Shown piece by piece: positions 1-64,000 of a stretch of 64,000 bases of DNA; positions within the stretch are counted from its first letter, which is position 1, and each line of letters opens with the position of its first letter. The notes under the pieces are model-generated. The model was not told the origin of the DNA, searched no databases, and saw only the letters and a program-made list of their open reading frames with translations. The position numbers and the translations under genes are program-made. The stretch lies in the IMG/VR virus record IMGVR_UViG_2541047715_000004. One strand, 5' to 3'. This stretch comes from a virus (lineage: Duplodnaviria; Heunggongvirae; Uroviricota; Caudoviricetes).

Positions 1-1050
1 CAAAAATACCGTGATTTTGAAAAGTTGATTGAACGTCAATTGTCTTTCTTCTGGCGGCCGGAAGAAGTTGATATTTCGAGTGATCGTATCGACTTCAACA
101 CGAAGCTGCGGGACCACGAACGTCACATTTTTCTGAGCAATCTCCGTTATCAAACGTTACTCGATTCAGTTCAGGGACGTAGCCCAAATGCAACGCTTCT
201 GCCGCTTATCTCTATTCCTGAACTGGAAACGTGGGTTGAAACATGGTCTTTCTCTGAGACTATCCATAGCCGCAGCTACACCCACATTATTCGTGGCATG
301 GTGGACGATCCGAGTATTGTTTTTGACGGTATTGTTACGGATGAAGAAATCATCAACCGAGCGATCAGTATCTCTGCTGAATATGACAGGCTTTATGGGA
401 TGACCTGCGAGCGCCAGTCGTTAGGTGAGAAAGAGTTTGAACGTCTGTACGTAAATGAATATGGCTGGGAGCCATACCCTTTGCACCGTCAGCTTTTCCG
501 CACGTTGGTGTCCATTAATGCGCTTGAGGCGATCCGTTTCTATGTAAGTTTTGCATGTACGTTTGCCTTTGGCGAACGGAAGTTGCTTGAGGGTAACACC
601 AAAATTATGCGCTTTATTGCCCGTGATGAAGCTCTGCATTGCGAAGGAACTGAACGCATGATCCGCTTCATGCGTACCGGTCGCGAAGGCTTATTGTGGA
701 AAGAGATTGCTGCTGATGAAGAAAACGTCATTTACGACACCATGAAATCAGTCGCCGAACAAGAAATGAACTGGGCAGACTATCTCTTCAAAGACGGTTC
801 GATGATTGGTTTAAACGCGGATATTCTGAAGACCTATGTAAAATACCGCACCAATCTGGCTATGAATCGTCTTGGCCTGAAGGCTTTATTTCCAGAAGTT
901 ACCACAGATCCGCTGGTCTGGATGAACAAGTGGTTGTTAACCGACACACTGCAAATTGCACCACAAGAGGCAGAGCAAAGCACATATCTGGTAGGTCAGA
1001 TCGATTCTACCGTGGATAAGGCTTCTCTAAGCCAGTTTGCAGACCTGTAA
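1..1050 (+). CDS. nrdB: ribonucleotide reductase class Ia beta subunit, 5' end cut by window edge
   Basis: Frame open from nt 1; motifs [44 protein letters not shown] match NrdB along whole length. Confidence 0.9.
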
Positions 1051-1127
1051 ACCGATACAAAGCATTATGTGGCCTGGCAACGCTGGGCCACAATGGATCA
1101 CAAGAATTAAGAAGGAACAAAACTAGT

Positions 1128-1997
1128 ATGAACTTTACCAAACTGACTGACCACCTGAAACTTGCCACCGATCGACTCATTGGATTTAAGCCAGAACCAT
1201 ATGAGTTGCATGAAGGCCATGGTGTAGCCACTGAAAGTATTTACAAGATGGTCGATCAGTTTCATGAACTCTTCCAGCATCCGAGACGCGTTATGCCGAC
1301 ACCAGAGCTGCTTCGTCTCCGTGCAAGCCTGATTCATGAAGAAGCTGTAGTGGAAGGTATTCCAGCCGCAATGAATGGGGATATTGAGCAACTGCTGGAT
1401 GCAATGGCCGACTTTTTATACGTTGGTGTTGGTACGATGGTCGCCATCAAAGGTGGTATTTCTACCGGCATGACCTATTACACGCAGGAACAGAGCATTG
1501 ATCGCTTTATGCAGACAATTTTTGTGCCCGGTAACACTGTTTTCGATGATATGGCAATGCCATTTCAGGAAGCTCGTGAGGCGTCATGTATGCTCGAAGA
1601 GCTGGCAGATAAACTTGAGAACAAGACTGTTAAGGATTCTGAGCTGATTCAGGAACTGCGCCGTGTCATGAACAAAATCTATGTGGCGTGCATGATGACC
1701 TATCGACTGGCTGATTTCCTCGGTATCAATGTAGTCGAGCTGGTTGGCGAAATTCATCGGTCTAACATGACAAAATTATGGCCTGCTGATGTAGAGGAAC
1801 GTCGCCAGGCTGTGGCCAACTGCAAATACGACTCTTCAGACCTGGGATTTCGCCATGCTGATGGTACCGATAAGATGATCGGTTTTCGAATTTCCGATGG
1901 AAAGATTCTGAAGTCTCCAACCTATAGTGATGTCGATTTATCCTCCTTTGTTGAGCAAGCTAAAGCCTCAGCAATGTACGGAATGATCAAAAAATAA
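1128..1997 (+). CDS. hypothetical protein; possibly an all-alpha nucleotide pyrophosphohydrolase (MazG/HisE-like), uncertain
   Basis: 289-aa ORF with RBS; acidic helical EExxE-type segments; sits between nrdB and thyA. Confidence 0.45.
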   Translation: MNFTKLTDHLKLATDRLIGFKPEPYELHEGHGVATESIYKMVDQFHELFQHPRRVMPTPELLRLRASLIHEEAVVEGIPAAMNGDIEQLLDAMADFLYVGVGTMVAIKGGISTGMTYYTQEQSIDRFMQTIFVPGNTVFDDMAMPFQEAREASCMLEELADKLENKTVKDSELIQELRRVMNKIYVACMMTYRLADFLGINVVELVGEIHRSNMTKLWPADVEERRQAVANCKYDSSDLGFRHADGTDKMIGFRISDGKILKSPTYSDVDLSSFVEQAKASAMYGMIKK

Positions 1998-2167
1998 TTG
2001 TAGGTAGTTATCTATCTGTGTATATTTAACATGCGTAATAAAACTCTGGAATGACTATTCGTTTTGGTGGCCTATGGCCACCATTTTTTTATCTGTCTGG
2101 TCTTGTTCTCTCAATGAATGTAAACTCACACGATGAATAAGTAATTACTTATATTTGTGAGGTTTTT

Positions 2168-3271
2168 GTGTCACTCCTTTTGAATCGAGAGCATACGAAC
2201 GGTCAGGTAACAAACGCATCGTATGCAAAAGTTATTGAGACGGTGCTTAAAAGCGGCGTGCAGGCTGATGATCGCACAGGCACTGGTACTTTAAGCACCT
2301 GCTACGTTCCCTCTTACTACATGCTTACTGGTGGGACTGTGCCGCTTATTTCTGGAAAGGCGGTAAATCTTAAGCCACTACTTGTCGAACTTGAGTGGTA
2401 TCTGAAAGGCACGGGCAACATCCAATTTCTCAAGGATAACGGCGTTAAGATTTGGGATGCATGGGCCGATGAGAATGGCGATTTGGGGCCGGTTTACGGT
2501 AAGCAGTGGCGTCGATGGGAAGATACCCGCATCGTGAGCCATAGTGAATATCTGAGCAAGATCGCTACTTTCCGTGAACGCGGGTACAAAGTCGAGGGAT
2601 ACCTGGGTATCAGTGAAGATCGCGTAGTGCTGTCCCGTGAAATCGATCAGCTACAGCGTATTGTCGATACACTGCGCACGAACCCTACCGATCGTCGCAT
2701 CATGCTTAACGCATGGAACGTAGGCGAGCTTGAGGATATGAAACTGCCACCTTGCCACTTTGTCTTCTCTTTGTGGAGTCGTGAGCTGGATTTTGAAACC
2801 CGTTTAACGATGGCAACTGACATTGGTCTTCAACACAGTCGCCTCGGTTACGAGTCTATCTACACCAAGATGCTATACGATCTGGAGATGGACGGCAGTG
2901 TTACTGAAGCTGAACTGGATGAACTTGGAATCCCCAAACGCATCCTCAACTCCTGCCTCGTACAGCGTAGCGTAGACACTTTTGTTGGTATGCCATTCAA
3001 TATTGCTGGCTATGGCATTCTCACTCATTTTCTCGCGAAGATTACGGGTCACATGGCCGGTGCATTTGTGCATTTTGGCTTTGACGTGCATTTGTACAAC
3101 AACCACATGGAAGGTGTGTGTGAGCTAATGAAACGACAGGCTCCAGAGCATTCAGATCCGGTCGTTATTTTCCCTCATGAATGGTCAGAGTTGGATGATT
3201 TCAAATGGGACGAGGTTTTAATTCTTGGCTATGACCCTCTACCGTGGATCAAGGTTCCAGTGGCGGTGTGA
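2168..3271 (+). CDS. thyA: thymidylate synthase with two in-frame insertions
   Basis: GTG start with upstream GAGG; motifs DRTGTGT, GDLGPVYGKQWR, catalytic PPCHFVF, GMPFNIAGY, GYDPLPWIKVPVAV; 367 aa versus about 264 aa for E. coli ThyA. Confidence 0.9.
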   Translation: MSLLLNREHTNGQVTNASYAKVIETVLKSGVQADDRTGTGTLSTCYVPSYYMLTGGTVPLISGKAVNLKPLLVELEWYLKGTGNIQFLKDNGVKIWDAWADENGDLGPVYGKQWRRWEDTRIVSHSEYLSKIATFRERGYKVEGYLGISEDRVVLSREIDQLQRIVDTLRTNPTDRRIMLNAWNVGELEDMKLPPCHFVFSLWSRELDFETRLTMATDIGLQHSRLGYESIYTKMLYDLEMDGSVTEAELDELGIPKRILNSCLVQRSVDTFVGMPFNIAGYGILTHFLAKITGHMAGAFVHFGFDVHLYNNHMEGVCELMKRQAPEHSDPVVIFPHEWSELDDFKWDEVLILGYDPLPWIKVPVAV

Positions 3272-3272
3272 T

Positions 3273-3686
3273 ATGGCAAGAGGTATGTATGTCTTATGCG
3301 AAATTGAAGGTGTGCTGGCAAATGCCAGCCATCGTAAATCAGTATCTGACGCGGATGCAGGCCAGCTCATTGCCGGTGATGAACTCATTTTCCCCACCAG
3401 CCGTATGTTGCGTGGTTTTGCTCGCTCAGGGGCTGAAGTGGTGCTTATCAGTAGCCGCTCTGAAACTCTTGAAGCGCCAACTAAACGATGGCTGAAAGAT
3501 TTTGGCGTTGATTATGACTGGCTTCATCTTGTACCGAATGGCACCAGTTATGAGAAGCATATTAAGCGCACATTAGCGGAGCATAAAGGCGATCTGCTTA
3601 TCGCTGCGCTGGTGCACGATCCTCGACTCCGTGCCGCTTTAGCCGACTCTCACCATCGACCGGTCATCTATGAGGTGAGCAAATGA
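3273..3686 (+). CDS. hypothetical protein
   Basis: ATG 1 nt after thyA stop; ends overlapping DHFR start. Confidence 0.45.
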   Translation: MARGMYVLCEIEGVLANASHRKSVSDADAGQLIAGDELIFPTSRMLRGFARSGAEVVLISSRSETLEAPTKRWLKDFGVDYDWLHLVPNGTSYEKHIKRTLAEHKGDLLIAALVHDPRLRAALADSHHRPVIYEVSK

Positions 3687-4159
3687 AGATGATCGCTGCT
3701 GTTGGCCGTAACTATGAGATCGGCATAGCGAATGAACTCCCCTGGCGTTGTTCTACCGATCTGAAGCTATTTAAGAGACTCACCAAAAACGCCACTGTCG
3801 TTATGGGGCGTAAAACGATGGAAAGTCTCAAACGCCCTCTTCCAGAGCGTCATAACCTCGTTTTGACGCGCTCTCATGGCTTTGTACCAAATGGATTCTA
3901 CCCTGCTGGTGTGGATGATGTGTTGCGATTACCAGAGCCTGTGTGGGTGATTGGCGGGGAACAAATTTACTCGCTATTCATGCCGCATGTTGAAGAGATT
4001 TGGCTCTCCCACATCGGCGTTGATGTACCAAACGCCGATGCATTCTTCCCGGCAAGCATGATGCGTAACTTAGGCTTTGTGCCTGTTGAAACAGCTTATA
4101 CCCAACGAGCCAGCGAGGAAGAGCCTGGCTTTTCGCAGATCGTATACAGAAGGTCGTAA
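3683..4159 (+). CDS. folA: dihydrofolate reductase
   Basis: MIAAVGRNYEIGIANELPW, VVMGRKTMESL, VIGGEQIY typical of DHFR; 158 aa. Confidence 0.85.
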   Translation: MKMIAAVGRNYEIGIANELPWRCSTDLKLFKRLTKNATVVMGRKTMESLKRPLPERHNLVLTRSHGFVPNGFYPAGVDDVLRLPEPVWVIGGEQIYSLFMPHVEEIWLSHIGVDVPNADAFFPASMMRNLGFVPVETAYTQRASEEEPGFSQIVYRRS

Positions 4160-4803
4160 TGGATTACCGGATTGGGATCACTGGTGCTCAGGGCAGTGGG
4201 AAAACAACCCTGGCAAAATATATCGACAAACATTACGGAATCCCTTACGTGGATGCTGGTGTCGGAAGTTTGATGAGCCGCCTCGGTGTTCGAGTAGGTG
4301 AGTCTATGCCTCTATATGAGCGGCTTCAGATTCAAATGGAAATAGCAAAGCATATAGAGCTACTTACGCGTGGTGTTGAAGGCTTTGTTATCGATCGCAC
4401 ACCTGCTGATGTTATGGCCTACACGTTGGATTTGGTCGGCCATACCAATGAAGATCGATGTATTGAGTTAGCCCTCGATATCGAAAAGTTTTGCCACAAA
4501 ACTGCTATTTCAAACTTTAACGCCATTGCTGGCTTACGCCCGGGAGTCGCTCTCTCAGAGCGAGATTACTTGCGATCACAACGAGCATCATTAGACCGTC
4601 TGTATGTCGCTCGTATTGATGCGTTGATGTGCGGGGAACTGACAAAAATTCACCTGCATCCGCAAAGGGGGGATCTGCAAACCTTCGTCGTTTCCAACCG
4701 ATATCGCACGGTTGAAGCAAGAGCCAGATCAGTGATGAGAATGCTAGATAACGCTGTAGAAAAGATAGAAAACCGGTTCTGTGGCCGAGTGACCGTTCAT
4801 TAG
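4159..4803 (+). CDS. P-loop NTPase, putative nucleotide kinase
   Basis: Walker A GITGAQGSGKTT at N-terminus; ATGA overlap with DHFR stop. Confidence 0.5.
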   Translation: MDYRIGITGAQGSGKTTLAKYIDKHYGIPYVDAGVGSLMSRLGVRVGESMPLYERLQIQMEIAKHIELLTRGVEGFVIDRTPADVMAYTLDLVGHTNEDRCIELALDIEKFCHKTAISNFNAIAGLRPGVALSERDYLRSQRASLDRLYVARIDALMCGELTKIHLHPQRGDLQTFVVSNRYRTVEARARSVMRMLDNAVEKIENRFCGRVTVH

Positions 4804-4864
4804 AAATTGTTCGCCTCTTCGACATTGCGACAATAAAACTCTCAAAATGGGTTAAGGATAAAAA

Positions 4865-5284
4865 ATGTTTAGTGAAATGTTGCTTGAAGATGAACTGGAT
4901 CGGAAAACAACAGAGGCTTTGATTCGTGTAGCGGACGAACATTCCCGGTCGCTTATGAGCGATCGAGAGGCTCGTCTGGCTATTCGTGCCATATTCGAAA
5001 CTGCGCAGGGGCTTGTTGGCGCACAAGTAGGTGAAGCCATTAACATCGCCATGTCTCAGTTCAGTGAAGACAGTAAAAAGCCTCTGTTTCCTATGCATTT
5101 GATGCTGGCTGGTGGCACGGTGCTTTATATCTCTGTTTGTCTGGATAGCAACCAAATCAATATTCTCAACACTGCGTCAGGTAAGTGGAAAGATCCGATT
5201 GTCTGTGAAACCAGTGAAGAAACTTTGAAAAAAGCGGCTCAATTTGTACGTAGCGCACTACTTAAGGGCGCTAAGAAGTTGTAA
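4865..5284 (+). CDS. hypothetical protein
   Basis: 139-aa ORF with AAGGA RBS. Confidence 0.45.
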   Translation: MFSEMLLEDELDRKTTEALIRVADEHSRSLMSDREARLAIRAIFETAQGLVGAQVGEAINIAMSQFSEDSKKPLFPMHLMLAGGTVLYISVCLDSNQINILNTASGKWKDPIVCETSEETLKKAAQFVRSALLKGAKKL

Positions 5285-5293
5285 GGAGTTCTG

Positions 5294-5851
5294 ATGACAA
5301 CGATTGTTGCAGGCATCGATATCGAGTCTACGGGACTGGATTTCCTTGCTGGTCATAAAATTATTGAAATCGCAATTACCCGCTATGAACTGGAGACACA
5401 GAGACATATTGATAGTCTGGAGATGCGTTTTAACCCTCGCAGAAACATAGATCCGAAAGCTCAAGCCGTTCATGGCATTTCATTAGAACAGCTCGCAGCT
5501 GAACCTTTGTTGTCAAATCATGCCAGCGAAATTGGCGCTTATATGGGGGCATGTAGTGCGTGGATTGCTCATAACGGCGAAGCGTTTGATATACCATTTA
5601 TTCGACACGAGTTTTCAGGGTATGGAGTAAGACTGCCAGACGTTCCCGTTATAGATACTATGTTATCGGGATTGTGGGCCACAGAAGACGGTAAACGTCC
5701 TCGCCTTGAAGAGTTGGCCTTCTCTCTTGGCTTTATATACGATCATGCCAAAGCACATAGTGCCTTATATGACACAAACTTAATGATGCAATGCTTCTTT
5801 AAGGCACGTAATAAGTACGGATTTTTTAAATTACCCTCTGAAATTGTGTAA
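5294..5851 (+). CDS. DnaQ-like (DEDDh) 3'-5' exonuclease
   Basis: Exo I motif GIDIESTG, Exo III motif HSALYD; 185 aa. Confidence 0.7.
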   Translation: MTTIVAGIDIESTGLDFLAGHKIIEIAITRYELETQRHIDSLEMRFNPRRNIDPKAQAVHGISLEQLAAEPLLSNHASEIGAYMGACSAWIAHNGEAFDIPFIRHEFSGYGVRLPDVPVIDTMLSGLWATEDGKRPRLEELAFSLGFIYDHAKAHSALYDTNLMMQCFFKARNKYGFFKLPSEIV

Positions 5852-6011
5852 AACAAAAGCCTACTTTAAAGAGAGTTTAAAGTAGGCTTTCTTTTAAAGA
5901 ACAGCCGCCTTTCAATCATTTCCTGCCTGTATTTAATACTTTTCCGCCTGATAGGTTTAGTCAAAATGTAGCTATCGAAACGCAAATGTAACCAAGCAGA
6001 AGGAGACTTAC

Positions 6012-6821
6012 ATGAGTTCGGTTGAAAATGTAATGACAAATGATGATCTGGACGAGCTGACAGCCATGTTGCAATCACTTGATGAACCAGTAAAAAAAGC
6101 CGCACAGGTTGAAAATACTGATGATATTGACGATCTGCTGCTCGGCCTCGATGCTGGCGTAGCCATGAGTTCTGATGATGTTGCCGAAGAACTGTTCAAT
6201 GAAGAAAAAGCAGGTGATTTCAGCTCTGCTTTAAATGAGTTGGAGTTAGCGCATGAGCCTATAAACGTAATTAACGCTGAAAGTGTTGAATCTGCCGAAA
6301 ACGAGCCAGAACAATTGGGATTGATTGAGGTTGAAGAGTGTGTTGATGTTAATGATGAATTAAAAGTTCAACAGTCAAATGATAGCAACACAAATAAAAA
6401 AGCGCGTACTGCAAGAGGTCCTCGTTTTACTTTAAGTGATAAAGATGATTCGTTTTTCAATAAAGCAGGCTTAGAAACAGATATTTTCTTAGACGCTTAC
6501 GAAAACGCGCCTGTCAAAGCAAAGGATAAGATATTAAACCTTCTTAATTGGTTTAGCGGAGGTCCAGATATTAGTGTTTACACGGTAATTTCCATGAGAC
6601 ACCTTCTCACAGAAAAGAAGGCTACAAGTAATAGTATTAAGATTGCTTTAATGAGCAATCCAGAAAAACCGTATCCGCTTAACACTGCGTCAACTCAGGC
6701 TGGGCAAATGATGGCTGTATTTCCAGCGACAGGAATTGCCGTTAGAGACGGTGGAAATCTAACATTGAACGAAGAATCACCGATCGTTAAGAAGTTTGTA
6801 GCGGAGTACACTATTGGATGA
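6012..6821 (+). CDS. hypothetical protein with strongly acidic N-terminal half
   Basis: 269-aa ORF; first ~110 aa are D/E-rich. Confidence 0.5.
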   Translation: MSSVENVMTNDDLDELTAMLQSLDEPVKKAAQVENTDDIDDLLLGLDAGVAMSSDDVAEELFNEEKAGDFSSALNELELAHEPINVINAESVESAENEPEQLGLIEVEECVDVNDELKVQQSNDSNTNKKARTARGPRFTLSDKDDSFFNKAGLETDIFLDAYENAPVKAKDKILNLLNWFSGGPDISVYTVISMRHLLTEKKATSNSIKIALMSNPEKPYPLNTASTQAGQMMAVFPATGIAVRDGGNLTLNEESPIVKKFVAEYTIG

Positions 6822-7004
6822 CGTCCCCCTACTGAAAATAAAGCCCATAGAGAGCTTTATAGTGCTGGGTAAGCCAATCACATATCCAGCACCACAAAAA
6901 CGCGCCAGAGAGCTTCTCGTTTGCATTTCTGGCGCGTTTTATTTGATTGCCAGACATAAAATCAAATGCAAAAATAGGTAATCACTTACCTATCGAGAAA
7001 GACG

Positions 7005-7598
7005 ATGATTGCAGCCGAAAAAATCAAACAGCGAAAGCGCGACAACTCTCTTCGTGACCTCTGGAGAACACCTGACTGGCTGTTTTCTGCCATTCAACGT
7101 TATCTTGGAGTGACATTTGATGTTGACGTTGCCTGCAACAAGGACAATGCGAAGCTGCCTAATTTCATAGGCGTTGAGCGTGATGCTTTGAAATCTGAAT
7201 GGGGACAGCCAGGTACAATTGCCTTCCTCAATCCACCCTACTCCAAAATCTCCCCCTGGATTGATGCGGCTATACGTGAGCAGGCTCGCGGAGTTACAAC
7301 AGTGATGCTAATTCCTCAATCCCTCGATACAAAGTGGTATGAGCGTGCAACAGAGTGTGCGAATGAGACGATTATTCTGTCTGGTGGCCGCGTAGCGTTT
7401 GTCGAGCCTGACGTCAATTTGGGTCAGGTAGAAGTAAACATCAACCCCGGTGGCAGTATGCTCGTTGTTTTTCGAGGATTCTGTCAGGACGCTGGGCACT
7501 CTATAAGCAAGATCCCTTTGGACGTCATGAAAAGTCTGGGAGGGTATGATCCTGCGAATGTGATCAGGAAAAAAAGACAATCAAAGAAGGCTGCTTAG
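7005..7598 (+). CDS. dam: phage-type DNA N6-adenine methyltransferase
   Basis: FLNPPYS motif IV; ~200-aa size typical of small phage Dam enzymes. Confidence 0.7.
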   Translation: MIAAEKIKQRKRDNSLRDLWRTPDWLFSAIQRYLGVTFDVDVACNKDNAKLPNFIGVERDALKSEWGQPGTIAFLNPPYSKISPWIDAAIREQARGVTTVMLIPQSLDTKWYERATECANETIILSGGRVAFVEPDVNLGQVEVNINPGGSMLVVFRGFCQDAGHSISKIPLDVMKSLGGYDPANVIRKKRQSKKAA

Positions 7599-7619
7599 TT
7601 TGTTCTGGCGTCTGTAATT

Positions 7620-7685
7620 AGCCTGCTTCTGTATATATAAATAACTACATATTAATTATTAATATACGGAAGCAGGCTGTTTTAT
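7620..7685 (+). terminator. long hairpin (17-bp arms) followed by T-rich tract
   Basis: AGCCTGCTTCTGTATAT ... ATATACGGAAGCAGGCT then GTTTTAT; a second copy with the same arms is at 37341-37393. Confidence 0.5.
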
Positions 7686-7784
7686 ATCAGAGACTCCCAG
7701 ACCTGAACACCACTACAGAATCCACTAGAACCCCTTCCCAGACGCTTTAAAATCGATTTTATGAACCACTTTAAGGAAACCAAC

Positions 7785-8015
7785 ATGTCATACCCGACTA
7801 ATGTCGTTGCGCTCGTAGAGAGCGATTTTCTGGCCCAGGCTCGTGAAATGATGAAAGATCGTGAGCAGGCTTTCAACTTGTACGAATGGGCAATTAAGTG
7901 CTTGCATCTTGGGGAGCATCGCGAACTTGTTGAACAGCTTTTAGGTGAGTTGATCAACGAGGTGTTTGCCTTGAATGTTCAACTACATGGTCGAAAAAAT
8001 AATCAATCGAAATGA
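7785..8015 (+). CDS. hypothetical protein
   Basis: ATG at 7785 preceded by AAGGAAACC. Confidence 0.4.
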   Translation: MSYPTNVVALVESDFLAQAREMMKDREQAFNLYEWAIKCLHLGEHRELVEQLLGELINEVFALNVQLHGRKNNQSK

Positions 8016-8601
8016 TAGATAAGTACAAACTATTCATAAAGTGAATTGTAAGTGCTAAGATCTGATAGTTTCCAGTCGTAGACTGGAGGCTCGACCTGAT
8101 GGGTGGGGGTAAGCGTCACTGGCGTCAGGTTTAAAAAAGCTCACTACCAGCGTAGAACCGGCACCGTTTAGGGGTTGGGGAAGGGGGAACCAAAGTGAGC
8201 AGAGACAAGGGTCACTTTATGATTGTCGAGTCTGGGGTGTTTCGAGAGGTTGAATCCAGTACTCCCCTTCATAAAGTGTGGGAAGATCTCGGTTCTGGGG
8301 TGCTGTCATCCATAACTTCCCAAGCCTAAGCTGGCAGTAGACTTAGGTCATAACTTTTCAGGTTATGAAACGACCAGGTTGGTGAGGAAATTTTGTACTC
8401 ACCTCCCTGGGAGAGTATTACCTGAAAAGACAACCTCTCACTTCGTTCGAGGTGAACTTCACTCACTTCGTTCGTTCAGTTCAGGTTTATAAAAACCTGT
8501 TCTGGGAAGTAATTTGTTTATTTTAATAATTATTAACACGCACGCGTGTGCGCACGCGCGAGGAAAAAAAAATCGGCGCGGCGCTTGATTCAGGAGTTTA
8601 T

Positions 8602-9192
8602 ATGACGACGAAGACACCAGCCCGATCGCAAGCAAAAACTCGCAAAAATGACAAAAACAAAAATTCTCCCCGCACCAATTCCACAACGCCTGTCGTAGAG
8701 TTCAATCCCCAGCTTAAAACCGTGAAAATCTTCAGTGATGGCTCTTGCCTTAAAAATCCGGGTGGCCCGGGCGGTTACGGTATAGTTCTCCAGTATGGTG
8801 GTGAGGAACGCGAGTTCTCAGATGGTTTTCATAGCACCACCAATAACCGCATGGAGATGATGGGGGCACTTATCGGGCTGGAGCGTTTGAAATATCCATG
8901 CAACGTTATTTTGTACTCTGATAGCCAGTATCTGAAAAACGGCATGACACAGTGGATGAAATGGTGGAAACGCAATGGATGGATGACTTCTGACAAAAAA
9001 CCGGTAAAGAATGTTGATCTGTGGAAGCGTCTGGATGAGGCCGCAAGTCGACATAATGTTCGCTGGAAGTGGGTTAAAGGTCACGCCGGGCATCGTGAAA
9101 ATGAAATATGTGATCGACTCGCGAAGATCGCAGCTTTTTCAGCAGCAGATATGCCTCACAAGAAAGATATTGGTTTTGTTTATAACAAGTAG
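8602..9192 (+). CDS. rnhA: ribonuclease HI with basic N-terminal extension
   Basis: [21 protein letters not shown], catalytic core and [11 protein letters not shown]; AGGAG RBS before ATG 8602. Confidence 0.85.
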
Positions 9193-9340
9193 TAAGTAAG
9201 TGTTTACCTATCATTTTAAATCATGTATCTTATCAGCGTCAGGATGACAATGTGTCGGTAAGACACAGTTCCAGGATGGAACGAGAAAGGCGGCTGGCGA
9301 TCGCCAGCCGCAACTCTTTCTGACACTGGATGGAGTCCAC

Positions 9341-9835
9341 ATGGCACGTCAAACCTATTTCACTTCTGCAACTAAACGTCCTCGTTCTTTACGTCAAATT
9401 TTGGCCGAATTGTTTAGCGGTCGTGTTATGTCACGTCTTGATGAACTAGAGACTACCGTTCGGTTGCTGAATGAACGTTTAGATAATCAAGCGTCAGTTG
9501 TTGCGAACGTGGGGGCGATTGTTGCCTCTGGTTCTTCACGCGAAGCGAAAAGTACACGGCCTTTAGTGAAGGAGAAAAACAACAAGGACAGTTCGAATGG
9601 AAAATTTTCAAAGAAAGAGGCTGAAACCAATGGCCTACGTTCTCATTATAGTTTCACTGGCGACGGTAGCCGTTCCAGCCGGCCAGAGCCTTTTGATGCC
9701 GGGTTCATCCATCACCACACCTCCGTCGACGACAATTACCACCACTCCAGTAGAGCGTCCTGTCACTCTGGATGGGATGACGGTGGATGCGATACCTCAA
9801 GTTCATCCAGTTACTCAGGATCATGTTGTGACTAA
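9341..9835 (+). CDS. hypothetical protein (coiled-coil N-terminus; C-terminal part may be out-of-frame read-through)
   Basis: ORF overlaps 9630-9848 in another frame. Confidence 0.3.
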   Translation: MARQTYFTSATKRPRSLRQILAELFSGRVMSRLDELETTVRLLNERLDNQASVVANVGAIVASGSSREAKSTRPLVKEKNNKDSSNGKFSKKEAETNGLRSHYSFTGDGSRSSRPEPFDAGFIHHHTSVDDNYHHSSRASCHSGWDDGGCDTSSSSSYSGSCCD

Positions 9836-9848
9836 GGTGGTTGTATGA
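9630..9848 (+). CDS. hypothetical small membrane/secreted protein
   Basis: Hydrophobic N-terminus MAYVLIIVSLATVAVPA; ATGA overlap with next ORF. Confidence 0.35.
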   Translation: MAYVLIIVSLATVAVPAGQSLLMPGSSITTPPSTTITTTPVERPVTLDGMTVDAIPQVHPVTQDHVVTKVVV

Positions 9849-10033
9849 ACTGGCTTTCAAATCACTTTGGGAAAATTTGGCTGGCAATTCTGGCTCTCAT
9901 GGCCGCCGGTTGGGTATCCAACATTATAAAACTCGTTTGCTCAGGTGATCTCCAGTTTCAGGCTGGCATGACCTTGGCTCGTGTAGTTGGGATTTTTATT
10001 TTTCCAGTCGGTTCGGTACTTGGTTATTTCTGA
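9845..10033 (+). CDS. small membrane protein
   Basis: 62 aa with two hydrophobic helices; translationally coupled to upstream ORF. Confidence 0.4.
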   Translation: MNWLSNHFGKIWLAILALMAAGWVSNIIKLVCSGDLQFQAGMTLARVVGIFIFPVGSVLGYF

Positions 10034-10087
10034 CGGTTGTTAGTGCATATGCATTGACCGTCTTTGCGTAAGCAATTTATGTAACCA

Positions 10088-10104
10088 GAAAACAATTTGT
10101 TTTG
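10088..10104 (+). promoter_or_regulatory. conserved palindrome GAAAACAA-N-TTGTTTT (family 1)
   Basis: About 23-39 bp upstream of ATG 10127; recurs at 10817, 23557, 23608, 26416, 26900, 27804, 28568, 37428, 37455. Confidence 0.5.
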
Positions 10105-10126
10105 ACAAATAGCAAAAGGAAAACAC

Positions 10127-10552
10127 ATGTTAGGTTTCTTCAAAAAGAAAACTCGTAAAGCTGTTATCGAAGTCAAAAAAATGGAGAACCGTGATGCGGT
10201 TGAAGCCACCGTGTGGGGCGGGTACATGATCTCCTATGCCAACGGTACATGCGATGCAAAAGAAATTTCCATTCTTGAGAAAACAATTGCAGCTCTGCCT
10301 GCATTTTCTCCTTTTGCTGGTGAGATTGCCCAGATGAGCGCCAATATCCGCGCTCAATACGAAGCCTCACCGCGCCGTGCTAATGCCCAGGCTTTACGTG
10401 AGCTGGCGGATGTGGCCGGGACTGATGATGCAGTAGATGTACTGTGTCTGTGCCTTGATATTGCCGACCAGGACGGCATTGATGAACCAGAAGAGCAGGC
10501 GCTGAAAAAGATCGCCCAGGCGCTTCAGTTGTCACTGGATGCTTATCTCTAA
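10127..10552 (+). CDS. TerB-like domain protein
   Basis: Pattern resembles tellurite-resistance TerB; C-terminal DQDGIDEPEEQALKKIAQALQLS. Confidence 0.5.
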   Translation: MLGFFKKKTRKAVIEVKKMENRDAVEATVWGGYMISYANGTCDAKEISILEKTIAALPAFSPFAGEIAQMSANIRAQYEASPRRANAQALRELADVAGTDDAVDVLCLCLDIADQDGIDEPEEQALKKIAQALQLSLDAYL

Positions 10553-10710
10553 TGCTTGAGAGATTCCGGCTTGTGACCGTCATTGCTCTTCTGGTGATAG
10601 CGGTGTTGGTGGATTTTACGGGAAAGATGATGTCTGTCATTTCTGATGGCGTCCTCATTGGTCTGGCGATCTACTTCGCTTATCCGCTAGTCCGTAAAGC
10701 AACGTGTTAA
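10552..10710 (+). CDS. small hydrophobic protein (52 aa), coupled to TerB-like gene
   Basis: TAATG stop/start overlap; not in ORF track because shorter than 60 aa. Confidence 0.35.
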   Translation: MLERFRLVTVIALLVIAVLVDFTGKMMSVISDGVLIGLAIYFAYPLVRKATC

Positions 10711-10711
10711 T

Positions 10712-10745
10712 GACAAGGGCCAAATGGCCCTTGTGTTTCGTTGAC
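10712..10745 (+). terminator. rho-independent terminator
   Basis: CAAGGGCCAAATGGCCCTTG followed by TGTTTCGTT. Confidence 0.55.
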
Positions 10746-10816
10746 CGAAATAGAGAGTTTGCACCTTTACGTTTAGCTTGCTCCCCTTTTATGCCACATC
10801 ACAATAAAGCCAATAA

Positions 10817-10833
10817 GAAAACAACTTGTTTAA
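10817..10833 (+). promoter_or_regulatory. family 1 palindrome (GAAAACAACTTGTTTA)
   Basis: 17-33 bp upstream of ATG 10850. Confidence 0.45.
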
Positions 10834-10849
10834 GCATTAGGAAAAACAC

Positions 10850-11419
10850 ATGTGCAAGAAATGCAAAGCGATAGCTGATGAACAAAACGCCTTATTCGAA
10901 GAAATGGATGCTAATGAACTGGTCAAAATGTTAGCCATTCTTCGAGGAATAGAAGACGTTTCCATATTTGAGAGAGTGGTTACAGCACTTAATTTTGAGT
11001 CCACCTTTGAAGAGCCAACTCAGGTTGTAGCTTTAGCACATCATTTCGGTGTTCATTATCTTGCTGAAAAAGAGCGCGCTGATAAGTTGCAGGCGACTTT
11101 GGATATGGTGAGCGAGACTCAACGAACTGATGACACTAACAAGAGTGAGGCGATTATTGCCAGCAAAGATCGTGAAATTGCTGGGCTTAAATCCTCTCTA
11201 ACGATGTTGATGTCTGCGTTCAATCTTATGTCTTCTCAGGCGGGTTATAAAATGCCATCACTAAACAGCGATGATCCGATGGCCGTTCGTCAGCTTTTGG
11301 GAGCAATGGCCGACCAACTCGACGACACAAAGAGTCGCCTTGAAGACATGATGCGTGAGTTAAGCCATCGACATAACCTCGCAACACAACCACACAAAGT
11401 CTTTCAAAGCTCTAATTGA
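10850..11419 (+). CDS. hypothetical protein
   Basis: 189-aa ORF preceded by family 1 palindrome and AGGAAA RBS. Confidence 0.5.
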   Translation: MCKKCKAIADEQNALFEEMDANELVKMLAILRGIEDVSIFERVVTALNFESTFEEPTQVVALAHHFGVHYLAEKERADKLQATLDMVSETQRTDDTNKSEAIIASKDREIAGLKSSLTMLMSAFNLMSSQAGYKMPSLNSDDPMAVRQLLGAMADQLDDTKSRLEDMMRELSHRHNLATQPHKVFQSSN

Positions 11420-11473
11420 TCTGATATGGCCGCATGATCGGCCATATTGTGTTGATAAAAACAAGGGTGAAAA

Positions 11474-11755
11474 ATGGCATACGGTACAGGGATTTACAAC
11501 AATAAAGGAATTAACGTTACTGGCTTCCTTACACCTATTTTTTTTCTTGATCGATTTACGGCGTCATCAGGCTCTAAGACGTACTCTAATCCGCCACCGG
11601 GTAAATCACTACATGCCGTGTGGTCATTAATGCCTCTTAACAACGACAACTACATCAATTTACCTGTTCCAAATGTTACTATTAATGGAAATACGGTTAG
11701 TTGGTCAAATTTATATACGGGGCTTGGTTCTTACATATACACATACTGGGGATAA
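11474..11755 (+). CDS. hypothetical protein (N/G/T/Y-rich)
   Basis: AT-rich ORF. Confidence 0.35.
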   Translation: MAYGTGIYNNKGINVTGFLTPIFFLDRFTASSGSKTYSNPPPGKSLHAVWSLMPLNNDNYINLPVPNVTINGNTVSWSNLYTGLGSYIYTYWG

Positions 11756-11757
11756 TT

Positions 11758-12372
11758 ATGTTCGGGATGTCAATTACTCAATCAGATGGAAGTTTGTGGA
11801 TGAGTCCTGAATTTACTCCGCAAAATCTGATTAATAAAGGGACAATGTCTACATCTAAAGGTTCTGTTTTTCAAACATCAATCCCATCAAACAAATCATG
11901 CTTTTTCTTCATAAAAAGCAGCAATAAGGCGAACATGATGTTTATTCATGAACATAGTAACGGATACAATGCTCTCAGATTGCATCAGGTAAATGGTAGC
12001 CCCGGAACAATAACAGTTTATGCTTTTTCTGATATGGTGTTACCACATTCTGGCTATGGCATTGCCATGTATAACAGCGCAGGCGCAATGGTGTATCACG
12101 GTGAGATGATGCCCCTTGATGCAAAACTTATCACTATTACTGACCCACAATTTACAATAGATATGGGGTATCCGTGCGCAGTAATGCCTGCTATGGTTGG
12201 GGTTTATAACTATAGACGAACCGATTACGACAGACCTGTCTATGTAACTATGACCGGTGCAACTGGAAACCAAGTATATAACGGTCAATGGTATTCCGGT
12301 AATGTCACATGGGATATTAAGAAGATTTATACAAACAAAATCCTGGTTATAAATACCTCAAAGTATGATTAG
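11758..12372 (+). CDS. hypothetical protein (beta-rich, N/Y/G/T-rich)
   Basis: ATG 11758 directly after previous stop; AT-rich. Confidence 0.4.
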   Translation: MFGMSITQSDGSLWMSPEFTPQNLINKGTMSTSKGSVFQTSIPSNKSCFFFIKSSNKANMMFIHEHSNGYNALRLHQVNGSPGTITVYAFSDMVLPHSGYGIAMYNSAGAMVYHGEMMPLDAKLITITDPQFTIDMGYPCAVMPAMVGVYNYRRTDYDRPVYVTMTGATGNQVYNGQWYSGNVTWDIKKIYTNKILVINTSKYD

Positions 12373-12475
12373 CAAATACCTTTATTTAAAGGATTGCCTG
12401 TTAATTTCTATTTAGCACCTTTTCATTTTTGAAATAATTGCACTATTAAACAAATCTTTTCTTAATGGTGCAATT

Positions 12476-12952
12476 ATGAATACAGCTCTTTCCATCATCG
12501 ACGATACCAACTCAAACACTGCTATCGATTATCGTCAGGAAATGAACGTCATCCACGAAATCGTAGCCGAGTGCGAGAAAGAGATCGCCTTCATGTATCA
12601 GGTTCACGACTTCGTTTATGGCGACGAACGCCACAACATGATTAATCGCCTGCTGCAACTGAACCATCGACCAGATGAAGAACGCTCACGTTTGAATCGA
12701 GCTTGGCTGGATAAAGTCGATCTGGAATGGGTGAAACAGAATATTTGGGCCGAGTACTGGAGGAAGGTCACGGATATGACTAACGTTTTGCTGATCATGC
12801 CAGCTTCCCGTCGCGACGAGTGGCGTGAGCAGTTTATAGAGGGCAAACAGGAAGTCATCAAAACTGACAGAACCGGCTACCAGATGAAGGTTAAAGAGTT
12901 CGTTGGTGTACCTGAGTTCAAAGTGGATACAAACATCCCTACGATGGTTTGA
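12476..12952 (+). CDS. hypothetical protein
   Basis: 158-aa ORF convergent with hsdR. Confidence 0.45.
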   Translation: MNTALSIIDDTNSNTAIDYRQEMNVIHEIVAECEKEIAFMYQVHDFVYGDERHNMINRLLQLNHRPDEERSRLNRAWLDKVDLEWVKQNIWAEYWRKVTDMTNVLLIMPASRRDEWREQFIEGKQEVIKTDRTGYQMKVKEFVGVPEFKVDTNIPTMV

Positions 12953-13010
12953 TCTGACAGCTATCTGCAATTTGCACAGATGTCTGCCAGATCTGGTTCA
13001 GATTAATACA

Positions 13011-16000
13011 CTATATCTGCCCACCTACTCCTTTGAACTTTTCAATAAACGTGACGATTTTCTGGAAAACGGTCTGTTTTTTCGTTTTATATTGCGGGTT
13101 TAACGGACTAAGTTTTGGTAATGTCTCGTTTAATTCTGTGCCATTTTCGGTGGCGTATTCGCGTTTTAAAGACGTGCGAATATAGCGTTTCGCCGCCTCT
13201 TCATTGAGATTTTCTTCTTTTATCAATGCTTCTGCTTCACGTTGCTGTTCGCGTTGAGCAAACGTAAAGAATGCCTCAATGATACTGGCTTTGTCTGGTA
13301 AATCATCCAGGTTCGTTTGCTGAATAAAATCGACCACCAGGCCCTCTTTCGCCCGGTTCCCCAGGCTTGAACGAATTAAGCGTTTGACCTCTTCGATCAT
13401 TTCGCCCTTGCCTTTATTTTGTCTGTTGTGTTCGAAAATCAGTCCAAGGATATAATCCAGGTTTATTTCCTGAGACTTCAGCAAATCGACCTCAAAAACT
13501 ACGTCATCCCAGTCAGTGGTTGATTTCTCTTTTTTCTCAGCTTCTTTCTCACGGCGCTGCCAGTCGCGAATATCGTTATAGGCAGAACGATAATCCTGAA
13601 TCTTGCGTTCAGCAGGGAGACGAATTGTTTGCAATTCAGCGAACTTTTCATCATCCACATAATGTTCTGCTTTGAATTTTTCTACCGCAACAGGATCGCT
13701 AAGATCGATTTGTTGCAGGGCTTTCAGCGTGGCAAATTCATCATAGTTTTGCAGGATGTTCTCGGCACGCAGGTATTCACCAAACAGTTTTACGAAGTCT
13801 TTCTTCTCTTTTTCACTTTCAATACTGGCAGGGTCAGGGAACCGTTGTTCCAGTTCTGAAACTACTGCCATAAAGCCGCGTTTAGCTTCACCAGTGGCAG
13901 CATCTGTAAAGCCTTCCATATACTCAGCATAACTCTTTTCTAACACCACATTTTTAGTATTTTTATCACCAAACAGCGTTATGGCATCAATGGTTGAGCG
14001 TTCCAGATCCCGAAAAGTGACGATGTTACCGAAGGTTTTAGTAGCGTCATAAATGCGGTTGGTACGGGAGAATGCCTGCATCAGGCCGTGAAAACGCAAG
14101 TTTTTATCGACGAATAGCGTGTTCAATGTTGGAGCGTCGAAGCCGGTTAAAAACATCCCAACGACAATTAACAGATCGATATCCTGATTTTTAACCCGTT
14201 GGGCTAAATCACGATAGTAGTTCTGAAAACCGTTACTGTCGGTGCTGAAGTTAGTTTTAAAATAGCTGTTATACTCACGAATTGCAGCGTCAAGAAACTC
14301 TTTAGCACTGCTGTCCATTGCGCTGGTATCAAAAGTTTCATCGGAAATTTCACCAATGGCATTTTGTTCTTCATTGGCGGCAAAGGAGAAGATTGTTGCA
14401 ACACGCAGCGGTTTATAGGTAGCCGATTTATTAGCTGCTTCCTCTTGTAACCGTTTAAACGTCGCGTAATAGGCTTTCGCGGCATCCACGCTACTCACTG
14501 CCAGCATGGCATTAAAGCCTTTGGAACCTGGGAAAGTACGGTGGGTCTTCTGGCGGAAGTTATTCAGAATATATTGCGTAATTTCCTGTATACGCATGGG
14601 ATGAAGAAATGCCTGCTGATTTTCAGCCGCACTCAGTTTTTTCTCGTCGGTTTCTGTCTCTAAAGATTTAAACTGTGGCCGCACATCGTTGTAGTCCACC
14701 TTGAATTTGAGCACTTTTTCATCACGAATCGCATCGGTAATTACATACGAATGCAATTCACGACCAAATACGCTGGCGGTCGTTTCTGAGCCTAAGGCGT
14801 TTTCCGGGAAAATAGGTGTGCCGGTAAAACCAAACTGATAATAGCGTTTGAATTTCTTCTTCAGGTTTTTCTGCGCTTCTCCAAACTGGCTGCGGTGACA
14901 TTCATCAAATATAAACACCACTTGCTGATTGTATACAGGCAGGTCGCTTTCTGCTTTCATCAGGTTATTAAGTTTCTGAATAGTGGTGACGATAATTTTG
15001 TTATCGTCCTTATCCAGATTGCGTTTAAGACCTGCGGTATTTTCCGAGCCGTTGACGCTGTCTGGCGAAAAACGCTTATATTCATTCATGGTCTGGTAAT
15101 CGAGGTCTTTCCTGTCGACCACGAAGAAGACTTTATCAATAAAGTCCAGCTCTGTTGCCAGACGCGCGGCTTTAAAGCTGGTGAGGGTTTTACCTGAACC
15201 GGTAGTGTGCCAGATATACCCACCGCTTTCCGGTTTTGACCAGTTCTTCGCTGTAAAGGAACTCTTAATTTTCCACAGAATGCGCTCAGTGGCGGCAATC
15301 TGGTACGGTCGCATCACCAGTAGCGTTTGGCTAACATCGAATACGCTGTAGTTCACTAAGACATTAAGCAGGGTATGTTTCTGGAAAAAGGTGGCGGTAA
15401 AGTCTTTGAGGTCTTTAATCAGCGTGTTGTCTGATTTCGCCCAATTCATGGTGAAGTCAAAACTGTTTTTATCGCGCTTTGTCGTGTTGGCAAAGTAACG
15501 GGTATCGGTGCCGTTGGAAATGACAAACAGTTGCAGATACTTAAACAGAGAATTTTCGCTGTTAAAACTCTCTTTGCTGTAACGATGTATCTGGTTAAAG
15601 GCCTCACGAATCGCCACGCCGCGCTTTTTCAGTTCGATTTGTACCAGCGGTAAGCCATTAACCAGGATCGTGACGTCATAACGGTTAGCATGAGAACCCG
15701 TCTGTTCAAACTGCTGGATAATCTGCACCTTGTTGCGCATGAGATTCTTTTTATCTATCAAATAGATGTTCTCAAGACGCTCGTCATCAAAAATAAAGTC
15801 GCAAATATAGTCGATATGGATTTTACGGGTCTTATCCAGGATGCCATCGCTCGGGTTATCCAGATACTGCTCCGTGAAACGCCGCCATTCGCTGTCATTA
15901 AACACCACACCATTGAGGTTCTGAAGCTGTTCCCGAACGTTGGCCAGCATCGCCGACTGAGATTTTACGGAAATAAATTCATAGCCCTGATTCCGCAGAT

Positions 16001-16127
16001 CCTGAATCAGTTCACGTTCCAGGTCCGATTCGCTCTGGTAGCTGTCGCCTGTTTGCTCGGCTTTGATGTACTTATCAAGAACGATAAAGTTATTGGATTC
16101 AGCAATGGTGTGTGTCTGATGAGTCAT
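13011..16127 (-). CDS. hsdR: type I restriction enzyme R subunit, type IC (EcoR124-like)
   Basis: 1038 aa; Walker [13 protein letters not shown]-box FDECHRS, helicase motifs; N-terminus [20 protein letters not shown] matches my recollection of EcoR124 HsdR. Confidence 0.95.
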
Positions 16128-16248
16128 AGCGCATCCTTTGTGCCGTCTGGCAAGGGCCGGAAGGGCTTTAAGGGCGACTTCCGGCGTGTAAAAAATAGTC
16201 TCTATATAGACCGGATGTTAAGGTGATCCGGTCGGTAGCAATGGTCAA

Positions 16249-17496
16249 TTAGTTACTGATAGTTTCAGGTTTGGGAAAACTGAACAGTAAATCACGATAG
16301 TACTCGTATTGTTTCTGGCGCAACTCGATTTCACGCGGAAGACCTTCGGTGATGGAATTGGTCAAAGCATCAAATTTATCCAGTAATTTCACTATTTTTT
16401 GTTGTTCAACTAGCGATCTTTCAGGAGAATCAGGAAATGGTACTGGTATCATAAGTTTTCTTAAGTTATCATTATAAAGTCTTTTAATAGTTCCACCTTC
16501 AGATATTCCCCATTTTGCTATTTTATAGAAATAGAATAAATATTTATTTAAAACTATTTTTTCATTATTTTCAATCCAGACAATATTGCTATCCTGGAAA
16601 TATGATTCCCTACCATCAAATATAACAGTCCTGCCGATGGTCCCACTGGCAGAAATCAATACTTCGCCAACTTTAGGATAACTATATTTTTCTTTAAATT
16701 CATTAAATAGTTTTCTAGATATATAGGAATCGGGTTCCTTACCAAATGTCCCAATTTTATAAAATGGAATCTCTCCCTCAGAAGATGTTTGTGATTTTAG
16801 GATTCGTTTACACATACGAACTTCACCAATTTCCCCCAAAGCTTTCCACTCAACCTCACCCTCTTTAAAACTCAACAACTGGTCGCGATAGTAGTTGTAT
16901 TGTTTTTTACGCATGCTAAGCTCAGCGGTAAGCTCAGCGGTAAGTGCAGTAAATTTATCCAGAATCCTGACGATTTCAGACTGGATAGCCAGCGACTTTT
17001 CCGGGTTGTTGGGGCAAGGGATGGGGATAAGTAATTTACCTATATCTTTAGCATACAAATGATAAACAGTAGAACCTTTAACCATTTGCAATATCTTTTT
17101 TTTGTTATTTATTATGAAATTACTTAGATATCTACCATCAACACCAGAGCATCTAATAATCAAAATATCGCCGCCTAAAATAACGCCACTTTCTTGAATG
17201 CAACTAGCTGTAGCCAAACCTCTTGGTGTAACGTCTGACGTTGGCATTAGAACATCATTTTTTTCAGATAGAATTGACTCATTGATTGCTTGGTTTGTTT
17301 TTGAGCATACTTTGTCAATTATGGGACCATAATGAGTGAAAAGCTCACCGTAATGAATACAATATCTATTGCCATCTGGAGTTATTTTTTCTTTAGGTAA
17401 AGACTTCCCTTTTAAAAAAGTTGCTAATTTATTTAATGCTACCCACTCAACCTCAGCCCCATCCAGCAGTTTTTCCAGATAACTCAGCTCGCTCAT
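16249..17496 (-). CDS. hsdS: type I R-M specificity subunit, type IC with two divergent TRDs
   Basis: Conserved N-terminal, central ([29 protein letters not shown]) and C-terminal ([41 protein letters not shown]) regions; AT-rich variable TRDs. Confidence 0.95.
16918..16941 (-). repeat. 2 x 12-bp tandem repeat in hsdS central region, encoding TAEL-TAEL
   Basis: + strand AAGCTCAGCGGT twice, then a degenerate third copy. Confidence 0.85.
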
Positions 17497-19055
17497 GCCT
17501 GTACCTCGCTACCTTCAATCTCAGCAACAATCGCATCAATATCTTTACGCAACTGGTCGATTTTGCTGACCGTGGTTTTCAGCTCAGCATTCAGCTCAGC
17601 GATATCGATAATTTCGCGAGTATCTTTCGCTTCCACATAGCTGCTCACCGACAGGTTATAGTCATTCGCGACAACAGTCTCAAACGCAACAGATTTCGCC
17701 AGATGAGCAACATCTTCCTTGCTGGCAAATACCTGCATAATCTGTTCGATATGAGCATCGGTCAGAATGTTGTTGTTAGTCTCTTTTTTGAACAGTTCGC
17801 TGGCATCAATAAACTGAACTTTGGTATCCGTTTTATGTTTAGACAGCACCAGAATATTGACGGCAATAGTGGTGCCAAAGAACAGATTCGGTGCCAGTGA
17901 AATCACGGTTTCGACATAGTTATTGTCGACCAGATACTGACGGATTTTCTGCTCCGCGCCGCCACGGTAAAAAATGCCTGGGAAGCAGACAATCGCAGCG
18001 CGACCTTTGGCCGAAAGATAGTTCAGCGCATGTAATACAAACGCAAAGTCAGCTTTGGATTTGGGGGCCAGAACGCCAGCCGGGGCAAAACGTTCATCGT
18101 TAATCAGCGTCGGGTCATCGCTGCCAATCCATTTCACCGAATACGGCGGGTTAGAAACGATGGCATCAAACGGTTTTTCATCTCTGAAGTGCGGCTCAGT
18201 CAGTGTATTACCCAGCTTGATATCAAACTTGTCGTAGTTGATGTTGTGCAAAAACATGTTCATACGCGCCAGGTTATAGGTCGTATGGTTGATTTCCTGA
18301 CCAAAAAAACCTTCTTCGATGATATGGTCATCAAACTGTTTTTTCGCCTGCAACAACAGCGAACCGGAGCCTGCTGCCGGGTCGTAGATTTTGTTAACGT
18401 GGGTCTGCCCGTGCATAGCCAGTTGTGCAATCAGCTTAGAGACGTGCTGCGGTGTAAAGAACTCGCCGCCGGACTTACCGGCATTCGCCGCATAGTTAGA
18501 AATCAGGAACTCATAGGCGTCACCGAACAGGTCAATCTGATGTTCATGGAAGTCACCAAGTTTTAGCCCTTCAACCCCTTTCAGAACCGCAGCCAAGCGG
18601 GCATTTTTATCTTTAACGGTGTTACCCAGGCGGTTACTGGTGGTATCGAAATCAGCAAACAAACCTTTGATGTCAGCTTCTGAAGGATAACCGTAAGCAG
18701 AACTTTCGATAGCAACGAAGATGCTGTTTAAATCTGCATTCAGTCTGTCATTAGTATTTGCTTTCGCAGCTACGTTGCAGAAAAGCTGACTGGGGTAGAT
18801 GAAGTAGCCTTTAGTTTTGATGGCATCGTCTTTAATGTCATCAGTAATTACGCTGTCATCCAGTTTCGCATAACAGATACTGTCATCACCGGCTTCAATA
18901 TAACTGGAAAAATTTTCGCTGATAAAACGGTAAAAAAGCGCGCCCAAAACGTACTGCTTAAAATCCCATCCATCGACTGAACCCCTGACATCGTTAGCAA
19001 TTTGCCAGATCTGGCGATGAAGCTCTGCACGTTGTTGAATACTTGTCATTTTCAT
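17493..19055 (-). CDS. hsdM: type I R-M N6-adenine DNA methyltransferase subunit
   Basis: 520 aa; motif [14 protein letters not shown]; stop overlaps hsdS start (ATGA). Confidence 0.95.
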
Positions 19056-19407
19056 CCACTTATTTCAGGTTTAAGTAATTGGATGTGATTCTACAGCAAC
19101 TTGGATGCTTTAGCAGTTCGGACATTAGGTAACGAATGACCTAATTAGAGCTTTTTGGAAAAGCGGTATTGTCGGTGCGATTTTAGCTATGTCTGGGTGT
19201 GCGATGGTGCAATACAATGACGGTGAAAAGGTTAGCATCCAGTTCGATGGCTGGTATTGGCTTGGATAGCCTGCCAAAAAACGCAGATAAAGCCTGTCAG
19301 CAATACGGAAAGTCTAAAGCTGTATATCTGCATAGCGCGAACGCTAACCCTCATCTTGCGCCTGGTACGGGTGTTCAGAATACCATCTGGAAATGTGAGC
19401 CTTAAAC

Positions 19408-19659
19408 ATGAGCAACTGGAACATAGCAGCCAAAAGCCAGGAAGAAAGGAATAAAGTTAACGTTGACCTGGCTGCCAGGGGGGTTGCCTACAAAGAGCGA
19501 TTGAACATACCCGTCATAGCGGAACAGGTAGCCCGTGAGCAACCTGAGAACCTGCGCACCTATTTCATGGAACGGCTACGGCACTACCGGCAGTTAAGCC
19601 TCCTGCTGCCAAAAGGAAACGATCCGGTATATCAGAAAGAAGATATAGCCAAAAAATAA
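19408..19659 (+). CDS. hypothetical protein
   Basis: 83-aa ORF between hsdM promoter region and UmuD'-like gene. Confidence 0.4.
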
Positions 19660-19719
19660 CGCGCCACCAGACGAGCGCAAAGCATCGCGCTATTGCACAC
19701 TTCAAGCATCTTTAATGTA

Positions 19720-19739
19720 TACTGTATGGATAAACAGTA
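19720..19739 (+). promoter_or_regulatory. LexA operator (SOS box)
   Basis: TACTGTATGGATAAACAGTA fits CTGT-N8-ACAG; 19 bp upstream of ATG 19758. Confidence 0.65.
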
Positions 19740-19757
19740 CTCTGAGGTGAAAACGCT

Positions 19758-20147
19758 ATGGGCTTCCCTTCTCCTGCGGCGGATTATGCTGAGAGCCGTA
19801 TTTCTCTTGATCAGCAGATAATTAGACATCCTTCAGCGACCTACTTCATGAGGGCAGCTGATAGTCATCATCGTGAGGGAATATTACAGGGTGCATTGCT
19901 GGTGGTCGATTCCTCACTTACCCCGGTTGATGGTTCTCTGCTTGTATGCGCTCTGGATGGGGAATATCGCGTAAAAAGATACCGGAAGTACCCACGTCAG
20001 CATCTGGAGGATTTAAGAACCGGTAAGAAGGAAGCATTGCCAAAGGATGACGATGGATGCACGGGCAGCAATGCCGTGTTTGGTGTGATCACTCACATTA
20101 TCAACGACGCAAGAAGTGGCGAGTTTGATGATTGTCCCGTGATGTAG
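19758..20147 (+). CDS. UmuD'-like S24 peptidase-fold protein lacking the cleavable N-terminal arm (HumD-like)
   Basis: Starts MGFPSPAADY, equivalent to UmuD residue Gly25; Ser (ADS) and Lys (RVKRY) dyad positions conserved; GAGGTG RBS. Confidence 0.7.
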   Translation: MGFPSPAADYAESRISLDQQIIRHPSATYFMRAADSHHREGILQGALLVVDSSLTPVDGSLLVCALDGEYRVKRYRKYPRQHLEDLRTGKKEALPKDDDGCTGSNAVFGVITHIINDARSGEFDDCPVM

Positions 20148-20158
20148 GAGAACTGATT

Positions 20159-20184
20159 AGGCGGTGCAATGCACCGCCTTTTAT
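20159..20184. terminator. bidirectional terminator between convergent UmuD'-like gene and apbC
   Basis: AGGCGGTGCAATGCACCGCCT followed by TTTAT. Confidence 0.6.
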
Positions 20185-21284
20185 CACACTGCGCGGAATG
20201 CGATTTCGCCAGGTATTACTTCACCTTGCCAATACATTTGGGCGGCAACGCGATCTGCGAGGTCACGATAAATAGCCGTAAATTCGCTATCTGGACGACT
20301 AATAACGGTTGGTGTTCCGTTATCCAGATCTTCACGAAGAGAGATATGAAGTGGCATTTGGCCTAACAACTGCGTGTTGTATTTCTCGGCCAGTTTCTGT
20401 GCGCCACCGGTGCCAAAAATTGGCTCGTGATGACCGCAGTTACTGCAAATATGCACACTCATGTTTTCGACGATACCCAGTACCGGCACTTCGACTTTTT
20501 CGAACATCACAATGCCTTTCTTCGCATCGATCAGCGCGATGTCTTGCGGCGTAGTTACCACAACCGCACCAGTTACAGGAATGTTCTGCGCCAGCGTCAA
20601 CTGAATATCACCAGTGCCCGGCGGCATATCGAGAACGAGATAGTCCAGATCAGGCCATAGAGTTTCCTGCAACATCTGCATCAGCGCCTTGCTGGCCATC
20701 GGTCCACGCCACACCATTGCATTGTCGTCGGTGACCAGATAACCAATAGAGTTGGTTGCCAGGCCATGAGACATGATAGGTGCCATGTGAGTACCGTCAG
20801 GTGAGGTTGGACGTTGGTTTTCCGCGCCCAGCATGGTTGGAATTGATGGACCATAGATATCGGCATCCAAAATACCAACTTTCGCACCTTCAGCAGCCAA
20901 CGCCAGTGCCAGGTTTACCGCCGTGGAGGATTTACCCACGCCGCCCTTGCCTGAGCTGACGGCGATAATGTTCTTAACGCCATTAATGCCTGGTTGGTTT
21001 TTGACGCGCTTAAGCGTGGCAATGTTGTACGACAGCTTCCAGTCAATAGCCTTTGCGCCAGTGATACGGAGCAGATCACCACTACATTGCTCTTTCAGGT
21101 CTTCAAAAGGCTTATTCCACACGAAAGGCATGATTAGTTCGACATGCAGTGTGTCATCCATCAACGCAACATGGTGTAACGCTTTAAGCGTAGTCAGGTT
21201 GTGTTTCAGGGTTGGGTGCTGAAAATTAGCCAGCGTACCGGCTACCATTGCTCTCAGGGCATCCGGCGATTTGGACTCGCTCAT
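20184..21284 (-). CDS. apbC: Fe-S cluster carrier ATPase ApbC/Mrp
   Basis: 366 aa, GKGGVGKS P-loop; near-identical to E. coli Mrp as I recall it. Confidence 0.95.
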   Translation of the reverse strand: MSESKSPDALRAMVAGTLANFQHPTLKHNLTTLKALHHVALMDDTLHVELIMPFVWNKPFEDLKEQCSGDLLRITGAKAIDWKLSYNIATLKRVKNQPGINGVKNIIAVSSGKGGVGKSSTAVNLALALAAEGAKVGILDADIYGPSIPTMLGAENQRPTSPDGTHMAPIMSHGLATNSIGYLVTDDNAMVWRGPMASKALMQMLQETLWPDLDYLVLDMPPGTGDIQLTLAQNIPVTGAVVVTTPQDIALIDAKKGIVMFEKVEVPVLGIVENMSVHICSNCGHHEPIFGTGGAQKLAEKYNTQLLGQMPLHISLREDLDNGTPTVISRPDSEFTAIYRDLADRVAAQMYWQGEVIPGEIAFRAV

Positions 21285-21441
21285 CCCGTCTCCTTTATTT
21301 TAATTTGCGCAATTGTCGCCTTGTAGTGTACTCCAGCTACGACATTTAATCATTTATGAGAAATGCTGTTATCACATGGCAGACATAAGGCCATTTTGTT
21401 ACTATCAAGCCCCTTTTCACTACAAAGAAGTAATGCCTACT

Positions 21442-23475
21442 ATGACCCAAGTCGCGAAGAAAATTCTGGTGACGTGCGCGCTGCCGTACGCTAACGGCTC
21501 AATCCACCTCGGCCATATGCTGGAGCACATCCAGGCTGATGTCTGGGTTCGTTACCAGCGAATGCGCGGCCACGAGGTTAATTTCATCTGTGCCGACGAT
21601 GCCCACGGTACGCCGATCATGCTGAAAGCACAGCAGCTTGGTATCACACCGGAGCAGATGATTGGCGAAATGAGTCAGGAACACCAGACTGATTTCGCAG
21701 GCTTTAACATCAGCTATGACAACTATCACTCGACGCACAGCGAAGAGAACCGCCAGCTGTCTGAGCTTATCTATACTCGCCTGAAAGAGAACGGTTTTAT
21801 TAAAAACCGCACTATCTCTCAGTTGTACGACCCGGAAAAAGGCATGTTCCTGCCGGATCGTTTTGTGAAAGGCACCTGCCCGAAATGTAAAGCGCCAGAT
21901 CAATACGGCGATAACTGTGAAGTCTGCGGCGCAACATATAGCCCGACTGAATTGATCGAGCCGAAATCGGTGGTTTCTGGCGCTACCCCGGTAATGCGTG
22001 ATTCCGAACACTTCTTCTTTGATCTGCCTTCTTTCAGCGAAATGTTGCAGGCATGGACCCGCAGCGGCGCGTTGCAGGAGCAGGTGGCGAACAAAATGCA
22101 GGAATGGTTTGAATCCGGCCTGCAACAGTGGGATATCTCCCGAGATGCGCCTTACTTCGGTTTTGAAATTCCGAACGCGCCGGGCAAATATTTCTACGTC
22201 TGGCTGGACGCGCCGATTGGCTACATGGGTTCCTTCAAGAATCTGTGCGACAAACGCGGCGACACTACCAGCTTCGACGAATACTGGAAGAAAGACTCCA
22301 CCGCCGAGCTGTACCACTTCATCGGTAAAGATATCGTTTACTTCCACAGCCTGTTCTGGCCTGCCATGCTGGAAGGCAGCAACTTCCGCAAGCCGACCAA
22401 CCTGTTTGTTCACGGCTATGTGACGGTGAACGGCGCGAAGATGTCCAAGTCTCGCGGCACCTTTATTAAAGCCAGCACCTGGCTGAATCATTTTGACGCC
22501 GACAGCCTGCGTTACTACTACACTGCGAAACTCTCTTCGCGCATTGATGATATCGATCTCAACCTGGAAGATTTTGTTCAGCGCGTGAATGCCGATATCG
22601 TGAACAAAGTGGTTAACCTGGCCTCCCGTAATGCAGGTTTTATCAACAAACGTTTTGACGGCGTGCTGGCAAGCGAACTGGCTGACCCGCAACTGTACAA
22701 AACCTTCACTGATGCCGCTGAAGTGATTGGTGAAGCGTGGGAAAGCCGCGAATTTGGCAAAGCTATCCGTGAAATCATGTCACTGGCTGACCTGGCTAAC
22801 CGCTATGTTGATGAACAGGCTCCGTGGGTGGTGGCGAAGCAGGAAGGCCGCGATGCCGACCTGCAGGCGATTTGCTCTATGGGCATTAACCTGTTCCGCG
22901 TGCTGATGACGTACCTGAAACCGGTACTGCCGAAACTGACTGAACGTGCAGAAGCATTCCTGAATACAGAACTGACCTGGGATGGTATCCAGCAACCGCT
23001 GCTGGGCCATAAAGTGAATCCGTTCAAGGCACTGTATAACCGTATCGATATGAAACAGGTGGAAGCACTGGTGGAAGCATCCAAAGAAGAAGTGAAAGCC
23101 ACAGCTGCACAGGTAACTGGCCCACTGGCTGACGACCCGATTCAGGAAACCATCACCTTTGACGACTTCGCCAAAGTTGACCTGCGTGTGGCGCTGATTG
23201 AAAACGCGGAGTTTGTCGAAGGTTCTGACAAACTGCTGCGTCTGACACTGGATCTCGGTGGTGAAAAGCGTAATGTCTTCTCAGGCATCCGTTCTGCTTA
23301 TCCAGACCCACAGGCACTGATTGGTCGTCACACCATTATGGTGGCTAACCTGGCTCCGCGTAAAATGCGCTTCGGTATCTCCGAAGGCATGGTGATGGCT
23401 GCTGGCCCCGGCGGGAAAGATATCTTCCTGTTAAGCCCGGATGCTGGTGCTAAACCAGGCCACCAGGTTAAGTAA
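21442..23475 (+). CDS. metG: methionine--tRNA ligase
   Basis: 677 aa from ATG 21442; HLGH and KMSKS motifs; near-identical to E. coli MetG as I recall it; divergent from apbC as in E. coli. Confidence 0.95.
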
Positions 23476-23494
23476 TTAAACAACCTCTGTTCGC

Positions 23495-23521
23495 AATGCC
23501 CGGCAACACGCTGGGCATTTT
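23495..23521 (+). terminator. putative terminator after metG
   Basis: AATGCCC...GGGCATT hairpin followed by TTTT. Confidence 0.45.
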
Positions 23522-23556
23522 CATATAGACACAACCCCTTCTGACTTTAACAAACC

Positions 23557-23575
23557 CTAAAACAATTTGTTTTCT
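23557..23575 (+). promoter_or_regulatory. family 1 palindrome (AAAACAATTTGTTTT)
   Basis: First phage-type motif right of metG, about 80 bp after the metG stop. Confidence 0.5.
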
Positions 23576-23607
23576 ACCTTTTGTTGATTGAGATAATAAG
23601 CCACATA

Positions 23608-23626
23608 AGAAAACAAATTGTTTCGG
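23608..23626 (+). promoter_or_regulatory. family 1 palindrome (GAAAACAAATTGTTTC)
   Basis: Second copy, 11 bp before ATG 23637. Confidence 0.5.
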
Positions 23627-23636
23627 AGTTGTTGAA

Positions 23637-23936
23637 ATGTTGAACATTACCCAAGCCTACCAGGTGGCATTGATCAGTTCATCTCATACATCAGAGGAAG
23701 ATGCTCGCCGATTCATGATCGCAAGCAATGAGCTGGATTGGGTTTCACAAATTGATGGCGGTTGTATTGTCCACGCCGGGTTACAGGATGATGTCTGGAA
23801 AGATGACTTGCGTCGATATGGTATATCCGAAGGCGCGATTGCTAACATTCAGAAAGTACTTGATGTAGGCTTTGACTCTGTACATTTTGATTGTGGTGCA
23901 CCGGTCGTTGAAGGGCTAGAGTGCTGGCAATGGTAA
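23637..23936 (+). CDS. hypothetical protein
   Basis: 99-aa ORF after tandem family 1 palindromes. Confidence 0.45.
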   Translation: MLNITQAYQVALISSSHTSEEDARRFMIASNELDWVSQIDGGCIVHAGLQDDVWKDDLRRYGISEGAIANIQKVLDVGFDSVHFDCGAPVVEGLECWQW

Positions 23937-23972
23937 TCCGGCAATCGCTTCATACTAGATAACGGAGAATTT

Positions 23973-24158
23973 ATGCTTAAAGAAGACTCATATCTACTAA
24001 AGGCGCTTGAAATGCGTGGCGTTGAACCTACAGTGAAAAACGCTCACGATATCTACCTTCAGTTTTCACCGGAGCTGAAACGGCTCATAAATCAATACGG
24101 GGTTAATGACTCAAGTGTTAAAGCAATGATAGATGATGAATTAGACCATCTCATCTAA
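23973..24158 (+). CDS. hypothetical protein
   Basis: 61-aa ORF with GGAG RBS. Confidence 0.35.
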   Translation: MLKEDSYLLKALEMRGVEPTVKNAHDIYLQFSPELKRLINQYGVNDSSVKAMIDDELDHLI

Positions 24159-24310
24159 TCGTTTCCTATGATAATGGTTTTCACTTTGAGATTGTTATTT
24201 TTCATAGCTAAAGCTGATGTTTGTGGAAGGTGGATTGATAAACGGATGCGTATTTAGGTTATACAAGTGAGAAAATTGATAATATATAAACGCGATTTTT
24301 ATGTGATGGA

Positions 24311-24880
24311 ATGGATGTGATGGAAACCCAGAACCAACAAACAAAACCTCTGAATAACATTTATGCGTGGATTCTAGCGTTCATGCCTTTCTTCTTTGGA
24401 GTATCGCCGGAAGAGTATACCAATTACGCTATTATAATTGGGGGTGTAACTACCATCGGTTTGTTAGTAGCTGACAGAATGGCTCTATCGGAGTCTGGCT
24501 GTGAACCACCTTCAATTCTATGGGGGGTATTCCTCCTGCCTGTCTATCTCTGGAAGCGCGCGACTATTACAAAAGGCAGCAGAGTGCCATTTATCATAAT
24601 CGTTGCGTCGCTGGCTTGGATTATCTTCATCGGCATCCCACACAAGGACGAGGTTGCTCTTGAAGAAGCAGCCTGCCCTCTCGTGACAACTATTCTGAAA
24701 GAGAATAACGGTTCGACTGCACCAAAATGTATGAAGGTGACAATAGAGGACAAGGTGACGGATAAGTTCTATAGAGCAACGGCTACACTAGACAATGGTA
24801 ATGACATTAACATTACTCTGGAACTTACCGGCGACAGGAACTTCTACGTCCGTGTTCCAAATGTTTATCTGAACAACTAA
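24311..24880 (+). CDS. hypothetical integral membrane protein
   Basis: Several hydrophobic helices. Confidence 0.45.
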   Translation: MDVMETQNQQTKPLNNIYAWILAFMPFFFGVSPEEYTNYAIIIGGVTTIGLLVADRMALSESGCEPPSILWGVFLLPVYLWKRATITKGSRVPFIIIVASLAWIIFIGIPHKDEVALEEAACPLVTTILKENNGSTAPKCMKVTIEDKVTDKFYRATATLDNGNDINITLELTGDRNFYVRVPNVYLNN

Positions 24881-25949
24881 CGGTTGTAACTTATTGATAA
24901 TGGCGGTCACAATTTGATTCTTTTCTATAAGAATCCGTTGATCGCCACTACTCCCCTACCATGCCCGCAATCACATCCTTAAATATCAATAAGTTATAGT
25001 TGTTTATACAATCAAGAAAACAACTGAATAACAGATCAACGAAACATCAACGCTTTCACCCGATTTGGTCTAAAAAATTGACGTTTTCACACATCACTGC
25101 TTATACCCGTAATTCTACACAGCAGACAGCGCCACAGCGTCCAATTTTCACCACAGACGACCCAACACACTACCAACAAAAACACATGCTCAAAATCGTT
25201 CCCGTTGCGTTACATAACCATATAAACAACTTATTTTCAGGCATAACAAAACAACTAAATAACACATATGCCATTCCCAAAACAACCAACCTCGTTATGG
25301 CAGGCTACCGAAAAGACCCACCTCTTCTTCCCAGGCTACCGGACAACCAACCTAACTTTCACAGGCAATCCGAAAACATTCATACGCGCGATACCCACGA
25401 CACGCCATTACCCAAACAGCGAAGAAACACCAGAATCACTGAAACCCCAACGAAGCCTGTAACCGCAAGGTTTCTCTCAATCCCAAAAGACACGAAGCAT
25501 AACAATCACGGGAAACGCCATTACCCAATACACGAATAACTACAAAAGCCTTTCACACACTCCAGACAAACAACTCAAACACAATAACGAAAGGAATCGC
25601 CCACCTGCCATTACTCCATACACGGAGAAGAACAATCACCAAAACGACGAGAACACCCCATAGAAGAACCACCGCAAAACTAACGAAACCACATACACCG
25701 ACAGAGAAAACAACACACCCAATTCACCAACAGAAATAGTCGCCGTATAGAACGTTCTGGAAGGAGTGAGCATTAACGCCTATAGAGAGGTTGAGACAGA
25801 TAAAACACGAAGAAAACACAACATGTATAGCGAAGAAGCCAGGTATGTATAAGTGGGGAGGGAAGGAGGGGTGTCGCCTCCTTTTTCGTATTTATTCAAC
25901 TCCTGATTTTATCCCCCGTAAAACCCCTACGGTCAGCCTTCGGTCCATA

Positions 25950-26085
25950 CAGGGAAAAGGTTGCATCCCGCTACAGAAACGGCTGGGTTGCCTTCGGGGA
26001 ACGGCTGGAGGTTTTCAGGGAAACGGTCGAGTTGCCTGTGTGGATTTCGGGAGAAGGCTCGATGCCGGTTCAGGAACGGTGGAGT
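25950..26085 (+). repeat. iteron-like direct repeats (consensus about GGGAAACGGCTGG), 5-6 copies at about 22-bp spacing
   Basis: cagggaaaaggttgc, cagaaacggctgg, cggggaacggctgg, cagggaaacggtcga, cgggagaaggctcga, caggaacggtgga. Confidence 0.6.
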
Positions 26086-26415
26086 ACCGGTATAGCGAGA
26101 GGGAGAGTTGCGGCTATCCACCTGTAATCTGCGGGAAGAAGAGTGGCGCTCACGTGCAGGCGGACTAACTTACCGTTGGACTCCCTCTGAATGCCCAGTT
26201 ACAGCGTAATTGTGCCAGACAGCCAACGGGTCACAATCGATTTCAGTAGGTTTTCGGGGAGATGATTATTCTGCCCACCAGCCACCTTCGGCCACTAAAT
26301 CAGAATAATGTAAAAAGTGTTCTCGGTACTGAACCTGAAAACTCACTGCCAAAACCACATTCACCGGAATAAAATCCTTTTTCGCCTGTGCGTTATTGCG
26401 ATAATAACACCATCA

Positions 26416-26434
26416 AGAAAACATGTTGTTTAAG
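26416..26434 (+). promoter_or_regulatory. family 1 palindrome (GAAAACATGTTGTTT)
   Basis: Upstream of ATG 26444. Confidence 0.45.
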
Positions 26435-26443
26435 GATTGCTTT

Positions 26444-26773
26444 ATGTTTGCAAATATCGACATCAACCAAATCAAGAAATTGACTCAAAAAGAGTTTGAC
26501 CAGTTCTATGAGCTGGAAGGTTGGTCTTCCACTCTGATCAATTCGCGGTGGGTGCTTGAGCTGATGACTCGTGATGACGCACCTGCTTTGATGATTTGCG
26601 ACATGGGTGAAGATGCTGACTTTATGGATATGAGCGAATTTTGTGTGGACACATACAACCGCAGCCAGAAGTACTACTTCACATGCGATAGCGAGAATGA
26701 CGTGATTTCTAAGGTCTATCTTCACCTTGTCCAGCATTGGGACGTTCAGGAGTTTCTTGAAGTATTCGAGTAA
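26444..26773 (+). CDS. hypothetical protein
   Basis: ATG 26444 with AAGGA RBS; earlier ATG in track lies inside the palindrome. Confidence 0.45.
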   Translation: MFANIDINQIKKLTQKEFDQFYELEGWSSTLINSRWVLELMTRDDAPALMICDMGEDADFMDMSEFCVDTYNRSQKYYFTCDSENDVISKVYLHLVQHWDVQEFLEVFE

Positions 26774-26783
26774 ACCTAACCAA

Positions 26784-26806
26784 AGCCAGCATTGCTGGCT
26801 TAATTT
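26784..26806 (+). terminator. putative terminator
   Basis: AGCCAGCATTGCTGGCT followed by TAATTT. Confidence 0.4.
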
Positions 26807-26899
26807 CTCTATAGCCGCAGGGAAGAACCTGCATATCGCTCATGCACCTGATCATTATGCTTTGTAGCCGTTTTCTTACTGGTATTATTTACGCCATTG

Positions 26900-26916
26900 A
26901 GAAAACAAGTTGTTTA
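26900..26916 (+). promoter_or_regulatory. family 1 palindrome (GAAAACAAGTTGTTT)
   Basis: Upstream of ATG 26927. Confidence 0.45.
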
Positions 26917-26926
26917 CGGAGTTGTG

Positions 26927-27238
26927 ATGAAAAAATCATTGGTTCTTGGTCTGGACAAAGACCAGAAGAGAAAAGAGAAGCCTGCGCTGGTTGCTCAATT
27001 AACTTTGCTGGACATCGTTGCCAATGGAACCTCTATTCGTCTGTTCCGTGAAACAGCGGTGTCTTTCGATAAAAACACCTTTACTCGTTATGTAATGAAT
27101 GTTCGTCGCCAGCGTGGAAAAGGCTGGATGGCATTTCAAAGAATGTGGCCGGAACATCAGCTCGAACTGGCTTTGATGGAAGTTAACCGCGTGGCCCAGC
27201 AAGAAATTCAGAGAGCATCAGTGATGGCAATAGCCTGA
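26927..27238 (+). CDS. hypothetical protein
   Basis: ATG 26927; track start at 26897 is TTG inside the palindrome. Confidence 0.45.
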   Translation: MKKSLVLGLDKDQKRKEKPALVAQLTLLDIVANGTSIRLFRETAVSFDKNTFTRYVMNVRRQRGKGWMAFQRMWPEHQLELALMEVNRVAQQEIQRASVMAIA

Positions 27239-27271
27239 TAATGTGCAAGTGGTAATTAGTCGACAGTACGA

Positions 27272-27300
27272 CAGCCCCGCCATCCTTACGGGGCTTTTTT
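27272..27300 (+). terminator. rho-independent terminator
   Basis: AGCCCCGCCATCCTTACGGGGCT followed by TTTTTT. Confidence 0.65.
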
Positions 27301-27364
27301 GTATTGTAAGTACATACTTACGATCATAGAATATAAAAATAACCAATACACTACGGAGAGTGAA

Positions 27365-27760
27365 ATGACCGTTAAACGCGAAAAACTGACTGTTGATGTT
27401 TACTATGCCTCTGAAACCGCCGAAGGTAAGAATGTGGCAAAAATCACCGTTGTTACGTACAACACCGAAACTGGTGCCGAAGTACAGGCCAGTACGATCG
27501 TGCGTAAAGGTGATGCCTCCGGCGGCGAGTACGCGACTCAATACCAGTCCATTCTCGATGCAACTGACCCGCTGCTGCTGAAAATCGAGAACTACTTCCG
27601 CCAGGTTGATGAAGAGGTGTTTGAAACCATGATGAATATGGTTAACACCGTATTCGCCTCCAACCTGAATACCAACACTACCTGGATTGGTCAGTACGGC
27701 CTGCGCATTACCTCTGGCATTCCTGCCGACACCTTAATCCCTGAAAGCGTATTCGCTTAA
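27365..27760 (+). CDS. hypothetical protein
   Basis: ATG 27365 with GGAGAG RBS. Confidence 0.45.
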   Translation: MTVKREKLTVDVYYASETAEGKNVAKITVVTYNTETGAEVQASTIVRKGDASGGEYATQYQSILDATDPLLLKIENYFRQVDEEVFETMMNMVNTVFASNLNTNTTWIGQYGLRITSGIPADTLIPESVFA

Positions 27761-27769
27761 TCCTCTTTA

Positions 27770-27796
27770 AATGGCGCGTAAACCGCGCCATTTTAT
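27770..27796 (+). terminator. rho-independent terminator
   Basis: AATGGCGCGTAAACCGCGCCATT followed by TTATT. Confidence 0.6.
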
Positions 27797-27803
27797 TAAG
27801 CCC

Positions 27804-27820
27804 GATAACAATTTGTTTTC
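27804..27820 (+). promoter_or_regulatory. family 1 palindrome (AACAATTTGTTTTC)
   Basis: Upstream of ATG 27878. Confidence 0.45.
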
Positions 27821-27877
27821 TGCCTTATCTGATTTGTGAAAATGATTTCACTGAAGCAACTTAATAAGGAAACCATC

Positions 27878-28252
27878 ATGGGACTTGATATCTATATCGA
27901 GACACAGCCTAAAAACGATCTGAATAACGAGGCATCCAGAAAGCAGGTTGCTTACTTCCGTAAGTTCAATGCGCTCGTTGGGTGGATGGAGCGCAACGTA
28001 GGTGAAGTCGAAAATTGTGAGCTTTTAGAATTAACGATGAATGACATTTGTTTTCTGAAGGCTCATTTGATGCACATAAACGAAAGCAATTGCGAAGAGT
28101 ACTTGCCTACCCGGGAAGGTTTTTTCTTCGGCAGTCAGGAGTACGATGAAGGTTACTGGCATGACGTGGATAAGCTGAAAAAACTTGTGGAAGACCTGAT
28201 CAGGAACCACGACTTTCACAATAACAGACTGACCTTCTGCGCCTGGTGGTAA
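27878..28252 (+). CDS. hypothetical protein
   Basis: ATG 27878 with AAGGAAACC RBS. Confidence 0.45.
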   Translation: MGLDIYIETQPKNDLNNEASRKQVAYFRKFNALVGWMERNVGEVENCELLELTMNDICFLKAHLMHINESNCEEYLPTREGFFFGSQEYDEGYWHDVDKLKKLVEDLIRNHDFHNNRLTFCAWW

Positions 28253-28567
28253 ATATGGGCGATTTCAAGAAACGCCTGAAGGAAAGAGCCGAGATGGTCA
28301 GAAAGCAAAACGCCTCTTCTGTCATCAGATACGCAAGGCAGTTTAGTCGCAACAACAAATCAGTTGAGGAAAAGATCCTTAGCGTAATCGTGCGATAATT
28401 ATTAAGGCCATCAGCATTGGTGGCCTTAAATGACCATCTTGTTTCCCGCAGGCTAAAAACACCAACCTCTTACCTCCAGGCAACCGACAAACCCACCTGT
28501 TCCCGTCCGGCTACCGCAACTTTCCACTTTGACGCCTTATTCGTACAACGATAATTAACGCCAACAA

Positions 28568-28581
28568 GAAAACAATTTGTT
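28568..28581 (+). promoter_or_regulatory. family 1 palindrome (GAAAACAATTTGTT)
   Basis: 22 bp upstream of ATG 28603. Confidence 0.45.
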
Positions 28582-28602
28582 ATTTACGATAAGGAATTAA
28601 TC

Positions 28603-29085
28603 ATGAATTTTATCGCTACTGTAAACGCACCCGCACATGGCAATATCGCTGTAACGTTCTCTGACATTGAAAAACGAGTACTTGGTGCATGGCGCGACAA
28701 TGAGACGGTAGAACTGTCAGCACAAGAAAAATGCATTATTGCACGCGACATCATTGGCAATCGTCGTTACTCGCGGGTATTTGAGAAAGCGTATGTGGTA
28801 AATTCTGGATTCGGAACGTTCGTCTTTCCGGTGCGCTCCGGGCGATTCTGCCAGTCCAAGCTGATTGAGTTCGCTACGCAGATTTCTGTCTGGATTAAAA
28901 CTCAATCGTCGTTCAAATTTTCCGACGATGAAGCAGTATCGCAGGGGATGCGGATCGCCAACAATGCGATTAAATGCAAAAACATTACGTATACCGCTGG
29001 CGTTGATACATGGAAACTGTTTTGCGCTAACTTTATGCTGAATGTATACGCAAGCAACCGCATCCACATCCTTGATGGCGTGTAA
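28603..29085 (+). CDS. hypothetical protein
   Basis: 160-aa ORF with AAGGAA RBS. Confidence 0.5.
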   Translation: MNFIATVNAPAHGNIAVTFSDIEKRVLGAWRDNETVELSAQEKCIIARDIIGNRRYSRVFEKAYVVNSGFGTFVFPVRSGRFCQSKLIEFATQISVWIKTQSSFKFSDDEAVSQGMRIANNAIKCKNITYTAGVDTWKLFCANFMLNVYASNRIHILDGV

Positions 29086-29093
29086 CTGAGAAG

Positions 29094-29117
29094 AGGGCCA
29101 GAAACGGCCCTTTCTCT
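29094..29117 (+). terminator. putative terminator
   Basis: GGGCCAGAAACGGCCC followed by TTTCTCT. Confidence 0.5.
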
Positions 29118-29133
29118 ATAGCCACCAGCTGCC

Positions 29134-29214
29134 GCAGGGAAATTTTCAGAAACGGCGAGGAACGTATTCATGAGCCGACGGGGAACGGCCAGGATTTTTT
29201 CGGGAAACGGCTGC
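29134..29214 (+). repeat. second iteron-like cluster (GGGAAACGG family)
   Basis: cagggaaatttt, cagaaacggcgagg, gaggaacgtattc, cggggaacggccagg, cgggaaacggctgc. Confidence 0.55.
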
Positions 29215-29701
29215 ATTCGCCTTTATGTAGAAAAAACATCGGGAAGCTGGTGGAATCCAACCAGCGGTTGTCGGACAGGTGAGCGGGGAAAATTATGATG
29301 ACTTTCGTCGCCTGAGACATCCAGATTTCTTTCGTAGCGTAATCACATATGTGATTAAGTGGTGTGATTATGTGAAAAATCACGCGCACATAATACGAGA
29401 GCGGATACGGAACAAAACAAAATGCCGATCCGCGCCGACAATTAAACGCGGATCACATAGCAAGAATAAAAGCCAATGATTAACCATACACCATAACGCA
29501 ATATAACGCGATTTAAGCGCGTTAATGCGCTAAGTAATGGGTATGTACTGGTAAGGATATAAAAGCGCGTCTATGGCGTTATTTTGGCGCTTATTTTTAT
29601 GTTGTTGGTGTGAGTCAAAGACAATAAAAAAAGCGCCATCATTGGCGCGTTATGGTGGAAGTATTGGAAACGAAAAAAGCGCCCATAGTGGGCGCTCGAT
29701 T

Positions 29702-29932
29702 TTATTTATGTAAACTGATTTCAAATCCCATTTCTACAAACGCTTTTAACATTAAAAATATATCAGCGTCATTCATGTCTGCTTTTTTTCGCTCCTGGTC
29801 GCTCAATAAGTCAATTTTGCGCGTCGTTTCATCTATAAGCTCGACTGCGCGCCCAGCGTAACCAGCGATCCCAGCGATGCGATTAACAAAATATTCATTA
29901 CGTACGTTAACGCCAGCGATAAGAATAAACAT
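29702..29932 (-). CDS. hypothetical small protein
   Basis: AAGGAG RBS; minus-strand terminator GCGCCCACTATGGGCGC plus T6 right after stop. Confidence 0.45.
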   Translation of the reverse strand: MFILIAGVNVRNEYFVNRIAGIAGYAGRAVELIDETTRKIDLLSDQERKKADMNDADIFLMLKAFVEMGFEISLHK

Positions 29933-29979
29933 GATTAAGCTCCTTAAAAGCGCCCATAGTGGGCGCAAGATTCCATTAA

Positions 29980-30630
29980 TTACGCTTTGAAAGCATCAGC
30001 CAGATAGTTATAGAAATCATTTTTAATGAAGCGATATTGCTGCGTACCAGCTTTTGCGCTTCCCATTCCTTTGACTTTCTCAACAAGTCCAAGACGTTCG
30101 CAAAGATTGATCAACTGGTTGGCTTGAGTATAGCCAGCGTCCAATTTAATTTCGCACGCTTTTTTAGCTTCATTCATTAAATCGAAAACAGCGCCATTGG
30201 TGAACGTGTCGATCTCGTCGTTAATCATATCGATTAAAGCGAATACACGAGATCCTGACATATCAGCGATGGAATAAACGCATTTACCAGCTTTAATTGA
30301 TTTAACCAGATAGACCAGTTTTTCCAGTGAATAACTATTAGTCATTGCATCACGGAAAAATACTTCTGGCGCTTGTTTACTTGCTTTGATCGCATAGTAG
30401 AAAACAGAGCATAATTTTTCGTCTTCTACTGCGTTCACAACGTTGTTGATGAAGTAAGCAAGTTTAGTGGTCGCAGCTTGCATGTTTGCTTTGTCTGCTT
30501 TTGTGTGCGTACCATTTTTATAATGTTCGTTATATGTTTGAGTTGCCAGATCTGCTTTTTCGCGCAGCTCGTCGGATACAATGGCAGCAGCTTCAATGAT
30601 GGATTTTTTAGAAATGATAATGTTAGCCAT
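29980..30630 (-). CDS. hypothetical protein
   Basis: 216-aa ORF followed by the same GCGCCCACTATGGGCGC hairpin. Confidence 0.5.
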   Translation of the reverse strand: MANIIISKKSIIEAAAIVSDELREKADLATQTYNEHYKNGTHTKADKANMQAATTKLAYFINNVVNAVEDEKLCSVFYYAIKASKQAPEVFFRDAMTNSYSLEKLVYLVKSIKAGKCVYSIADMSGSRVFALIDMINDEIDTFTNGAVFDLMNEAKKACEIKLDAGYTQANQLINLCERLGLVEKVKGMGSAKAGTQQYRFIKNDFYNYLADAFKA

Positions 30631-30927
30631 GATTTTATTCCTTAGTATAAATATTAAAATTTAACTCAAGAAAGAAAGTGTTTTGCACTCGTTCCTGATG
30701 CGTTCAATTATCGATACGCGAAAAAAGATTGCAAGTGTTTTTTTAAGTTTTTTTGCAGGGATGAAAGTCTTAGAAATAAAAGCGAGATCGTCGAAGGTGT
30801 TCCCTAAATAAATAATAAATTCCGGCTTTTGACCTTATATATTTATACGGGGGAGAATTGAATGAGTGTTAAACGAATGGCATGTAAAATAATAACCGGA
30901 CTTAGCCGGTTATTACCCTTATAGAAA

Positions 30928-31449
30928 TTAAAACGGAAGGATTCGTTCAACCCAATCGAAGAAAATAAGTATTTTTCTACCGTCTTCCAACTTAAGTGTG
31001 ACTAGACAGGCGTCAACGCCATCTGACGTTCCCTCAATTTCGCGACCGTCTGCCATGTAGACCCTTATAGATTTGCCGTTTTGGTAAGCCTGACGACATA
31101 TCTTAAAAAAGTCACGACGTGATGGCTGATTAACCATCTGTTCATTGTTTAGCGTTAGTCGACCTGTGAATGAAGTGTCAACCTCTTCTATGCCCGACTC
31201 AATTGTGCTAATGCGCTCAAGAGGGAGCCTTATACGATTTGTGTTGCTAAGCGGATCTGGTGTGAGGTTCAGCTTATTTCTTGCGCTCAATAGCCCGTAG
31301 ACATACATGCAAAACACTTGGCCGTCTTCGAGAGTGACTCTTACAGGAAATTTTGCACTCCGCCAGAAGAGCAAGGTGCGCTCAGCATGTTCGTAGTCTC
31401 GCGGCCAGACTTCAGCCGGTATGCCGTAGGTGATGTCCAATGTTCTCAT
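30928..31449 (-). CDS. hypothetical protein
   Basis: 173-aa ORF, overlaps upstream gene by 4 nt. Confidence 0.45.
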   Translation of the reverse strand: MRTLDITYGIPAEVWPRDYEHAERTLLFWRSAKFPVRVTLEDGQVFCMYVYGLLSARNKLNLTPDPLSNTNRIRLPLERISTIESGIEEVDTSFTGRLTLNNEQMVNQPSRRDFFKICRQAYQNGKSIRVYMADGREIEGTSDGVDACLVTLKLEDGRKILIFFDWVERILPF

Positions 31450-32039
31450 TCTGATACTCTTAGAGGTGTTTTCAGCAACCCAAATTTAAATTCTTTGTTA
31501 CCAACGACAAAGAAGGGAACCTCAACATAGATTTTTTTATCGACGGATTTAGAGTTAGCTGTTTTATGTATGTCACGAACGATACGTTTTGAGATATTTT
31601 CATCGATAAACAATACCTTTCCACTTGTATTCCCTTCAGCCTTGGCGTAAGTAACGATAGGCTCTTCATTGCCAACCCTAATGTTTACTTGGCAACCTGT
31701 TGTAGCCATTTCATCACAGTAAAGTGTGCCGTCTTGAACTTCCAAAACAATTCCAGATGGCTTCATGGCTTCGTCAGAGCTTACATTAACGTTTTCTGGT
31801 ACAGCGGTCCCGTTAATTTGCAACCGTAATCTTTCTTTTCCTGCATTAAGTATTGTTTCTTCTGCGTTATCTGAGAATCTGAACCAGACTGGTTGAATCA
31901 GACCTCGTGATTCGTATTTTAGTACGTCTTCAGAAGTATACATGCTGTACGTTTTTTGCATGTCGGAGACGATATCTGACAACGCATTTGCGGAAAATGA
32001 CGAGAGGTATATACAAGCAAGAAGTAACGAACGTTTCAT
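31446..32039 (-). CDS. hypothetical secreted protein
   Basis: N-terminal signal-peptide-like MKRSLLLACIYLSSFSANA. Confidence 0.5.
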   Translation of the reverse strand: MKRSLLLACIYLSSFSANALSDIVSDMQKTYSMYTSEDVLKYESRGLIQPVWFRFSDNAEETILNAGKERLRLQINGTAVPENVNVSSDEAMKPSGIVLEVQDGTLYCDEMATTGCQVNIRVGNEEPIVTYAKAEGNTSGKVLFIDENISKRIVRDIHKTANSKSVDKKIYVEVPFFVVGNKEFKFGLLKTPLRVSE

Positions 32040-32219
32040 TTTTATACAGCGATTATTGCAAAGTAGAATTATAAATATCCAATAGTCTCAAACGATAAGT
32101 TTTCAACTGTAAATAGCAGACGTGTTTCTCTAAAAGCTGTGCGGCAAAGGCGTTGTTGCCGCACTCTGTCTATTAGCTCTTCAAGTCTGGCAATTCTGAA
32201 ATTGACTAAGAATCCAATA

Positions 32220-32498
32220 TTACGGCAGTTTGCTTAGAATTTGCTCTAAATCTTCCTTTGTCATATTAGAGTTCTCATAGATGCGCATGATTTTCTCACG
32301 AGCCTTAGCAGAGACTCCAACGGCAGATGAAACTTTGTCAAATTCAGCCATTGTCATCGCTTCCAGAATGGTATTGATAACTTCAGCCTTAGACATTTTG
32401 ATGTTTTTTTCTTTTAGTTTCATTTGAAACTTTCCAAGTTTGTCATTGGCCTTATCGGACAATGCCACCTGACAATAAGTTGTTTTCTTTTCGCTCAT
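32220..32498 (-). CDS. hypothetical protein
   Basis: 92-aa ORF immediately downstream of helicase. Confidence 0.4.
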   Translation of the reverse strand: MSEKKTTYCQVALSDKANDKLGKFQMKLKEKNIKMSKAEVINTILEAMTMAEFDKVSSAVGVSAKAREKIMRIYENSNMTKEDLEQILSKLP

Positions 32499-32500
32499 AA

Positions 32501-34060
32501 CTAATCTCGTTTCAGAACTCCAAAATCGAATGCGCCATCAATAGGCAATACACCTTCTGCAAAGCCAGGTGTGGTGTCGATGATGTGTTTTCGCTCATAA
32601 GAGTGAGACAACAGGTATTTGTTGCTAATGTCAATGAAATCAGTGATAAAACACACGTTTGCCTGATTTTTTTTGGCTCGTAAGCCACGACCGACACGCT
32701 GTCTCATTTCAACTTCTGCTTTCCCACCACCAGCAAGAATGACCGCACCAACGCTTGGCACATCAACACCGACATCCAGAATAGTCGAGCCTATTAAAAC
32801 ATCTATTTCTCCAGACGCTAAACTGTTCAGCTTTGCTTGCCTTGTCGCCTGGTTAGATTCCCCATAGATGAAGTCAACTCTAAGGCCGGACTCTTTCATC
32901 ATTTCCATCAGGATTTGCCCGTGGCGTTTAAGACGAACCAGAGTCATACAATTGAGAGAATGTTGCTTATAGAGCAATGCTTCGCGAACAATGGCCTCGT
33001 TACGTCCCAAATTATACACGATCCCCAACTGATAAGCCTTTTGGTAGGCGGTGCTCATACCAACTCTAAAATTGAGGTGTTTGTTGGCAAGTTCGGCCTT
33101 GATTCTGGCCTCGTCTGGCTTGTAGGCAACTTTATGATAAAGGAAGTACGGCTTTGCCAGAATGCCTCGATCAATCAGGTACTTTTCTGTGACTTTAATT
33201 TCAATTCGCCCGGCCACCGCCATCAGGCGCATGTTGGCTTCCGTCGAATCCTTCATGAACGGCGTGGCTGTAAGCGCCAGACGATAGTCTGCGTTCACAC
33301 ATAATCTGGCGATGTCATAGAAATTTGAGCCTGAAGACTCATGCGCCTCTTCCAGAATAAGAAGAGAGACACTTGAAAGGAAGCGTTTCACCAACTCCCG
33401 ACGTTTGAGGTGGTAGCTCTTTTTATCTGGTGTTGCATCGCGTGGTGGTTCTTCGAGGAAACTTGCAAGAGTTTGAACTGTAGCGACGTTGATATGTCGT
33501 GATACCTGGAACTCACCCGAGCCAATGACTCCAACCTTTTGGTCTTTTAACCACGGTTCGCCATTTTCGGCGCGGTAGTCGATGGATCTCTGGAAGTTTT
33601 CGGCCATTTGAAACATCAGAACAGAGCGGGTTGTTAAAAATAATGTCATTCGACCGATACGTGCAGCTGCTTTGCAGGCAACATTAGATTTCCCGCCACC
33701 AGTAGCGATCTGCGCAATCATCATTCCCTCTCGAACCAGTGTTTCCACAGTCTGATCCTGATACGCATAATCAGGATTGTATGGGAATGGGTTAACCGCC
33801 GGATTTGGTTTTCCAAGCGCCGGGGCTTTGTCTTTGCGGATATGAACACATTTGATGCCCGCCTTGTTCAAGTTCGCCGCTACAGGCTTGGCAAAGCCAG
33901 CAGGGAACGAGTTTTTACTCCAGTTGAACATCGTGCTTGTGCCCTTCCAGTCGCCAGTCTCGACTTCGTAGCTCAACATTTGCTGCACCAGTTGCTTTAC
34001 CTTGTCATCTGCGCCAGAAATAAGCGCATTTACTGCGTTAGATACAATCCGAACAGTCAT
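32501..34060 (-). CDS. superfamily 2 (DEAD/DEAH-like) helicase
   Basis: Walker A ATGGGKS, motif II LEEAH, motif III TATP, motif VI QRVGRGLR. Confidence 0.75.
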   Translation of the reverse strand: MTVRIVSNAVNALISGADDKVKQLVQQMLSYEVETGDWKGTSTMFNWSKNSFPAGFAKPVAANLNKAGIKCVHIRKDKAPALGKPNPAVNPFPYNPDYAYQDQTVETLVREGMMIAQIATGGGKSNVACKAAARIGRMTLFLTTRSVLMFQMAENFQRSIDYRAENGEPWLKDQKVGVIGSGEFQVSRHINVATVQTLASFLEEPPRDATPDKKSYHLKRRELVKRFLSSVSLLILEEAHESSGSNFYDIARLCVNADYRLALTATPFMKDSTEANMRLMAVAGRIEIKVTEKYLIDRGILAKPYFLYHKVAYKPDEARIKAELANKHLNFRVGMSTAYQKAYQLGIVYNLGRNEAIVREALLYKQHSLNCMTLVRLKRHGQILMEMMKESGLRVDFIYGESNQATRQAKLNSLASGEIDVLIGSTILDVGVDVPSVGAVILAGGGKAEVEMRQRVGRGLRAKKNQANVCFITDFIDISNKYLLSHSYERKHIIDTTPGFAEGVLPIDGAFDFGVLKRD

Positions 34061-34142
34061 AAACCTCTTTCCTTAGTGCCTTTTGTATGTTATTTGGCTA
34101 TTATAATAAGTAAGTGATTACTTAGTGGATTGTAGCAATAAA

Positions 34143-34823
34143 ATGGATGTAAAAATCACGATTTTGCAGGTTGATGTTGCCAACCTTCGCCCGAATACCT
34201 GGAACACCAATTCGGTTGGTGCGCAGAATTTTGAAAAACTGAAAGGTTCTATCGAAAAATTGGGCTTTTTTAAGCCAATTTTGGCTCGTGAACTTGAAGA
34301 TGGATTTTTTGAAATCCTAGGCGGCGAACATCGCTGGCGTGCTGCTATTGAGCAAGGAATTTCAACGGTTCCGGTGCTTTCTGTGGGCAAAATTAGCGAT
34401 GTCGTAGCTAAACAGATGTCACTGGTGGACAACGAGCGATACGGTGAAGACGACCAAATCGCATTGCAACGCTTCATTGAAGAAATTCAGTCAGAACTTG
34501 ACTATCAACTGTCTGAAATCGCCCCGTATGACGACGAAATCTCGATGGTTTTAGCAAAAGAGGCGGCAATCGACCTTGAAGCACTGGAGGCGTTGTCTCG
34601 TGGTAGTGATGAGCCTGTCGATACCGACAAACGAGAGAAAACCGAACGTGTGGGGGCGGAACATCAGACCATGCGCTTCAAAGTAACTTTCGATGCGTCA
34701 GATCGTGTTGCAGAAACCATAAAAAACATCATCAAAGAGCAGGCTATTAACACCGGTAATGAAATGGAGAACGCTGGTGAGGCTCTGGTGTGGCTGGTCG
34801 ACTACTACAAGGAGCGTATGTAA
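34143..34823 (+). CDS. ParB/Srx-like N-terminal domain protein
   Basis: ILGGEHRWRAA box; start set to ATG 34143 (track start is GTG 34125). Confidence 0.6.
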   Translation: MDVKITILQVDVANLRPNTWNTNSVGAQNFEKLKGSIEKLGFFKPILARELEDGFFEILGGEHRWRAAIEQGISTVPVLSVGKISDVVAKQMSLVDNERYGEDDQIALQRFIEEIQSELDYQLSEIAPYDDEISMVLAKEAAIDLEALEALSRGSDEPVDTDKREKTERVGAEHQTMRFKVTFDASDRVAETIKNIIKEQAINTGNEMENAGEALVWLVDYYKERM

Positions 34824-35491
34824 TGACCAAAAAGTTTGAAATCGTATATCGCGACCCGGCAGATCTTATTCCCTATGAGATGAATGCCAAAAAGCATGAT
34901 GAACAGCAGATCCGAGATCTGGCCGCAGCCATTAAAAAGCGCGGATTTGACCAGCCAATTACGGTCGATAAGAACGACGTAATTATTACTGGCCACGGCC
35001 GCCGTGAGGCTGCAATTTTTGCTGGACTTGAGCGCGTGCCGGTTATTGTTCGCGATGATCTGAGTGATGACGAGGTACGTGCAAAGCGCCTTGAAGATAA
35101 CCGACTTGCCAGCATTGATTACGATGCAATTAAGCTACAGAAAGAGCTTGAGTCGCTTGTTCTGGACGATATCGAGGTTTTCGGCTTCGAAGAGCGTGAG
35201 TTGAATGTTCTCGTTGGCAGTATGACAGAAGAAATGGACACCGACTCGCTAGTTATCGATCTTGGCGAAGAAACTAAACGACAGAAGGATGAACACACCG
35301 AGATCAGTCGTGAAGTTGCAGCGGAAGAAGTACGTGTTGTCGACGTATTGGGCTTTAAAACGCTCCCTGCTGGCTCTGCCATTGTTGTTGGTGATTTGCT
35401 TGCCCATATGGAAGAAATGACGGGAGAAAGCGGGGTAGACGCATTTGTGGCATATGCGGAGAAGATCTCTTCCGGGGAGATGGCTGCATGA
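34823..35491 (+). CDS. ParB/Srx-like N-terminal domain protein (second copy)
   Basis: ITGHGRREAA box; TAATG overlap with upstream gene. Confidence 0.6.
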   Translation: MTKKFEIVYRDPADLIPYEMNAKKHDEQQIRDLAAAIKKRGFDQPITVDKNDVIITGHGRREAAIFAGLERVPVIVRDDLSDDEVRAKRLEDNRLASIDYDAIKLQKELESLVLDDIEVFGFEERELNVLVGSMTEEMDTDSLVIDLGEETKRQKDEHTEISREVAAEEVRVVDVLGFKTLPAGSAIVVGDLLAHMEEMTGESGVDAFVAYAEKISSGEMAA

Positions 35492-36153
35492 GCAAATACA
35501 TCATCAACGTATCGTTTCAGACACGCGTAAATAAAACCACGCGCACGTTGGAAATCGCTGAGTCGTTCGGGCTTGGCCTGGACGAAAAAGAGTGGACGCT
35601 TTACGACAATCTGGAGCTGGAAGTGAAGCAGGGCGATGTGGTGTACATCACCGGCCAATCCGGTTCCGGCAAATCCGTTGTGCTGCGCGAGTTGCAACGA
35701 CAGATGAAGGATGAAGGGCTGTCTGTAGCCTCCATCGATGATTTTACCTTCGATAATGAGGTTAACGTCATCGATCAGTTGGGCAAAACGACCAGTGATG
35801 CGCTTGGGTTGTTATCTATGGCTGGTCTGAACGATGCATATCTGTTTGTTCGCAAGCCTTCTGAAATGTCAGACGGCCAGAAATATCGTCTCAAGATTGC
35901 CAAACTGATTGAGTCAGGCGCTAAAGTATGGGCTGCTGACGAGTTCGGCGCTGTTCTCGACCGTGTAACCGCTCAGGTTGTGGCGTCTAACCTCCAGCGT
36001 GCCGCTCGAAAGGTTGGTGCGACGGTAATGGTGGCGACGACTCACGAAGACCTGAAGAACGCGCTGCGCCCTGATATGCAGATCACCAAGCACTACAAAG
36101 AACGCGTGAAGGTGGAATATCACAATGGTAGTCATGATGAGGTCCATTCATGA
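35488..36153 (+). CDS. ABC-type ATPase without transmembrane domain
   Basis: Walker A GQSGSGKS, signature-like SDGQKYRL, Walker B VWAADEFGAVLD; ATGA overlap. Confidence 0.6.
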   Translation: MSKYIINVSFQTRVNKTTRTLEIAESFGLGLDEKEWTLYDNLELEVKQGDVVYITGQSGSGKSVVLRELQRQMKDEGLSVASIDDFTFDNEVNVIDQLGKTTSDALGLLSMAGLNDAYLFVRKPSEMSDGQKYRLKIAKLIESGAKVWAADEFGAVLDRVTAQVVASNLQRAARKVGATVMVATTHEDLKNALRPDMQITKHYKERVKVEYHNGSHDEVHS

Positions 36154-37040
36154 CGGACATCATCATTAAACGCTACCGCCCTGAAGAGTTTCCGCGTCAT
36201 CTGGACTTTCTGGAGCGAATGACTGTTACAAAGGGAACTGTAGAGGACTGGCACGCTCTTAAATCGCTTCACTACAAAACAGACGGCAAACCTTTCGCGC
36301 CAACATACTATCGCTGCGAACTGGATGACCGTCTGGTGGGCGTCGTGGTTATGGCTTACCCGAAACTTCTGCTGGCACCTCGCCATCGCATGTTTCCTAA
36401 GTTGAAACCAACTACCAATACCACCGTGGCTAACCAGTACTGGGGTCGGTACGTGAATAACAACTTTGCGGTGATCAGCCGCTCAGTTGTGGATACTCAG
36501 TACCGTGGCGTAGGCGTCTCTTATCGAATGATTAACCTGGTTAGCAGGATGCATGACCGGCCAATCATTGAGATCCAGTCATCGATGAGCAAATACAATC
36601 CCTTCGCCATGAAAGCAGGGTTTAAGTTCATCCGCCCTGAGCGACCGAAGAGCTATGAAAGTGCACTGCGTGTATTCCAGCGCCATTTCCGTTCCGACCC
36701 GGGTGATAACGAGGCGATCGTCAAAGAGTTGTTCGCAATGAGCGAGTCTCGTCGTCGCCGTGCACTGCGTGATCTGGTGGCGGACTACCACAAGAACAGT
36801 TCCCTGGCAAAAGCTGGGCGGAATCGTGGCACGACGATTCAGGACATTGCCGACAGTCTGGTGGACGAGGCCAGCATTGTGAAGCTGCTCAAGGACATTC
36901 ACAACCTGAGCTTTACGTCTCCGTTGTATGGTGTGTACCGAAACCCTGACTTTGGCCGTCGACTGCCTGACACGCTGCCACTGCTGGCATTCGACAAACA
37001 ACCTTTGGATAAACCGTTAGAAATTGCTTTACCGGCATAA
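36150..37040 (+). CDS. hypothetical protein with possible GNAT acyltransferase motif
   Basis: VISRSVVDTQYRGVGVSYRMINLV resembles GNAT motif A; ATGA overlap with ATPase gene. Confidence 0.4.
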   Translation: MTDIIIKRYRPEEFPRHLDFLERMTVTKGTVEDWHALKSLHYKTDGKPFAPTYYRCELDDRLVGVVVMAYPKLLLAPRHRMFPKLKPTTNTTVANQYWGRYVNNNFAVISRSVVDTQYRGVGVSYRMINLVSRMHDRPIIEIQSSMSKYNPFAMKAGFKFIRPERPKSYESALRVFQRHFRSDPGDNEAIVKELFAMSESRRRRALRDLVADYHKNSSLAKAGRNRGTTIQDIADSLVDEASIVKLLKDIHNLSFTSPLYGVYRNPDFGRRLPDTLPLLAFDKQPLDKPLEIALPA

Positions 37041-37049
37041 GGATTTGCC

Positions 37050-37316
37050 ATGACGTTAACCGATAAACAAAAGGACATCATCAAAACGCTCAATCTCGGT
37101 TATGAGCGAGGTCATCTACTTGACCTGGACGAATTGCTTGAAGTTTTGCCGTACAAGACAACCAAGCAAAGTATCCAGTTCTCAATTCGCGCTCTGATAA
37201 AAAAGGGGCTGGTGGAGAAAGGGCATACGCGCCAACGCAGTGACAATCGCTATCACCGCCGGACTCTTGGGTTAACCACTTTAGGTCGAGCCAAAGCGAA
37301 GTTACTGGTGATGTAA
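37050..37316 (+). CDS. small basic protein, putative DNA-binding
   Basis: 88 aa, basic C-terminus. Confidence 0.4.
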   Translation: MTLTDKQKDIIKTLNLGYERGHLLDLDELLEVLPYKTTKQSIQFSIRALIKKGLVEKGHTRQRSDNRYHRRTLGLTTLGRAKAKLLVM

Positions 37317-37340
37317 TCGGTCTGGGAGCTTATTTAAAGA

Positions 37341-37393
37341 CCTGCTTCTGTATATAAATAATAAGTAACTTATTAAATATATACGGAAGCAGG
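37341..37393 (+). repeat. second copy of long hairpin with same 16-17-bp arms as 7620-7678
   Basis: CCTGCTTCTGTATATA ... TATATACGGAAGCAGG, same arm mismatch as copy 1. Confidence 0.6.
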
Positions 37394-37454
37394 CTTCGTA
37401 AGACATGCCAGACCTAATTAAACACCCCAGAAAACAAGTTGGTTAGCAGATGCA

Positions 37455-37473
37455 GTAAACAAGTTGTTTTAGA
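37455..37473 (+). promoter_or_regulatory. family 1 palindrome (GTAAACAAGTTGTTTTA), plus half-site at 37428-37445
   Basis: Upstream of ATG 37510. Confidence 0.4.
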
Positions 37474-37509
37474 GCGCATGGACGCGCTCTGTGTGTTTTA
37501 GAGGGATCT

Positions 37510-38142
37510 ATGACGGTCGAAAAAGACGAGGTAAAAACTCGCCTGACACCAGCGGAGTGGGCCGAAGCTGAAGCCAAATGGACGTCAGGCGAATATACAC
37601 TCTCAAAGCTGGAGGAAGAGTACGGCATTCGTCGTGAAACACTCTCCAGACATTTCAAAAAGCGAGGATTAGAGAAAGGCGCGGACTCTGTTGGGAAGAT
37701 GGTTCGTGAGTCTCTTAAATCTGACGCAGAGCTTCGCGCTAAAGCCCGTGCGGAAAAGATAGAAGAACGTCGTACACGTTATGACGGCTGGGCGTATGCG
37801 TTGGGGCAGATGGTGATGGTCGAAGTCACTACGGCCAAACGTGAGGGTAAGCCTTTAGGGGCGATTGAGGATTCTCTCAAGAGCTTACAGAGAGCCAGTA
37901 ATACCCTTGCAAAATGCTTTGAAGTTTCGTCCAAAGCATTGGGCATGGATCATGCGGAAAATGACGAGGAAGAAATTCCGAACCTGGTATTTGGTGAGCT
38001 TACGCCTTCCCAGGTGGCGAAATTACGTCAGGAAGACGACGAGCCTGAAATCATCGATGACGAATTGCTTGAGACGTTGGAAGAAGAAGCTCTAAGCGAA
38101 TTTGATGCGACAGATGATGGAATTGAAGGGGAGGACGAATAA
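37510..38142 (+). CDS. putative terminase small subunit
   Basis: Directly upstream of and overlapping TerL (TAATG); helical N-terminus, acidic C-terminus. Confidence 0.5.
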   Translation: MTVEKDEVKTRLTPAEWAEAEAKWTSGEYTLSKLEEEYGIRRETLSRHFKKRGLEKGADSVGKMVRESLKSDAELRAKARAEKIEERRTRYDGWAYALGQMVMVEVTTAKREGKPLGAIEDSLKSLQRASNTLAKCFEVSSKALGMDHAENDEEEIPNLVFGELTPSQVAKLRQEDDEPEIIDDELLETLEEEALSEFDATDDGIEGEDE

Positions 38143-39398
38143 TGGCAATCCCGTCCTCGCTCAGTCTTGTGCAACTGCATTCTGGACAGATGAAAGTCTT
38201 CCAGTCTCCGCATCGATTTAAAGTTGTTTGTGCTGGTCGACGCTGGGGAAAATCCCGGTTGTCGATCTCCACTATTATTCGTGCGGCGGCAAAGGAAAAA
38301 AAGCAAAGAGTCTGGTATGTCGCTCCTACTTACCAGATGGCTCGCCAGATTTTGTGGGACGATCTACAGGAAGTTCTGCCTCGTAAGTGGGTTAGGAAAA
38401 AGAACGACACCACGATGACAATCGTGTTGAAGAACGGTTCGGAGATCGCCCTCAAAGGTGCTGATAAGCCTGACACTCTGCGCGGCGTAGCGTTGCATTT
38501 TGTAGTGCTTGATGAATTTCAGGATATGAAGGCTGACACCTGGTACAAGGTGTTACGACCTACTCTTTCATCGACACGCGGCGGTGCACTGATCATTGGT
38601 ACGCCAAAAGGCTTCTCGGAATTTCACAAACTGTGGACTATAGGCCAGAACGTAGAGCTGCAAAGAAAGGGACAGTGGAAGAGCTGGCAGTTTGTAACTG
38701 CCGATTCTCCGTTTGTACCTACGGCGGAAATTGAAGCTGCTAAGAACGATATGGACCCGAAATCGTTCGCTCAGGAGTACCTGGCGAGCTTTGAGAACAT
38801 GTCCGGGCGCGTTTACTACCCGTTCGATCGTAACGTGCATGTAAAACCGCTTCAGTTCAACCCTCGGTTGCCTATATGGGTAGGGCAGGACTTCAACATT
38901 GACCCGATGTCTTCAGTAATTTTGCAACCTCAGCCAAATGGTGAGCTATGGGCAATTGATGAATTGGTGCTCTTTTCCTCTAACACGGCAGAGGTTTGTG
39001 ATGAGCTTGAGAGACGCTTCTGGCGCTGGAAATCACAGATAACGGTATTTCCAGATCCGGCAGGTGCTTATCGCCAACATGCTCGCGGGGAGTCTGACGT
39101 CGACATATTCAAAGAGAAGGGATTCTTACGTGTCGATTATTCGAAAAAGCACCCGCCAATTGCGGATCGTGTTAATGCTGTTAACCGAATGCTGATGTCC
39201 GCATCTGGAGATATCCGGCTGTATATCGATCCGAAGTGCAAGCATTTGATTGATTCACTGGAAAAAGTCATCTACAAGCCTGGAACACGAGATATGGATA
39301 AGACAGGTGGCATTGAGCATAGTGCAGACGCATTGGGCTATCCAGTACATCGTAGGTATCCAGTCAAAAACCGTGTTATTCTTGGTGGTTCTCGATAG
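38142..39398 (+). CDS. terminase large subunit
   Basis: ATPase motif VCAGRRWGKS, Walker B VVLDEF, followed by nuclease-like region; precedes portal. Confidence 0.8.
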   Translation: MAIPSSLSLVQLHSGQMKVFQSPHRFKVVCAGRRWGKSRLSISTIIRAAAKEKKQRVWYVAPTYQMARQILWDDLQEVLPRKWVRKKNDTTMTIVLKNGSEIALKGADKPDTLRGVALHFVVLDEFQDMKADTWYKVLRPTLSSTRGGALIIGTPKGFSEFHKLWTIGQNVELQRKGQWKSWQFVTADSPFVPTAEIEAAKNDMDPKSFAQEYLASFENMSGRVYYPFDRNVHVKPLQFNPRLPIWVGQDFNIDPMSSVILQPQPNGELWAIDELVLFSSNTAEVCDELERRFWRWKSQITVFPDPAGAYRQHARGESDVDIFKEKGFLRVDYSKKHPPIADRVNAVNRMLMSASGDIRLYIDPKCKHLIDSLEKVIYKPGTRDMDKTGGIEHSADALGYPVHRRYPVKNRVILGGSR

Positions 39399-39424
39399 GT
39401 AAGTAATTATCTAAGGTTATTCAA

Positions 39425-40999
39425 ATGGAATTGAACGACAAACAAATTAAGGATCTGGTGGCGCGACGCCACCCGGAATACGAAAAGAAAAAAGAACATT
39501 GGGACTTCCTCGCCAGCACTTACGCTGGCGGGCGTGGTTGGTTTACAGACAATATCTTTCGTTACTTTAAAGAGGGAGATCAGGAGTTTAAGGAGCGAGT
39601 TGAACGTGCTTATCGCTTCAACCACACTCGTGAGGTGGTAAACCTCATCAACAAATATCTCTTTAAAGAAGACATTCATAGAAATATCGAAGAGGCACCA
39701 GAGCAGATCCGCAATTTCTGGAAACGTGCGACTCGCCAGAATGCCTCTATTGACTCATTTATGGCCGCTATTGATTTGCAGTCGTCTATTTACGGTCGCA
39801 TATGGGTTGTTGTCGATAGCACGATGAGTGGTGATGTTGAGTCAGTAGCTGACGAGAAAAAGAAAGATGCTCGCGCCTACGCCTACTGGATTTCACCTCA
39901 GCAAATGCTGGATGTGGCATGGGACGACGACGGGAATATGTTGTGGGCGTTAATTGTGGAAGTCGCTCGTGATGACGCAGATCCTTTTACTTCTACAGGT
40001 CAGGAATACCAACGTTATCGTCTGTGGACACAAAACGAGTGGTATCTGTTCCGTGAGGAAGTGAAGAAGGGCGCTGGTGGAGCAGGTCGCCGTCAGGCAA
40101 AAGTTATTTTAGAGGATAGCGGTGAGCATAATCTCGGCGTAGTTCCTGTGTTTCCTGTTGATTGTATTGGAGAAAGTGAATCACCGTATTTCAGCCCATC
40201 GTTGATCGATGATATCGCTTATCTTGATCGTGCGGTTGCAAACTATCTGTCAAACCTTGATGCCATTATTCAGGATCAGACATTTAGCCAGTTGGCTATA
40301 CCGGTACAGTCGCTTTTACCTGGTGATGAAAACCACACTAAAGTGCTTGAAATGGGCACAAAGCGAGTCTTCACCTACGATTCTGAAGGTGGAAACCAGC
40401 CGTTTTATCTGTCACCAGACCCGAAACAAGCTCAGATGATCATCACTACGATTAAGACGGTGATTAACGAAATCTACCATTCAGTTGGTGTAGCTGGTGA
40501 GCGAACGAAGCAGGACAACGCACAGGGAATCGATAACTCATCTGGTGCCGCAAAAATGTATGACTTCCAGCGTGTAAATAGCTTGCTTGTCACAAAAGCA
40601 GAGCGTCTGGAAAGGGCTGAACGCCAAATCATGCTACTGGTTGCGAAATGGATGGGGGTAGATCTGGACGAAGACCACTCATTAATTGCGTATCCAGAAA
40701 GTTTCGATATTCGTGGCCTTACTGATGAATTTTCTGTTGCCGAGAAACTGTCGTTACTTCAGGCACCGGACTCTGTACGTCGTCACCAGATGGAAATGCT
40801 GATTGAGAAGATTTTCCCGAACATCACTGAGGCGATGAAGAAGGAATTTGATAAAGATCTCTTGAATTTTCCGCCAAAAAATGATCTAAATACTCTTGAA
40901 AATAAGTCAGTACTTACTTATGATCAAGGCGCAGCCCAAGAAAGCGGGCAAGATCAACCCCGAGGGAATGGGGACTCATCTACTCAAGAGAACGAGTGA
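39425..40999 (+). CDS. portal protein
   Basis: 524 aa directly after TerL. Confidence 0.7.
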   Translation: MELNDKQIKDLVARRHPEYEKKKEHWDFLASTYAGGRGWFTDNIFRYFKEGDQEFKERVERAYRFNHTREVVNLINKYLFKEDIHRNIEEAPEQIRNFWKRATRQNASIDSFMAAIDLQSSIYGRIWVVVDSTMSGDVESVADEKKKDARAYAYWISPQQMLDVAWDDDGNMLWALIVEVARDDADPFTSTGQEYQRYRLWTQNEWYLFREEVKKGAGGAGRRQAKVILEDSGEHNLGVVPVFPVDCIGESESPYFSPSLIDDIAYLDRAVANYLSNLDAIIQDQTFSQLAIPVQSLLPGDENHTKVLEMGTKRVFTYDSEGGNQPFYLSPDPKQAQMIITTIKTVINEIYHSVGVAGERTKQDNAQGIDNSSGAAKMYDFQRVNSLLVTKAERLERAERQIMLLVAKWMGVDLDEDHSLIAYPESFDIRGLTDEFSVAEKLSLLQAPDSVRRHQMEMLIEKIFPNITEAMKKEFDKDLLNFPPKNDLNTLENKSVLTYDQGAAQESGQDQPRGNGDSSTQENE

Positions 41000-41020
41000 T
41001 AAGTAACAAAGGGAATTTTT

Positions 41021-41908
41021 ATGCAACTGTGGCAAATGCTTTTGGCCCGTCGTGGTCTGATGGGTGTTGCTGAAGCGCATGAGCGTGGAGGCGCTGGCGG
41101 TGTAGCTGCTGATAATGAGCAGAGTACACAAGATCCTGACAAACAGGGTGAACAAAAAGAGCAGCCGAAGGGCGATGACGAATACGCTGGCATGACTCAG
41201 GAAGAGTTACTGGCCGAACTTCGTAAAACCAAGAAAGCTGGTGCTGAACTGCTGAAGGAGAACATGAAGCGCAAAGAGAAAGAGCGCACATTGGCCGATC
41301 AGCTTGCTCAGTACGGTGATATCGATCCGGCTCGTGCTCGCCAGCTTTTAGAAGCTGAACAGGCCGCAGAAAACGCACGTCGTGAGGCGGAGCAAGCTGA
41401 ACTGGAGCGTCGTGGTGAGTTCGATGCTGTTAAAAAACAGATGATCGAAGCACACCAGGCAGAGCTGGCACAGCGTGACGAACGTTATGCAGCACTGGAA
41501 AGTGAAAACGCATCACTGAAATCTCAATTAGTCGAGATGACCGTGGGCGCTTCCTTCAGTAACTCTCTCTTCCTACGTGACAAAGTTCTGATGACCCCGG
41601 CAAAAGCCCGCGTGATCTACGGTTCTCATTTTGAAGTGGGTGAAGACGGTAGCGTAGTGGGTTATGACAAACCGGCAGGTCACAAAGAACGAGCTGTTCT
41701 GGTTGACGGTGAAGGTAAGCCGTTGCCGTTTGAATCCGCGATTGAACGCATTGTGCGGGCAGATCCGGAAGCTGACGCATTGATGCGTAGCGAAGCCAAG
41801 CAGGGTGTAGGCTCACATTCCAAATCGACCTACACAATATCCCAACCGAAGAACAAGTCGACTATGGATAAGTTGGCCTCCGGTCTGGGGAAAATTGGAC
41901 TTAAGTAA
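41021..41908 (+). CDS. putative scaffolding protein
   Basis: Charged coiled-coil-rich protein between portal and capsid genes. Confidence 0.45.
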   Translation: MQLWQMLLARRGLMGVAEAHERGGAGGVAADNEQSTQDPDKQGEQKEQPKGDDEYAGMTQEELLAELRKTKKAGAELLKENMKRKEKERTLADQLAQYGDIDPARARQLLEAEQAAENARREAEQAELERRGEFDAVKKQMIEAHQAELAQRDERYAALESENASLKSQLVEMTVGASFSNSLFLRDKVLMTPAKARVIYGSHFEVGEDGSVVGYDKPAGHKERAVLVDGEGKPLPFESAIERIVRADPEADALMRSEAKQGVGSHSKSTYTISQPKNKSTMDKLASGLGKIGLK

Positions 41909-41933
41909 CATCTAAATCAAAGGGAATTGATAG

Positions 41934-42809
41934 ATGCCATTACTGCGTGAAGAAGCTGAAAAGCTGTCTAACAACGAACTTGAACAGGGTGTGATCGAAA
42001 CTATCATCGATCGCGATGACCTGTTTGCCATCCTGCCTTTTATGAAAATTAATTCAAAGGCATATCTGTACAACCGTGAAAAAACGCTGAGTGAAGCTAC
42101 CTTCATCGACGTTAACGACACCATCCCTGAAGGTGCAGCAACCTTCGAAGAATGCGTTGCGAAACTGCGTATTCTGGCTGGTGACGTAGACGTTGATAAA
42201 TTCCTGGCGACCACTATGGCCGACACCAACAACCAGTTGGCTATTCAGGTTCGTCAGAAAGTTAAAGGTCTGGCTCGTGCGTTCCGTCGCAACCTGATTT
42301 TGGGTGACTCCAGCTCCAACAACAAGGCGTTTGACGGCATTCCACGCCTGATGCACGCAGATCAGAAGATCGATATCGCCGGTGCATCTATGACTTTCTC
42401 TATGTTCGACGAACTGGTCGATGCGGTGAAAGATCTTGGTGCTGACTGCATCATGATGCGTTCAGAGCACCTGCGTGCTTACCGTGCGCTGCTGCGTACA
42501 GTAAACGTAGGCCCGTCTGAAATCATGATGGAGAACTTCGGTCGTCCGATGCTGTGTCATAACGGCGTTCCGTTCATCATCAACGACTTCATCCCGACCG
42601 ATTCTGGCAAAGCAAGCATCTACTGCCTGCATCTGTCAGAAGAGAACGGCGTTACTGGTCTGTATGGCGGCGACAACGCAGGTATCGTTGTTGAAAACAT
42701 TGGCACTGTACAGAACAAAGACGCAGTACGTACCCGTGTGAAGTGGTACTGCTCTCTGGCGAATAAGCACGATAAGGCTATCGCTGCACTGACCAATGTA
42801 AAAATTTAA
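41934..42809 (+). CDS. putative major capsid protein
   Basis: Position after scaffold; followed by strong terminator. Confidence 0.55.
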   Translation: MPLLREEAEKLSNNELEQGVIETIIDRDDLFAILPFMKINSKAYLYNREKTLSEATFIDVNDTIPEGAATFEECVAKLRILAGDVDVDKFLATTMADTNNQLAIQVRQKVKGLARAFRRNLILGDSSSNNKAFDGIPRLMHADQKIDIAGASMTFSMFDELVDAVKDLGADCIMMRSEHLRAYRALLRTVNVGPSEIMMENFGRPMLCHNGVPFIINDFIPTDSGKASIYCLHLSEENGVTGLYGGDNAGIVVENIGTVQNKDAVRTRVKWYCSLANKHDKAIAALTNVKI

Positions 42810-42841
42810 TCAGTGCAGTAGATAAGTAATTATCTATGTTA

Positions 42842-42870
42842 AAGGGTGGGCTATACGCCCACCCTTTTTG
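42842..42870 (+). terminator. rho-independent terminator after capsid gene
   Basis: AGGGTGGGCTATACGCCCACCCT followed by TTTTTG. Confidence 0.7.
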
Positions 42871-42882
42871 TAGGAGCAAGAA

Positions 42883-43803
42883 ATGCCAGAACAAAAGATG
42901 AAGATTACGGAAGAAGCATTTTCGGATTTTACGGGGCATATGTGCCGCGCCGGATTTACCAATTCTATCTCCGATGAACCTTTAACCGAGCGGCAACAAA
43001 GTCAGCTATCTGCTTGTTTGCAGGCGGTTCCCCTCTCCCAATCCGTAAACATAACCCCGGCTTCACCGTCAGTTTTGGTTGGGAAAACTGTTCAACTTAG
43101 TGCAGGTATTAGTATGGGTAAGAGTGCCAGTTCATTCACCTGGAAGTCAGCGAATGATCAAATTGCAACCGTTAACGGCACTGGATTAGTAACTGGTGTA
43201 GCACCAGGCAAAGTAAAAATTACTGCAACTGATCAGGAAACCCAGCTTTCCGCGTCAGTGGAAGTCACCGTAAATCCGGTAGCCGTTCAATCCGTAACGG
43301 TAACGCCAGACTCAACCTCTGTTGAGAAAGGGAAATCAGTCAGTCTGAAAGCGAATGTTCAGCCGTCAAATGCGACGAATAAGGCTGTTACCTGGTCTTC
43401 AAAAAATGAAGATAAGGCAACGGTAGACCAGAGCGGGAACGTTACTGGTGTAGAAGTTGGCACTGCGACGATTGAGATCGTTTCCCAAGATGGCAGCAAA
43501 AAGGCAACTGCAACGGTGGAAGTAACTGCGCCTGTTGTGGCTGTTACCGCCGTCGAAATCGACCCAAATAGCACAACCGTTGAGGCAAACAAAACTGTTC
43601 AGCTGACCGCAAATGTCGAGCCGGCAGGAGCCACAAATAAAACCGTTACTTGGGAATCCAAAAATACCGAGTTTGCAACGGTTGACAGCGAAACCGGTGT
43701 TGTAACTGGTGTTGCGGCTGGTACTGCCACAATCGAGGTTACTACCCAAGATGGTAGCCACAAAGCGACAGCAACTGTAGAAGTTACTGCCGCACAGGAA
43801 TAA
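42883..43803 (+). CDS. Ig-like (Big_2-type) repeat protein, probable virion decoration
   Basis: Three repeats of the VTVTP...ATV(D/N)...G.VTGV..GTATI...DG..KATATVEVT pattern. Confidence 0.6.
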   Translation: MPEQKMKITEEAFSDFTGHMCRAGFTNSISDEPLTERQQSQLSACLQAVPLSQSVNITPASPSVLVGKTVQLSAGISMGKSASSFTWKSANDQIATVNGTGLVTGVAPGKVKITATDQETQLSASVEVTVNPVAVQSVTVTPDSTSVEKGKSVSLKANVQPSNATNKAVTWSSKNEDKATVDQSGNVTGVEVGTATIEIVSQDGSKKATATVEVTAPVVAVTAVEIDPNSTTVEANKTVQLTANVEPAGATNKTVTWESKNTEFATVDSETGVVTGVAAGTATIEVTTQDGSHKATATVEVTAAQE

Positions 43804-43847
43804 CCGATATTGGGCGGCTTTCGCCGCCAAAGTGGAGAGAAAGCGTT

Positions 43848-44282
43848 ATGAAACCAGCAAAAATTGTTTTATTAGAACCGCAATTTTCCGGTTATTCGGG
43901 AATGTTGTGCGGCGTTCAGTTCGAGAACGGGGTGTCCGTAGCGGAGTTGCCTTTTATCGATCAGCAAAGGATTTGTGCCTCAATGCGAGCATCAACAGTA
44001 GAGGGCAAAAATGTTTCTCCGTCTGCCGCATACAGTGATCGTGGTGGATTGACAGCAGACCTGATTACCGAGCCAGCAGCGCCTGACATTGTGCCAATGA
44101 AACGTGGGACACCAGATGAACCGGCCAAACAGATCCAGACTTTCACACGAGAAGAACTGGAGTCAATTGCAGACAACGAAGGTATTGCCGGTCTACGAGT
44201 TATTGGTAATCAGGTTGGTGTCAAAGCGAAAGGAATTGTCGAAATGATTGACGGCATCCTGAAAGCACAAGGTGGTGAGTAA
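43848..44282 (+). CDS. hypothetical virion-module protein
   Basis: 144-aa ORF. Confidence 0.45.
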   Translation: MKPAKIVLLEPQFSGYSGMLCGVQFENGVSVAELPFIDQQRICASMRASTVEGKNVSPSAAYSDRGGLTADLITEPAAPDIVPMKRGTPDEPAKQIQTFTREELESIADNEGIAGLRVIGNQVGVKAKGIVEMIDGILKAQGGE

Positions 44283-45115
44283 TGGCGCAGATCGACTCGT
44301 ATCGTAGCGGTGAAGCTGTTTCCCTTTCATTTGCCTTCAACGTGCTGGATATCGAATCTGCTACCTACACAGTAAAGGACAGCACCGGGGCTATTCTCGT
44401 TGATGGCGAGCCGCTAGAAATTACCAGCGGTCAAATGTCGATTCCGGTTGTCGTGTCGGCTGAATATAACCAGCTCTCTGAGAAAGAGCGAGATCTGCGG
44501 TACGTCATTGTGAAGGCTGTTGCATCGGGTCTGACGCATGAAGAGCGGCAAATGTATGTTCTGCTGAATAGTTTTGAACTGTCGATACCAGAACAGTCGT
44601 TTGCAACTGTCGCTGATGCTCAAATGCAGGCGATCGATATGCTGAATGGGGACACTTTGCTGTCGGATGGTGAAGGCTTAATGCGCAAGCGTCTCATTGA
44701 GGCTACCAGACGAATTAAAACTTTACCGTTCTCAATCCGCAAAATTCTACGTATCGACTTTGACCGATACGATCGCCCTCAAAATATGCTGAATGTGTAT
44801 GATATTCCGTGGGGAGCAGATGGAGCGTACCGGCATGATTTAGTCGATTGGGAAAAGATGACGCAGGAGAAGTTTGAAGAGTTCCCTGACTACTTCAAAG
44901 AAGCGTTGATGCTTGCCGTTGTCAACGAAGCGTGTGAGATCGCAAATGGCAATGATGTAGCCGCAGCACGAGAGGATGGCATTTTGTCAGAGTCCATCGG
45001 TGAAACAACCAACATGTACCGTACCGGTAAAGCTGCAAACGTGCATGTGGCTCGTAGCACCTGGCGCTTGCTGGTCAGTTACATCAACAACCGTATGATT
45101 GTTCGCCGTGCGTAA
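44282..45115 (+). CDS. hypothetical virion-module protein
   Basis: ATGA overlap with upstream gene. Confidence 0.45.
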   Translation: MAQIDSYRSGEAVSLSFAFNVLDIESATYTVKDSTGAILVDGEPLEITSGQMSIPVVVSAEYNQLSEKERDLRYVIVKAVASGLTHEERQMYVLLNSFELSIPEQSFATVADAQMQAIDMLNGDTLLSDGEGLMRKRLIEATRRIKTLPFSIRKILRIDFDRYDRPQNMLNVYDIPWGADGAYRHDLVDWEKMTQEKFEEFPDYFKEALMLAVVNEACEIANGNDVAAAREDGILSESIGETTNMYRTGKAANVHVARSTWRLLVSYINNRMIVRRA

Positions 45116-45194
45116 CGCCAGTCGCATTATTTACTTTTGGTCTAAAGGGTTTTTGGCCAGTAATGAGAGCGACCGACAACAACAGGGAGAGAGC

Positions 45195-45539
45195 ATGAAT
45201 ATTTCATGGCAAACAGAAATTGCGATCTACCGCTTTGGCGCAAAGAACGTTTACGGTGAGGCGCAATTACAATTCGTCAGGAAGACGAATGTCGGCGTGG
45301 TTAAGTTCGAACAGAGTAATGAGAAATCGTCAGTTCGTGCTGATAGCTCTGGTAGTCGTGGTAAGGCGAGTCTGGAGCTGTTTGATGCTGTGTTAGTTGT
45401 CCCTTTAGAAGCGGCTGTACAACTTGATGATGTACTGATCCTTGAAGGTCAAAAATTAAAGGTGTCCAGTGTTCATCGCCGCTGGGGGCTACGAGGAAGA
45501 CCTGGGCATCTTGAAGTAGGGGCGAATATATGGGTCTGA
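45195..45539 (+). CDS. hypothetical head-tail joining protein
   Basis: ATG 45195 with GGGAGAGAG RBS. Confidence 0.4.
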   Translation: MNISWQTEIAIYRFGAKNVYGEAQLQFVRKTNVGVVKFEQSNEKSSVRADSSGSRGKASLELFDAVLVVPLEAAVQLDDVLILEGQKLKVSSVHRRWGLRGRPGHLEVGANIWV

Positions 45540-46003
45540 AATACGATGCGCATCAGTTCAAACGTGCGGGGAATAGACTCAACAACAGCCAGAAAGCATT
45601 TAAGCGATATCTTATTCGGGACATGGAAAAGCTGGCGCGTTTGGTTGAGCGCCTCAGCCGTGCAATGGCCCCGCTGGAAACCGGATCTCTGGAGACAGCT
45701 ATCTTTGCCAGGGTGATTAAAGAAGGTTATTCAGGGCTGCGCATTGAGCTTTCTGTGTCTGGAGCAAAACCACGTCAGGGGCATCCGGGTGTAGAAGTAG
45801 GTGACTATGCTAAGTACATGGAGCTGGGTAAATACCGACTCGGTTATCTTTCTCGAATGAAGAACGTGACAAACCCACCAATTGCCGGTGTTAAACCCCG
45901 TGTTGGGCCACACTTTCTGGAAAGAGCGGTGGAAATTAGCGAGAAGCAGTTCTCAGAAGCGATTCTTGAGGCTGCCAGAAAAGCCGGATTTACGAGAGGT
46001 TAA
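45530..46003 (+). CDS. hypothetical head-tail joining / tail completion protein
   Basis: Overlaps upstream stop. Confidence 0.4.
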   Translation: MGLKYDAHQFKRAGNRLNNSQKAFKRYLIRDMEKLARLVERLSRAMAPLETGSLETAIFARVIKEGYSGLRIELSVSGAKPRQGHPGVEVGDYAKYMELGKYRLGYLSRMKNVTNPPIAGVKPRVGPHFLERAVEISEKQFSEAILEAARKAGFTRG

Positions 46004-46004
46004 T

Positions 46005-46388
46005 GTGTTTATTGAAGCGTTTGCAAGTTTGATGCAGAAGGCAAAGATTGGCACGGTCGGGACTGACATTTTCTGTCACTACTTGCCTGCCAATGTGAAA
46101 TCTGGCGTCCTGCTTATTAATCCAAATACCGGCATCAGCATCGATCATGAGCTACAGGGCTTTTATCACGAATCATTCACAATCATTGTGCGTGGTTCGT
46201 CAATTACTACGACGGTTGAGAAAGCCAATAAAATCATTGAGATGTTTCCAGTAGAGGAAACGGAATCTGGTGGTGTGTATTTTCGACTTGTACGACCGAT
46301 GGCGATGCCAATCATTTATCCCAAAAATGATGGGGCATTAATAGAAGCAGGCATTCCTGTTGAATTTGCTGGCTATTTATTGAATTAA
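46005..46388 (+). CDS. hypothetical tail completion protein
   Basis: GTG 46005 after GAGAGG RBS (ATG 46032 is alternative). Confidence 0.35.
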   Translation: MFIEAFASLMQKAKIGTVGTDIFCHYLPANVKSGVLLINPNTGISIDHELQGFYHESFTIIVRGSSITTTVEKANKIIEMFPVEETESGGVYFRLVRPMAMPIIYPKNDGALIEAGIPVEFAGYLLN

Positions 46389-46462
46389 CTCAATTGGTAA
46401 GTATATACTTACTATTAGCGCAATGAATGCGTAGAATTAACGGAAAAAGGAGTTTTCCATCA

Positions 46463-47209
46463 ATGTCTAATACCCATGTAAAAAACATCAAACTTGGTGC
46501 CTGTAAGGTGTCGTTTGGTGGTGTGGATTTGGGTTACACCAAAGGTGGTGTTCAGGTTGAAATCGCAACCGAAACGCTGAAAGTGACCGTAGACCAGCTG
46601 GGCCAGACCACGATCTCCGAGCTGATCCAGGGCCGCAACATCACCATTACTGCGCCGCTGGCTGAATCCGTGTTGAAAAACATGGTCGATCTGATGCCAG
46701 GTTCCACGCTGAGTTCTGGCGAAGATACCGTAACCATCACGTCTGCGCAGGGAGTGAACCTGATCGACGTTGCGAAAGAGTTGGTGCTGACCCCGCAGGA
46801 TGCGACGGATTATGTTCTGACCATCCCTAAAGCAGCAACCGCGGGTAACTTCACCATGACCTACCAGTCTGACGACGTTCGCGTGTTCTCAGTTGAGTTT
46901 TCCGCTTACCCGGACGACGCTGGCGTGTTGGGGAAAATGAGCCTCCCAAAGCCGGTTGAGAGCGTCACGCTGACCCCGTCTTCACCGACCGTAAAAGTGG
47001 GCACTAAAGTTCAATTGAGCGCAACCTTCACCCCGGCCGATGCAACCAATAAGACTGGCGTGTGGAGCTCTGATGCGACTGATAAAGCGACCGTAGATCA
47101 GAACGGACTGGTAACTGGTAAAGCTGTCGGTTCAGCCAATATCACCTTCACAACTAATGACGGTGCCAAGAAGGCGACCAAAGCCGTCTCTGTAACTGCC
47201 GCAAGCTAA
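46463..47209 (+). CDS. major tail tube protein with C-terminal Ig-like domain
   Basis: AAGGAG RBS; C-terminal Big_2-like VTLTPSSPTVKVGTKVQLSATFTPADATNK...; position before G/GT and tape measure. Confidence 0.7.
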   Translation: MSNTHVKNIKLGACKVSFGGVDLGYTKGGVQVEIATETLKVTVDQLGQTTISELIQGRNITITAPLAESVLKNMVDLMPGSTLSSGEDTVTITSAQGVNLIDVAKELVLTPQDATDYVLTIPKAATAGNFTMTYQSDDVRVFSVEFSAYPDDAGVLGKMSLPKPVESVTLTPSSPTVKVGTKVQLSATFTPADATNKTGVWSSDATDKATVDQNGLVTGKAVGSANITFTTNDGAKKATKAVSVTAAS

Positions 47210-47270
47210 ATTGTGATAACCCAAGAGGCCCATGGATGGGCCTCTGTATGAGTTTAAAAGGATTTAAACC

Positions 47271-47588
47271 ATGACCAAATTACTCGATCTCGACTCCATT
47301 CTGCCGCCGAAAAAAAGCATCAAATTTGGTGGCAAAGAATATCCCATCGTTGAAATGACCGTCGGCCTCTTTGTTTCCATCAAGCAGATGGAAGGCAAAG
47401 ATCTCATGAACATGTCTCCTGTTGAGCAAGTGACAGCTTATGCAGATCTGGTTCGTAAGGTTATCCCTTCAGTACCTGACGAAGTTCTTGAAAAACTGAC
47501 TGTTCCGCAACTCCAGCAGATCTTCACCTTCGCTATGGAAGTGATTGATGAAGAAAACGAAAAAGCGGCTGGCGAAGGGGCAAAGTAA
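47271..47588 (+). CDS. tail assembly chaperone (gpG-like)
   Basis: 105-aa acidic protein immediately upstream of tape measure, with overlapping -1 frame ORF. Confidence 0.6.
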   Translation: MTKLLDLDSILPPKKSIKFGGKEYPIVEMTVGLFVSIKQMEGKDLMNMSPVEQVTAYADLVRKVIPSVPDEVLEKLTVPQLQQIFTFAMEVIDEENEKAAGEGAK

Positions 47589-47938
47589 TTTCCCGCGATG
47601 AATCCGGGACAAGGACCGTCTCAATAGATCTCGGATTCTATTTCAGTCGTGTAGTTGCTCACTACGCCGTGTCGCCATTAGAGCTACTGAACGTTCCTCT
47701 CACGATGTTCTGGATGCTCAGTCGCAATATAGACCGTCTGCGTGCGGAAGAGGATGTCCGCAACTTACAAGTCGCTCGTGCGTCCCAGGCGGATGGCGAG
47801 GCTGTGAAGGCGTTCATGGAGGGTTTGCAACTCAGGATTGGAAGACCAGTCGTAACAGATAAAGTCTACGATCCAAGCCAGGATAAGGCAGACCCTGACG
47901 CCAAAGAGCAACTGATGCAAATATTTGGCAGAGGATGA
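47552..47938 (+). CDS. -1 frame extension (gpT-like part of putative G-T frameshift product)
   Basis: -1 frame open from 47552 to 47938, overlaps last 12 codons of G and start of tape measure; A-rich GAAAAAG at 47559-47565. Confidence 0.45.
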   Translation, partial: RKRKSGWRRGKVISRDESGTRTVSIDLGFYFSRVVAHYAVSPLELLNVPLTMFWMLSRNIDRLRAEEDVRNLQVARASQADGEAVKAFMEGLQLRIGRPVVTDKVYDPSQDKADPDAKEQLMQIFGRG

Positions 47939-50900
47939 CAAGGGAATGTCACAAAACGTAGAGTTTATCCTGTCGCTGGAAGACAAACAGTTTACAGCGT
48001 CAATCGATCGTGCGGGGAAACTGCTTACTCGATTTGGTGAGCAGGTAACAAAGCCTGCTCAAAAAATCCAAACCTTTGAACGCTCTTTGGGTTCGGTCGC
48101 CCGTATCATTGGCGTTCTGGAAAGCAAGCTCGATTCTACGGCAGATAAACTACAGGATGTAGCTGCCGGTTTTGAGCTTGCTTCAGATGCTACGCGTAAA
48201 ATGCGTGGCAACATCACCAGCCTCAATTCTGGTCTTAAAGCCCTGATTGAGCGCGTCGATACGACAGCTTCTTCAGTAGATAAACTCACCGCGTCATTAC
48301 GTAAAGTGCAATCAGAGCTAAATGATTTCTCTGATTGGGCGACCTATGCAAGCAAAAGCGCAAGCCGCTTTGGTACGGAGGTCAAAGAAGCCTCTGCGTC
48401 CGTGAGTGGCATGAATACGCGCCTTAATACCACGACGAAGCGACTCAGTAATTGGGGTGTCACAACGAGTCAGGCTGCCGAGGGACTGAAAAAGGTTCGT
48501 GAGCAGATGGACGAAGTTATCGGACGTCAGCAACTGATTAGCAAGCCGGTACGCGTTCGTACATCTGGAAGTGGCGATGGTGGTAGCGGGCGGCGTAGCG
48601 GCGCTTCTGGCCATAGCGGTAAAAGTAACGAAGGAGGTATGTTCTCTGGCCTTCGTGGCAACATTTTCCTGCTTGGCGAGATCGGAGATGCAGCCAGAAC
48701 GGTTACTGACATCATGTTTGGGTGGCAGAAGCCTATTGTTGAAGCTGCGGCCGAAATGGAACGTATGCGGGTGATGCTTCGAGGGTTGAATAAGGAGAAG
48801 TCCAACCCGGGCCAGGCTGCCGCTGATGATATGAAGTACATCGTAGACATGGCGCAAAATGCGCCGTTCGCGATGCAGGCGTTAACAGATTCCTTCGTGA
48901 AGTTTCGTTCTGCTGGCTTAGATCCAACCGATGGTTCTCTGAAGGCGCTGGTGGACTCCGTTGCTCGTTTTGGTGGTGATAGTGAGCTGTTGAAACGTGC
49001 GGCTGTGGCCGTTCAGCAGATGTCCGGTAAGGGCGTTGTGTCAATGGAAGAGCTACGTCAGCAATTAGGTGAAGCCGTTCCTAACGCGATGCAGGCAATG
49101 GCAGACGCCGCAGGCATCACTATGGGGGAACTGACTAAAGCCGTTGCCAGCGGTACGGTTGAGGCAAAACAGGCGTTGTCTCTGATGTTTGTTGGTCTGC
49201 GTGCGGAGAATGAGAACGCAGCGAAAGACATGATGCAAACCTACACAGGTGCGCTGGCGCAACTTCAGACGTCATTCACGTTATTTGCTGATCGGGTTGG
49301 TCAGGCCGGATATCTGGATTCTCTATCGAAGGGGATGAAAGAACTGGCTTCAATCATGAATAGCGCCGAAGGGATTTCGTTTGCCAATTCTTTAGGCTCG
49401 GGGTTAACGACGGCAATCGATGGGTTGCGTCAGCTTGCTCAATGGTTAGCAAAGAACCAAGAGCTGGTAATTAATCTCGGTAAGGTCGTGGCCGCGATGG
49501 TTGCGTTCAAACTGATGCGAGCAGGGATCATGGGGGTAGTTGGCGCAGGCAGCCAGATGGTTAGCACCTTTGCCACGATGGCGACCGCCATACAGACTCC
49601 ATTTAACCTCGGCGCTACAGCAGTAACCCGATTCAATCGTGCGGCACGTATGGGGCTGGCTCCGATCCCCTCTCTTATTTTCGCCATCCGTGGGGCGATT
49701 ACGGGGCTTAAAGGCGCTTTTGCTGGATTAACGGCGTTCATTGCAGCAAACCCTATAGGGGCAGCATTTACAGTTGCCACTGTAGCTGTTGCTGGCCTAA
49801 TCACGTACATGACCATGCTCCGCAGCGAAACTTCAAAGGTCGTTGACGAGATTAGGAAAATACCAGAAGCGATGACAGCGGCCAAACGTGCACAAATGGC
49901 CGACCGCGCAGAAAAGCTCGAAAAGCAGATTCTTGCTGATCAACGAGCATTAAAAACTGGTGAGGGTGTTAATTACGTATCTAACTCTGCCGGTGTTATT
50001 ACTCACAAAGAGTCGAAGGCTGACATCGAAGCACGCCTGAAAAAAAATCAGGAAGAGTATCAAAAGATAACCGGCACGATAGCTCTTGGTGACGGCGCTG
50101 TAGCAAAGCGTTTGGCTAAAGAGGCTGCCGAATCTCAGATTGAGAAAATTCGAGCGGAAAACCAGATTTTTGCGGCAACATTCGTGAAAGCCCGGCAGGA
50201 GGCTCTGGACAAGATCCAGAAAATCAATGATGACGGTTCACTTTCAGATGACGAAAAGAACAAGCTATTGGCACCGTTACGTGAAACGGTAAACAAAAGC
50301 TATCTGGAGCCTGCGCAAAAACTGGTTGATTCACTTTCTTCTCGTAAGAATGCGACCGAGAAGCAAATTGCGACTCTTAATGATCAGCTTGAAAAAGCCA
50401 AAAAGGATGGAAATACCGAGCAAATCCAGAAACTGCAAGGCAGTATCCGTGGTTATCAGGAGCATTTGGAAGCCGTTGCTCAGGAGCTGACTCAGGCAGA
50501 GTTCGAGAGAGATAACGCGGCCAAAACTGGTAAGGGCGTAATGTCAAACCAGGGGACTGTTCTTGGGTTAGGTACAACTGATAAAGCTGCTCAGAAGGCG
50601 CTGGCGCAATATATGCGAAACCAGATGGATTCTGCGACTTATCAACGTACTTTGCCTGACGGCACTCCGATGATGGACTTCGAAGGTAAGCCGATTATTG
50701 GGCCTAAACAACTCAAGACGCAGCTTAATTTGCAGAAAGCATCCAGCGCCAGCTCTCTGGAGAAAATGAGCGATGAAGAGCGTGCCGCAGCCATTGCTGC
50801 ACTGACTAAAGCTCGTGAACAGGATGCAGCAGCTGCCGAGAAAGCAGCCCAACGATCAGCTAACGCCTCGCAGCGTGCGGCAAAGAAGGAACAGGCAGCG

Positions 50901-52517
50901 CAACAGAAACTGGCAGCCGGATACCAGAAGGCTCTGGACAAAGCTGATCAGCTTATGGGGCAAATGGGTGAAAGCTCTAAGGCTACGGTATCGTTTGATC
51001 AGTCTCTTCGCGATACAACGAAATCGCTGACAGATTTGGCTAATGCGGTTCCTAACGAGTTCATCACTCAAGAGATGATCGACAAGGCGAAAAAACGTCT
51101 TGAAGACCTAAAAAATGCGACACCTGAATATCGCGAGATGTTTAATCGCCGCAATGTTGAGCAGATGATCTCCACTTGGGCACCGGAATCAGATTCCATT
51201 ATCAGTGCTGGCTATACGCCGTCTCGTGAAGAGAAAGTTGCTGATTTCGAAGACACCTACAACCGCAATCTCAAAGCGTTGATAGAACTTCGTGATAAGG
51301 CGTCTGATCCTAAAGTTGTGGCGCTTTATACAAAGAAAATCAATCAACTGATTGCTGCTGGCAATACCGCGCTTATTAAAGAGACGGGGACTGCGACGCA
51401 GAAGTTGGCACTGGAATACGAAAACTTGGCAGAGCAGATCGAAAGCACCTGGACTGATTTGTTTAGTGGCTTAACTGATGTCCTGACTGATTTCGTTATT
51501 AACGGGAAGATGAGCTTCTCCAGCCTATCTCAGTCCATTTTGAAAGATATCACCAATATGGTCGTGAAGTCGCAAATCACGCTGCCTCTAATGAACATGT
51601 TGGGGATGGGAACCACCGCAGCTGGTAGTTCACAGAGTGGCAATTTGCTCACTGGAGTTGCTTCTGCCGTTGCCAATCAAGGTGTACGAATGGGCAACAC
51701 TGTTAATGGCGACAAGTCGGTAGGAGAAGCCACGAAGGAGACGTCCAGTTCGGTAACTGGATTGGGGCAAACAACACAGCAGACCACCAGCGCAATTGGC
51801 ACTGCAACAAATGCGATTGGTAGCTGGGTATCAGGGCTATTTGATAGCACTGAAGCCAAAGATGCCGAGACAAAAGCCGTGAAGGACTCCATCTTCTCGA
51901 TGCAGAACCTCAGCTCTGTTACCGGCGCTCTGTCTGCCGCGTTTGCAATGCTTGGAGCTAATGCTTCCGGCTATGGTAATAAGTGGTTGAATTTCGGCGC
52001 GACAGTTGCATCTGGTTTGGTTTCAGTATGGGCTGGTGGTGGATTCGATGGATTGATGTCCGGTTCTTCTGGCTCAACTTCCGGGTTCAACAATCTGACC
52101 AGTTCTGCTGCCGATGGCACGAATGGTATTCCTGCAATTCCGAAGTTTGCAAATGGTGGCATATTCGGAAAAGACGGCGTGATCCCGCTCCGGGCATACC
52201 AGAAAGGCGGTATCGCCAACTCACCTCAATTGGCGTTGTTTGGGGAAGGCGATATGAATGAGGCGTATGTTCCATTGCCTGATGGTCGAACAATCCCTGT
52301 AACGCTCAGTACCGATGGTATGAGTGGAGGAGGAAATGTTCTTTCTCCGGTATCAATTGAGATCAACGTCCATAGTGACGGTAGCACAACTGAATCCGGC
52401 GATACAGAAAGCATATGGAACAATGCCGCTCAACGGATGAAAGCAATCGCGCTTGAGACTATCGCTCAAGAGAAACGCCCTGGCGGATCACTCAACCCAA
52501 ACACTCAACGTAACTAA
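47925..52517 (+). CDS. tail tape measure protein
   Basis: 1530 aa, coiled-coil-rich, Gly-rich hydrophobic central segment. Confidence 0.85.
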   Translation: MAEDDKGMSQNVEFILSLEDKQFTASIDRAGKLLTRFGEQVTKPAQKIQTFERSLGSVARIIGVLESKLDSTADKLQDVAAGFELASDATRKMRGNITSLNSGLKALIERVDTTASSVDKLTASLRKVQSELNDFSDWATYASKSASRFGTEVKEASASVSGMNTRLNTTTKRLSNWGVTTSQAAEGLKKVREQMDEVIGRQQLISKPVRVRTSGSGDGGSGRRSGASGHSGKSNEGGMFSGLRGNIFLLGEIGDAARTVTDIMFGWQKPIVEAAAEMERMRVMLRGLNKEKSNPGQAAADDMKYIVDMAQNAPFAMQALTDSFVKFRSAGLDPTDGSLKALVDSVARFGGDSELLKRAAVAVQQMSGKGVVSMEELRQQLGEAVPNAMQAMADAAGITMGELTKAVASGTVEAKQALSLMFVGLRAENENAAKDMMQTYTGALAQLQTSFTLFADRVGQAGYLDSLSKGMKELASIMNSAEGISFANSLGSGLTTAIDGLRQLAQWLAKNQELVINLGKVVAAMVAFKLMRAGIMGVVGAGSQMVSTFATMATAIQTPFNLGATAVTRFNRAARMGLAPIPSLIFAIRGAITGLKGAFAGLTAFIAANPIGAAFTVATVAVAGLITYMTMLRSETSKVVDEIRKIPEAMTAAKRAQMADRAEKLEKQILADQRALKTGEGVNYVSNSAGVITHKESKADIEARLKKNQEEYQKITGTIALGDGAVAKRLAKEAAESQIEKIRAENQIFAATFVKARQEALDKIQKINDDGSLSDDEKNKLLAPLRETVNKSYLEPAQKLVDSLSSRKNATEKQIATLNDQLEKAKKDGNTEQIQKLQGSIRGYQEHLEAVAQELTQAEFERDNAAKTGKGVMSNQGTVLGLGTTDKAAQKALAQYMRNQMDSATYQRTLPDGTPMMDFEGKPIIGPKQLKTQLNLQKASSASSLEKMSDEERAAAIAALTKAREQDAAAAEKAAQRSANASQRAAKKEQAAQQKLAAGYQKALDKADQLMGQMGESSKATVSFDQSLRDTTKSLTDLANAVPNEFITQEMIDKAKKRLEDLKNATPEYREMFNRRNVEQMISTWAPESDSIISAGYTPSREEKVADFEDTYNRNLKALIELRDKASDPKVVALYTKKINQLIAAGNTALIKETGTATQKLALEYENLAEQIESTWTDLFSGLTDVLTDFVINGKMSFSSLSQSILKDITNMVVKSQITLPLMNMLGMGTTAAGSSQSGNLLTGVASAVANQGVRMGNTVNGDKSVGEATKETSSSVTGLGQTTQQTTSAIGTATNAIGSWVSGLFDSTEAKDAETKAVKDSIFSMQNLSSVTGALSAAFAMLGANASGYGNKWLNFGATVASGLVSVWAGGGFDGLMSGSSGSTSGFNNLTSSAADGTNGIPAIPKFANGGIFGKDGVIPLRAYQKGGIANSPQLALFGEGDMNEAYVPLPDGRTIPVTLSTDGMSGGGNVLSPVSIEINVHSDGSTTESGDTESIWNNAAQRMKAIALETIAQEKRPGGSLNPNTQRN

Positions 52518-52559
52518 CTATCGACTGCCCCGACCGGGGCAGTCTCACAAGGATGTGAG

Positions 52560-52895
52560 ATGGAAAGACAAACGTTTAATTGGTATCCAGATTACGAATC
52601 TGAAAAGAGCGTAAAACCGAATGTAACGGTACTTAATTTTGGTGATGACTACGAGCAGAGACAGGCTCAAGGTCTTAATCGTATTAAAGAAGAATGGTCG
52701 TTAACCTTTACCAGATCATACAACGAAATTAATGCAATCGATGACTTCCTGACTGAGCGAGCAGGCGTTGAGTCGTTCTATTGGGTTAATCCAAGAGGAA
52801 AACGGATTGTAGTTGTATGTGACAGTCATACGGTCAAGCGATATCAGGGGTACTGTGTCTTAACTGCTACATTCAGACAAGTATTTGAGGCTTAA
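52560..52895 (+). CDS. minor tail protein (lambda gpM-like)
   Basis: 111 aa after tape measure. Confidence 0.6.
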   Translation: MERQTFNWYPDYESEKSVKPNVTVLNFGDDYEQRQAQGLNRIKEEWSLTFTRSYNEINAIDDFLTERAGVESFYWVNPRGKRIVVVCDSHTVKRYQGYCVLTATFRQVFEA

Positions 52896-52977
52896 GTATC
52901 TGGATAAGTAAGTACTAATTTACTATCATTGTGGCGCTGACAGGATGTTAGCGCCTACTTATTTTAAGGATGAAACA

Positions 52978-53676
52978 ATGGGAATTAAAGCTGATATTCA
53001 GAGCTTATCTCCCTCTGCACTCATTGAGTTGTTCGTATTGGATATGTCGAACACAACTTCAGGGGGGAAGCTATTCTTCCACGCCGGAACAAACGAACTG
53101 ATGCAACCGGTCGTCTGGCAAGGAGTGACATACGAGCCGTGGCCAATCAAAGCATCAGGCTTTGACAAAACTGGCCAGGGAACGTTGCCACGTCCAAAAA
53201 TTCAGGTATCGAACTTTGCCGGAACCGTCTCTGCGGAAGTTCAGGCGAACGACGATCTTGTTGGCTGCCGCATTATTCGCAAGATGACGCTGGCTCGCTT
53301 CCTCGATGCCGTTAATTTTAAAGACGGCAACCCAACAGCAGATCCAAACCAACATTTCCCGGATGAAATGTGGTTTATCGAACAGAAAACTCTCGAAACT
53401 CATCAGGTTGTCGAGTTTGAATTGTCCAGTGTGTTCGATTTGATGGGGGTGCAACTGCCGTATCGTCAGATCATTAAAAACACCTGCCCGTGGAAATACC
53501 GAGGGCCAGAATGCGGCTATACCGGTCCATATTTCGACAAAAATAACCAGCAGACGTCTATGTCTGGTGCGGATTACTGCACAAAACGTTATGACGCCTG
53601 TAATGCGCGTCGGAATTATTTTGCCGACGGTGTGATCCATTTTGGCGGATTTATTGGAGCTACGCGGTATGGGTAA
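52978..53676 (+). CDS. minor tail protein (lambda gpL-like)
   Basis: 232 aa from ATG 52978; CPWKYRGPECGY matches gpL Cys motif. Confidence 0.7.
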   Translation: MGIKADIQSLSPSALIELFVLDMSNTTSGGKLFFHAGTNELMQPVVWQGVTYEPWPIKASGFDKTGQGTLPRPKIQVSNFAGTVSAEVQANDDLVGCRIIRKMTLARFLDAVNFKDGNPTADPNQHFPDEMWFIEQKTLETHQVVEFELSSVFDLMGVQLPYRQIIKNTCPWKYRGPECGYTGPYFDKNNQQTSMSGADYCTKRYDACNARRNYFADGVIHFGGFIGATRYG

Positions 53677-54466
53677 TAAAGCAATCCCTGAGCTTGGCTC
53701 TGACGTTATGCAGCAAATCTATCTCTGCGCCATAAATCGCTACCCTAATGAAGCGTGTGGCTTTCTGGTTAGAACTAATGGCGACAAATATCGCTTTATG
53801 GAAGCGCGGAATGTTTCGGAGAACCCGCAGAACACTTTTGTAATGCACGTTGACGACATTATGGCGGCAGAGGATGCGGGTGATGTTATCGCAATCTGGC
53901 ATTCACATACTGATGAATCAGCAGAAGCATCTGATGCCGATCGTGCAGGCTGCGAAGCGACGGAAGTTCCGTGGATGATTCTGGCTATTCGCAAGAATGT
54001 TGAGGGAGATGCCCCTTTCCATTTTAGCGAGATGAATGTGATCACACCTGATGGTTTCGAAATGCCATACCTGGGCAGACCGTATGTATTTGGCGTATTC
54101 GATTGCTGGATGTTGTGTCGGGACTATTTGAAGCGTGAGTTTAACGTCGAACTAAACCCGAACGCACACCTGCATATTCCATCGTGGTACACCGGCGATA
54201 ACGACATTCTCGATCAGAACTACCGTAACGAGGGATTGGTGCGTCTTGCGCCCGGAACAGAGCCTCAACGTGGGGACATCTTCTTTATCCAATACGGGAA
54301 AATGCCTGACCACTGCGCGGTTTATATCGGCGATGGAATGATTCTTCATCACCAGATCGACCGCCTTAGTTGTCGTGCTTATTACGGCGGAATGTATCAG
54401 AAACATACGACGCATCACTTGCGTCACAGAGACTTGCTCAAGGGAGATGAGACGTGTCTGAGTTAG
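53669..54466 (+). CDS. tail tip protein (lambda gpK-like) with MPN/JAMM and NlpC/P60 domains
   Basis: JAMM motif HSHTDESAEASDAD; C-terminal Cys...His...His (FDCWMLCRDY, DHCAVYIG, ILHH). Confidence 0.8.
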   Translation: MGNKAIPELGSDVMQQIYLCAINRYPNEACGFLVRTNGDKYRFMEARNVSENPQNTFVMHVDDIMAAEDAGDVIAIWHSHTDESAEASDADRAGCEATEVPWMILAIRKNVEGDAPFHFSEMNVITPDGFEMPYLGRPYVFGVFDCWMLCRDYLKREFNVELNPNAHLHIPSWYTGDNDILDQNYRNEGLVRLAPGTEPQRGDIFFIQYGKMPDHCAVYIGDGMILHHQIDRLSCRAYYGGMYQKHTTHHLRHRDLLKGDETCLS

Positions 54467-55047
54467 TTCATGTGCAGCTTGGCGGCCCTATGGCCAAACA
54501 TTTTGGCCGCCACTGGCATCTAAAGGTGCGCAATACAAAACAGGCTCTGGATTTAATTGAGGCCAACAAGCCTGGGTTTAAAGCATGGATGAAGCGCAAT
54601 ATCAAAACCTATGACCGTTACCACATCCAGATCACCAATAAACAGGGCCACAAGTGGTCTGTTGACGAAAGTGAATATCAGATGATGGGGCAGTCTGACA
54701 ACATTGCCAAAATCCGCATTACACCTGTTCCGCGAGGAAGCGGTGGATCTGCTTTTGGGTGGTTTCAGACGGTAGTAGGGGCCGCTTTGTTGGTTGTATC
54801 GGCGGTAGTGATGCCTGCTTTAGCACCTCTCGGTTTGTCACTGATGATGGGCGGCATATCACAAATCATATCGCCGCAAGCCACTAACGAAAGTGTGAGA
54901 CAGGCAGATAACTCGAACTCTTATTATTTCGACGGCCCTCAAAATACAGAAAACCAGGGCAACCCAGTACAACTTATCTATGGCGAGGAAATTCTGGTTG
55001 GCTCACAGGTTGTGAGTTCTTCAATCACGATTGACCAGCTAATGTAA
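54454..55047 (+). CDS. tail assembly protein (lambda gpI-like)
   Basis: GTG start after GGAGA; hydrophobic C-terminal region. Confidence 0.65.
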   Translation: MSELVHVQLGGPMAKHFGRHWHLKVRNTKQALDLIEANKPGFKAWMKRNIKTYDRYHIQITNKQGHKWSVDESEYQMMGQSDNIAKIRITPVPRGSGGSAFGWFQTVVGAALLVVSAVVMPALAPLGLSLMMGGISQIISPQATNESVRQADNSNSYYFDGPQNTENQGNPVQLIYGEEILVGSQVVSSSITIDQLM

Positions 55048-55065
55048 ACAAGGATTTTTTTGAAC

Positions 55066-58000
55066 ATGGAACAGTTCAAGAAGAAAAAGTTACCGCTGTT
55101 TATTGCAGGTGCGGGTGGTAAAAAAAGCAGCAAAAGCTCTAGCCGTACACCGGTTGAAGCCGACGATACCGTAAATTCTCGTGCAATGGCCGCTATCCTC
55201 GATCTTCTTGGGGAAGGGGTAATTGGCGGCTTGGTAAATGGCGCAAGATCTATTTTTGTCGACGATCTGCCGATTGTAAATGAAGACGGTTCCTCCAACT
55301 TCAGCGGAATCACATGGGATTTTCGCGACGGTTCGCAAGACCAGACTCCAATGTCTGGCTTTGATTTCGTTGAAACGCCTAAATCCGTCAATATCCAGTT
55401 AAAAAAAACACATTATGTAACGGTTTCAATCGATAACGATGAAGCTGATCGGGTTCGTGTCATCATGAAGTTTCCTTCTTTGCGAAGCATAGATAAAAAA
55501 ACTGGTGACACGAACGGTACAACCGTTGAGTACAAGTTCCAGATAGCAAATGGCGACTCAACATTTGTAGATGTGGTCGCAGAAGGTGAAAAAAGCGTTG
55601 GCATTAAGCTAACAGCAAAGAAGACAGGTGTTTATTACCGTAGCTATGAGCTGAAGCTGCCTAAGCCTGGACGCGCGTACAAGGTTCGTGTAGTCCGTAT
55701 TACCGATGATAACAGCAGCCAGTATCTCTATAACGATACATGGGTGGACTCAATAGGTGAGATTGTAGATACACCGATGAACTACCCAAACTCTGTGCTG
55801 GTGGGTCTGAAGGTTAATTCTGAGCAGTTTGGTAGCACCATGCCATCTCGTTCGTATTTGGTACGTGGATTAAAAATTCGCGTGCCGTCAAACTACAACG
55901 AGGCCAGCAACACTTATGATGGTGTATGGGATGGCACTTTTAAGCTGTTGTCTTCTTCAAACCCCGCGTGGATTCTCTTTGATTTGCTTACCAATGCTCG
56001 ATATGGCCTTGGTCAGTATGTGTCGGAATCTATGATTGACCTCGGCCAGCTATACCAGATCGGTCGATATTGTGACGAAGAGGTTGATGATGGCTTTGGT
56101 GGTAAAGAGAAACGCTTTGCAATCAATACGCAGATCACCAGTCGACAGGACGCATACCGATTAATTCAGGATATTGCCGGTGCATTCCGCGGTATGGTGT
56201 TTTGGGCTGGTGGCATGGTTAACATCATGCAGGATAGCCCATCAGATCCGGTAATGATGTTTACCAACTCTAACGTCAAAGATGGATTGTTTACCTATAA
56301 AGGTTCTGCGCGTAAAGATCGCCCATCCGTTGCGCTCGTAACCTACAACAACAAGGAGGACGGTTATAAGCAAAACATCGAGTACGTTGAAGATCAGGAC
56401 GCAATGCGCCGTTATGGTGAGCGTAAGACAGAAGTCGTAGCATTTGGCTGTACAAGCCGAGGGCAGGCTCACCGAGTTGGTTTGTGGCTTTTATATACCG
56501 CCAGAATGGAGTCGGATGTAATTACATTTACTGCCGGCTTAGACGCGTCATTTCTGATGCCTGGTGAAACCGTTCTGATTCAGAACAAATATCGCGCAGG
56601 CAAACGTAACTCAGGTCGAATTGTGGCGTTTACCAAAAACAGCGTCACACTCGATGCGCCGGTGTCGTTAGCCAAAGGCGGCTGCTTTATTCGAATACTG
56701 AATCATGAAGGCAAAATCGTTGAACGCGATGTTCTTGAAACTGGCGAAAATATAACAAAAGTTACGTTTTCAAAATCCCTGTCTTCGGCTGAAACGCCTG
56801 TTTTGAACGGCGTCTGGACTATTACAGAACCAGACCTCGAACCTATGCGCGTTCGCATCGTTAACATCGCGCAGGGGGAAACGCCGGGTAGCTTTGACAT
56901 CACCGCTGTTGAGAACAATCCGTCTAAATATGAGGCGATCGACAATGGTGCAACGCTTATCCCGCAGAATACGACGGTATTGGACCCGACTTACTCCAAG
57001 CCGTCTAATTTGCAAATCACTGAAGGAACTTACCTCTCAAGCCCGGGCAACCTGTCAGTAAAACTGACTGCAACATGGGAAGGGAAATCTCCAGAGTATT
57101 GGATCAGTTGGCGACGTTCTGATGAAAACAATGTATCGAACTGGCAATCGGCGCGTGTAACCGAAGAGCAATACGAAATCGTTAATGTCGCGGAGAATGG
57201 ACGCTACGACTTCCAACTGTATGCGGTTTCATTCAACGGTAAAAAAACAGAGATTATCAGTGCCGTTTATCAGGTGTTGGGCACAATGACACCGCCGGAT
57301 TCCCCAACGTCATTAACGGCCGTTGGAGACTATCGTAATGTAATACTGAATTGGGTTAATCCAGATTCGGTAGACCTTGATCACATTAATGTTTACGCAT
57401 CCCAGACCAACAATCTGGATACGGCGAAACTGATCGCAGAGTCTGCAAGCACCACCTTTACACATGCTGGTCTTGGGGATAGCGAAACGTGGTATTACTG
57501 GGTTCGAGCATCGAACAAGCGAGGTATGTTAAGTCCTCCGAACTCAAACTTGGGTACAGAGGCGACAACTCGCGATGTACTGTCGTTCCTGACTGGCAAA
57601 ATTACATCTTCCGAGCTTGGTCAGGCTCTGCTTGAGGACATCAACAGCAAAGCCTCTCAAGAAGCAGTTGACGAGTTAAATGAGCATATCAACCAGAGCG
57701 TCGAATCTTTGGAGGGGGCGGTAAACGACGTTAAGGAAGATATAGCTGAATTAGATAAGCAGTTCAGCGATAACCTCGCGGATTTTGAAATAAAATTCAA
57801 CGAGCGTAGCGATGCTTTGGAGAACGCACAAACCGAGCTTAAAGGTGAGGTTTCGGCAACGATTGACAAGGTCAATGAAGCGTTTGAAAAAATTGATGCT
57901 ACTGATGCTGCAATTGTTGAAATCGAAAACACCGTATCTGAACACGATAAAGCTCTCGCTAATACAGTCGAGGCAATAAAGGCTGCAAGAGATGAAGCGG

Positions 58001-59793
58001 CGGCTCTTATTGCTAAGGAAAGCGAGGCTCGTGTTGAAGGCGATGCTGCAAACGCTAAACAACTGGAAGTGTTGCAGTCAACGGTAGAGGAAAGCTCCGC
58101 TGCCGTTGAAGAAATGAAAAAGACGGTTGCAGAGGTCGATCGTGCCAGTGCAGAACTGACTACGAACATTGAGGCGTTAGCCAAAACAAATATTGACCTG
58201 GCTCTTCGTCAAGATGAAGACCAGCACAAGCAGATGGTCAATAACGCGAAGATCGCAACAACACAGAAAACCTTTGCTGATGATATGTCTGCAATGGCCA
58301 CGAAGGTTGAGGAAATTCGCGTAGAAATTGGCGAAGACATTAAGGCCAGTATTCTGGAAGAGTCCACCGCGCGTGCCGATGGCGATGAAGCGTTGGCAAA
58401 GCGTGTCACTCAGCTGCAATCTAAGTTTGAAGGAGATATCAGCGCGGCGATTAGTACAGAGCAGGAGGCTCGTACATCTGCCGATGAAGCTCTGACGACA
58501 CAGATCACTCAGCTTGAGTCGAAAGTAAGCAACGATATCGTCGCAGCTATTAAGGAAGAGCAAGAAGCCCGAGCAACGGAAGATTCGGCTCTGGCAAGCC
58601 AGATCACCCAACTTCAGGCAAAGGTTGATGATGATATTTCTGCTGCAATACGTAGTGAGCAGGAGGCTCGAGCAAGCGGGGACTCTGCGTTAGCCAAACA
58701 AATAAACCAGCTTCAGTCAAAGGTTGACGGTGATATATCCGCTGCCATCACTCAGGAGCAGGAGGCCAGGGCAAGTGCTGACCAGGCGCTCTCACGAGAA
58801 ATTAACAGCCTGCGAGCACAAACCGGAACTGATATTGCCGCAGCGGTTGCTGTAGAGACAAAAGCAAGGACTGATGCCGATAGTGCATTGTCTACCCAGA
58901 TTACGTCTCTTACAGCAAAAGCTAATGATCTCGAGGCGTCTCTTGCCAGAGAAACAACGGCTCGTGCAGATGGTGATACCGCTTTAACAAAAGAGGTTTC
59001 AAGTTTAAAAGCACAGACAGCGAAAGATATTAGTGCGGCCGTTGCAGTTGAAACGCAGGCTCGAACTGATGCTGACTCGGCGTTGTCGTCTCAGATCACC
59101 AAGCTGACCTCTCAATACAAAGAGGATATTAAAGCGGCTGTAGCAACCGAAACGAAAACGCGTACAGAGCAAGATGCTGCATTGGCGACTCAAATCACAA
59201 ACTTAGAGTCTCAAACGGCAGCCAACATTTCCGCGGCGGTAACAACTGAAACGACAGCGAGAATGCAGGCAGATAATGCTCTGAGTGGGCGAATCGATAC
59301 TCTGAAAGCAGAGGTGGATGGAAATACCGCGACAATTCAACAGCAGGCAACAGCTATTGCTGATACCAACAAAAAAGTGTCAACCGCGTGGACGTTGAAA
59401 ATGGAAACTTCAACGAGCGGAGGGCAGAAGTATGTTGCTGGTATTGCGCTTGGTATCGACACCACTGGCCTTTCTCAGTTTTTGGTGCAGGCTGACAGGT
59501 TTGGTTTGGTCAACTCTGTTAACGGGAAGATCACAACGCCATTTGTTATCGAAAACAGTATCGCCTATATGAATGGAGCGTATATCAAGGATGGCACAAT
59601 CACCAATGCAAAAGTAGGCGATCTGCAATCTACCAATTTTGTTAGCGGTAGATCTGGATGGCGATTCGGCAAAAATGGAACGCTTGAGATCAACGGTAAT
59701 AGCGGCGGCAATGGGCGATTGGTTATAAATGGTCAGCGGATTGACGTTTATGACGATAACAACGTCTTACGAGTAAGAATTGGCCGTCTGTGA
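55066..59793 (+). CDS. central tail fiber / host specificity protein (lambda gpJ-like) with C-terminal coiled-coil repeats
   Basis: 1575 aa after K/I; about 10 tandem 33-aa repeats near C-terminus. Confidence 0.85.
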   Translation: MEQFKKKKLPLFIAGAGGKKSSKSSSRTPVEADDTVNSRAMAAILDLLGEGVIGGLVNGARSIFVDDLPIVNEDGSSNFSGITWDFRDGSQDQTPMSGFDFVETPKSVNIQLKKTHYVTVSIDNDEADRVRVIMKFPSLRSIDKKTGDTNGTTVEYKFQIANGDSTFVDVVAEGEKSVGIKLTAKKTGVYYRSYELKLPKPGRAYKVRVVRITDDNSSQYLYNDTWVDSIGEIVDTPMNYPNSVLVGLKVNSEQFGSTMPSRSYLVRGLKIRVPSNYNEASNTYDGVWDGTFKLLSSSNPAWILFDLLTNARYGLGQYVSESMIDLGQLYQIGRYCDEEVDDGFGGKEKRFAINTQITSRQDAYRLIQDIAGAFRGMVFWAGGMVNIMQDSPSDPVMMFTNSNVKDGLFTYKGSARKDRPSVALVTYNNKEDGYKQNIEYVEDQDAMRRYGERKTEVVAFGCTSRGQAHRVGLWLLYTARMESDVITFTAGLDASFLMPGETVLIQNKYRAGKRNSGRIVAFTKNSVTLDAPVSLAKGGCFIRILNHEGKIVERDVLETGENITKVTFSKSLSSAETPVLNGVWTITEPDLEPMRVRIVNIAQGETPGSFDITAVENNPSKYEAIDNGATLIPQNTTVLDPTYSKPSNLQITEGTYLSSPGNLSVKLTATWEGKSPEYWISWRRSDENNVSNWQSARVTEEQYEIVNVAENGRYDFQLYAVSFNGKKTEIISAVYQVLGTMTPPDSPTSLTAVGDYRNVILNWVNPDSVDLDHINVYASQTNNLDTAKLIAESASTTFTHAGLGDSETWYYWVRASNKRGMLSPPNSNLGTEATTRDVLSFLTGKITSSELGQALLEDINSKASQEAVDELNEHINQSVESLEGAVNDVKEDIAELDKQFSDNLADFEIKFNERSDALENAQTELKGEVSATIDKVNEAFEKIDATDAAIVEIENTVSEHDKALANTVEAIKAARDEAAALIAKESEARVEGDAANAKQLEVLQSTVEESSAAVEEMKKTVAEVDRASAELTTNIEALAKTNIDLALRQDEDQHKQMVNNAKIATTQKTFADDMSAMATKVEEIRVEIGEDIKASILEESTARADGDEALAKRVTQLQSKFEGDISAAISTEQEARTSADEALTTQITQLESKVSNDIVAAIKEEQEARATEDSALASQITQLQAKVDDDISAAIRSEQEARASGDSALAKQINQLQSKVDGDISAAITQEQEARASADQALSREINSLRAQTGTDIAAAVAVETKARTDADSALSTQITSLTAKANDLEASLARETTARADGDTALTKEVSSLKAQTAKDISAAVAVETQARTDADSALSSQITKLTSQYKEDIKAAVATETKTRTEQDAALATQITNLESQTAANISAAVTTETTARMQADNALSGRIDTLKAEVDGNTATIQQQATAIADTNKKVSTAWTLKMETSTSGGQKYVAGIALGIDTTGLSQFLVQADRFGLVNSVNGKITTPFVIENSIAYMNGAYIKDGTITNAKVGDLQSTNFVSGRSGWRFGKNGTLEINGNSGGNGRLVINGQRIDVYDDNNVLRVRIGRL

Positions 59794-59886
59794 TGGTGGA
59801 AAAAAATTTTTATATCGGTAAAAATAGGTGAGTATCTACTTAATGGCGGGCAAGGATAGCCCGCCAAATCAAGGAGCATATTCAAC

Positions 59887-62800
59887 ATGTGGTACAGGGA
59901 AGGTACTATCACATTTACACAGGGCAGCAATACTCTGGTTGGGGCAGGGACAGCCTGGAACGTAACAGCTAATGGTGTGTTGCCGGGGATGATCGTCATT
60001 GGCCCCGACAATAAGCTGTATGAGATCAAGCGCGTAACCAGTGATACGAACATTGTTCTCTCAGAACCTTATACCGGCGAAACTCAGTCTGAAGTTCCGT
60101 GCCGAATCATTACGACCTATGAAGGCGACTTAACACAGTTTAGCGCGCGCTTTACTGCGCTAATGTCGCGTATGTCGGCTGATTCCAAGTCCATACGCAG
60201 TTGGTTGACTGCGCTGGATGAGGTGACAATCGAGCGTGAAGACGGTACAGAAGTGACCGTTAAGCCGCTAATGCAGATCGTCAACGAGCACAACGAAAAC
60301 GTTGAGTGGTATAAAAATAACACTGACGCGATTGATGCTGCTGGCGACAAAGCTCGTGAGGCGGCGGCCAGTGCTGCCGCAGCAGCAAAAAGCGCCAATG
60401 CCGCTGGAGAAAAAGCCTCTCAAGCGTCTCAAAGTGCATCCGCTGCGGCATCCTCACAAAGTGCCGCAAGTGCGAGTGCAACTGCTGCGAAAAAATCTGA
60501 AACGAATGCTGCAGCGTCACAAAAATCTGCAGCCACTTCTGCATCCACCGCGACCACGAAGGCGTCAGAAGCTGCCACCTCAGCCCGGGATGCGGCGGCC
60601 TCAAAAGAGGCAGCGAAATCATCAGAAACGAGCGCAGCCTCGAGCGCCAGTAATGCCGCTTCCTCGGCAACGGCGGCAGGAAATTCCGCGAAGGCGGCAA
60701 AAACGTCCGAGACGAACGCCAGGTCTTCTGAAACGGCAGCGGGACAGAGCGCCTCGGCTGCGGCAGGCTCAAAAACAGCGGCTGCGTCGTCTGCCAGTGC
60801 CGCGTCAACAAGTGCCGGGCAGGCCTCAGCCAGTGCCACCGCCGCCGGAAAATCGGCAGAAAGTGCCGCATCGTCTGCTTCAACTGCCACAACGAAGGCT
60901 GGCCAAGCCACTGAACAGGCCAGCGCAGCAGCGAGGTCTGCTTCCGCAGCGAAGACATCCGAAACGAACGCGAAAGCGTCGGAAACCCGTGCAGAATCCT
61001 CAAAAACGGCAGCCGCATCGTCCGCCAGTTCGGCGGCGTCATCGGCATCATCGGCGTCTGCTTCAAAAGATGAGGCGACCAGACAGGCGTCAGCAGCGAA
61101 GGGCAGCGCCACGACGGCATCCACGAAAGCAACAGAGGCGGCAGGCAGTGCGACGGCAGCATCTCAGAGCAAAACTGCTGCTGAATCCGCTGCGACCCGT
61201 GCGGAAGCTGCTGCTGATCGTGCTGAAGAGATTGCCGGTGCAGTTGCGATGGAAGACGCAAGCCTTACAACTAAAGGTGTTGTGAAACTTAGCAGTGCTG
61301 TCGACAGCACCAGTGAATCGCTGGCCGCAACGCCAAAAGCAGTTAAAGCAGCCAATGACAATGCGAATAGCAGGGTGCCATCTAACCGAAAAGTTAACGG
61401 TAAAGCACTGACTGCGGATATCAAATTAACGCCGAAAGATATTGGTACTTTAAATTCAGTAACGATGTCTTTCTCTGGCGGGGCAGGGTGGTTCAAACTG
61501 GCTACGGTTACCATGCCACAAGCGAGTTCCATCGTTTACATCGCATTGATTGGTGGCGCTGGTTACAACGTCGGCTCCCCACATCAGGCAGGCATTTCAG
61601 AACTGGTTCTACGAGCAGGCAATGGAAACCCCAAAGGGATTACAGGTGCTTTGTGGAAGCGTACAGCTGTCGGATTAACGAATTTCGCCTGGATCAACAC
61701 ATCCGGCGATACATATGATATTTACGTTGAGATTGGCAATTATGCGACTCGTGTAAATATCCATTGGGATTGTACTGCAAATGCGACAGTTTCTATTTAT
61801 ACCTCGCCAACATATTCAGCGAGTAAGCCTTCCAGCGTTACCGATGGTGTTGTTTATACGATGTATAGCACACATCAGAAACCGACGCCGTTAGATATTG
61901 GAGCACTGCCAACAACCGGAGGAACAGTTTCAGGTCCGTTGTCTGTTACAGGTGGATTAACTGGTTCATTGAATGGTAATGCAAGTACAGCCACGAAATT
62001 GCAGACGGCAAGATCTATCGGTGGAGTTGTTTTCGACGGTTCTGCAAATATTAACCTTCCAGGTGTAAACACTACGGGTAATCAGAACACCACTGGTAAT
62101 GCTGCAACTGCTACAAAACTTCAGACTGCAAGAAAAATATCCGGTGTTCCATTTGATGGTTCTACTGATATCACTTTAACCGCTGCGCATGTTGCCGCTT
62201 TCGCAAGAAGGGCAACAGGGTCATATGCGGATGCTGATGGTGGCGTGCCGTGGAATGCTGAATCTGGTGCTTACAATGTAACTAGAACAGGCGACAGTTA
62301 TATTCTTGCCAACTTTTATACCGGTGTAGGTAGTTGCCGGACCCTGCAGATGAAGGCGCATTACAGAAATGGAGGTCTGTTCTACCGTTCCTCAAGAGAT
62401 GGCTATGGTTTTGAAAGTGGTTGGGAGCAGGTTTACACGACTGGATTTATGCCTCAGCCGGCTGATATAAACGCGCCAACCGCTGCCGCTGGATGGTTAA
62501 ATAGTGGTAACGGAACGGCATTTACGACTGCTCAATTTATAACTTGGCTAAATAATCAGGGGGCATTTACAAACAAACATTGGATCGCACGGTGCTCATG
62601 GGCTTACGCCAACAATAATTATATAGACGACACTGGTTGCGGTAGGATCGATCTATCTGGTTCCGTGATTGAGGTGTTTAGTAATAAGGCAACAAGCCAC
62701 TACACTATTCGTGTTACAACGACAACAACATCGGGTCATGGTGGTGTTAACAATGCGGAATTTATTTATGTGTACAATGGAAGTGATTATGCACCAGGCT

Positions 62801-64000
62801 GGCGTCGTTCTTATAACACTAGAAACAAACCAACAGCTTCTGATGTAGGAGCATTATCGCTTTCTGGAGGAGCGTTAACTGGCGGATTAACTGCTGCTGG
62901 CGAGATTATTTCAAAATCGGCGAATGGTCTGCGCATTGCCTACGGAAACTACGGATTCTTTATCCGAAACGATGGTTCAAGCACATACTTCATGTTGACC
63001 GATTCGGGTAACAGCCTGGGAACCTATAATAGGTTAAGGCCGCTTATCATTAACAATGCCAATGGTGCTGTTACGATCGGTAATGGACTCAATGTTACTG
63101 GCGGCATCAATGGTAGTTTGAACGGTAATGCTGCAACTGCAACAAAACTGCAAACAGCACGCACAATAGGCGGCGTGTCATTCGATGGCTCCGCCAATAT
63201 CAACCTGCCGGGTGTAAACATTGCTGGTAACCAGAACACAACCGGTAATGCAGCGACAGCGACCAAGTTGCAGACAGCATGTACTATCAACGGCGTCTCG
63301 TTTGATGGTTCTAAAAATATTGAGCTAACGGCGGAAGATTTAAATCTACAGGAATTTATTAATAAAGCAAATAATGCCGTTCAGCGTTCAGGCGATATCT
63401 TGTCCGGCGGACTTACTTTTGAAAACGACTCAATCCTTGCCTGGATTCGAAATACTGACTGGGCAAAGATTGGATTTAAAAATGATGCCGATGGTGACAC
63501 TGATTCATACATGTGGTTTGAAACAGGCGACAACGGCAATGAATATTTCAAATGGAGAAGCCGCCGGAGCACCACAACAAAAGACCTGATGACGCTGAAA
63601 TGGGATGCGCTAAATATTCTGGTAAATGCCGTCATTAATGGCAGTCTTGGAGTTGGTACGACGAATGCGTTAGGTGGTAGCTCTATTGTTCTTGGTGATA
63701 ATGACACCGGATTCAAACAGAATGGTGATGGTATTCTGGATGTTTACGCTAATAGTCAGCGAGTATTCCGCTTTCAGAATGGAGTTGCTATTGCTTTTAA
63801 AAACATTCAGGCTGGTGATAGTAAAAAGTTCTCGCTATCCAGCTCCAACACCTCCACAAAGAATGCAACGTTTAATTTATGGGGTGCTTCAACCCGTCCA
63901 GTAGTTGCAGAGTTAGGCGATGAGGCAGGATGGCATTTCTATAGCCAGCGAAATACAGATAACTCGGTAATATTTTCTGTTAACGGTCAGATACAGCCCA
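59887..64000 (+). CDS. side tail fiber protein, 3' end beyond window
   Basis: ATG 59887 after AAGGAG; frame appears open to window end; Ala/Ser-rich segment then repeated GNAATATKLQTAR...FDGS fibre motifs. Confidence 0.75.
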   Translation, partial: MWYREGTITFTQGSNTLVGAGTAWNVTANGVLPGMIVIGPDNKLYEIKRVTSDTNIVLSEPYTGETQSEVPCRIITTYEGDLTQFSARFTALMSRMSADSKSIRSWLTALDEVTIEREDGTEVTVKPLMQIVNEHNENVEWYKNNTDAIDAAGDKAREAAASAAAAAKSANAAGEKASQASQSASAAASSQSAASASATAAKKSETNAAASQKSAATSASTATTKASEAATSARDAAASKEAAKSSETSAASSASNAASSATAAGNSAKAAKTSETNARSSETAAGQSASAAAGSKTAAASSASAASTSAGQASASATAAGKSAESAASSASTATTKAGQATEQASAAARSASAAKTSETNAKASETRAESSKTAAASSASSAASSASSASASKDEATRQASAAKGSATTASTKATEAAGSATAASQSKTAAESAATRAEAAADRAEEIAGAVAMEDASLTTKGVVKLSSAVDSTSESLAATPKAVKAANDNANSRVPSNRKVNGKALTADIKLTPKDIGTLNSVTMSFSGGAGWFKLATVTMPQASSIVYIALIGGAGYNVGSPHQAGISELVLRAGNGNPKGITGALWKRTAVGLTNFAWINTSGDTYDIYVEIGNYATRVNIHWDCTANATVSIYTSPTYSASKPSSVTDGVVYTMYSTHQKPTPLDIGALPTTGGTVSGPLSVTGGLTGSLNGNASTATKLQTARSIGGVVFDGSANINLPGVNTTGNQNTTGNAATATKLQTARKISGVPFDGSTDITLTAAHVAAFARRATGSYADADGGVPWNAESGAYNVTRTGDSYILANFYTGVGSCRTLQMKAHYRNGGLFYRSSRDGYGFESGWEQVYTTGFMPQPADINAPTAAAGWLNSGNGTAFTTAQFITWLNNQGAFTNKHWIARCSWAYANNNYIDDTGCGRIDLSGSVIEVFSNKATSHYTIRVTTTTTSGHGGVNNAEFIYVYNGSDYAPGWRRSYNTRNKPTASDVGALSLSGGALTGGLTAAGEIISKSANGLRIAYGNYGFFIRNDGSSTYFMLTDSGNSLGTYNRLRPLIINNANGAVTIGNGLNVTGGINGSLNGNAATATKLQTARTIGGVSFDGSANINLPGVNIAGNQNTTGNAATATKLQTACTINGVSFDGSKNIELTAEDLNLQEFINKANNAVQRSGDILSGGLTFENDSILAWIRNTDWAKIGFKNDADGDTDSYMWFETGDNGNEYFKWRSRRSTTTKDLMTLKWDALNILVNAVINGSLGVGTTNALGGSSIVLGDNDTGFKQNGDGILDVYANSQRVFRFQNGVAIAFKNIQAGDSKKFSLSSSNTSTKNATFNLWGASTRPVVAELGDEAGWHFYSQRNTDNSVIFSVNGQIQP

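Follow-up and report, generated by a model that had tools for sequence, protein, structure and literature searches.

Paired arrays of phased direct repeats around a swappable small-gene block in SSU5/pHCM2-type phage-plasmids

The viral DNA analysed here (64,000 nucleotides, hereafter the window) is that of an SSU5/pHCM2-type phage-plasmid, and contains two clusters of iteron-like repeats on either side of a group of small open reading frames, which raises the question of what process these clusters serve. Phage-plasmids of the SSU5-like kind occur commonly in clinical Escherichia, Klebsiella, Enterobacter and Salmonella, some members of the family carry resistance genes, and the family includes the Yersinia pestis plasmid pFra/pMT1. 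A preliminary description of the locus had proposed the clusters as candidate iterons or an incompatibility locus of a plasmid replicon, with a possibly novel initiator encoded among the enclosed ORFs. The locus consists of two related non-coding DNA modules, A and B, each with four to six phased GGGAAACGG cores, that bracket a swappable block of small genes (Table 1), and both modules look like protein-assembly sites.

Organization of the repeat modules and the enclosed block

The six units of array A, all on the same strand, start at positions 25953, 25975, 25997, 26019, 26050 and 26072, giving spacings of 22, 22, 22, 31 and 22 nt, with the units at 25953 (GGAAAAGG) and 26050 (GGGAGAAGG) being degenerate. 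In array B, the four units other than the partial CAGGGAAAT and the degenerate TCGGGAAGCTGG are spaced 48, 33 and 22 nt apart, the first of them sitting in a terminator loop, and the spacings other than that of the final 22-nt pair are near multiples of 11. The spacing of about 22 bp previously attributed to both clusters was hence confirmed for array A, but in array B it applies to the last pair only. The repeats combine the iteron-like traits of an asymmetric core, head-to-tail arrangement, two-turn phasing and two clusters of the same orientation; several direct repeats at about 22-bp phasing, a feature of iteron replicons, and phased arrays of short direct repeats, a feature of plasmid centromeres, are both present.

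Matches to RGRAACGGY were found ten times in the window, relative to 3.3 +/- 1.9 expected from dinucleotide shuffles, and eight of these ten fall in two stretches of ~110 nt on one strand, such that every one of the eight plus-strand matches lies within 25950-26085 or 29098-29214. The largest cluster per 110 nt in 300 first-order Markov simulations held no more than two matches, against four observed, twice, and the repeats reported in the preliminary description are accordingly real. No comparable cluster was present in the remainder of the 97-99.9% identical plasmid NZ_CP062914 outside the window. Tandem-repeat analysis, which had been suggested as a check, was not informative, in that Tandem Repeats Finder detected neither array because the spacers differ. 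Local alignment of A with B gave a score of 50 (shuffles, 25 +/- 3), showing that the two arrays are paralogues; their core homology covers ~80 nt, and additional common boxes stretch each module to roughly 300 bp.

Table 1. Features of the repeat locus, with positions and strands as numbered in the window
Feature	Position	Strand	Remarks
A+C-rich (70-78%) non-coding stretch	24950..25780	+	always 5' of array A
Left flank of A	25846..25949	+	G-rich box (TATAAGTGGGGAGGGAAGGAGGGG), hairpin and T-run, then leader CGTATTTATTCAA..ATCCCCCGTAA..CGGTCAGCC
Array A	25950..26085	+	six phased units of ttYcGGGAAACGGCyGG; 22-nt period kept in relatives
Right flank of A	26086..26215	+	GGTATAGCGAGAGGGAGAG box; AGCGTAAT 119 nt past array
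Cargo block, six small ORFs	26444..29085	+	variable; most ORFs with own promoter
Solitary module fragment	26803..26840	+	TTTCTCTATAGCC-GCAGGGAAGAACCTGCAT, 3' of ORF1 terminator
ORF2 (103 aa)	26927..27238	+	most widely kept enclosed gene; second candidate binder
ORF6 intrinsic terminator	29087..29112	+	opens module B; read from sequence; consensus fold
Array B	29098..29257	+	units 29100, 29136 (partial), 29148, 29181, 29203, 29239 (degenerate)
Chi site, left edge of B	29122..29129	-	CCACCAGC on + strand
Chi site, right edge of B	29246..29253	+	GCTGGTGG
Non-coding spacer, B to minus-strand genes	29258..29700	.	conserved, mildly AT-rich; TGTGATTATGTGAA, AACGCG/AAACG repeats
Orphan 216-aa protein	29980..30630	-	long helical hairpin and C-terminal winged helix; candidate array-binding protein

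The left-flank elements of A are also present in the relatives L078 and L210, with conservation of the leader, and the right flank of A has its counterpart beside B in a TTTATGTAG..GGGA box and a copy of AGCGTAAT located 123 nt past the array. Homology links the solitary fragment to both the left edge of B and the first unit of A. An element, TCTCTATAG, occurs at 26806 and 29113 and as a reverse complement at 25780, and is restricted to the E. coli lineage, being missing in SSU5 and Klebsiella and mutated in Cyrano; the earlier view of it as a shared element preceding both clusters was half right, in that the direct copy, at 26806, comes after ORF1 instead of preceding A. Both arrays start directly 3' of terminators, and no promoter was predicted there. 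The ORF6 terminator does not appear in a simple terminator scan; its stem sequence varies by lineage and its hairpin is retained, with the stem pairs kept through one-sided changes only. The repeats as promoters of the sigma-28, sigma-E or ECF type, and the TATAG..GGGAGA box as a T7-like promoter, were considered by eye and rejected on account of wrong spacing and the lack of a phage RNA polymerase gene. The right-edge Chi site of B is retained in most relatives despite differing surroundings, and the adjoining spacer also contains two GATC sites, palindromes, terminators on both strands and a single relaxed DnaA box (TTTTTCACA) at 29371.

Six ORFs were counted in the enclosed block (26444-26773, 26927-27238, 27365-27760, 27878-28252, 28255-28398 and 28603-29085) as opposed to the five described previously, of which three share a 55-nt promoter element and four a GAAAACAnnTTGTTT palindrome. 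Gene content turns over between relatives, with ORF2 and ORF6 forming the minimal block, and variants include a RelE/ParE toxin-antitoxin pair in one relative and a RadC-like gene in a distant one. None of the enclosed ORFs matched Rep, DnaA or HTH initiator families in Pfam, NCBIfam, PHROGs or PDB sequences, in keeping with the earlier remark that no Rep protein is recognisable among them. ORF2, the only enclosed protein modelled, is predicted to form a four-stranded sheet with a long helix, not a winged-helix Rep, and its fold is weakly similar to AP2 and integrase arm-binding domains. It was not detectable in pMT1 or in the distant lineage L206, where a proposed homologue (hhalign E 0.2) was rejected. 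Searches of PDB sequences with ORF2, ORF6 and the 216-aa protein encoded beyond the spacer retrieved no match.

Conservation of the arrays and of an adjacent orphan gene

The repeats were found to be conserved in related elements, with the position, strand and 22-nt phasing of the arrays retained in about 100 distinct relatives that differ in spacers and enclosed genes. Arrays were present in SSU5, in Klebsiella pJN2-26 and in 77 IMG/VR loci, and module A matches 713 plasmid records. Among 104 distinct modules, the spacing is exactly 22 nt in 222 of 367 cases, the others being mostly 31, 33, 34, 42, 44 or 48 nt. Column conservation in array B reached 97% in the cores against 79% in the spacers, indicating selection on the cores. 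The arrays also occur in three lineages whose neighbouring proteins are merely 30-33% identical, as GGAAACGG in L206, GGGAAAAGG in L210 and two copies of GGGAAAGTTTTCCC in L208, whilst Y. pestis pFra/pMT1 has kept B and lost both A and ORF2. A genome-wide scan for GGGRAACGG-N13-GGGAAACGG returned, among the matches listed, almost entirely chance matches, two Kluyvera contigs alone appearing related. No published description of these repeats was found in literature searches.

The sole neighbour to accompany array B in every lineage is the gene for the 216-aa protein, homologues of which lie beside module B in pMT1, L206, L208 and L210. Of 1.84 billion representatives searched by HMM, only 23 were retrieved as relatives, and the protein has no Pfam or NCBIfam match, hence it is without a link to a known family. 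Its structure match is to a winged helix of generic type and not to the Rep type with two winged helices. The promoter of the gene holds no conserved copy of the motif (a GGAACGA copy in the window is not conserved), and the autoregulation that is usual for iteron initiators is therefore not seen. The neighbourhood of array B further comprises small cargo genes, a gene at 30928-31449 encoding a FljA-family protein (Pfam Flag1_repress, E 1.4e-68), and a DEAD-box helicase gene on the same strand as the 216-aa gene and about 1.9 kb upstream of it.

Plasmid replicon, origin signals and comparable systems

The canonical plasmid replicon is located elsewhere. A RepB-family repA, whose replicon was typed as IncFIB in the pFra relative, lies about 45 kb from the arrays and outside the window, with its own iterons (GTATGCTGYCAGCGG) in three clusters (upstream of repA, downstream, and a third) that are unrelated in sequence to GGGAAACGG. 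The incC-repA-incA layout of P1 matches this repA with its GTATGCTGYCAGCGG iterons, not the GGGAAACGG arrays. Replicon calls showed that repA is retained in both a 62-kb deletion derivative and pFra. The preliminary description was thus right about the architecture, in that iteron-like repeats do flank a gene block, but its plasmid replicon with the initiator inside the block is unsupported, given that repA with unrelated iterons lies elsewhere and that the enclosed genes vary and include none that is Rep-like. We consider that reading largely refuted and scarcely credible, whilst the arrays might still serve replication through a partner whose gene lies beyond the block.

Genes for DnaE, a DnaB-like helicase, theta, ligase, RNase H and exonucleases are present on the element, whose sole annotated origin is the plasmid-type RepA origin. 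A scan for DnaA boxes, IHF sites, GATC and AT-richness identified no AT-rich unwinding element beside array A, and found neither a perfect DnaA box nor an IHF site near A or B; in the spacer beside B, the stretches richest in AT begin at a distance of roughly 130 to 400 bp. Cumulative GC skew of a reconstructed 120-kb plasmid rose monotonically and marks no origin. Array B is located where transcription converges, an arrangement that is unusual at an origin.

The locus was compared with several known systems. The iterons of P1 (incC-repA-incA), F and RepFIB are likewise asymmetric and head-to-tail, with a period of about 22 bp and more than one cluster in one orientation; in contrast, the conserved core described here is shorter (9-14 bp), has variable spacers and is unrelated to the iterons of the element's own RepA, no Rep_3-type initiator is adjacent, and the arrays are bordered by neither DnaA boxes nor AT-rich 13-mers. 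In P4 (ori/crr) and SPP1 (oriL/oriR), the repeats form two separated clusters, which are bound by the initiators alpha and G38P, respectively. The likeness lies in two repeat clusters kilobases apart in a phage genome with its own replication proteins, but here the candidate, an orphan winged-helix protein, is not detectably related to alpha or G38P. Unlike in the tubC/TubR and parC/ParR systems, no TubZ, ParM or ParA gene lies beside the arrays, the candidate gene does not have the repeats upstream of it, and these recur every 22 bp instead of every 11-12 bp. The arrays differ from those of P2 Cox and lambda Xis, and from integrase arm-type sites, in having no recombinase or core site nearby; as regards arm-type sites, ORF2 gives a weak match only, and some array-bearing lineages have no ORF2. 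The arrays differ from CsrB/RsmZ sponge RNAs in lacking a predicted promoter, well-supported hairpins beyond the terminator and an Rfam match.

Candidate functions of the arrays

We tentatively favour, as a possibility short of a probable one, that the arrays are assembly sites for the 216-aa protein and form the origin, or a control region, of a second replicon used in phage mode, which would be distinct from the plasmid-maintenance replicon. The modules would act as DNA, not RNA. Their asymmetric core of 9-14 bp, in four to six copies per module on one strand, recurs at 22 bp or near-multiples of 11 bp, placing all sites on one helix face. Such a geometry would be expected where a single sequence-specific protein binds cooperatively to build a nucleoprotein complex. 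This partner is probably a product of the phage-plasmid's own genes, and the best candidate is the orphan winged-helix protein, the helical part of which could pair both arrays by handcuffing or looping. Array B and the conserved spacer, beside the candidate initiator gene, would then be the origin proper, with array A serving as an auxiliary array like crr of P4 or incA of P1. Counting for such a replicon are the clustering, phasing, paralogy and deep conservation of the arrays, the selection on their cores, the lack of RNA structure, the element's own replication genes, the nearby DEAD-box helicase, and the GATC sites, relaxed DnaA box and palindromes beside B. Counting against it are the lack of an AT-rich element at A and of a perfect DnaA box or IHF site near either array, the only mildly AT-rich B spacer with its richest stretches at a distance, a 216-aa gene promoter without a conserved motif, the generic winged-helix fold, the loss of A and ORF2 from pFra/pMT1, the uninformative GC skew and the convergent transcription at B; the co-occurrence of the 216-aa gene with array B could also be simple synteny.

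The A+C-rich stretch, array A, cargo block, array B, spacer and gene for the putative DNA-binding protein form a deeply conserved and unannotated complex of ~5 kb, which is a concrete candidate for the cis-acting machinery that switches low-copy plasmid maintenance to phage replication. It is conceivable, if rather doubtful, that SSU5/pHCM2/pMT1-type phage-plasmids carry an unrecognised second replicon or cis-acting maintenance system, comprising the orphan winged-helix/helical-hairpin protein, two GGGAAACGG arrays and an A+C-rich non-coding element of 0.5-0.9 kb, without homology to known Rep/iteron families and employed for replication in phage mode or for switching of copy number.

A role in looping or insulation, itself a minority possibility, is nearly as likely as the phage-mode replicon. 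The 216-aa protein or ORF2 would coat and bridge A and B, such that the island sits in a loop that is silenced, insulated or switched as a unit, with no part in replication, and the complex would then set the limits of an accessory-gene island with rapid cargo exchange and control it. Such a role accords with same-orientation arrays that bracket independently promoted small genes with a common operator palindrome, with the shielding of the arrays from incoming transcription directly 3' of terminators, with the long helical hairpin of the 216-aa candidate, which suits bridging, and with the absence of all classical origin accessories; some block genes are also expressed in lysogens, CYRAN_109 (ORF5) at 6x background (PMC9928086). 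However, A and B both lie clear of promoters, variable genes are also found beyond the A-B interval, pFra keeps B alone, and the distant lineages retain the order of B, spacer and gene although their cargo is entirely different, hence B seems tied to the 216-aa gene and not to the cargo. Centromere-like or plasmid-pairing sites, at which a centromere-binding protein on the phased repeats would segregate or tether the low-copy prophage, are an unlikely alternative in that no NTPase partner adjoins the arrays or the 216-aa gene, and a ParA-like gene, followed by its small partner, is located about 40 kb from here and carries the palindrome, not GGGAAACGG, in its upstream region. We take pMT1 to use P1-type parABS, and if its partition is indeed of that type, the arrays persist across different partition systems.

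The modules and Chi sites might instead mark a DNA end or hotspot (pac-proximal, for cyclisation of injected DNA, or for cassette exchange), as could be read from the inward-facing Chi pair around B (29122 -, 29246 +), the retention of its right-hand member amid differing surroundings, the rapid cargo turnover, and the module fragment 3' of ORF1, which looks as if cassettes swap at module edges. This too is improbable: Chi is frequent across the window (14 sites), the terminase genes (37510-39398) are about 8-11 kb from the arrays, public phage records open at unrelated positions, and selection on the phased repeat cores would be left unexplained. A decoy acting at the RNA level, in which read-through transcripts titrate an RNA-binding protein such as the FljA homologue or a CsrA-like factor, is very unlikely. 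It draws on the FljA-family gene nearby, on a 12-mer (TGAGCCGACGGG) found both in array B of the window and in the upstream leader of E. coli K-12 fliC, and on the richness of the repeats in GGA/GGGA; yet this 12-mer is limited to the E. coli lineage, the CAGAAACGG units lack GGA, the repeats lie 3' of terminators with no predicted promoter, and 22-nt phasing is meaningless for single-stranded RNA. Rfam gave no match at gathering or lenient thresholds, and there was neither excess structure, with fold z-scores of +1.0, -0.8 and 0.0 (both strands of A and the + strand of B), nor more than slight covariation. In the consensus fold of 18 diverse B modules, the terminator hairpin alone is well supported, the remainder being weak with one compensatory pair.

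Phased repeat arrays on a phage-plasmid

A 3.9-kb region of the window matched 242 E. coli plasmids and no chromosomes, together with the Escherichia phages Cyrano, CMS-2020a and PhiR41_1 (93-98%), Klebsiella phages (~76%) and Salmonella phage SSU5 (69%). The annotated twin plasmid NZ_CP062914, whose blocks each matched the window at 97-99.9% identity, encodes a terminase, portal, capsid, tape measure, DnaE, a DnaB-like helicase, NrdAB and a RepB-family initiator. These matches and this gene content identify the window as part of an SSU5/pHCM2-type phage-plasmid. PGAP annotation placed no feature at 24880-26444 and listed as hypothetical all ORFs of the block (26444-29085, + strand) between the two repeat clusters.

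Both clusters, with the core GGGAAACGG, were present as the preliminary description had reported. All eight + strand matches to RGRAACGGY fell within arrays A and B, and the densest 110-nt stretch held at most two matches in 300 Markov simulations versus four observed, twice; no RGRAACGGY cluster was present in the portion of the twin plasmid beyond the window. A systematic scan of a reconstructed 120-kb plasmid for any 9-mer repeated at least four times in 180 bp recovered the iteron clusters of RepA along with array B, other matches being scattered and mostly in coding sequence. The arrays are paralogous (local alignment score of 50 versus 25 +/- 3 in shuffles) and have in common a G-rich box and hairpin at the left, a TATAG..GGGAGA box at the right, and AGCGTAAT approximately 120 nt past the array. 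The TCTCTATAG element, previously described as preceding both clusters, is real but restricted to the E. coli lineage.

In SSU5 and Klebsiella pJN2-26, both arrays occupied the same relative positions and strand as in the window, with the repeat cores forming conserved islands amid diverged spacers. Nearly all of 77 IMG/VR loci, located via ORF6, carried both arrays on the + strand. Among 104 distinct modules, unit-to-unit spacing was exactly 22 nt in 222 of 367 instances and otherwise mostly 31, 33, 34, 42, 44 or 48 nt, near-multiples of the helical turn, whilst core columns in an alignment of 18 module B sequences were 97% conserved versus 79% for other columns. Module A alone matched 713 plasmid records (Klebsiella, Escherichia, Enterobacter, Salmonella, Citrobacter and Cronobacter), always as one copy per record and never under an annotated feature. 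In three distant lineages, module B contained GGAAACGG, densely packed (L206), GGGAAAAGG (L210) or two copies of GGGAAAGTTTTCCC (L208), and L206 and L210 also have module A, with an A+C-rich stretch ahead of it; Y. pestis pFra has B and lacks A. A and B form a genuine pair of phased repeat arrays that is strongly conserved and has so far escaped annotation. No account of them turned up in the literature that could be searched; in form they belong to a known kind, and their candidate partner protein is an orphan.

Coordinates of repeat units and associated motifs (window positions unless a locus is named)
Feature	Positions	Remarks
Array A units	25953, 25975, 25997, 26019, 26050, 26072	six, same strand; positions are unit starts
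Array B units	29100, 29148, 29181, 29203	29100 inside terminator loop; partial unit at 29136, degenerate unit at 29239
A+C-rich stretch	24950-25780; L002 2300-3100; L003 2300-3100; L206 12060-12470; L210 12400-13000	
AACAnnTTGTT palindromes	10091, 10820, 23561, 23612, 26420, 26904, 27807, 28571, 37458; L005 ~33815	
GTATGCTGYCAGCGG iterons	L005 1092-1228; L006 24186-24291; composite plasmid ~98.7 kb	flanking twin-plasmid repA, third cluster ~2-3 kb away
Chi sites	29122-29129, 29246-29253	around array B
Chi site	26275-26282	190 bp right of array A
CTATAGAGA-type boxes	25780, 26806, 29113	E. coli lineage

The enclosed block and the plasmid replicon

The block is accessory cargo, not an initiator operon, because its six ORFs matched nothing in Pfam, NCBIfam or PDB sequences (their PHROG families are all of unknown function), their presence is variable, and a palindrome or promoter element stands ahead of individual ORFs. 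ORF content differed among relatives, only ORF2 and ORF6 being widespread, and the minimal block observed was A-ORF2-ORF6-B; one relative, E. albertii p3RM15112, carried a RelE/ParE pair within the block, and that of a distant relative comprised ten unrelated small genes (one RadC-like) and an ORF3 homologue. The palindrome GAAAACAnnTTGTTT lay upstream of ORF1, ORF2, ORF4 and ORF6, and a 55-nt promoter-like element was common to ORF1, ORF2 and ORF6. The palindrome (A)AGAAAACAAnTTGTTT (AACAnnTTGTT) occurred at least nine times versus ~0.24 expected by chance, always in promoter regions: those of four cargo ORFs, of the genes that follow metG and, in the twin plasmid, of the ParA-like partition gene. 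It resembles an operator for a globally acting repressor, which could be that of the prophage or a partition regulator of KorB or omega type.

The RepB-family repA lies outside the window, with its own GTATGCTGYCAGCGG iterons on either side and in a further cluster about 2-3 kb off. The replicon was typed as IncFIB and rep_cluster_488 in pFra and in the E. albertii relative, and four iterons lie downstream of repA in Klebsiella relatives (PMC6735626). The same repA was retained in pFra and in a 62-kb deletion derivative. The latter, p3RM15112, is a natural derivative that has lost its virion genes and retains repA, a ParA-like gene, both arrays and the gene for a 216-aa protein as two tandem copies. 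It is repA and its flanking iterons, not A and B, that match the incC-rep-incA arrangement of P1 and F; the P1-like layout envisaged for the array locus does exist, but at another locus and with sequence unrelated to the arrays. A plasmid replicon with its initiator enclosed between the arrays, as had been proposed, is highly improbable, given that repA and its iterons are elsewhere and the block is variable and accessory.

Candidate binder and possible functions

Two proteins were modelled as candidate binders. The 216-aa orphan (29980-30630, - strand), a long helical hairpin with a winged helix, had homologues of 30-33% identity in L206, L208 and L210, where the gene order is shared and a 0.6-0.8 kb non-coding gap after the gene ends in a recognisable module B; the pFra gene was 86% identical. 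Across lineages the best-conserved segment was the winged-helix helix (D164, G166, T168, Q169, Q172), a conservation that parallels that of the DNA core. The association of the gene with module B is a co-occurrence rather than proof, and the protein is a candidate binder; no conserved copy of the repeat motif was found in its own promoter.

The arrays are DNA sites, since RNA folding showed A (on either strand) and B to be no more stable than shuffles (z = +1.0, -0.8 and 0.0), an Rfam search of the arrays gave no match, the units start within a few nt of intrinsic terminators with no promoter predicted in between, and helical phasing is relevant to duplex DNA and irrelevant to single-stranded RNA. 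A consensus fold of 18 B modules gave the terminator hairpin as the only well-supported element, with one compensatory pair. Action of the arrays as an RNA decoy is very unlikely.

Our tentative first choice is that the arrays would serve phage-mode replication, as its origin or control region. The iteron-like form and the two clusters, as in P4 ori/crr and SPP1 oriL/oriR, point to this reading, as do the candidate binder gene and conserved spacer adjoining B, a helicase gene ~1.9 kb upstream of the 216-aa gene on the same strand, and the possession of replisome genes by an element for which only a plasmid-type origin is known. The spacer contains GATC sites, a relaxed DnaA box, palindromes and AAACG repeats. 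Counting against an origin, no unwinding element and no DnaA or IHF sites were found abutting A or B, GC skew was uninformative, B is located at converging transcription, and pFra lacks A. Looping or insulation of the cargo island by the arrays is possible and almost as likely as a phage-mode origin, whilst a centromere and a recombination or packaging landmark are both weaker candidates and doubtful.

Surroundings of the arrays and neighbouring genes

Just upstream of array A, distant lineages included, there is always an A+C-rich stretch of ~0.5-0.9 kb, with stops in all frames, no conserved ORF and an operator-like GAAAACAA motif at its start (~25015). Its + strand is 70-78% A+C, a skew unmatched elsewhere in the window. 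Possible identities are a DNA element and an unstructured C/A-rich RNA, the latter rut-like or serving as a protein sponge. The spacer at 29258-29700 is conserved and non-coding, with TGTGATTATGTGAA, AACGCG/AAACG repeats, two GATC sites and a strong minus-strand terminator (29455-29426) separate from those of the upstream gene, and may harbour an origin-like region or a gene for a small RNA. Chi sites are frequent overall (14 per 64 kb); those around array B form an inward-facing pair, the right-hand one being retained in most relatives despite differing flanks.

An FljA-family 'repressor of phase-1 flagellin' is encoded at 30928-31449 (- strand; PF03614, E 1.4e-68), so the phage-plasmid may shut off host flagellin. 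The exact 12-mer TGAGCCGACGGG (29170-29181) is common to E. coli-type array B and the upstream leader of E. coli K-12 fliC, probably by chance because it is missing from other lineages. The right edge of L206 module B (7010-7025, minus strand) reads CTCACTATAGGG, which matches the T7 promoter core over 12 nt, and CTATAGAGA-type boxes occur at three places in the E. coli lineage; a gene for a phage-type RNA polymerase was not seen.

A full-length host-like metG (methionyl-tRNA synthetase) lies at 21313-23475 with its neighbours, and the twin record also has apbC, a DNA polymerase III theta subunit, an S24 peptidase and a type I restriction-modification system. Amongst the small ORFs after metG (23637-23936 and 23973-24158), one matched DUF5983 (E 7.5e-11) and the ORF following it weakly resembled the T7 gp5.9 RecBCD inhibitor, below threshold (E 0.005), which hints at an island of anti-defence or early genes. 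The interval directly before the terminase genes (34125-36153) encodes a small ABC-type ATPase and a pair of paralogous ParB_N-domain proteins, a trio kept in pFra and in L206, L208 and L210.

Follow-up and report, generated by a model that had tools for sequence, protein, structure and literature searches.

Six leftward genes of an Escherichia SSU5-like phage-plasmid form a conserved backbone block that holds one variable cargo slot

We analyzed a 64,000-nucleotide stretch of viral DNA (IMGVR_UViG_2541047715_000004; hereafter, the window), which represents an Escherichia SSU5-like phage-plasmid and shows 99.7% identity to plasmid A of E. coli D4. A first-pass annotation of the window had marked six minus-strand genes at 29702-34060, and six ORFs were indeed found there, all of which match PHROGs families (E values of 1e-38 to 1e-139; Table 1). 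The genome had also been described as otherwise plus-stranded, which was wrong: hsdR/S/M of a type I restriction-modification system (13011-19055) and apbC (20184-21284) also lie on the minus strand.

Table 1. Genes and sequence features of the leftward block.
Feature	Position	Strand	Remarks
p76	29702-29932	-	76 aa; phrog_1585; small conserved protein
p216	29980-30630	-	216 aa; backbone protein
FljA-family protein	30928-31449	-	173 aa; PF03614
p197, predicted exported protein	31446-32039	-	197 aa; phrog_18942, narrow orphan family
p92	32220-32498	-	92 aa; phrog_1466; directly downstream of helicase
Predicted SF2 DNA helicase	32501-34060	-	519 aa; ResIII/DEAD + Helicase_C; phrog_16
Terminator T1 after p76	29679-29695	-	9-bp stem including flanks, U6 tail; -15.5 kcal/mol, z -4.16
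Terminator repeat T2 after p216	29950-29966	-	7-bp stem, U4 tail; p76 Shine-Dalgarno directly next
p216 upstream region	30631-30885	-	promoter-like site 30734-30707; 17-nt direct repeats 30668-30684, 30725-30741
Terminator hairpin after fljA-like gene	30886-30919	-	14-bp stem, U-rich tail; -15.3 kcal/mol, z -3.65
Variable cargo slot	31438-32215		holds hairpin, promoter-like site and 197-aa gene in the window
Promoter-like site upstream of p197	32052-32081	-	TGGATA-18-AATAAT with extended TG; consensus match only
G+C-rich hairpin between p92 stop and p197 promoter	32139-32164		weak U tail on minus strand; within cassette; consensus match only
Divergent control region, helicase/ParB-like operon	34061-34142		82 bp; ATTATAAT 34100-34107; AAGTAAGTGATTACTT 34108-34123

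The terminator hairpin GCGCCCACTATGGGCGC, which the first-pass annotation had reported twice, was confirmed in two copies. In the plus-strand reading, GCGCCCATAGTGGGCGC occurs exactly twice in the window, at T1 and T2, and no further copy was found in the window, where 0.14 chance matches are expected at up to three mismatches. T1 is also legible as a terminator on the plus strand, and T2 is a 35-nt direct repeat of T1 with 86% identity. A copy of this repeat lies 3' of p216 in 59 of the 61 loci analyzed, and two or more copies are present in 52. The palindrome-bearing divergent region said to be shared with the ParB operon was likewise found, with the self-complementary ATTATAAT directly followed by the palindrome AAGTAAGTGATTACTT. 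Its length and the arms TAAGTA/TACTTA are kept in nearly all loci, and no co-variation between the palindrome arms and the p92 alleles was seen. The region upstream of p216 is a second indel-prone site in the relatives, where the gap ranges from 291 to 2056 bp.

At the DNA level, the Escherichia phages CMS-2020a, PhiR41_1, and Cyrano are 94-97% identical to the window and SSU5 is 80% identical, and the block is matched by 780 PLSDB plasmids. All 51 fetched public loci that contain the six anchors have an invariant order and orientation (parB2-parB1 / helicase-p92-slot-fljA-like-p216-small genes); no rearrangement was detected in any partial locus, and the annotated records of SSU5, Y. pestis pMT1, Enterobacter, and Klebsiella agree with these loci. 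SSU5 (SSU5_119-124), Cyrano (CYRAN_112-118), PhiR41_1, S. Typhi pHCM2, and pMT1 share with the window the genes, their order and orientation, and the divergent ParB-like junction. Between SSU5 and the window, protein identity is 92% for the helicase, 84% for p216, 69% for the FljA-like protein, and 61% for p92. Differences were found in the slot, where the 197-aa secreted protein of the window is replaced with a lipoprotein of roughly 140 aa in SSU5 and pMT1 and with two proteins in Cyrano, one of 199 aa and a 266-aa lipoprotein whose gene points the other way, and in the terminal small-gene array, which consists of p76 only in the window and has a 67-aa gene in SSU5. All backbone genes are under purifying selection as judged by dN/dS. 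Because one order and orientation is kept at one position in every relative examined, across five genera, the six leftward genes are a standard, fixed-orientation backbone piece of SSU5-like phage-plasmids, an ordinary block that has been sequenced many times before. The terms "island" and "inverted block" used in the first-pass annotation were therefore mistaken; it had itself named a constant orientation in all relatives as the observation that speaks against them.

Only 31438-32215, with the secreted-protein gene, is a true cargo slot, in which genes come and go. Close relatives lose homology to the window at 31437/32216, and several alignments resume at 32234-32250. In the relatives the slot is about 100 to 2928 bp long, and 6 of the 68 loci that contain both flanks have nothing in it, so that presence varies at a fixed site between otherwise collinear relatives, as in moron or cargo hot spots. 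Its ORFs fall into 14 clusters with at least eight plausible unrelated gene families, including the phrog_890 lipoprotein (35 loci, on either strand), the 197-aa family (17 loci), a 259-266-aa lipoprotein (10 loci), and an HNH nuclease; most occupants in the relatives are unrelated lipoprotein or secreted-protein genes. As the first-pass annotation had proposed, p197 begins with a typical Sec signal peptide (MKRSLLLACIYLSSFSANA before LSD; MKR, SLLLACIYLSSFS, and ANA before L, with an AxA cleavage motif), as read directly from the sequence, and is probably exported by the Sec route. Homologues down to 46% identity and a remote 208-aa relative retain the signal-peptide pattern and a Cys pair (Cys108/Cys116); an AF2 model of p197 was unusable (pLDDT 51). 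The p197 stop codon overlaps the start of the fljA-like gene (ATGA), and the two are therefore probably co-translated. The fljA-like gene seems to share its transcript with the cargo and to be coupled to it in translation.

Expression of the block could be followed in published RNA-seq data (PMC9928086 S1 Table) from E. coli LF82 that harbors Cyrano, a close relative with different slot content and an fljA allele only 74% identical to that of the window. The highest-expressed block gene in this lysogen is p92, at 12 times the local background in LB, and the helicase, the fljA-like gene, and the slot lipoprotein reach log2(fpkm+5) values of 7-9.9 in cell-culture medium and macrophages (PMC9928086). 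The slot gene expressed there is CYRAN_115, a different occupant from p197 (PMC9928086). Transcripts of the ParB-like operon, p216, and p76 hardly exceed the limit of detection; ParB1 and p76 read 2.32, the floor value, in LB, and p216 reads 2.3-2.8 (PMC9928086).

Taking these results together, we consider it probable that the block is a fixed backbone part of SSU5-supergroup phage-plasmids, in which several transcription units each end at a terminator of their own and three junctions are prone to indels. Gene layout, sequence conservation, slot variability, family membership, and transcription in Cyrano are observed; the biochemical roles that follow are those we infer. Leftward transcription of the helicase-p92 operon would start from the 82-bp region that it has in common with the ParB-like/terminase operon, and the helicase would remodel branched DNA (forks, R-loops, recombination intermediates) in the replication of the element, with p92 as a small co-transcribed protein and suspected regulator. 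The slot between p92 and fljA encodes different, mostly exported proteins (lipoprotein or secreted) in different relatives, and in the window it contains a promoter-like site and p197. By homology, the orphan FljA-family protein may be an mRNA-binding post-transcriptional repressor, with fliC of the host (where the host is motile), a transcript of the phage-plasmid, or both as candidate targets. The genes p216 and p76, both almost silent in lysogens, are each followed by a copy of one terminator. The first-pass annotation had suggested either a replication-helicase module or an accessory (moron or exclusion) cassette, and each holds for a part of the block: the helicase family does occur in the DNA replication modules of large lytic phages, and the secreted-protein gene does sit in a variable cargo slot.

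The 173-aa FljA-family protein matches PF03614, "repressor of phase-1 flagellin", with 230.5 bits (E 1.4e-68; curated cut-off, 24 bits) over residues 5-170 and profile positions 1-170 of 170, and phrog_1444, "transcriptional repressor", with an E value of 1.1e-89. Like FljA of Salmonella enterica, the post-transcriptional fliC repressor of flagellar phase variation, it is a single-domain protein of equal length matching the whole profile, and its gene is the second of two in an operon that begins with a gene for an exported product. Unlike Salmonella fljA, it is phage-plasmid-borne, has no hin-type invertible promoter, and has no flagellin gene beside it; the gene that precedes it encodes the 197-aa secreted protein in the window and a lipoprotein in relatives, and no slot family resembles flagellin. 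A word-indexed search for homologues, in which a hit must have exact 5-residue words in common with the query, did not return chromosomal Salmonella FljA; this suggests distance without measuring it.

It is possible, though we lean against it, that the fljA-like gene and its upstream exported-protein partner form a lysogenic-conversion module in which the FljA homologue binds the leader of host fliC mRNA and shuts off flagellin in lysogens; if so, energy would be saved, TLR5 evaded, or flagellotropic phages blocked. The full-length family membership, the annotation of the pHCM2 copy (P0154) as "repressor of fliC", the layout of an exported protein followed by FljA, which mirrors fljB-fljA, and the unusual diversity of the E. 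coli alleles (64-100% identity beside helicases that are 98-99% identical) are consistent with this reading, as is the transcription of the Cyrano gene in lysogens, which is about 8-16-fold higher in cell-culture medium and macrophages than in LB. Against it, 345 Klebsiella and 62 Y. pestis plasmids carry an intact copy. These hosts are non-flagellated or non-motile, and in this respect the phage-plasmid gene differs from Salmonella fljA. The dN/dS of the gene is 0.09-0.12, and a value of about 0.1-0.15 within the Klebsiella clade indicates that purifying selection persists there. Moreover, two hosts that carry the gene, E. coli LF82 (Cyrano) and S. Typhi CT18 (pHCM2), are nevertheless flagellated and motile, no fliC-leader-like sequence was found in the window, and an effect on motility is not reported in the literature searched.

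The slot as a whole resembles phage morons and cargo hot spots such as lambda lom/bor and the exclusion lipoproteins T5 Llp and phi80 Cor: conserved genes flank a short insertion site that has promoter-like and hairpin elements of its own, genomes that are otherwise nearly identical differ in what it encodes, mostly envelope proteins, and lysogen expression is seen in one relative. The slot differs from known morons in that its products have no homology to any characterized moron product and in that the downstream backbone gene appears coupled to the cargo. The slot proteins, p197 here and lipoproteins elsewhere, might be superinfection-exclusion factors that mask or block the receptor of their own virion, in the manner of T5 Llp or phi80/HK022 Cor, since most occupants are exported or lipidated, the slot differs between otherwise near-identical elements, and the slot lipoprotein of Cyrano is expressed in lysogens. 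However, we regard this as unlikely, because the proteins show no sequence similarity to any known exclusion protein and some elements have an empty slot. In addition, the last 299 aa of the J-like tail-tip protein are at least 95% identical in 132 plasmids, some with quite different slots (LF82/Cyrano, CP080149, MH257954); therefore, slot content does not track the candidate receptor-binding region.

The predicted helicase carries two RecA-like domains with helicase motifs, as in superfamily 2 (ResIII, E 1.1e-14, residues 99-268; DEAD, 2.7e-14; Helicase_C, 4.9e-13, residues 364-462), and shares this core with T4 UvsW, the Herelleviridae/SPO1-type "DNA helicase" (phrog_16), and archaeal XPB. 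Its nearest solved relatives are XPB (XPBII, 2.2e-12), RecG (3.1e-8), and UvsW (2oca, 5.5e-8); the last match covers the C-terminal half only, is weaker than that to XPBII, and is similar to that to RecG. The similarity to these structures is only distant, and UvsW is not a closer match than XPB or RecG. Helicases from Rhizobium, SPO1-like, and Staphylococcus K-like phages share 30-40% identity with the protein. Its homologues occur in Herelleviridae, SPO1-like, and Rhizobium phages, bear the annotation DNA helicase, and lie in replication modules of strictly lytic phages. The N-terminal 98 residues match nothing. By its profile matches it is a generic phage SF2 DNA helicase (XPB/RecG/UvsW-like) and not a restriction subunit, so that of the two assignments to be compared according to the first-pass annotation the Res-subunit-like one is not supported. 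A type III Res subunit was rejected because the protein, at 519 aa, has no nuclease domain, and its neighbors, p92 and the ParB-like proteins, have no methyltransferase domain and provide no Mod partner. The annotation of Cyrano names the helicase UvsW.

In Cyrano, a temperate element, the helicase is transcribed during lysogeny, and expression in the plasmid state is compatible both with a role in maintenance and with one in lytic replication. One might suppose that the helicase-p92 operon is a plasmid-state replication or maintenance module in which the helicase serves theta replication from nearby iterons rather than lytic-cycle recombination or repair. The lysogen expression (about 5 times background for the helicase and 12 times for p92), the iteron-like repeats at 25.0-26.0 kb and 29.1-29.2 kb, about 4-8 kb away, and the universal conservation of the operon speak for this, but the homologues in strictly lytic phages make it improbable. 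Furthermore, SF2 XPB/RecG/UvsW-like enzymes are not replicative fork helicases, and IncFIB-type iteron plasmids normally recruit host DnaB.

That the whole block is an accessory island for moron, exclusion, or defense functions (for example, with a Pbe, Dnd, or type III restriction helicase), inserted or inverted here, is highly improbable: despite the low G+C content at 30-31 kb (0.368), the separately terminated transcription units, and the helicase matches to PADLOC PbeA (E 6.6e-23), dnd_restrict_1 (2.8e-16), and Pfam ResIII, the block is fixed in relatives of five genera, the helicase is among its most constrained genes (dN/dS 0.02-0.03) and too short for a nuclease domain, no Mod, Dnd, or Pbe partner gene is present, and no PADLOC model matches the other five proteins. 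A Pbe or Dnd defense helicase was rejected, as the matches comprise the generic SF2 core only (PbeA positions 253-635 of 672) and are far under the family cut-offs (59.6 bits versus 600 for dnd_restrict_1).

A regulatory role of p92 (dN/dS 0.03-0.08) is conjectural. The sole hint is a match to phrog_4268, "transcriptional repressor" (E 5.5e-4); no solved DNA-binding protein shows detectable similarity to p92, and a profile search against PDB sequences gave only designed helical repeats. A ribbon-helix-helix regulator was not supported, with no Pfam match to that family and no similarity to its structures. The p216 protein (dN/dS 0.05-0.07) is restricted to SSU5-like phage-plasmids, and its model shows a predicted N-terminal helical bundle and a C-terminal winged-helix-like domain. 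The small-gene array flanked by the terminator repeats carries p76 and/or a 67-aa coiled-coil protein in the relatives, and p76 starts at the ATG at 29932, in agreement with the annotation of relatives, rather than at the TTG at 29968.

The block of six minus-strand genes encoding a helicase, p92, p197 (an exported protein), a FljA-like protein, p216, and p76 (p-names give lengths in amino acids) is an ordinary backbone segment of SSU5-like phage-plasmids that has already been sequenced and annotated. In a megablast search with 29000-35000, the closest phages were Escherichia CMS-2020a, PhiR41_1, and Cyrano (94-97% identity) and Salmonella SSU5 (80%). Of these, PhiR41_1 infects MG1655. The segment 29600-34200 also matched 780 PLSDB plasmids, the top match being E. 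coli D4 plasmid A (NZ_CP010144.1; 99.7% across the full length), with further matches to Y. pestis pMT1 and to Enterobacter, Salmonella, and Klebsiella plasmids of 100-115 kb. On these nucleotide matches to phages and plasmids, the window is therefore assigned to the SSU5 supergroup of phage-plasmids (Pfeifer et al., 2021; PMC7969092). The block is present in 780-835 PLSDB records. SSU5-like phage-plasmids rank among the commonest extrachromosomal elements in clinical Enterobacteriaceae and, to our knowledge, the control of their lysogeny and maintenance is essentially unstudied.

All six ORFs are real, each matching a conserved PHROG family; by the annotation in relatives, p76 (76 aa) starts at an ATG and not at the TTG at 29968. 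Gene content, order, and orientation were identical in the annotated Cyrano, SSU5, PhiR41_1, and D4 plasmid A, and also in pMT1, one Enterobacter plasmid, and one K. pneumoniae plasmid. In all these records it diverges from the same ParB-like operon (parB1 and parB2). We also fetched 62 further IMG/VR loci with a FljA-like protein and mapped eight window proteins onto 70 loci. The order parB2-parB1/helicase-p92-slot-fljA-gap-p216-small genes was invariant: all six anchors stood in this order in 51 of the 70 loci, the other 19 being cut by contig ends, and no rearrangement of the block was seen among them. The first-pass annotation had taken the block for an inverted island in an otherwise plus-strand genome. 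This was wrong on both counts, since the synteny comparison gave a fixed order and orientation in the relatives, the outcome named beforehand as refuting an island, and since the type I restriction-modification genes and apbC also lie on the minus strand. For annotators and engineers of such elements, the segment is backbone, not cargo; our analysis adds a transcription-unit map, one cargo slot with two minor indel sites, a typing of the helicase, and the case of the orphan FljA homologue. A decayed copy of the entire block (parB-like, helicase, p92, p197-like, fljA-like, p216, and p76) lies at 385158-397682 of the E. coli chromosome CP125919.1 (fetched locus L071). Its helicase, p216, and parB2 matches are split into several pieces, suggesting frameshifts, and it appears to be the remnant of an integrated phage-plasmid.

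Positions of the features discussed in the text
Feature	Coordinates	Strand	Remark
Type I restriction-modification genes	13011-19055	minus	complete; hsdR (1038 aa), hsdS (415 aa), hsdM (520 aa)
Divergent apbC/mrp-metG pair	20184-23475		metG, 720 aa, plus
apbC/mrp	20184-21284	minus	366 aa
Strand-composition anomaly	25000-26030; 29100-29210		GC skew -0.28, AT skew +0.35
Tandem repeats	25279-25375		roughly 30 nt
GGGAAACGG-type repeats	25990-26026; 29174-29210		
Palindromic motif AGAAAACAAnTTGTT	26415; 26900; 27805; 28567		
Hairpin GCGCCCATAGTGGGCGC, first copy	29679-29695		-15.5 kcal/mol, U6
Six-gene block	29702-34060	minus	
p76 start codon	29932	minus	ATG
Hairpin GCGCCCATAGTGGGCGC, second copy (T2)	29950-29966		four U's
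Hairpin after fljA-like gene	30886-30919		
Cargo slot	31438-32215		
fljA-like start/p197 stop	31446-31449	minus	ATGA overlap
Hairpin after p92	32139-32164		
ParB-like operon (CYRAN_119-122 in Cyrano)	34143-37040		

As noted in the first pass, the hairpin GCGCCCATAGTGGGCGC occurs twice, and nowhere else in the window. The first copy forms a strong intrinsic terminator; the second may terminate only partially, because it has so short a U run and leads directly into the p76 ribosome-binding site. The spacer between the helicase and the ParB-like operon spans 82 bp, from 34061 to 34142, and contains AAGTAAGTGATTACTT, as described. When co-variation of this palindrome with the p92 allele was examined, the intergenic region, its TAAGTA/TACTTA arms included, proved to be conserved in all clades whatever the allele, a conservation that speaks neither for nor against p92 as the binder. 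In the Klebsiella-type relative loci L041 and L052-L054, an (AGTA)n tract of 2 to 5 copies lies beside the conserved palindrome, and its copy number differs between otherwise near-identical elements, which looks like slipped-strand variation in the promoter region. An Rfam scan of 28000-35500 gave no match.

The helicase (519 aa) has ResIII/DEAD and Helicase_C domains, and among solved structures it is closest to Sulfolobus XPBII (2e-12), RecG (3e-8), and T4 UvsW (5.5e-8); tblastn found helicases of 30-40% identity in Rhizobium, SPO1-like, and Staphylococcus K-like phages. Of the two earlier suggestions, a UvsW/RecG-like enzyme and a Res subunit, the Res subunit is rejected: this is a phage-type DNA helicase akin to XPB, RecG, and UvsW, although the name UvsW is not specifically supported. 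Matches to PbeA, dnd_restrict_1, and restriction models were limited to the SF2 core and fell far under the family cut-offs, and PADLOC returned nothing on the block beyond generic helicase-core matches. p92 is conserved (41-100% identity) and has no Pfam relative; a p92 profile gave nothing meaningful against PDB sequences, and a ribbon-helix-helix fold is a conjecture drawn solely from its sequence pattern. p216 was found only in these SSU5-like phage-plasmids. Nei-Gojobori dN/dS values on codon alignments were 0.02-0.03 for the helicase, 0.03-0.08 for p92, 0.05-0.07 for p216, 0.04-0.05 for ParB1, and 0.09-0.12 for fljA; all five are functional genes, fljA being the least constrained.

The earlier proposal that p197 is secreted agrees with the Sec signal peptide read from its sequence (MKRSLLLACIYLSSFSANA/LSD). 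It also has an invariant Cys pair. p197 is an orphan family: it formed no more than 15 clusters in a set of 5.8 billion sequences, and an exhaustive profile search of 1.84 billion representatives gave 8 matches, the sole remote full-length one being a 208-aa exported relative. It is encoded by 65 plasmids, against 835 with the fljA-like gene. An AlphaFold2 model from a 10-sequence alignment reached a pLDDT of 51, too low to support a fold comparison.

The single true cargo site is the slot between p92 and the fljA-like gene, with minor indel sites between fljA and p216 and after p216. In pairwise blastn, homology to the closest relatives was lost from 31437 to 32216 (32234-32250 in two relatives), a span with one end 12 nt into the fljA-like gene from its start and the other near the p92 stop. 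The slot measured 100 to 2928 bp in the 68 loci with both flanks and was empty in six loci. Its ORFs clustered into 14 groups, about eight of which look like true genes, the remainder probably being antisense or chance reading frames. The plausible families are phrog_890, a lipoprotein of roughly 140 aa found on either strand (35 loci); the secreted protein of 197 aa, in 17 loci; a protein of 179-199 aa, in 16; and, on the opposite strand, a lipoprotein of 259-266 aa, in 10. Proteins of 162, 191, and 124 aa and an HNH nuclease of 377 aa complete the set. In three relative loci (L018, L058, and L070), the slot encodes a protein of 190-377 aa that carries an HNH nuclease motif in its C-terminal part, for which a defence or homing function is possible. 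The fljA/p216 gap varied from 291 to 2056 bp among relatives. Terminator copies delimit the array after p216, one lying 3' of p216 in 59 of the 61 loci analysed and two or more being present in 52; p76, a 67-aa coiled-coil protein, or both are encoded between them, and these 35-nt terminator repeats are an obvious recombination substrate for gain and loss. We also looked for co-variation of slot content with the C-terminus of the J-like tail-tip protein, a candidate receptor-binding region, and found none: its C-terminal 299 aa are at least 95% identical in 132 plasmids, among them elements that differ in their slots, and slot content therefore does not track this region.

Expression values come from a re-analysis of RNA-seq on E. 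coli LF82 with Cyrano (PMC9928086, Table 1 and S1 Table). In LB, CYRAN_117, the Cyrano p92, stood at 12x local background (PMC9928086). Because no Cyrano particles were detected in macrophages (PMC9928086), the transcripts represent the lysogen state, and the genes for the helicase, p92, the slot protein, and the FljA-like protein are therefore assigned to the plasmid-state programme.

Expression in the Cyrano lysogen, log2(fpkm+5), in LB and in medium or macrophages at 1 h and 6 h (PMC9928086)
Gene	LB	Medium and macrophage
Helicase	5.0-5.9	7.2-8.4
p92	6.3-7.2	8.6-9.9
Slot lipoprotein CYRAN_115	4.7-5.0	7.9-9.4
FljA-like	4.2	6.9-8.1
p216	2.3-2.8	rising to about 5.6
p76	2.32 (floor)	up to 4.9
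ParB1	2.32 (floor)	up to 5.2

The adjoining ParB-like operon, upstream of the terminase, encodes two ParB_N-domain proteins and two ABC-type ATPases, and expression of CYRAN_119-122 in the lysogen was at the floor or close to it. It behaves as a lytic operon, and a role in partition is unlikely; its products are probably lytic or packaging-associated rather than a plasmid partition system. That it is silent in lysogens should be useful to annotators and engineers. The ParB_N-domain proteins resemble the N-terminal domains of ParB-methyltransferase fusions.

The FljA-like protein (173 aa) matches PF03614 over its full length and, judging from the overlapping start and stop codons, is probably translationally coupled to the swappable exported-protein gene. 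E. coli fljA alleles show 64-100% identity beside helicases that are 98-99% identical. Two K. pneumoniae records in PLSDB (NZ_CP145150.1 and NZ_CP057316.1) encode very divergent FljA-like proteins, 34-38% identical to that of the window; within these elements, this family thus varies far more than the backbone genes beside it. Its name suggests repression of host fliC, that is, lysogenic conversion by flagellin repression. However, intact copies of the gene occur in 345 Klebsiella and 62 Y. pestis plasmids, although Klebsiella hosts are non-flagellated, and in the Klebsiella-type clade (identical to K. pneumoniae AR_0117) its dN/dS is still about 0.1-0.15. Furthermore, LF82 and S. Typhi CT18 are flagellated though they carry the gene. 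These three observations count against flagellin repression as the whole story. The best match to a fliC 5'UTR-like element in the window was 12 nt (E 0.35), which is at chance level, and we found no functional study of fljA in SSU5, pHCM2, or phage-plasmids. Taking these results together, repression of host flagellin is doubtful, and it is unlikely to be the sole role of the conserved orphan; regulation of some other mRNA is a possibility. We suggest, as a tentative and rather improbable reading, that this protein could belong to the core of post-transcriptional regulation in the largest phage-plasmid supergroup, beyond a stray flagellin repressor. Purifying selection even in non-flagellated Klebsiella hosts, switching on in lysogens under host-like conditions, and the probable coupling to a swappable exported-protein gene are consistent with such a regulator. 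If so, PF03614 proteins would have RNA targets beyond fliC, namely phage-plasmid mRNA or other host surface-protein mRNA, and the pair of exported cargo and FljA would form a surface-remodelling switch analogous to fljBA.

Elsewhere in the window, the type I restriction-modification system is defence cargo of this phage-plasmid. The chromosomal-looking pair of apbC/mrp and a full-length methionyl-tRNA synthetase gene, metG, forms a patch of higher G + C content (0.49-0.53) and recurs in 248 PLSDB plasmids, nearly all of them Escherichia or Shigella SSU5-like elements; a second MetRS on a plasmid is unusual. The motif AGAAAACAAnTTGTT is repeated upstream of successive small plus-strand genes and resembles an operator or promoter element common to them. 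On both sides of this small-gene region, the repeats within the two stretches of strongly anomalous strand composition resemble iteron sites.

Follow-up and report, generated by a model that had tools for sequence, protein, structure and literature searches.

A terminase-linked operon of SSU5-like phage-plasmids with two ParB-fold proteins and a split ABC-ATPase/GNAT enzyme, and its possible role around DNA packaging

Organisation of the operon

The window, by which we mean the whole 64,000-nucleotide stretch of DNA analysed, is an SSU5-like phage-plasmid with 98.9% identity to phage Cyrano. Its forward strand carries, at 34143–37316, one five-gene operon adjoining the terminase genes: g1 (34143–34823; alternative GTG start at 34125) encodes ParB-CTPase-fold protein 1 (226 aa, pI 4.55), its paralogue g2 (34823–35491) ParB-CTPase-fold protein 2 (222 aa, pI 4.53), g3 (35488–36153) a soluble ABC-type ATPase of 221 aa, g4 (36150–37040) a GNAT-fold, acyltransferase-like protein of 296 aa (pI 9.8), and g5 (37050–37316) a small, basic, winged-helix-like putative DNA-binding protein of 88 aa (pI 10.2). 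There is a clear contrast in charge within the operon, between g1/g2 at pI 4.5 and g4 and g5 at 9.8 and 10.2.

The first four genes and the way in which they overlap are as an earlier note on this DNA had described them: g1 and g2 share one nucleotide (TAATG), and g2/g3 and g3/g4 share four (ATGA in both). The note counted four such junctions, but four genes have three, and its reading of them as a sign of “stoichiometric co-expression” goes too far. Stop/start overlaps are ordinary in this phage (18 instances in the window, TerS/TerL among them) and relatives have small ORFs inserted between the ABC and GNAT genes, so the overlaps show an operon and not a fixed stoichiometry. The fifth gene, which was overlooked at that stage together with the split-enzyme relation of the ATPase and GNAT genes, starts 9 nt past g4 and is conserved together with the module. 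It belongs to phrog_900, with weak matches to Sta1/Lrs14 and LexA-type winged helix-turn-helix proteins; orthologues are found in the relatives L006–L008, and small annotated ORFs occupy the same position in Pseudomonas phage nickie and Rhizobium phage RHEph10.

That the operon adjoins the terminase genes, as first noted, is borne out by the Pfam matches of the terminase large subunit (TerL) at 38142–39398 on the forward strand (Terminase_6N, E 3e-9; Terminase_3; Terminase_6C). Its start is overlapped (TAATG) by the stop of the gene at 37510–38142 on the same strand, whose product, an acidic putative DNA-binding protein of 210 aa (phrog_867), is called “small terminase” in the Cyrano annotation and is inferred from its position to be TerS. 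On the other side of the operon, the divergent gene at 32501–34060 on the reverse strand encodes a superfamily-2 helicase (UvsW/XPB-like; Pfam ResIII, DEAD, and Helicase_C), a neighbor of the module that is conserved in L006–L008, nickie, and RHEph10.

Several DNA elements flank the five genes. Upstream of g1 lies a putative promoter-like TATAAT followed by the motif AATAAGTAAGTGATT (34100–34124, forward strand), a region conserved in SSU5 and PhiR41_1. The motif recurs upstream of the TerS-like gene, the two copies (34105–34119 and 37360–37374) sharing the form AATAAGTAA[GC]T[GT]ATT preceded by a −10-like hexamer. Between g5 and the TerS-like gene, 25 nt beyond the operon, is a 53-bp imperfect palindrome (37341–37393) with 26-nt arms and an AT-rich center, a candidate cos/pac, operator or loading site; its right arm holds the breaks of the SSU5 and Cyrano linear records, which may not be physical genome ends, and a large palindrome lies at the equivalent position in pJN2-26, RHEph10, L006, and L008. 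Further downstream are two direct 17-nt repeats, CAGAAAACAAGTTGGTT and CAGTAAACAAGTTGTTT (37428–37469, forward strand), which are also present in SSU5 and are a putative binding site, and then, directly before the TerS-like gene, a terminator-like hairpin with a T-run (37470–37501, forward strand), its stem conserved in SSU5. Rfam gave no match within 33900–38200.

One reading of these elements is regulatory: g1 and g2 would form an NTP-dependent sliding clamp like KorB, BisD, or VirB and, with g5, control the promoter and terminator ahead of the terminase-structural operon. The motif common to the regions upstream of g1 and of TerS and the hairpin ahead of TerS would suit such a role, and ParB-like clamps are transcriptional regulators in other mobile elements (PMC12409273, PMC13584720). 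The motif was found only twice, however, no helix-turn-helix is detected in g1 or g2, and the most widely conserved terminase-linked part of the module, the ABC–GNAT enzyme, would be left without an explanation; we regard a late-gene regulator as very unlikely.

The ParB-fold pair is not a partition system

The tandem ParB-fold proteins first proposed from the reading frames are clearly recognized by ParB_N (Pfam PF02195), with E-values of 3e-13 for g1 and 1e-8 for g2, both exceeding the gathering score, and comparison of the two families by hhalign (probability 99.2) makes them paralogues. The g1 family (phrog_723) has the motifs LRPNPWNPN, GG.HR, and N.RYG.DD and matches the N-domains of Spo0J, ParB, and Noc in the PDB; a protein search with its profile returned only the near-identical Klebsiella clusters already found. 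The g2 protein matches phrog_930 and phrog_498, the latter corresponding to the N-terminus of a DNA methyltransferase (E 1.7e-31), as well as the N-terminus of the PADLOC model MTase_II (E 2.9e-17), and in sequence it thus resembles the N-terminal ParB module of phage ParB-methyltransferases. The residues of the canonical ParB CTP pocket are kept only in part (GEHR in g1, GHGR in g2). An AF2 model of g1, made from a shallow alignment, had a pLDDT of 39, too low for use, and g1 and g2 may have a cryptic DNA-binding element.

The C-terminal halves of both proteins are acidic (pI 4.2–4.3), and their last ~55 residues show a ribbon-helix-helix-like (beta-alpha-alpha) pattern. Neither profile searching of the PDB nor scanning 11 orthologous fragments against Pfam returned a ribbon-helix-helix family, and a DNA-binding or dimerization domain of this kind in g1/g2 is a lead at the level of the pattern.

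Annotations such as “ParB-like partition protein” imply that the module segregates a plasmid-prophage. The element is indeed a phage-plasmid, both proteins have ParB_N domains that keep some of the GxxR and N motifs of ParB/Spo0J, P1 ParB, and KorB, and databases and surveys name genes of this type parB (PMC7969092; 10.1101/2025.09.12.675607). In contrast to canonical ParABS systems, however, there is no adjacent ParA, the neighboring ATPase being of ABC type; the ParA-interaction motif [LIF]G[KR]G[LIF] is absent from g1 and g2 when searched as a regular expression, and no HTH_ParB or other helix-turn-helix family is found in either by Pfam at E ≤ 0.1; the C-terminal halves are acidic; and the genes lie in the late/packaging region. 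Cyrano, the closest relative, has a distinct ParA-family operon beside its replication genes, and the “MinD” of the window is Mrp/ApbC. The module is moreover kept in a chromosomal prophage (3.27-Mb contig, beside flagellar genes) and in phage nickie, in the examined regions of which no ParA, Rep, integrase, or repressor is annotated. The palindrome at 37341–37393 and the motif at 34105–34119 could be considered parS-like candidates beside the operon. On the type of ATPase, the missing motif and helix-turn-helix, the ParA operon of Cyrano, and the retention in the prophage and nickie, we reject a partition system, which we consider extremely improbable, in keeping with the earlier view that this is not a canonical one.

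One enzyme split between the ATPase and GNAT genes

That the ATPase is ABC-type and not ParA-type, also proposed before, is supported by an ABC_tran match to g3 (E 6e-13) with a Walker A (GQSGSGKS), signature (SDGQ), Walker B (DEF), and H-loop histidine; its match to CbiA/ParA covers the P-loop only (E 1.4e-3). In g4, a GNAT fold is interrupted by a helical insertion of ~90 aa. A profile search with g4 retrieved proteins of ~450–500 aa in which the g4 domain stands behind ~200 N-terminal residues, and it is in this N-terminal part that Pfam finds ABC_tran. The g4 family aligns with the fused family over 247 columns (hhalign probability 100%, E 3e-40), while g3 matches the N-terminal part of fused archaeal (Bathyarchaeia) proteins with phmmer E-values of 1e-47 to 1e-61, and the N-termini across fused proteins with 1e-27 to 1e-61. 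By these alignments, g3 and g4 are the N- and C-terminal halves of a COG2401-type enzyme, which many other viruses encode as one polypeptide.

The likeness to the COG2401/“MK0520” proteins, an ABC ATPase with a predicted acetyltransferase, is full-length and in the same order. The difference is that fused forms are found in Bathyarchaeia, Planctomycetota, and viral contigs, while the window has two separate genes overlapping by ATGA, which makes g3/g4 a split variant of the family, in some relatives with the inserted ORFs mentioned above. Databases already name g4 after COG2401/“MK0520”; the literature searched contained nothing on the function of COG2401/MK0520 or on ABC-ATPase/acetyltransferases in phages, and no biochemical or genetic data on any member of the module.

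The earlier assignment of the fourth gene as GNAT-like is thus backed by structure and by homology with fused ABC–GNAT proteins. In profile searches it holds for the fused homologue P0236, which scores 25.6 bits against Acetyltransf_1 (cut-off 20.7), but not for g4 itself, which at 14.4 bits stays under the 23.6-bit cut-off of Acetyltransf_10. Motif A of g4 (R119-G-V-G122-V-S124) is conserved together with E141 and Y260, and motif A and the candidate catalytic residues are invariant even in very distant members, which argues for catalysis; in the ATPase half, the Walker A, signature, Walker B glutamate, and H-loop likewise do not vary among the fused proteins. The top structural matches of g4 include Mom, TmcA, NAT10, and many protein N-acetyltransferases, its likeness to the first three being no greater than that to dozens of ordinary GNATs; a BFVD structure search gave no close relative but only generic GNATs, among which a Mom homologue ranked second.

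Other identities were considered and set aside. One module gene is currently named “ABC transporter” in databases, but a search of the operon proteins and their immediate neighbors gave no transporter or permease domain, and in other genomes the gene is joined to a GNAT; the label has been carried over from other annotations. A Mom-like aminoacyl-tRNA donor supplied through MetRS was also considered; the stretch of the window with the MetRS gene has no alignment to SSU5, and the gene is therefore not part of the core module. As for known defense or anti-defense systems, PADLOC gave no full-length model match, only partial ones to P-loop or ParB modules (mad3, mad8, and the MTase_II N-terminus) and none for g4.

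The enzyme is tied to the large terminase subunit

The order helicase (reverse strand)/ParB/ParB/ABC/GNAT/wHTH/TerS-like/TerL/portal is the same in SSU5, pJN2-26, nickie, RHEph10, and L006–L008; identity with the syntenic modules of nickie, RHEph10, and the chromosomal prophage is ~40%. At least 967 sequenced plasmids and 31 phage genomes carry the module, the plasmids being phage-plasmids of Klebsiella, E. coli, Acinetobacter, Enterobacter, Yersinia, and Salmonella, and its genes are routinely mislabeled as “partition protein,” “DNA methyltransferase,” or “ABC transporter.”

Further afield, TerL is the immediate neighbor of the fused ABC–GNAT gene in 49 of 75 uncultivated viral contigs (confirmed by Pfam in contig L165). 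Planctomycetota have neighborhoods with ParB and ABC–GNAT (and TerL/portal), Bathyarchaeia with TerL and ABC–GNAT. A ParB profile detected no ParB beside the TerL-linked ABC–GNAT genes of archaeal-type viral contigs, and ParB is thus not universally required. The ABC–GNAT enzyme is genetically tied to TerL across tailed viruses of bacterial and archaeal type.

ParB-fold proteins were historically termed “ParB-like nucleases,” and the linkage could mean that they and the ATPase recognize or process cos/pac and assist the terminase, with the GNAT in a structural or regulatory role. The palindrome just past the operon with the SSU5/Cyrano record breaks, comparable palindromes at the same position in distant relatives, the fused gene directly adjoining TerL, and the 23 of 75 viral contigs that end ≤600 nt after the ABC–GNAT gene (1 of 75 upstream) are all in line with this. 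The invariant motif A and candidate catalytic residues, however, speak for catalysis, a separate TerS-like protein is present, and the record ends may not be physical ones; a packaging-site accessory of this kind appears unlikely. Both general ideas of the earlier note, a DNA-modification or anti-restriction module and a packaging accessory complex, are compatible with the evidence, and the strong TerL linkage favors a packaging-coupled role.

A possible acyltransferase acting around packaging

The reading that we favor, with a probability of roughly 0.4, sees in the operon a late, terminase-linked enzyme complex, an NTP-driven acyltransferase that works on DNA or DNA-bound proteins in connection with packaging and has the ParB pair as adaptors; that it acts on phage DNA around packaging is probable. 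The ParB pair would be an NTP-gated adaptor or activator that loads the ABC–GNAT enzyme onto replicated phage DNA or switches it on, by analogy with the phage ParB-like proteins that activate thymine dioxygenases. ATP-driven dimerization of the ABC heads would clamp two GNAT domains on DNA, and the GNAT would carry out an acyl transfer shortly before packaging or while it proceeds, with the basic winged-helix protein g5 and the adjacent palindrome as candidate site-specific anchors. The acceptor would most probably be a DNA base, in analogy to Mom and to the ATPase-coupled TmcA/NAT10, or alternatively a lysine of a DNA-bound protein. The likeness of g2 to the ParB module of phage DNA methylases and the pattern of acidic g1/g2 against basic g4/g5 speak for this reading. 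The literature searched reported no modified base in SSU5-like phages.

Phage loci of ParB–terminase large subunit (Tls) type were reportedly described by Iyer, Zhang, Burroughs and Aravind (2013); the summary in PMC4738411 attributes to them a predicted modification of DNA in the course of packaging. As in the operon, a ParB-fold gene accompanied by an enzyme gene directly adjoins TerS/TerL/portal, and g2 is closest to the ParB module of methyltransferases in such loci; the enzyme here is a split ABC-ATPase/GNAT and there a methyltransferase, TET/JBP or similar, and the module here adds two ParB paralogues and a winged helix-turn-helix protein. Measured against the summary in PMC4738411, we rate the module as a new variant of these predicted modification loci. 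The ParB-like proteins that activate 5mYOX thymine dioxygenases (PMC13229309) are short phage ParB-fold proteins with a nucleotide-binding domain and no DNA-binding domain, which is not recognizable in g1/g2 either, and are encoded beside a DNA-acting enzyme and often near the terminase, but their partner is a Fe/2OG dioxygenase, and activation of the GNAT and ABC ATPase here is putative. A ParB–acetyltransferase fusion binds GTP (10.1101/2025.10.10.680097). Mom of phage Mu is a GNAT-fold enzyme that modifies DNA, a late phage function protecting it (PMC13219725); TmcA/NAT10, too, have a GNAT fold, coupled to a P-loop ATPase that is RecD-like, whereas g3 is ABC-type. All three are among the top structural matches of g4, with scores no better than those of generic GNATs.

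Most GNATs transfer acetyl groups to amines on proteins or small molecules, and the substrate may instead be protein: an ABC–GNAT enzyme that tracks or clamps DNA would acetylate lysines of DNA-bound proteins, with the ParB proteins as its targeting factors. The many protein N-acetyltransferases among the structural matches of g4 agree with this, as does the absence of additional base-modification genes from the operon, and a linkage to TerL in bacteria-infecting and archaeal-type viruses alike calls for a universal substrate, for which DNA-bound basic proteins qualify. Possible substrates are host nucleoid proteins such as HU/H-NS or archaeal Alba-type proteins, TerS, TerL, and the portal, and the DNA would be cleared or licensed for the terminase. 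Against this, g4 does not specifically resemble any family of protein acetyltransferases, and the published ParB–terminase loci carry DNA-modifying enzymes (PMC4738411); we consider protein acetylation a minor possibility.

The packaging-linked acyltransferase of our preferred reading might belong to a new class of terminase-coupled, DNA-tracking ABC-ATPase/GNAT acyltransferases that mark DNA bases with N-acyl groups or strip chromatin proteins by acetylation, a proposal that we advance only tentatively. Such enzymes would occur in tailed viruses that infect bacteria and, probably, archaea, a ParB-CTPase-fold heterodimer would serve as the guide in proteobacterial phages, and N4-acetyl-deoxycytidine or a Mom-like aminoacyl-derived adduct are examples of the marks they could leave.

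The use of the “parB” genes of this module as partition markers in surveys of phage-plasmids is probably not justified. The linkage of the core enzyme to TerL in viruses as distant as those of Bathyarchaeia and Planctomycetota genomes suggests an old, unexplored packaging or DNA-marking step. If our reading is right, the operon would provide a second tractable example, in E. coli/Salmonella, of a ParB-CTPase-fold protein with a role other than in chromosome segregation, and perhaps also a new enzymatic modification of DNA or chromatin.

Organisation of the operon and its candidate control sites

The operon is composed of five plus-strand genes: the ParB-fold genes g1 (34143-34823, with an alternative GTG start further upstream at 34125) and g2 (34823-35491), the ABC-type ATPase gene g3 (35488-36153), the GNAT-fold gene g4 (36150-37040), and a small fifth ORF, g5 (37050-37316), starting nine bases past g4. 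After a gap of 193 nt follow the small terminase (TerS-like) gene (37510-38142), the large terminase gene TerL (38142-39398) and the portal gene (39425-40999), all on the plus strand, while a superfamily-2 helicase gene (32501-34060, minus strand) lies divergently upstream of g1. The junctions overlap as TAATG (g1/g2), ATGA (g2/g3) and ATGA (g3/g4), as the earlier note had described; its claim of stoichiometric co-expression is not supported, because such stop/start overlaps are ordinary in this phage-plasmid genome (18 in the window, TerS/TerL among them) and thus show operon organisation, not fixed stoichiometry.

Upstream of g1, TATAAT is followed by AATAAGTAAGTGATT (34100-34124). The gap separating g5 from the TerS-like gene contains a 53-bp palindrome (37341-37393), at whose centre that motif recurs in near-identical form, AATAAGTAACTTATT. 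The linear records of the related phages SSU5 and Cyrano both break within the right arm of this palindrome, and pJN2-26, RHEph10 and two metagenomic relatives have large palindromes of differing sequence at this place. Next, before the TerS ribosome-binding site, come a pair of conserved 17-nt direct repeats and a hairpin resembling a terminator (37428-37501). A cos region runs from nicking site through binding repeats to small terminase, and the layout here is reminiscent of that order; a late promoter together with its operator and terminator would fit equally well. We regard the region as a candidate for cos/pac or for late-promoter control. As functions of the operon itself, a cos/pac accessory role is improbable, and control of late transcription more so.

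The ParB pair does not form a partition system

Both ParB proteins pass the Pfam ParB_N threshold (g1 E 3e-13, g2 E 1e-8) and are paralogous over about 125 columns (hhalign probability 99.2), each belonging to a separate orthologous group across distant phages. The family motifs, LRPNPWNPN / GG.HR / N.RYG.DD for g1 and PYE.NAKKH / GHGR / DNR for g2, depart from the GERRxR box of canonical ParB. g2 is similar to the ParB module with which phage DNA methyltransferases begin (phrog_498, E 1.7e-31; PADLOC MTase_II, E 2.9e-17). Both proteins are acidic, with a pI of 4.5 overall and of about 4.2 in the C-terminal halves.

g3 is an ABC nucleotide-binding domain (Pfam ABC_tran, E 6e-13) in which the Walker A, signature (SDGQ), Walker B-Glu and H-loop motifs are all intact; this bears out the earlier description of an ABC-like rather than ParA-like ATPase; no permease gene was found in the neighbourhood. 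Neither g1 nor g2 has a ParA-interaction motif, and Pfam detects no HTH family in either. The defining ParABS features are absent from the operon, in line with the earlier note's view that it is no canonical partition system, and Cyrano has its own ParA-family ATPase gene with a small coupled downstream gene, adjoining replication genes just past the position matching the window end. Further against partition, the module is kept in a chromosomally integrated relative (3.27-Mb contig) and in phage nickie, whose annotation over 1-13 kb and 24-112 kb lists no ParA, Rep, integrase or repressor. We therefore reject partition, which we consider very unlikely indeed. The window's 'MinD' was also rejected as a ParA-type partner: this 366-aa protein, which the Cyrano annotation labels so, belongs to the Mrp/NUBPL-type P-loop proteins (PF10609, E 2e-102) and is an Mrp/ApbC homologue whose gene adjoins that of a full-length methionyl-tRNA synthetase, the two making a host-like mrp(apbC)-metG pair (20184-23475).

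g3 and g4 as a split COG2401 enzyme

For g4, no Pfam family passes threshold (GNAT E 0.037), and no sequence relative was found in the PDB. The protein is basic (pI 9.8); its motif A (R119-G-V-G122-V-S124) and the residues H41, Y42, E141 and Y260 are invariant. g5 encodes a basic protein of 88 aa (pI 10.2) with weak winged-helix matches. A g4-family profile matched 892 proteins, many of them 450-500 aa in length; in these the region resembling g4 begins near residue 200, and Pfam places ABC_tran in the N-terminal part. The g4 family aligns to these fused proteins over 247 columns (hhalign probability 100%, E 3e-40) and g3 matches their N-termini (E 1e-27 to 1e-61). g3 and g4 are shown to be one split enzyme, and their architecture is that of COG2401, for whose function a literature search found no paper. 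In some fused homologues (P0166, P0179, P0205 and P0154) an intein interrupts the ABC domain, or a family-B DNA polymerase is joined at the N-terminus or a TFIIB repeat at the C-terminus (Pfam; polymerase fusions as gene-called), variants that all point towards nucleic-acid biology.

The ABC/GNAT junction is an insertion hot spot in relatives, with one to three small unrelated ORFs (loci L002 8020-8274, L129 5018-5569, L007 7961-8999, L006 8705-8995 and L130 5646-5981), one having a Phage_gp49_66 and one a RyR domain; the window has none there.

Linkage to the large terminase

The order helicase (minus strand), ParB, ParB, ABC, zero to three small variable ORFs, GNAT, wHTH, TerS-like, TerL, portal is recurrent: it is kept in SSU5 and Klebsiella phage pJN2-26, in a chromosomal prophage beside flagellar genes on the 3.27-Mb metagenomic contig, in an Ectothiorhodospira genome and another metagenomic contig, and in Pseudomonas phage nickie and Rhizobium phage RHEph10 (g4 identity 40-44% in both contigs, Ectothiorhodospira, nickie and RHEph10). 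Homologues of g4 occur in 967 plasmid and 31 phage records. Fused or split ABC-GNAT genes are also found in Planctomycetota, where seven loci have a g1-type ParB next to them, with TerL or portal following in four of the seven, and in Bathyarchaeia, where five loci have TerL next to them. Among 75 uncultivated viral contigs with the fused gene (IMG/VR, L132-L211), 49 have TerL within 1.5 kb, its end usually a few nucleotides 5' of the ABC-GNAT start, and our own ParB profile finds no ParB in any of the 75; in one such locus (L165 5471-8368) Pfam confirms both TerL and ABC. The linkage to TerL is thus deep: the large terminase is the most constant partner of the ABC-GNAT enzyme, with ParB proteins added in the bacterial lineages. 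The contig end falls within 600 nt downstream of the fused gene in 23/75 and upstream in 1/75, which suggests that the gene sits at a genome terminus.

Element identity and annotation

The identity of the stretch to Escherichia phage Cyrano (98.9%) and Salmonella phage SSU5 (85%) identifies the window as an SSU5-type phage-plasmid. A complete type I restriction-modification system on the minus strand (13011-19055; hsdR 13011-16127, hsdS 16249-17496, hsdM 17493-19055) lies in a part without alignment to Cyrano, which has DUF4942 and Ea22-like genes past the last shared genes; this region is variable cargo of the phage-plasmid.

In existing records the ParB genes go under the names 'ParB protein', 'ParB-like nuclease domain protein' and 'DNA modification methylase', the ATPase gene is an 'ABC transporter', and g4 is either 'MK0520, ABC-type ATPase fused to a predicted acetyltransferase domain' or a 'hypothetical protein'. 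Some g2 orthologues are named 'DNA methyltransferase' or 'DNA modification methylase', yet have the ParB module only, without a methyltransferase domain, and some g4 orthologues are named 'ABC transporter ATP-binding subunit' without having an ABC domain (misnamed loci L130 4322-5014, L131 4177-4839 and L003 6724-7392). Separately, the product of window 4159-4803, which the Cyrano annotation calls an 'ABC transporter ATP-binding protein', has matches to AAA_28 and further P-loop kinase-like families only; it is not an ABC domain, and the name is again an annotation carry-over.

A possible role at packaging

Operon structure and the domain and fold assignments of its proteins are shown; we infer that the five proteins act jointly, late in infection, on DNA about to be packaged. 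In our preferred model, to which we give a probability of roughly 0.4, the acidic ParB pair would be an NTP-gated adaptor or activator, the ABC heads would dimerise ATP-dependently and clamp two basic GNAT domains on DNA, and an acyl group would pass to a DNA base. Four documented precedents come closest: the 'ParB-Tls loci', for which Iyer and Aravind predicted phage DNA modification during packaging (PMC4738411); thymine dioxygenases, demonstrated to be activated by phage ParB-like proteins without a DNA-binding domain (PMC13229309); enzyme-fused ParB-CTPase folds, one with an acetyltransferase, which bind various NTPs (10.1101/2025.10.10.680097); and Mom, a GNAT-fold enzyme modifying adenine in DNA (PMC13219725). 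The main rival, that the same machine acetylates DNA-bound proteins, is rather unlikely.

The operon sequences are abundant and long in databases, and the general idea of a ParB-terminase modification locus is known already; the particular enzyme combination here has no described function and is systematically mis-annotated. ParB-terminase modification loci are a largely predicted kind, and the ABC-GNAT combination is also present in viral contigs and, in genomes of Bathyarchaeia and Planctomycetota, in prophage-like loci. A demonstration that DNA or chromatin is acylated in step with packaging would make the operon much more interesting.

Follow-up and report, generated by a model that had tools for sequence, protein, structure and literature searches.

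Tail fibre genes of phages are mosaic, carry conserved joint motifs and exchange cassettes made of a tip and its chaperone, as has been described since the early 1990s. Haggard-Ljungquist in 1992 and Sandmeier in 1992 and 1994 are said to have reported such mosaic fibres, joint motifs and exchange of tip plus chaperone among unrelated phages. The Stf of Ur-lambda and the StfR of the Rac prophage are encoded after J and before tfa, whilst Mu S/S', P1/P7 S and P88 H combine a variable distal region with a gene for the cognate Tfa/U chaperone. The fibre gene analysed here resembles both groups in these respects. It lies at the end of a window of 64,000 nt (the whole stretch of DNA studied), from an element that we take to be an SSU5-like E. 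coli phage-plasmid.

The likenesses go further, and so do the differences. As in Ur-lambda Stf, a homologous Ala/Ser heptad coiled coil is followed by a PF03406 motif; the N-terminal 127 aa, however, are unrelated to the StfN collar domain (lambda residues 1-91), and the distal half is of the Mu S/S'/P2 H type, not the gp37-type OmpC-binding tip of lambda Stf. The solved structures of Mu S (5yvq) and Mu S' (8ju3) align to modules of the present fibre, and the second of its two repeat copies resembles the region around the inversion boundary of P1/P7. In contrast to the Mu/P1/P2-like systems, the window holds no intact crossover site, and in contrast to Mu, S-like and S'-like modules stand in series in one polypeptide, in an order differing from that of Mu. 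The tail gene set of the virion (tape measure, L, K, I, J) is lambda-like and not contractile, unlike those of Mu, P1, P7 and P88. The phage-plasmid fibres of Cyrano, CMS-2020a, pSLy3 and AH04 have the same gene position and share the first 763-1153 aa at 97-99% DNA identity but differ in their distal parts, the switch lying at copy 1 in Cyrano and in or at the end of copy 2 in pSLy3, CMS-2020a and AH04; pSLy3, moreover, has no tfa annotated after its fibre gene.

We consider it quite probable that the gene encodes a mosaic side tail fibre, that its repeats are a widespread joint motif sitting at recombination junctions, and that its tip is fixed, the inversion machinery being absent.

The gene and its modules

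The frame starts with an ATG preceded by AAGGAG 10 nt upstream and runs for 1371 codons without a stop, such as might have been overlooked by eye, to the end of the window, where the gene is still open (Table 1). In full it measures 4329 nt (1442 aa) and ends at window-equivalent 64215, as seen in pHH107-1, where it is 100% identical, and in a plasmid 1 nt different; pHH107-1 is one of three E. coli plasmids with the 100% identical gene. Repeats in fibre genes can mislead assemblers, and the two-copy layout could in principle be an assembly or chimera artefact. This has next to no chance of being right, since the 4114 bases are essentially 100% identical in three complete plasmids obtained independently (Canada, Cambodia and cattle), and two copies at 66% DNA identity are too different to confuse an assembler. 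The first 3272-3461 bases, with both repeat copies or nearly so, are present in many more plasmids.

Table 1. Features of the fibre gene, in window positions
Feature	Position	Strand	Basis
Side tail fibre gene	59887..64000	+	no in-frame stop; 100% identical plasmid genes; AAGGAG upstream
N-terminal domain, aa 1-127, presumed tail attachment	59887..60267	+	PHROG tail-fibre families
Long other-frame ORFs over the heptads, judged spurious	60281..61285	.	ORF list, pN/pS
Predicted proximal coiled-coil rod (the Ala/Ser segment)	60337..61236	+	heptad periodicity, AF2 helix, lambda stf homology
Phage tail fibre repeat PF03406 (SLTTKGVVKLSS...AATPKAVK), aa 459-499	61261..61383	+	Pfam E = 1.8e-19
Module aa 500-679, ending in KPTPLDIGAL linker (aa 665)	61384..61923	+	PHROG tail-fibre families
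Repeat copy 1, two tandem 40-aa GNAxTATKLQTAR...FDGS motifs, aa 680-766	61924..62184	+	self-alignment
Two modules of Mu S' variable-region homology, order opposite to Mu S'	62197..62838	+	8ju3 alignment
Gp34_trimer-type domain, after KPTASDVGAL linker (aa 981)	62752..63072	+	PF21446
Repeat copy 2, two tandem 40-aa motifs, aa 1063-1149	63073..63333	+	self-alignment
Gin/Cin-type inversion crossover site equivalent, decayed	63329..63354	+	in-register alignment with P88 site
Distal receptor-binding cassette, as in P88_4B11 invertible-segment variable region	63391..64000	+	nt identity

The gene follows a J-like tail tip ORF (55060-59793) and, in the identical records, is directly followed by a tail fibre assembly gene (tfa) that matches phrog_136. 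This position, the homology of the centre to lambda Stf and Rac StfR and that of the distal part to Mu S, Mu S' and P2-like H fibres agree with the preliminary description, which had named the product a side tail fibre and proposed a comparison with those of E. coli prophages; in that comparison the central part proved homologous to StfR of the K-12 Rac prophage. A search of NCBIfam with the fibre matched no family. The annotated start codon of the gene differs between identical RefSeq records.

At the N-terminus, aa 1-127 match phrog_3299, 6129 and 22609 at E<=1e-78, together with more distant PHROG families. With blastp, no match was found between this end and lambda orf-401 residues 1-200, nor between lambda orf-314 and the fibre; orf-401 aligned only with residues 202-496 of the fibre protein. 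The PF03406 motif, which aligns with Mu S residues 105-155, is a different motif from the GNAATATKLQTAR units, and many lambdoid homology blocks end in its region (q1461-1485). Further on, 8ju3 residues 324-420 align with aa 771-867 and residues 201-324 with aa 860-984, and the first of these two modules also matches Pfam gp37_C (PF12604, E = 8.5e-6). The T4 gp34 C-terminal trimerisation domain (aa 956-1055, E = 8.8e-32) also finds matches in T4 gp34 (4uxe) and in Mu S residues 270-338, and recurs in part in the distal cassette (E = 3.2e-11). Mu S (5yvq) aligns with two stretches of the fibre, aa 1145-1253 and 1354-1441.

The modules of aa 767-1062 sit at the C-terminal tip, or immediately beside it, in Mu S', in the P88 alternative tip and in Pfam gp37_C. 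A fibre with two binding sites in series, one lateral at mid-shaft and the other at the Tfa-dependent tip, seems to us a rather slim prospect; if the mid-shaft module did still bind a surface sugar, one unbranched fibre would have dual specificity without an inversion switch.

The Ala/Ser rod and the frames that overlap it

The Ala/Ser segment had been noticed as low complexity, at 60,330-61,230, an extent that agrees with the computed one. Its composition is as was said, A/S/T/K/E making up 84-92% of every 50-aa block in aa 151-450, but the description is incomplete, since the segment consists of 43 periodic heptads, is predicted helical and is homologous to the Ur-lambda coiled coil. The heptads are uninterrupted and follow the pattern x-A-x-x-S-A-T/S, with Ala, Ser and Ala at the fixed positions in 43/43, 33/43 and 30/43 of them. 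Compared with itself, the segment has an identity of 0.433 at multiples of 7 and of 0.204 at other offsets, a difference of 0.228 that compares with a maximum of 0.028 in 500 shuffles, and the AlphaFold (AF2) prediction is a helix over aa 128-470. Identity to lambda stf in this region amounts to 81.8% of nt over 379 nt and to 54-72% of aa. The homologous coiled coil of lambda (residues 102-393) has 29 heptads and phage 2H10 has 47, and the gaps in rod length against lambda, of 105 and 7 aa, are whole heptads. The proximal part of the trimeric lambda side fibre was assigned as a coiled coil in 2025 (PMC12617516). Judged by its periodicity and the structure prediction, the Ala/Ser segment is a regular coiled-coil rod, not disordered low complexity, and from its homologues we infer that it would be trimeric. 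Neither the heptads nor the 40-aa units are tandem repeats at the DNA level, and Tandem Repeats Finder found nothing in 55000-64000.

Over the heptads run long ORFs in other frames, at 60302-61285 (+, 327 aa), 60281-61261 (-, 326 aa) and 60429-61124 (-, 231 aa), as had been noted from the start and set down as spurious. Against phage 2H10, pN/pS is 0.22 in the fibre frame and 1.75-3.3 in four other frames; real overlapping genes are ruled out in the frames of the two longest ORFs, where it is at least 1.75, and for these two the early judgement stands. The antisense frame with the 231-aa ORF gives 0.20, a value taken to mirror the fibre frame because the two share third codon positions, so that for this ORF the test does not discriminate. 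The annotations of lambda and phi458 contain comparable other-frame ORFs (orf206b and Orf45, respectively), and antisense ORFs over the Ala/Ser region are still annotated in public records. The region should be neither masked as low complexity nor mined for overlapping genes.

Two copies of a joint motif

A blastp search of the fibre protein against itself returned the trivial hit only, and the repeat was located at the protein level by local alignment of the two halves of the protein. Its two units are real and, at 87 aa each, slightly longer than the roughly 70 aa of the preliminary description. Identity between them is 68/87 residues (78%) and 172/261 bases (66%), with 55/87 third positions differing and a pS of 0.77 (saturated) against a pN of 0.19; the shared protein sequence with differing synonymous sites is thus as first described. 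The DNA self-hit between the copies has E = 6e-27, and identical runs reach at most 13 nt in register, or 17 nt if the register is left free. The same codon is used at 24/68 identical residues, where 25.2 +/- 3.8 would be expected under independent codon choice. Selection for extra codon divergence against self-deletion was rejected on these figures, which are those of plain saturation.

The two units had also been read as an internal duplication. A true duplication of the 87-aa unit, perhaps along with the linker KPTxxD(I/V)GAL that precedes both copies (KPTPLDIGAL at aa 665, KPTASDVGAL at aa 981), followed by silent divergence under purifying selection, would account for direct repeats that are collinear over 87 aa without gaps and have the same layout of two 40-aa sub-repeats each (GNA motifs start at aa 697, 737, 1080 and 1120). 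Tandem number, too, varies among close relatives (there are three in Cyrano, for instance), and local duplication of the 40-aa unit therefore does happen. Nevertheless we hold this to be unlikely, as the two copies differ to saturation at silent sites and their codon choice is mutually random, whilst copy 1 shares 95-98% identity with the copies of other phages and copy 2 shares 87.6% with P7/RCS47. Any duplication would therefore be older than the spread of the blocks and not tied to the present gene; an ancient one in some ancestral fibre, which may have spread afterwards, would give the same pattern. Of the earlier claim the sequence relation holds, but with fully randomised codon choice, closer DNA relatives outside for each copy and a motif present in at least 350 phage records, duplication within the gene is not the best reading. 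The copies are best read as ancient motif copies joined by modular recombination, not as a duplication inside the present gene.

The records with the 40-aa motif include P1/P7 S, T-even gp37 proteins (with one copy), P2-like phages and others, and the motif occurs in more than 20 PHROG families, one of them a head decoration family. In near-identical fibres its number is 5 in Cyrano, 4 in pSLy3, 4 in AH04 (counting a Cys-variant copy at aa 1121), 2 in phi458 and 1 in 2H10. A Pfam search with the GNAATATKLQTAR units gave no hit even at E<=10, and a literature search for the motif string nothing relevant. In phage L Dec the motif profile finds a match in the C-terminal stalk, at residues 98-134 (NAxTAxKLxTAR...FDGSAN; E = 2.6e-4), and it also matches gp47, a tail fibre of PhiM1, at E = 2.3e-3; both of these copies differ in having a 7-residue longer loop. 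Because the beta-helix of the Dec stalk is a homology model (PMC6449081), the fold is only suggested: the 40-aa motif probably folds as a short trimeric beta-helix that joins one module to the next. An AlphaFold2 monomer model of aa 660-1160 had a mean pLDDT of 32.5 and was unusable.

The junctions of high-identity blocks cluster at both repeat copies, a judgement based on roughly 10 classes of junction that were picked post hoc. The blocks shared with Cyrano (97.8% DNA identity over q1-2291) and phi458 (95.4% over q525-2273) end where copy 1 ends, and that of 2H10 starts at q2209, inside copy 1. At copy 2 end those of pSLy3 (99.4% over q1-3272), CMS-2020a (q3443) and AH04 (98.9% over q1-3461). 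Between the copies DNA identity is 66-71%, below that of either copy to its outside relatives, which for copy 2 are most closely P7 Sv' and RCS47 Sc. The same block-end classes appear in a spread sample of E. coli genomes, and in most E. coli genomes prophage stf genes match the central part at 86-95% identity. Several junctions lie away from the copies, at q525-545, q1301-1319 and q2528.

The distal cassette and the assembly of the fibre

The end of the gene is close to P88, at 98.7% of nt over q3505-4329 (the part inside the gene) and, once tfa is added, 95.9% over 1390 nt, the block running on through tfa to window-equivalent 64780; the last 293 aa (aa 1150-1442) share 96% of their residues with P88 H residues 424-716. 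An invertase and inverted crossover sites are present in P88, whose variable region begins precisely at the point that corresponds to the end of copy 2. One could imagine the repeats as working parts of a Gin/Cin/Min-type inversion system or shufflon that switches the fibre tip, given a distal cassette ~96% identical to that of the P88 invertible segment, a copy 2 ending at the P88 crossover position, and lambdoid fibres (2H10, phi458) that adjoin invertase genes. We regard this as very improbable. The P88 crossover site, at L006 3939-3964, is 2 mismatches from Mu gix; of the aligned site in the present gene only the right half-site is kept, TCTACAGGAA, encoding LQE, and 13/26 bases match by hand count. 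Across the 64-kb window no site has fewer than 7/26 mismatches (the P88 control gave 0-2), the 3 kb downstream hold neither an inverted repeat nor an alternative inverted tip, and the ~57 kb of pHH107-1 that were inspected carry no annotated invertase. The copies, moreover, stand as direct repeats, and no identical stretch between them exceeds 17 bases. An active inversion system is rejected, there being no crossover site in the window and no inverted repeat. The P88 high-identity block starts 37 nt past the crossover-site position, not at it.

Reading the gene as a mosaic with a fixed tip, the fibre would be a homotrimer by homology, attached to the tail by aa 1-127 and continuing as a rod of ~45-50 nm, formed by the 43 Ala/Ser-core heptads, and then as a chain of beta-rich modules. 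Its tip would be of the Mu S/P2 H type, folded by the downstream Tfa chaperone, and would be the first part to bind the cell surface, reversibly, with the LPS core as its probable target; receptor and oligomeric state are here taken from the homologues. The 87-aa repeats would be two occurrences of the widespread 40-aa motif, each as a tandem pair. Selection on the protein would keep the motif similar in many fibres, and it would therefore offer in-frame homology where fibre genes of different phages recombine. Four blocks may have been assembled in this way: an N-terminus specific to phage-plasmids; a coiled coil and mid-section of the lambdoid Stf type, reaching as far as copy 1; a stretch of Mu S'-like and gp34-like modules that closes with copy 2, like the end of a P1/P7-type constant region; and the distal tip with tfa, a cassette that would come from, or be common to, the invertible segment of a P2-like phage. 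The direction of these transfers between phages is one that we infer. The inversion machinery would not have been carried along, and the fibre would therefore be fixed.

In conclusion, the gene is a patchwork of the ordinary kind for phage side tail fibres; it illustrates known phage biology rather than anything new and, mosaicism and cassette exchange being known already, is of little importance of its own. The 40-aa unit, however, is common, has no Pfam family and marks natural in-frame junctions, which would make it useful for engineering chimeric fibres.

The fibre gene and its heptad rod

As the preliminary description had proposed, the gene starting at 59887 (+) encodes a side tail fibre: it follows a J-like gene, precedes a tail fibre assembly gene (tfa) and contains a coiled coil homologous to that of Stf. 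The fibre belongs to a known type. No stop codon, missed or otherwise, interrupts the frame from the ATG to the window end, and in identical records the full gene is 4329 nt (1442 aa), with tfa (175 aa) beginning 3 nt after it. AAGGAG lies upstream of the ATG; alignment to the PHROG tail-fibre families begins at residue 1, so 59887 is the right start despite one RefSeq record that places the start of the CDS 384 nt later. Over (near-)identical DNA, RefSeq thus carries both a 1442 aa 'phage tail protein' (59887) and a 1314 aa 'hypothetical protein' (60271).

The neighbourhood offers a few further observations. The 1577-aa J-like product carries a run of 33-aa repeats (about aa 1118-1390; DISAAI..EQEAR..D.AL..QI.QLQSKV) with maxima of self-identity at offsets 33, 66 and 99. 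In the DNA they go undetected by Tandem Repeats Finder, so they too are diverged at that level. A GC-rich hairpin (59845-59865, GGCGGGC-AAGGATA-GCCCGCC) stands between the J-like gene and that of the fibre; no run of T follows it, so it does not qualify as a typical intrinsic terminator. The phage-plasmid pSLy3, whose fibre gene differs in its distal part, has no tfa annotated after that gene (8299-8360 of its record, L008); pHH107-1 and the AH04 plasmid have one.

The Ala/Ser segment has the composition reported for it (A/S/T/K/E are 84-92% of residues 151-450), but it is not disordered low-complexity sequence. Set out in sevens, it forms 43 consecutive, strictly periodic heptads: position 2 is Ala in every one, position 5 is Ser in 33 and position 6 is Ala in 30; self-identity is 0.433 at multiple-of-seven offsets vs 0.204 elsewhere, and this difference of 0.228 compares with none greater than 0.028 in 500 shuffles. 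The segment is a lengthened form of the known Stf coiled coil: over 379 nt its DNA shares 81.8% identity with the matching part of lambda stf (orf-401), a single-chain AlphaFold2 model is helical over aa 128-470 (pLDDT mostly 70-83), and the equivalent residues 102-393 form the proximal coiled-coil domain of the trimeric side fibre in the Ur-lambda virion structure (PMC12617516). Heptads number 29 in lambda, 43 here and 47 in the lambdoid phage 2H10, and the gaps against lambda within the run (105 and 7 residues) are whole heptads. At the approximately 0.15 nm per residue of a coiled coil, the rod would measure about 45-50 nm.

Long ORFs in other frames do overlie this region (60281-61285), and their description as spurious is borne out in four of the five other frames, where pN/pS against 2H10 is 1.75-3.3 as opposed to 0.22 in the fibre frame. 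The fifth, the antisense frame containing a 231-aa ORF, gives 0.20; since it shares the third codon positions of the fibre frame, this value is read as the mirror of the latter, and pN/pS cannot judge that ORF. We judge the antisense ORFs to be probable by-products of GCN/TCN/ACN-rich codon use. Opposite-strand ORFs over the heptads are annotated as hypothetical proteins in lambda (orf206b, 5148-5768 of L009) and in phi458 (Orf45, 2965-3702 of L005).

The two repeat copies in a mosaic gene

Local alignment of the two gene halves pairs copy 1 with copy 2 without gaps, with 68/87 residues but only 172/261 bases identical; third positions differ in 55 of the 87 codons (pS 0.77, pN 0.19). The same codon is used at 24 of the 68 identical residues, where independent draws would give 25.2 +/- 3.8, so that silent sites are fully randomised between the copies and selection for extra divergence between them leaves no sign. 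Protein likeness with synonymous divergence therefore stands as first described. The "internal duplication", however, is best read as a common fibre joint motif that occurs twice and marks where the parts of a recombinant gene meet.

Each copy is built from two 40-aa units with the consensus N-x-x-L-N-G-N-A-A-T-A-T-K-L-Q-T-A-R-x-I-x-G-V-x-F-D-G-S-A-N-I-x-L. A KPTxxD(I/V)GAL linker precedes each copy, by 15 aa in the case of copy 1 and by 82 aa in that of copy 2; a gp34-type domain lies between the second linker and copy 2. By tblastn the unit is found in at least 350 phage records, including P1/P7/D6 S, T-even gp37, and P2-like, Acinetobacter, Aeromonas and Pseudomonas phages; more than 20 PHROG families match it, one of which is a head decoration family, and close relatives carry from 1 to 5 copies. 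A profile of 12 units matches phage L Dec in its C-terminal stalk (6e3c, E = 2.6e-4) and the PhiM1 tail fibre gp47 (8vbx, E = 2.3e-3), and the unit is probably a beta-helix joint. A Pfam search of the 87-aa units gave no match, and their identity with the Pfam "phage tail fibre repeat" was rejected, as PF03406 matches a different motif (aa 459-499).

Features of the fibre gene and its surroundings (q, nucleotide within the fibre gene, q1 = 59887; aa, residue of the fibre product)
Feature	Position	Match	Remark
J-like tail tip protein ORF	55060-59793 (+)		upstream of fibre gene
Copy 1	aa 680-766 (61924-62184)		
Copy 2	aa 1063-1149 (63073-63333)		
Cyrano block	q1-2291	97.8% DNA identity	stops at copy 1 end
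Lambdoid phi458 block	q525-2273	95.4%	stops at copy 1 end
2H10 block	q2209-2528	82.5%	begins at copy 1's second unit
pSLy3 block	q1-3272	99.4%	stops within copy 2
AH04 plasmid block	q1-3461	98.9%	stops just past copy 2
CMS-2020a block	q1-3443	96.8%	stops at copy 2 end
P2-like P88_4B11 block	q3505-4329	98.7%	begins 58 nt past copy 2
Module	aa 459-499	PF03406; Mu S 105-155	structure/profile match
Module	aa 771-867	Mu S' (8ju3) 324-420; Pfam gp37_C	structure/profile match
Module	aa 860-984	Mu S' 201-324	structure/profile match
Module	aa 956-1080	Gp34_trimer; T4 gp34 (4uxe); Mu S 270-338	structure/profile match
Module	aa 1145-1253	Mu S (5yvq) 163-271	structure/profile match
Module	aa 1354-1441	Mu S C-terminal tip, 413-503	structure/profile match

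In a spread sample of 60 of the 4951 matching E. coli records, whose chromosomal matches are mostly prophage stf genes (K-12 stfR among them), match ends recur at 525-545, 830, 1301-1319, 1461-1485, 2146-2277, 2528, 3419-3461 and 3505. About half of these classes fall in or beside the two copies, which make up 12% of the gene, a clustering that was assessed after the fact and is suggestive. The P88 block continues through tfa (1390 nt, starting at q3505 and ending 34 nt beyond the tfa stop codon, 95.9% identity), and the best outside match of copy 2 is P7 Sv' / RCS47 Sc (87.6%). Only three records hold at least 80% of the whole fibre gene, so this combination of blocks is uncommon.

The module order is unlike that of both Mu S and Mu S'. 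The equivalent of aa 771-867 stands immediately before the tip domain in Mu S', as does, in the P88 alternative tip, the equivalent of its C-terminal part (aa 824-867). Over aa 1354-1441 the tip itself resembles Mu S only moderately; by analogy with the Mu G(+) and P2 fibres, one might guess that the receptor is the LPS core.

Inversion systems and the source element

Downstream of its fibre gene, P88 has tfa, an inverted tfa, an inverted alternative tip and a DNA invertase. The P88 inverted repeats (3939-3964 and 6617-6642 of L006) are 2 and 4 mismatches from Mu gix. The variable region of P88 begins at residue 424, aligned to fibre aa 1150, the first residue past copy 2. Unlike P88, with its crossover sites, alternative tip and invertase, the window has a decayed equivalent of the site (63329-63354), which keeps only TCTACAGGAA and matches at 13/26 positions, as counted from the printed alignment. 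The best gix-like site in the whole window has 7 mismatches, no inverted repeat was found in 7 kb around the fibre gene, and no invertase is annotated in the approximately 57 kb of pHH107-1 inspected; on these grounds the fibre is fixed.

Over its 4114 bases, the fibre stretch matches the E. coli plasmid pHH107-1 (109.7 kb) at 100% identity and two further plasmids of about 110 kb at essentially 100%; compared base by base, NZ_OZ121086 differs at 1 position. Many more such plasmids, and the phages CMS-2020a and Cyrano, share 94-99% identity with the initial 80-84% of the stretch. These related records, which we take to be SSU5-type phage-plasmids, carry plasmid partition genes and head genes besides a lambda-like tail set (tape measure, L, K, I, J). 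Beyond the fibre gene, identity between the window and pHH107-1 is only about 97.6%.

Elsewhere, the window carries an apbC-metG divergent pair of chromosomal type (20184-21284 (-) and 21442-23475 (+)), which shares only about 90% identity with the copy on the E. coli chromosome. Of the 216 records that reach 95% identity, almost all are accounted for by plasmid copies (222 places), so that metG is a second methionyl-tRNA synthetase gene, either long resident or foreign. Three ORFs at 13011-19055 (-) (1038, 415 and 520 aa) align with hsdR/S/M, a type I restriction-modification system, as annotated in a related plasmid record.

In conclusion, the observation made on this gene was correct, well beyond chance, and nothing in the fibre gene requires a new mechanism.
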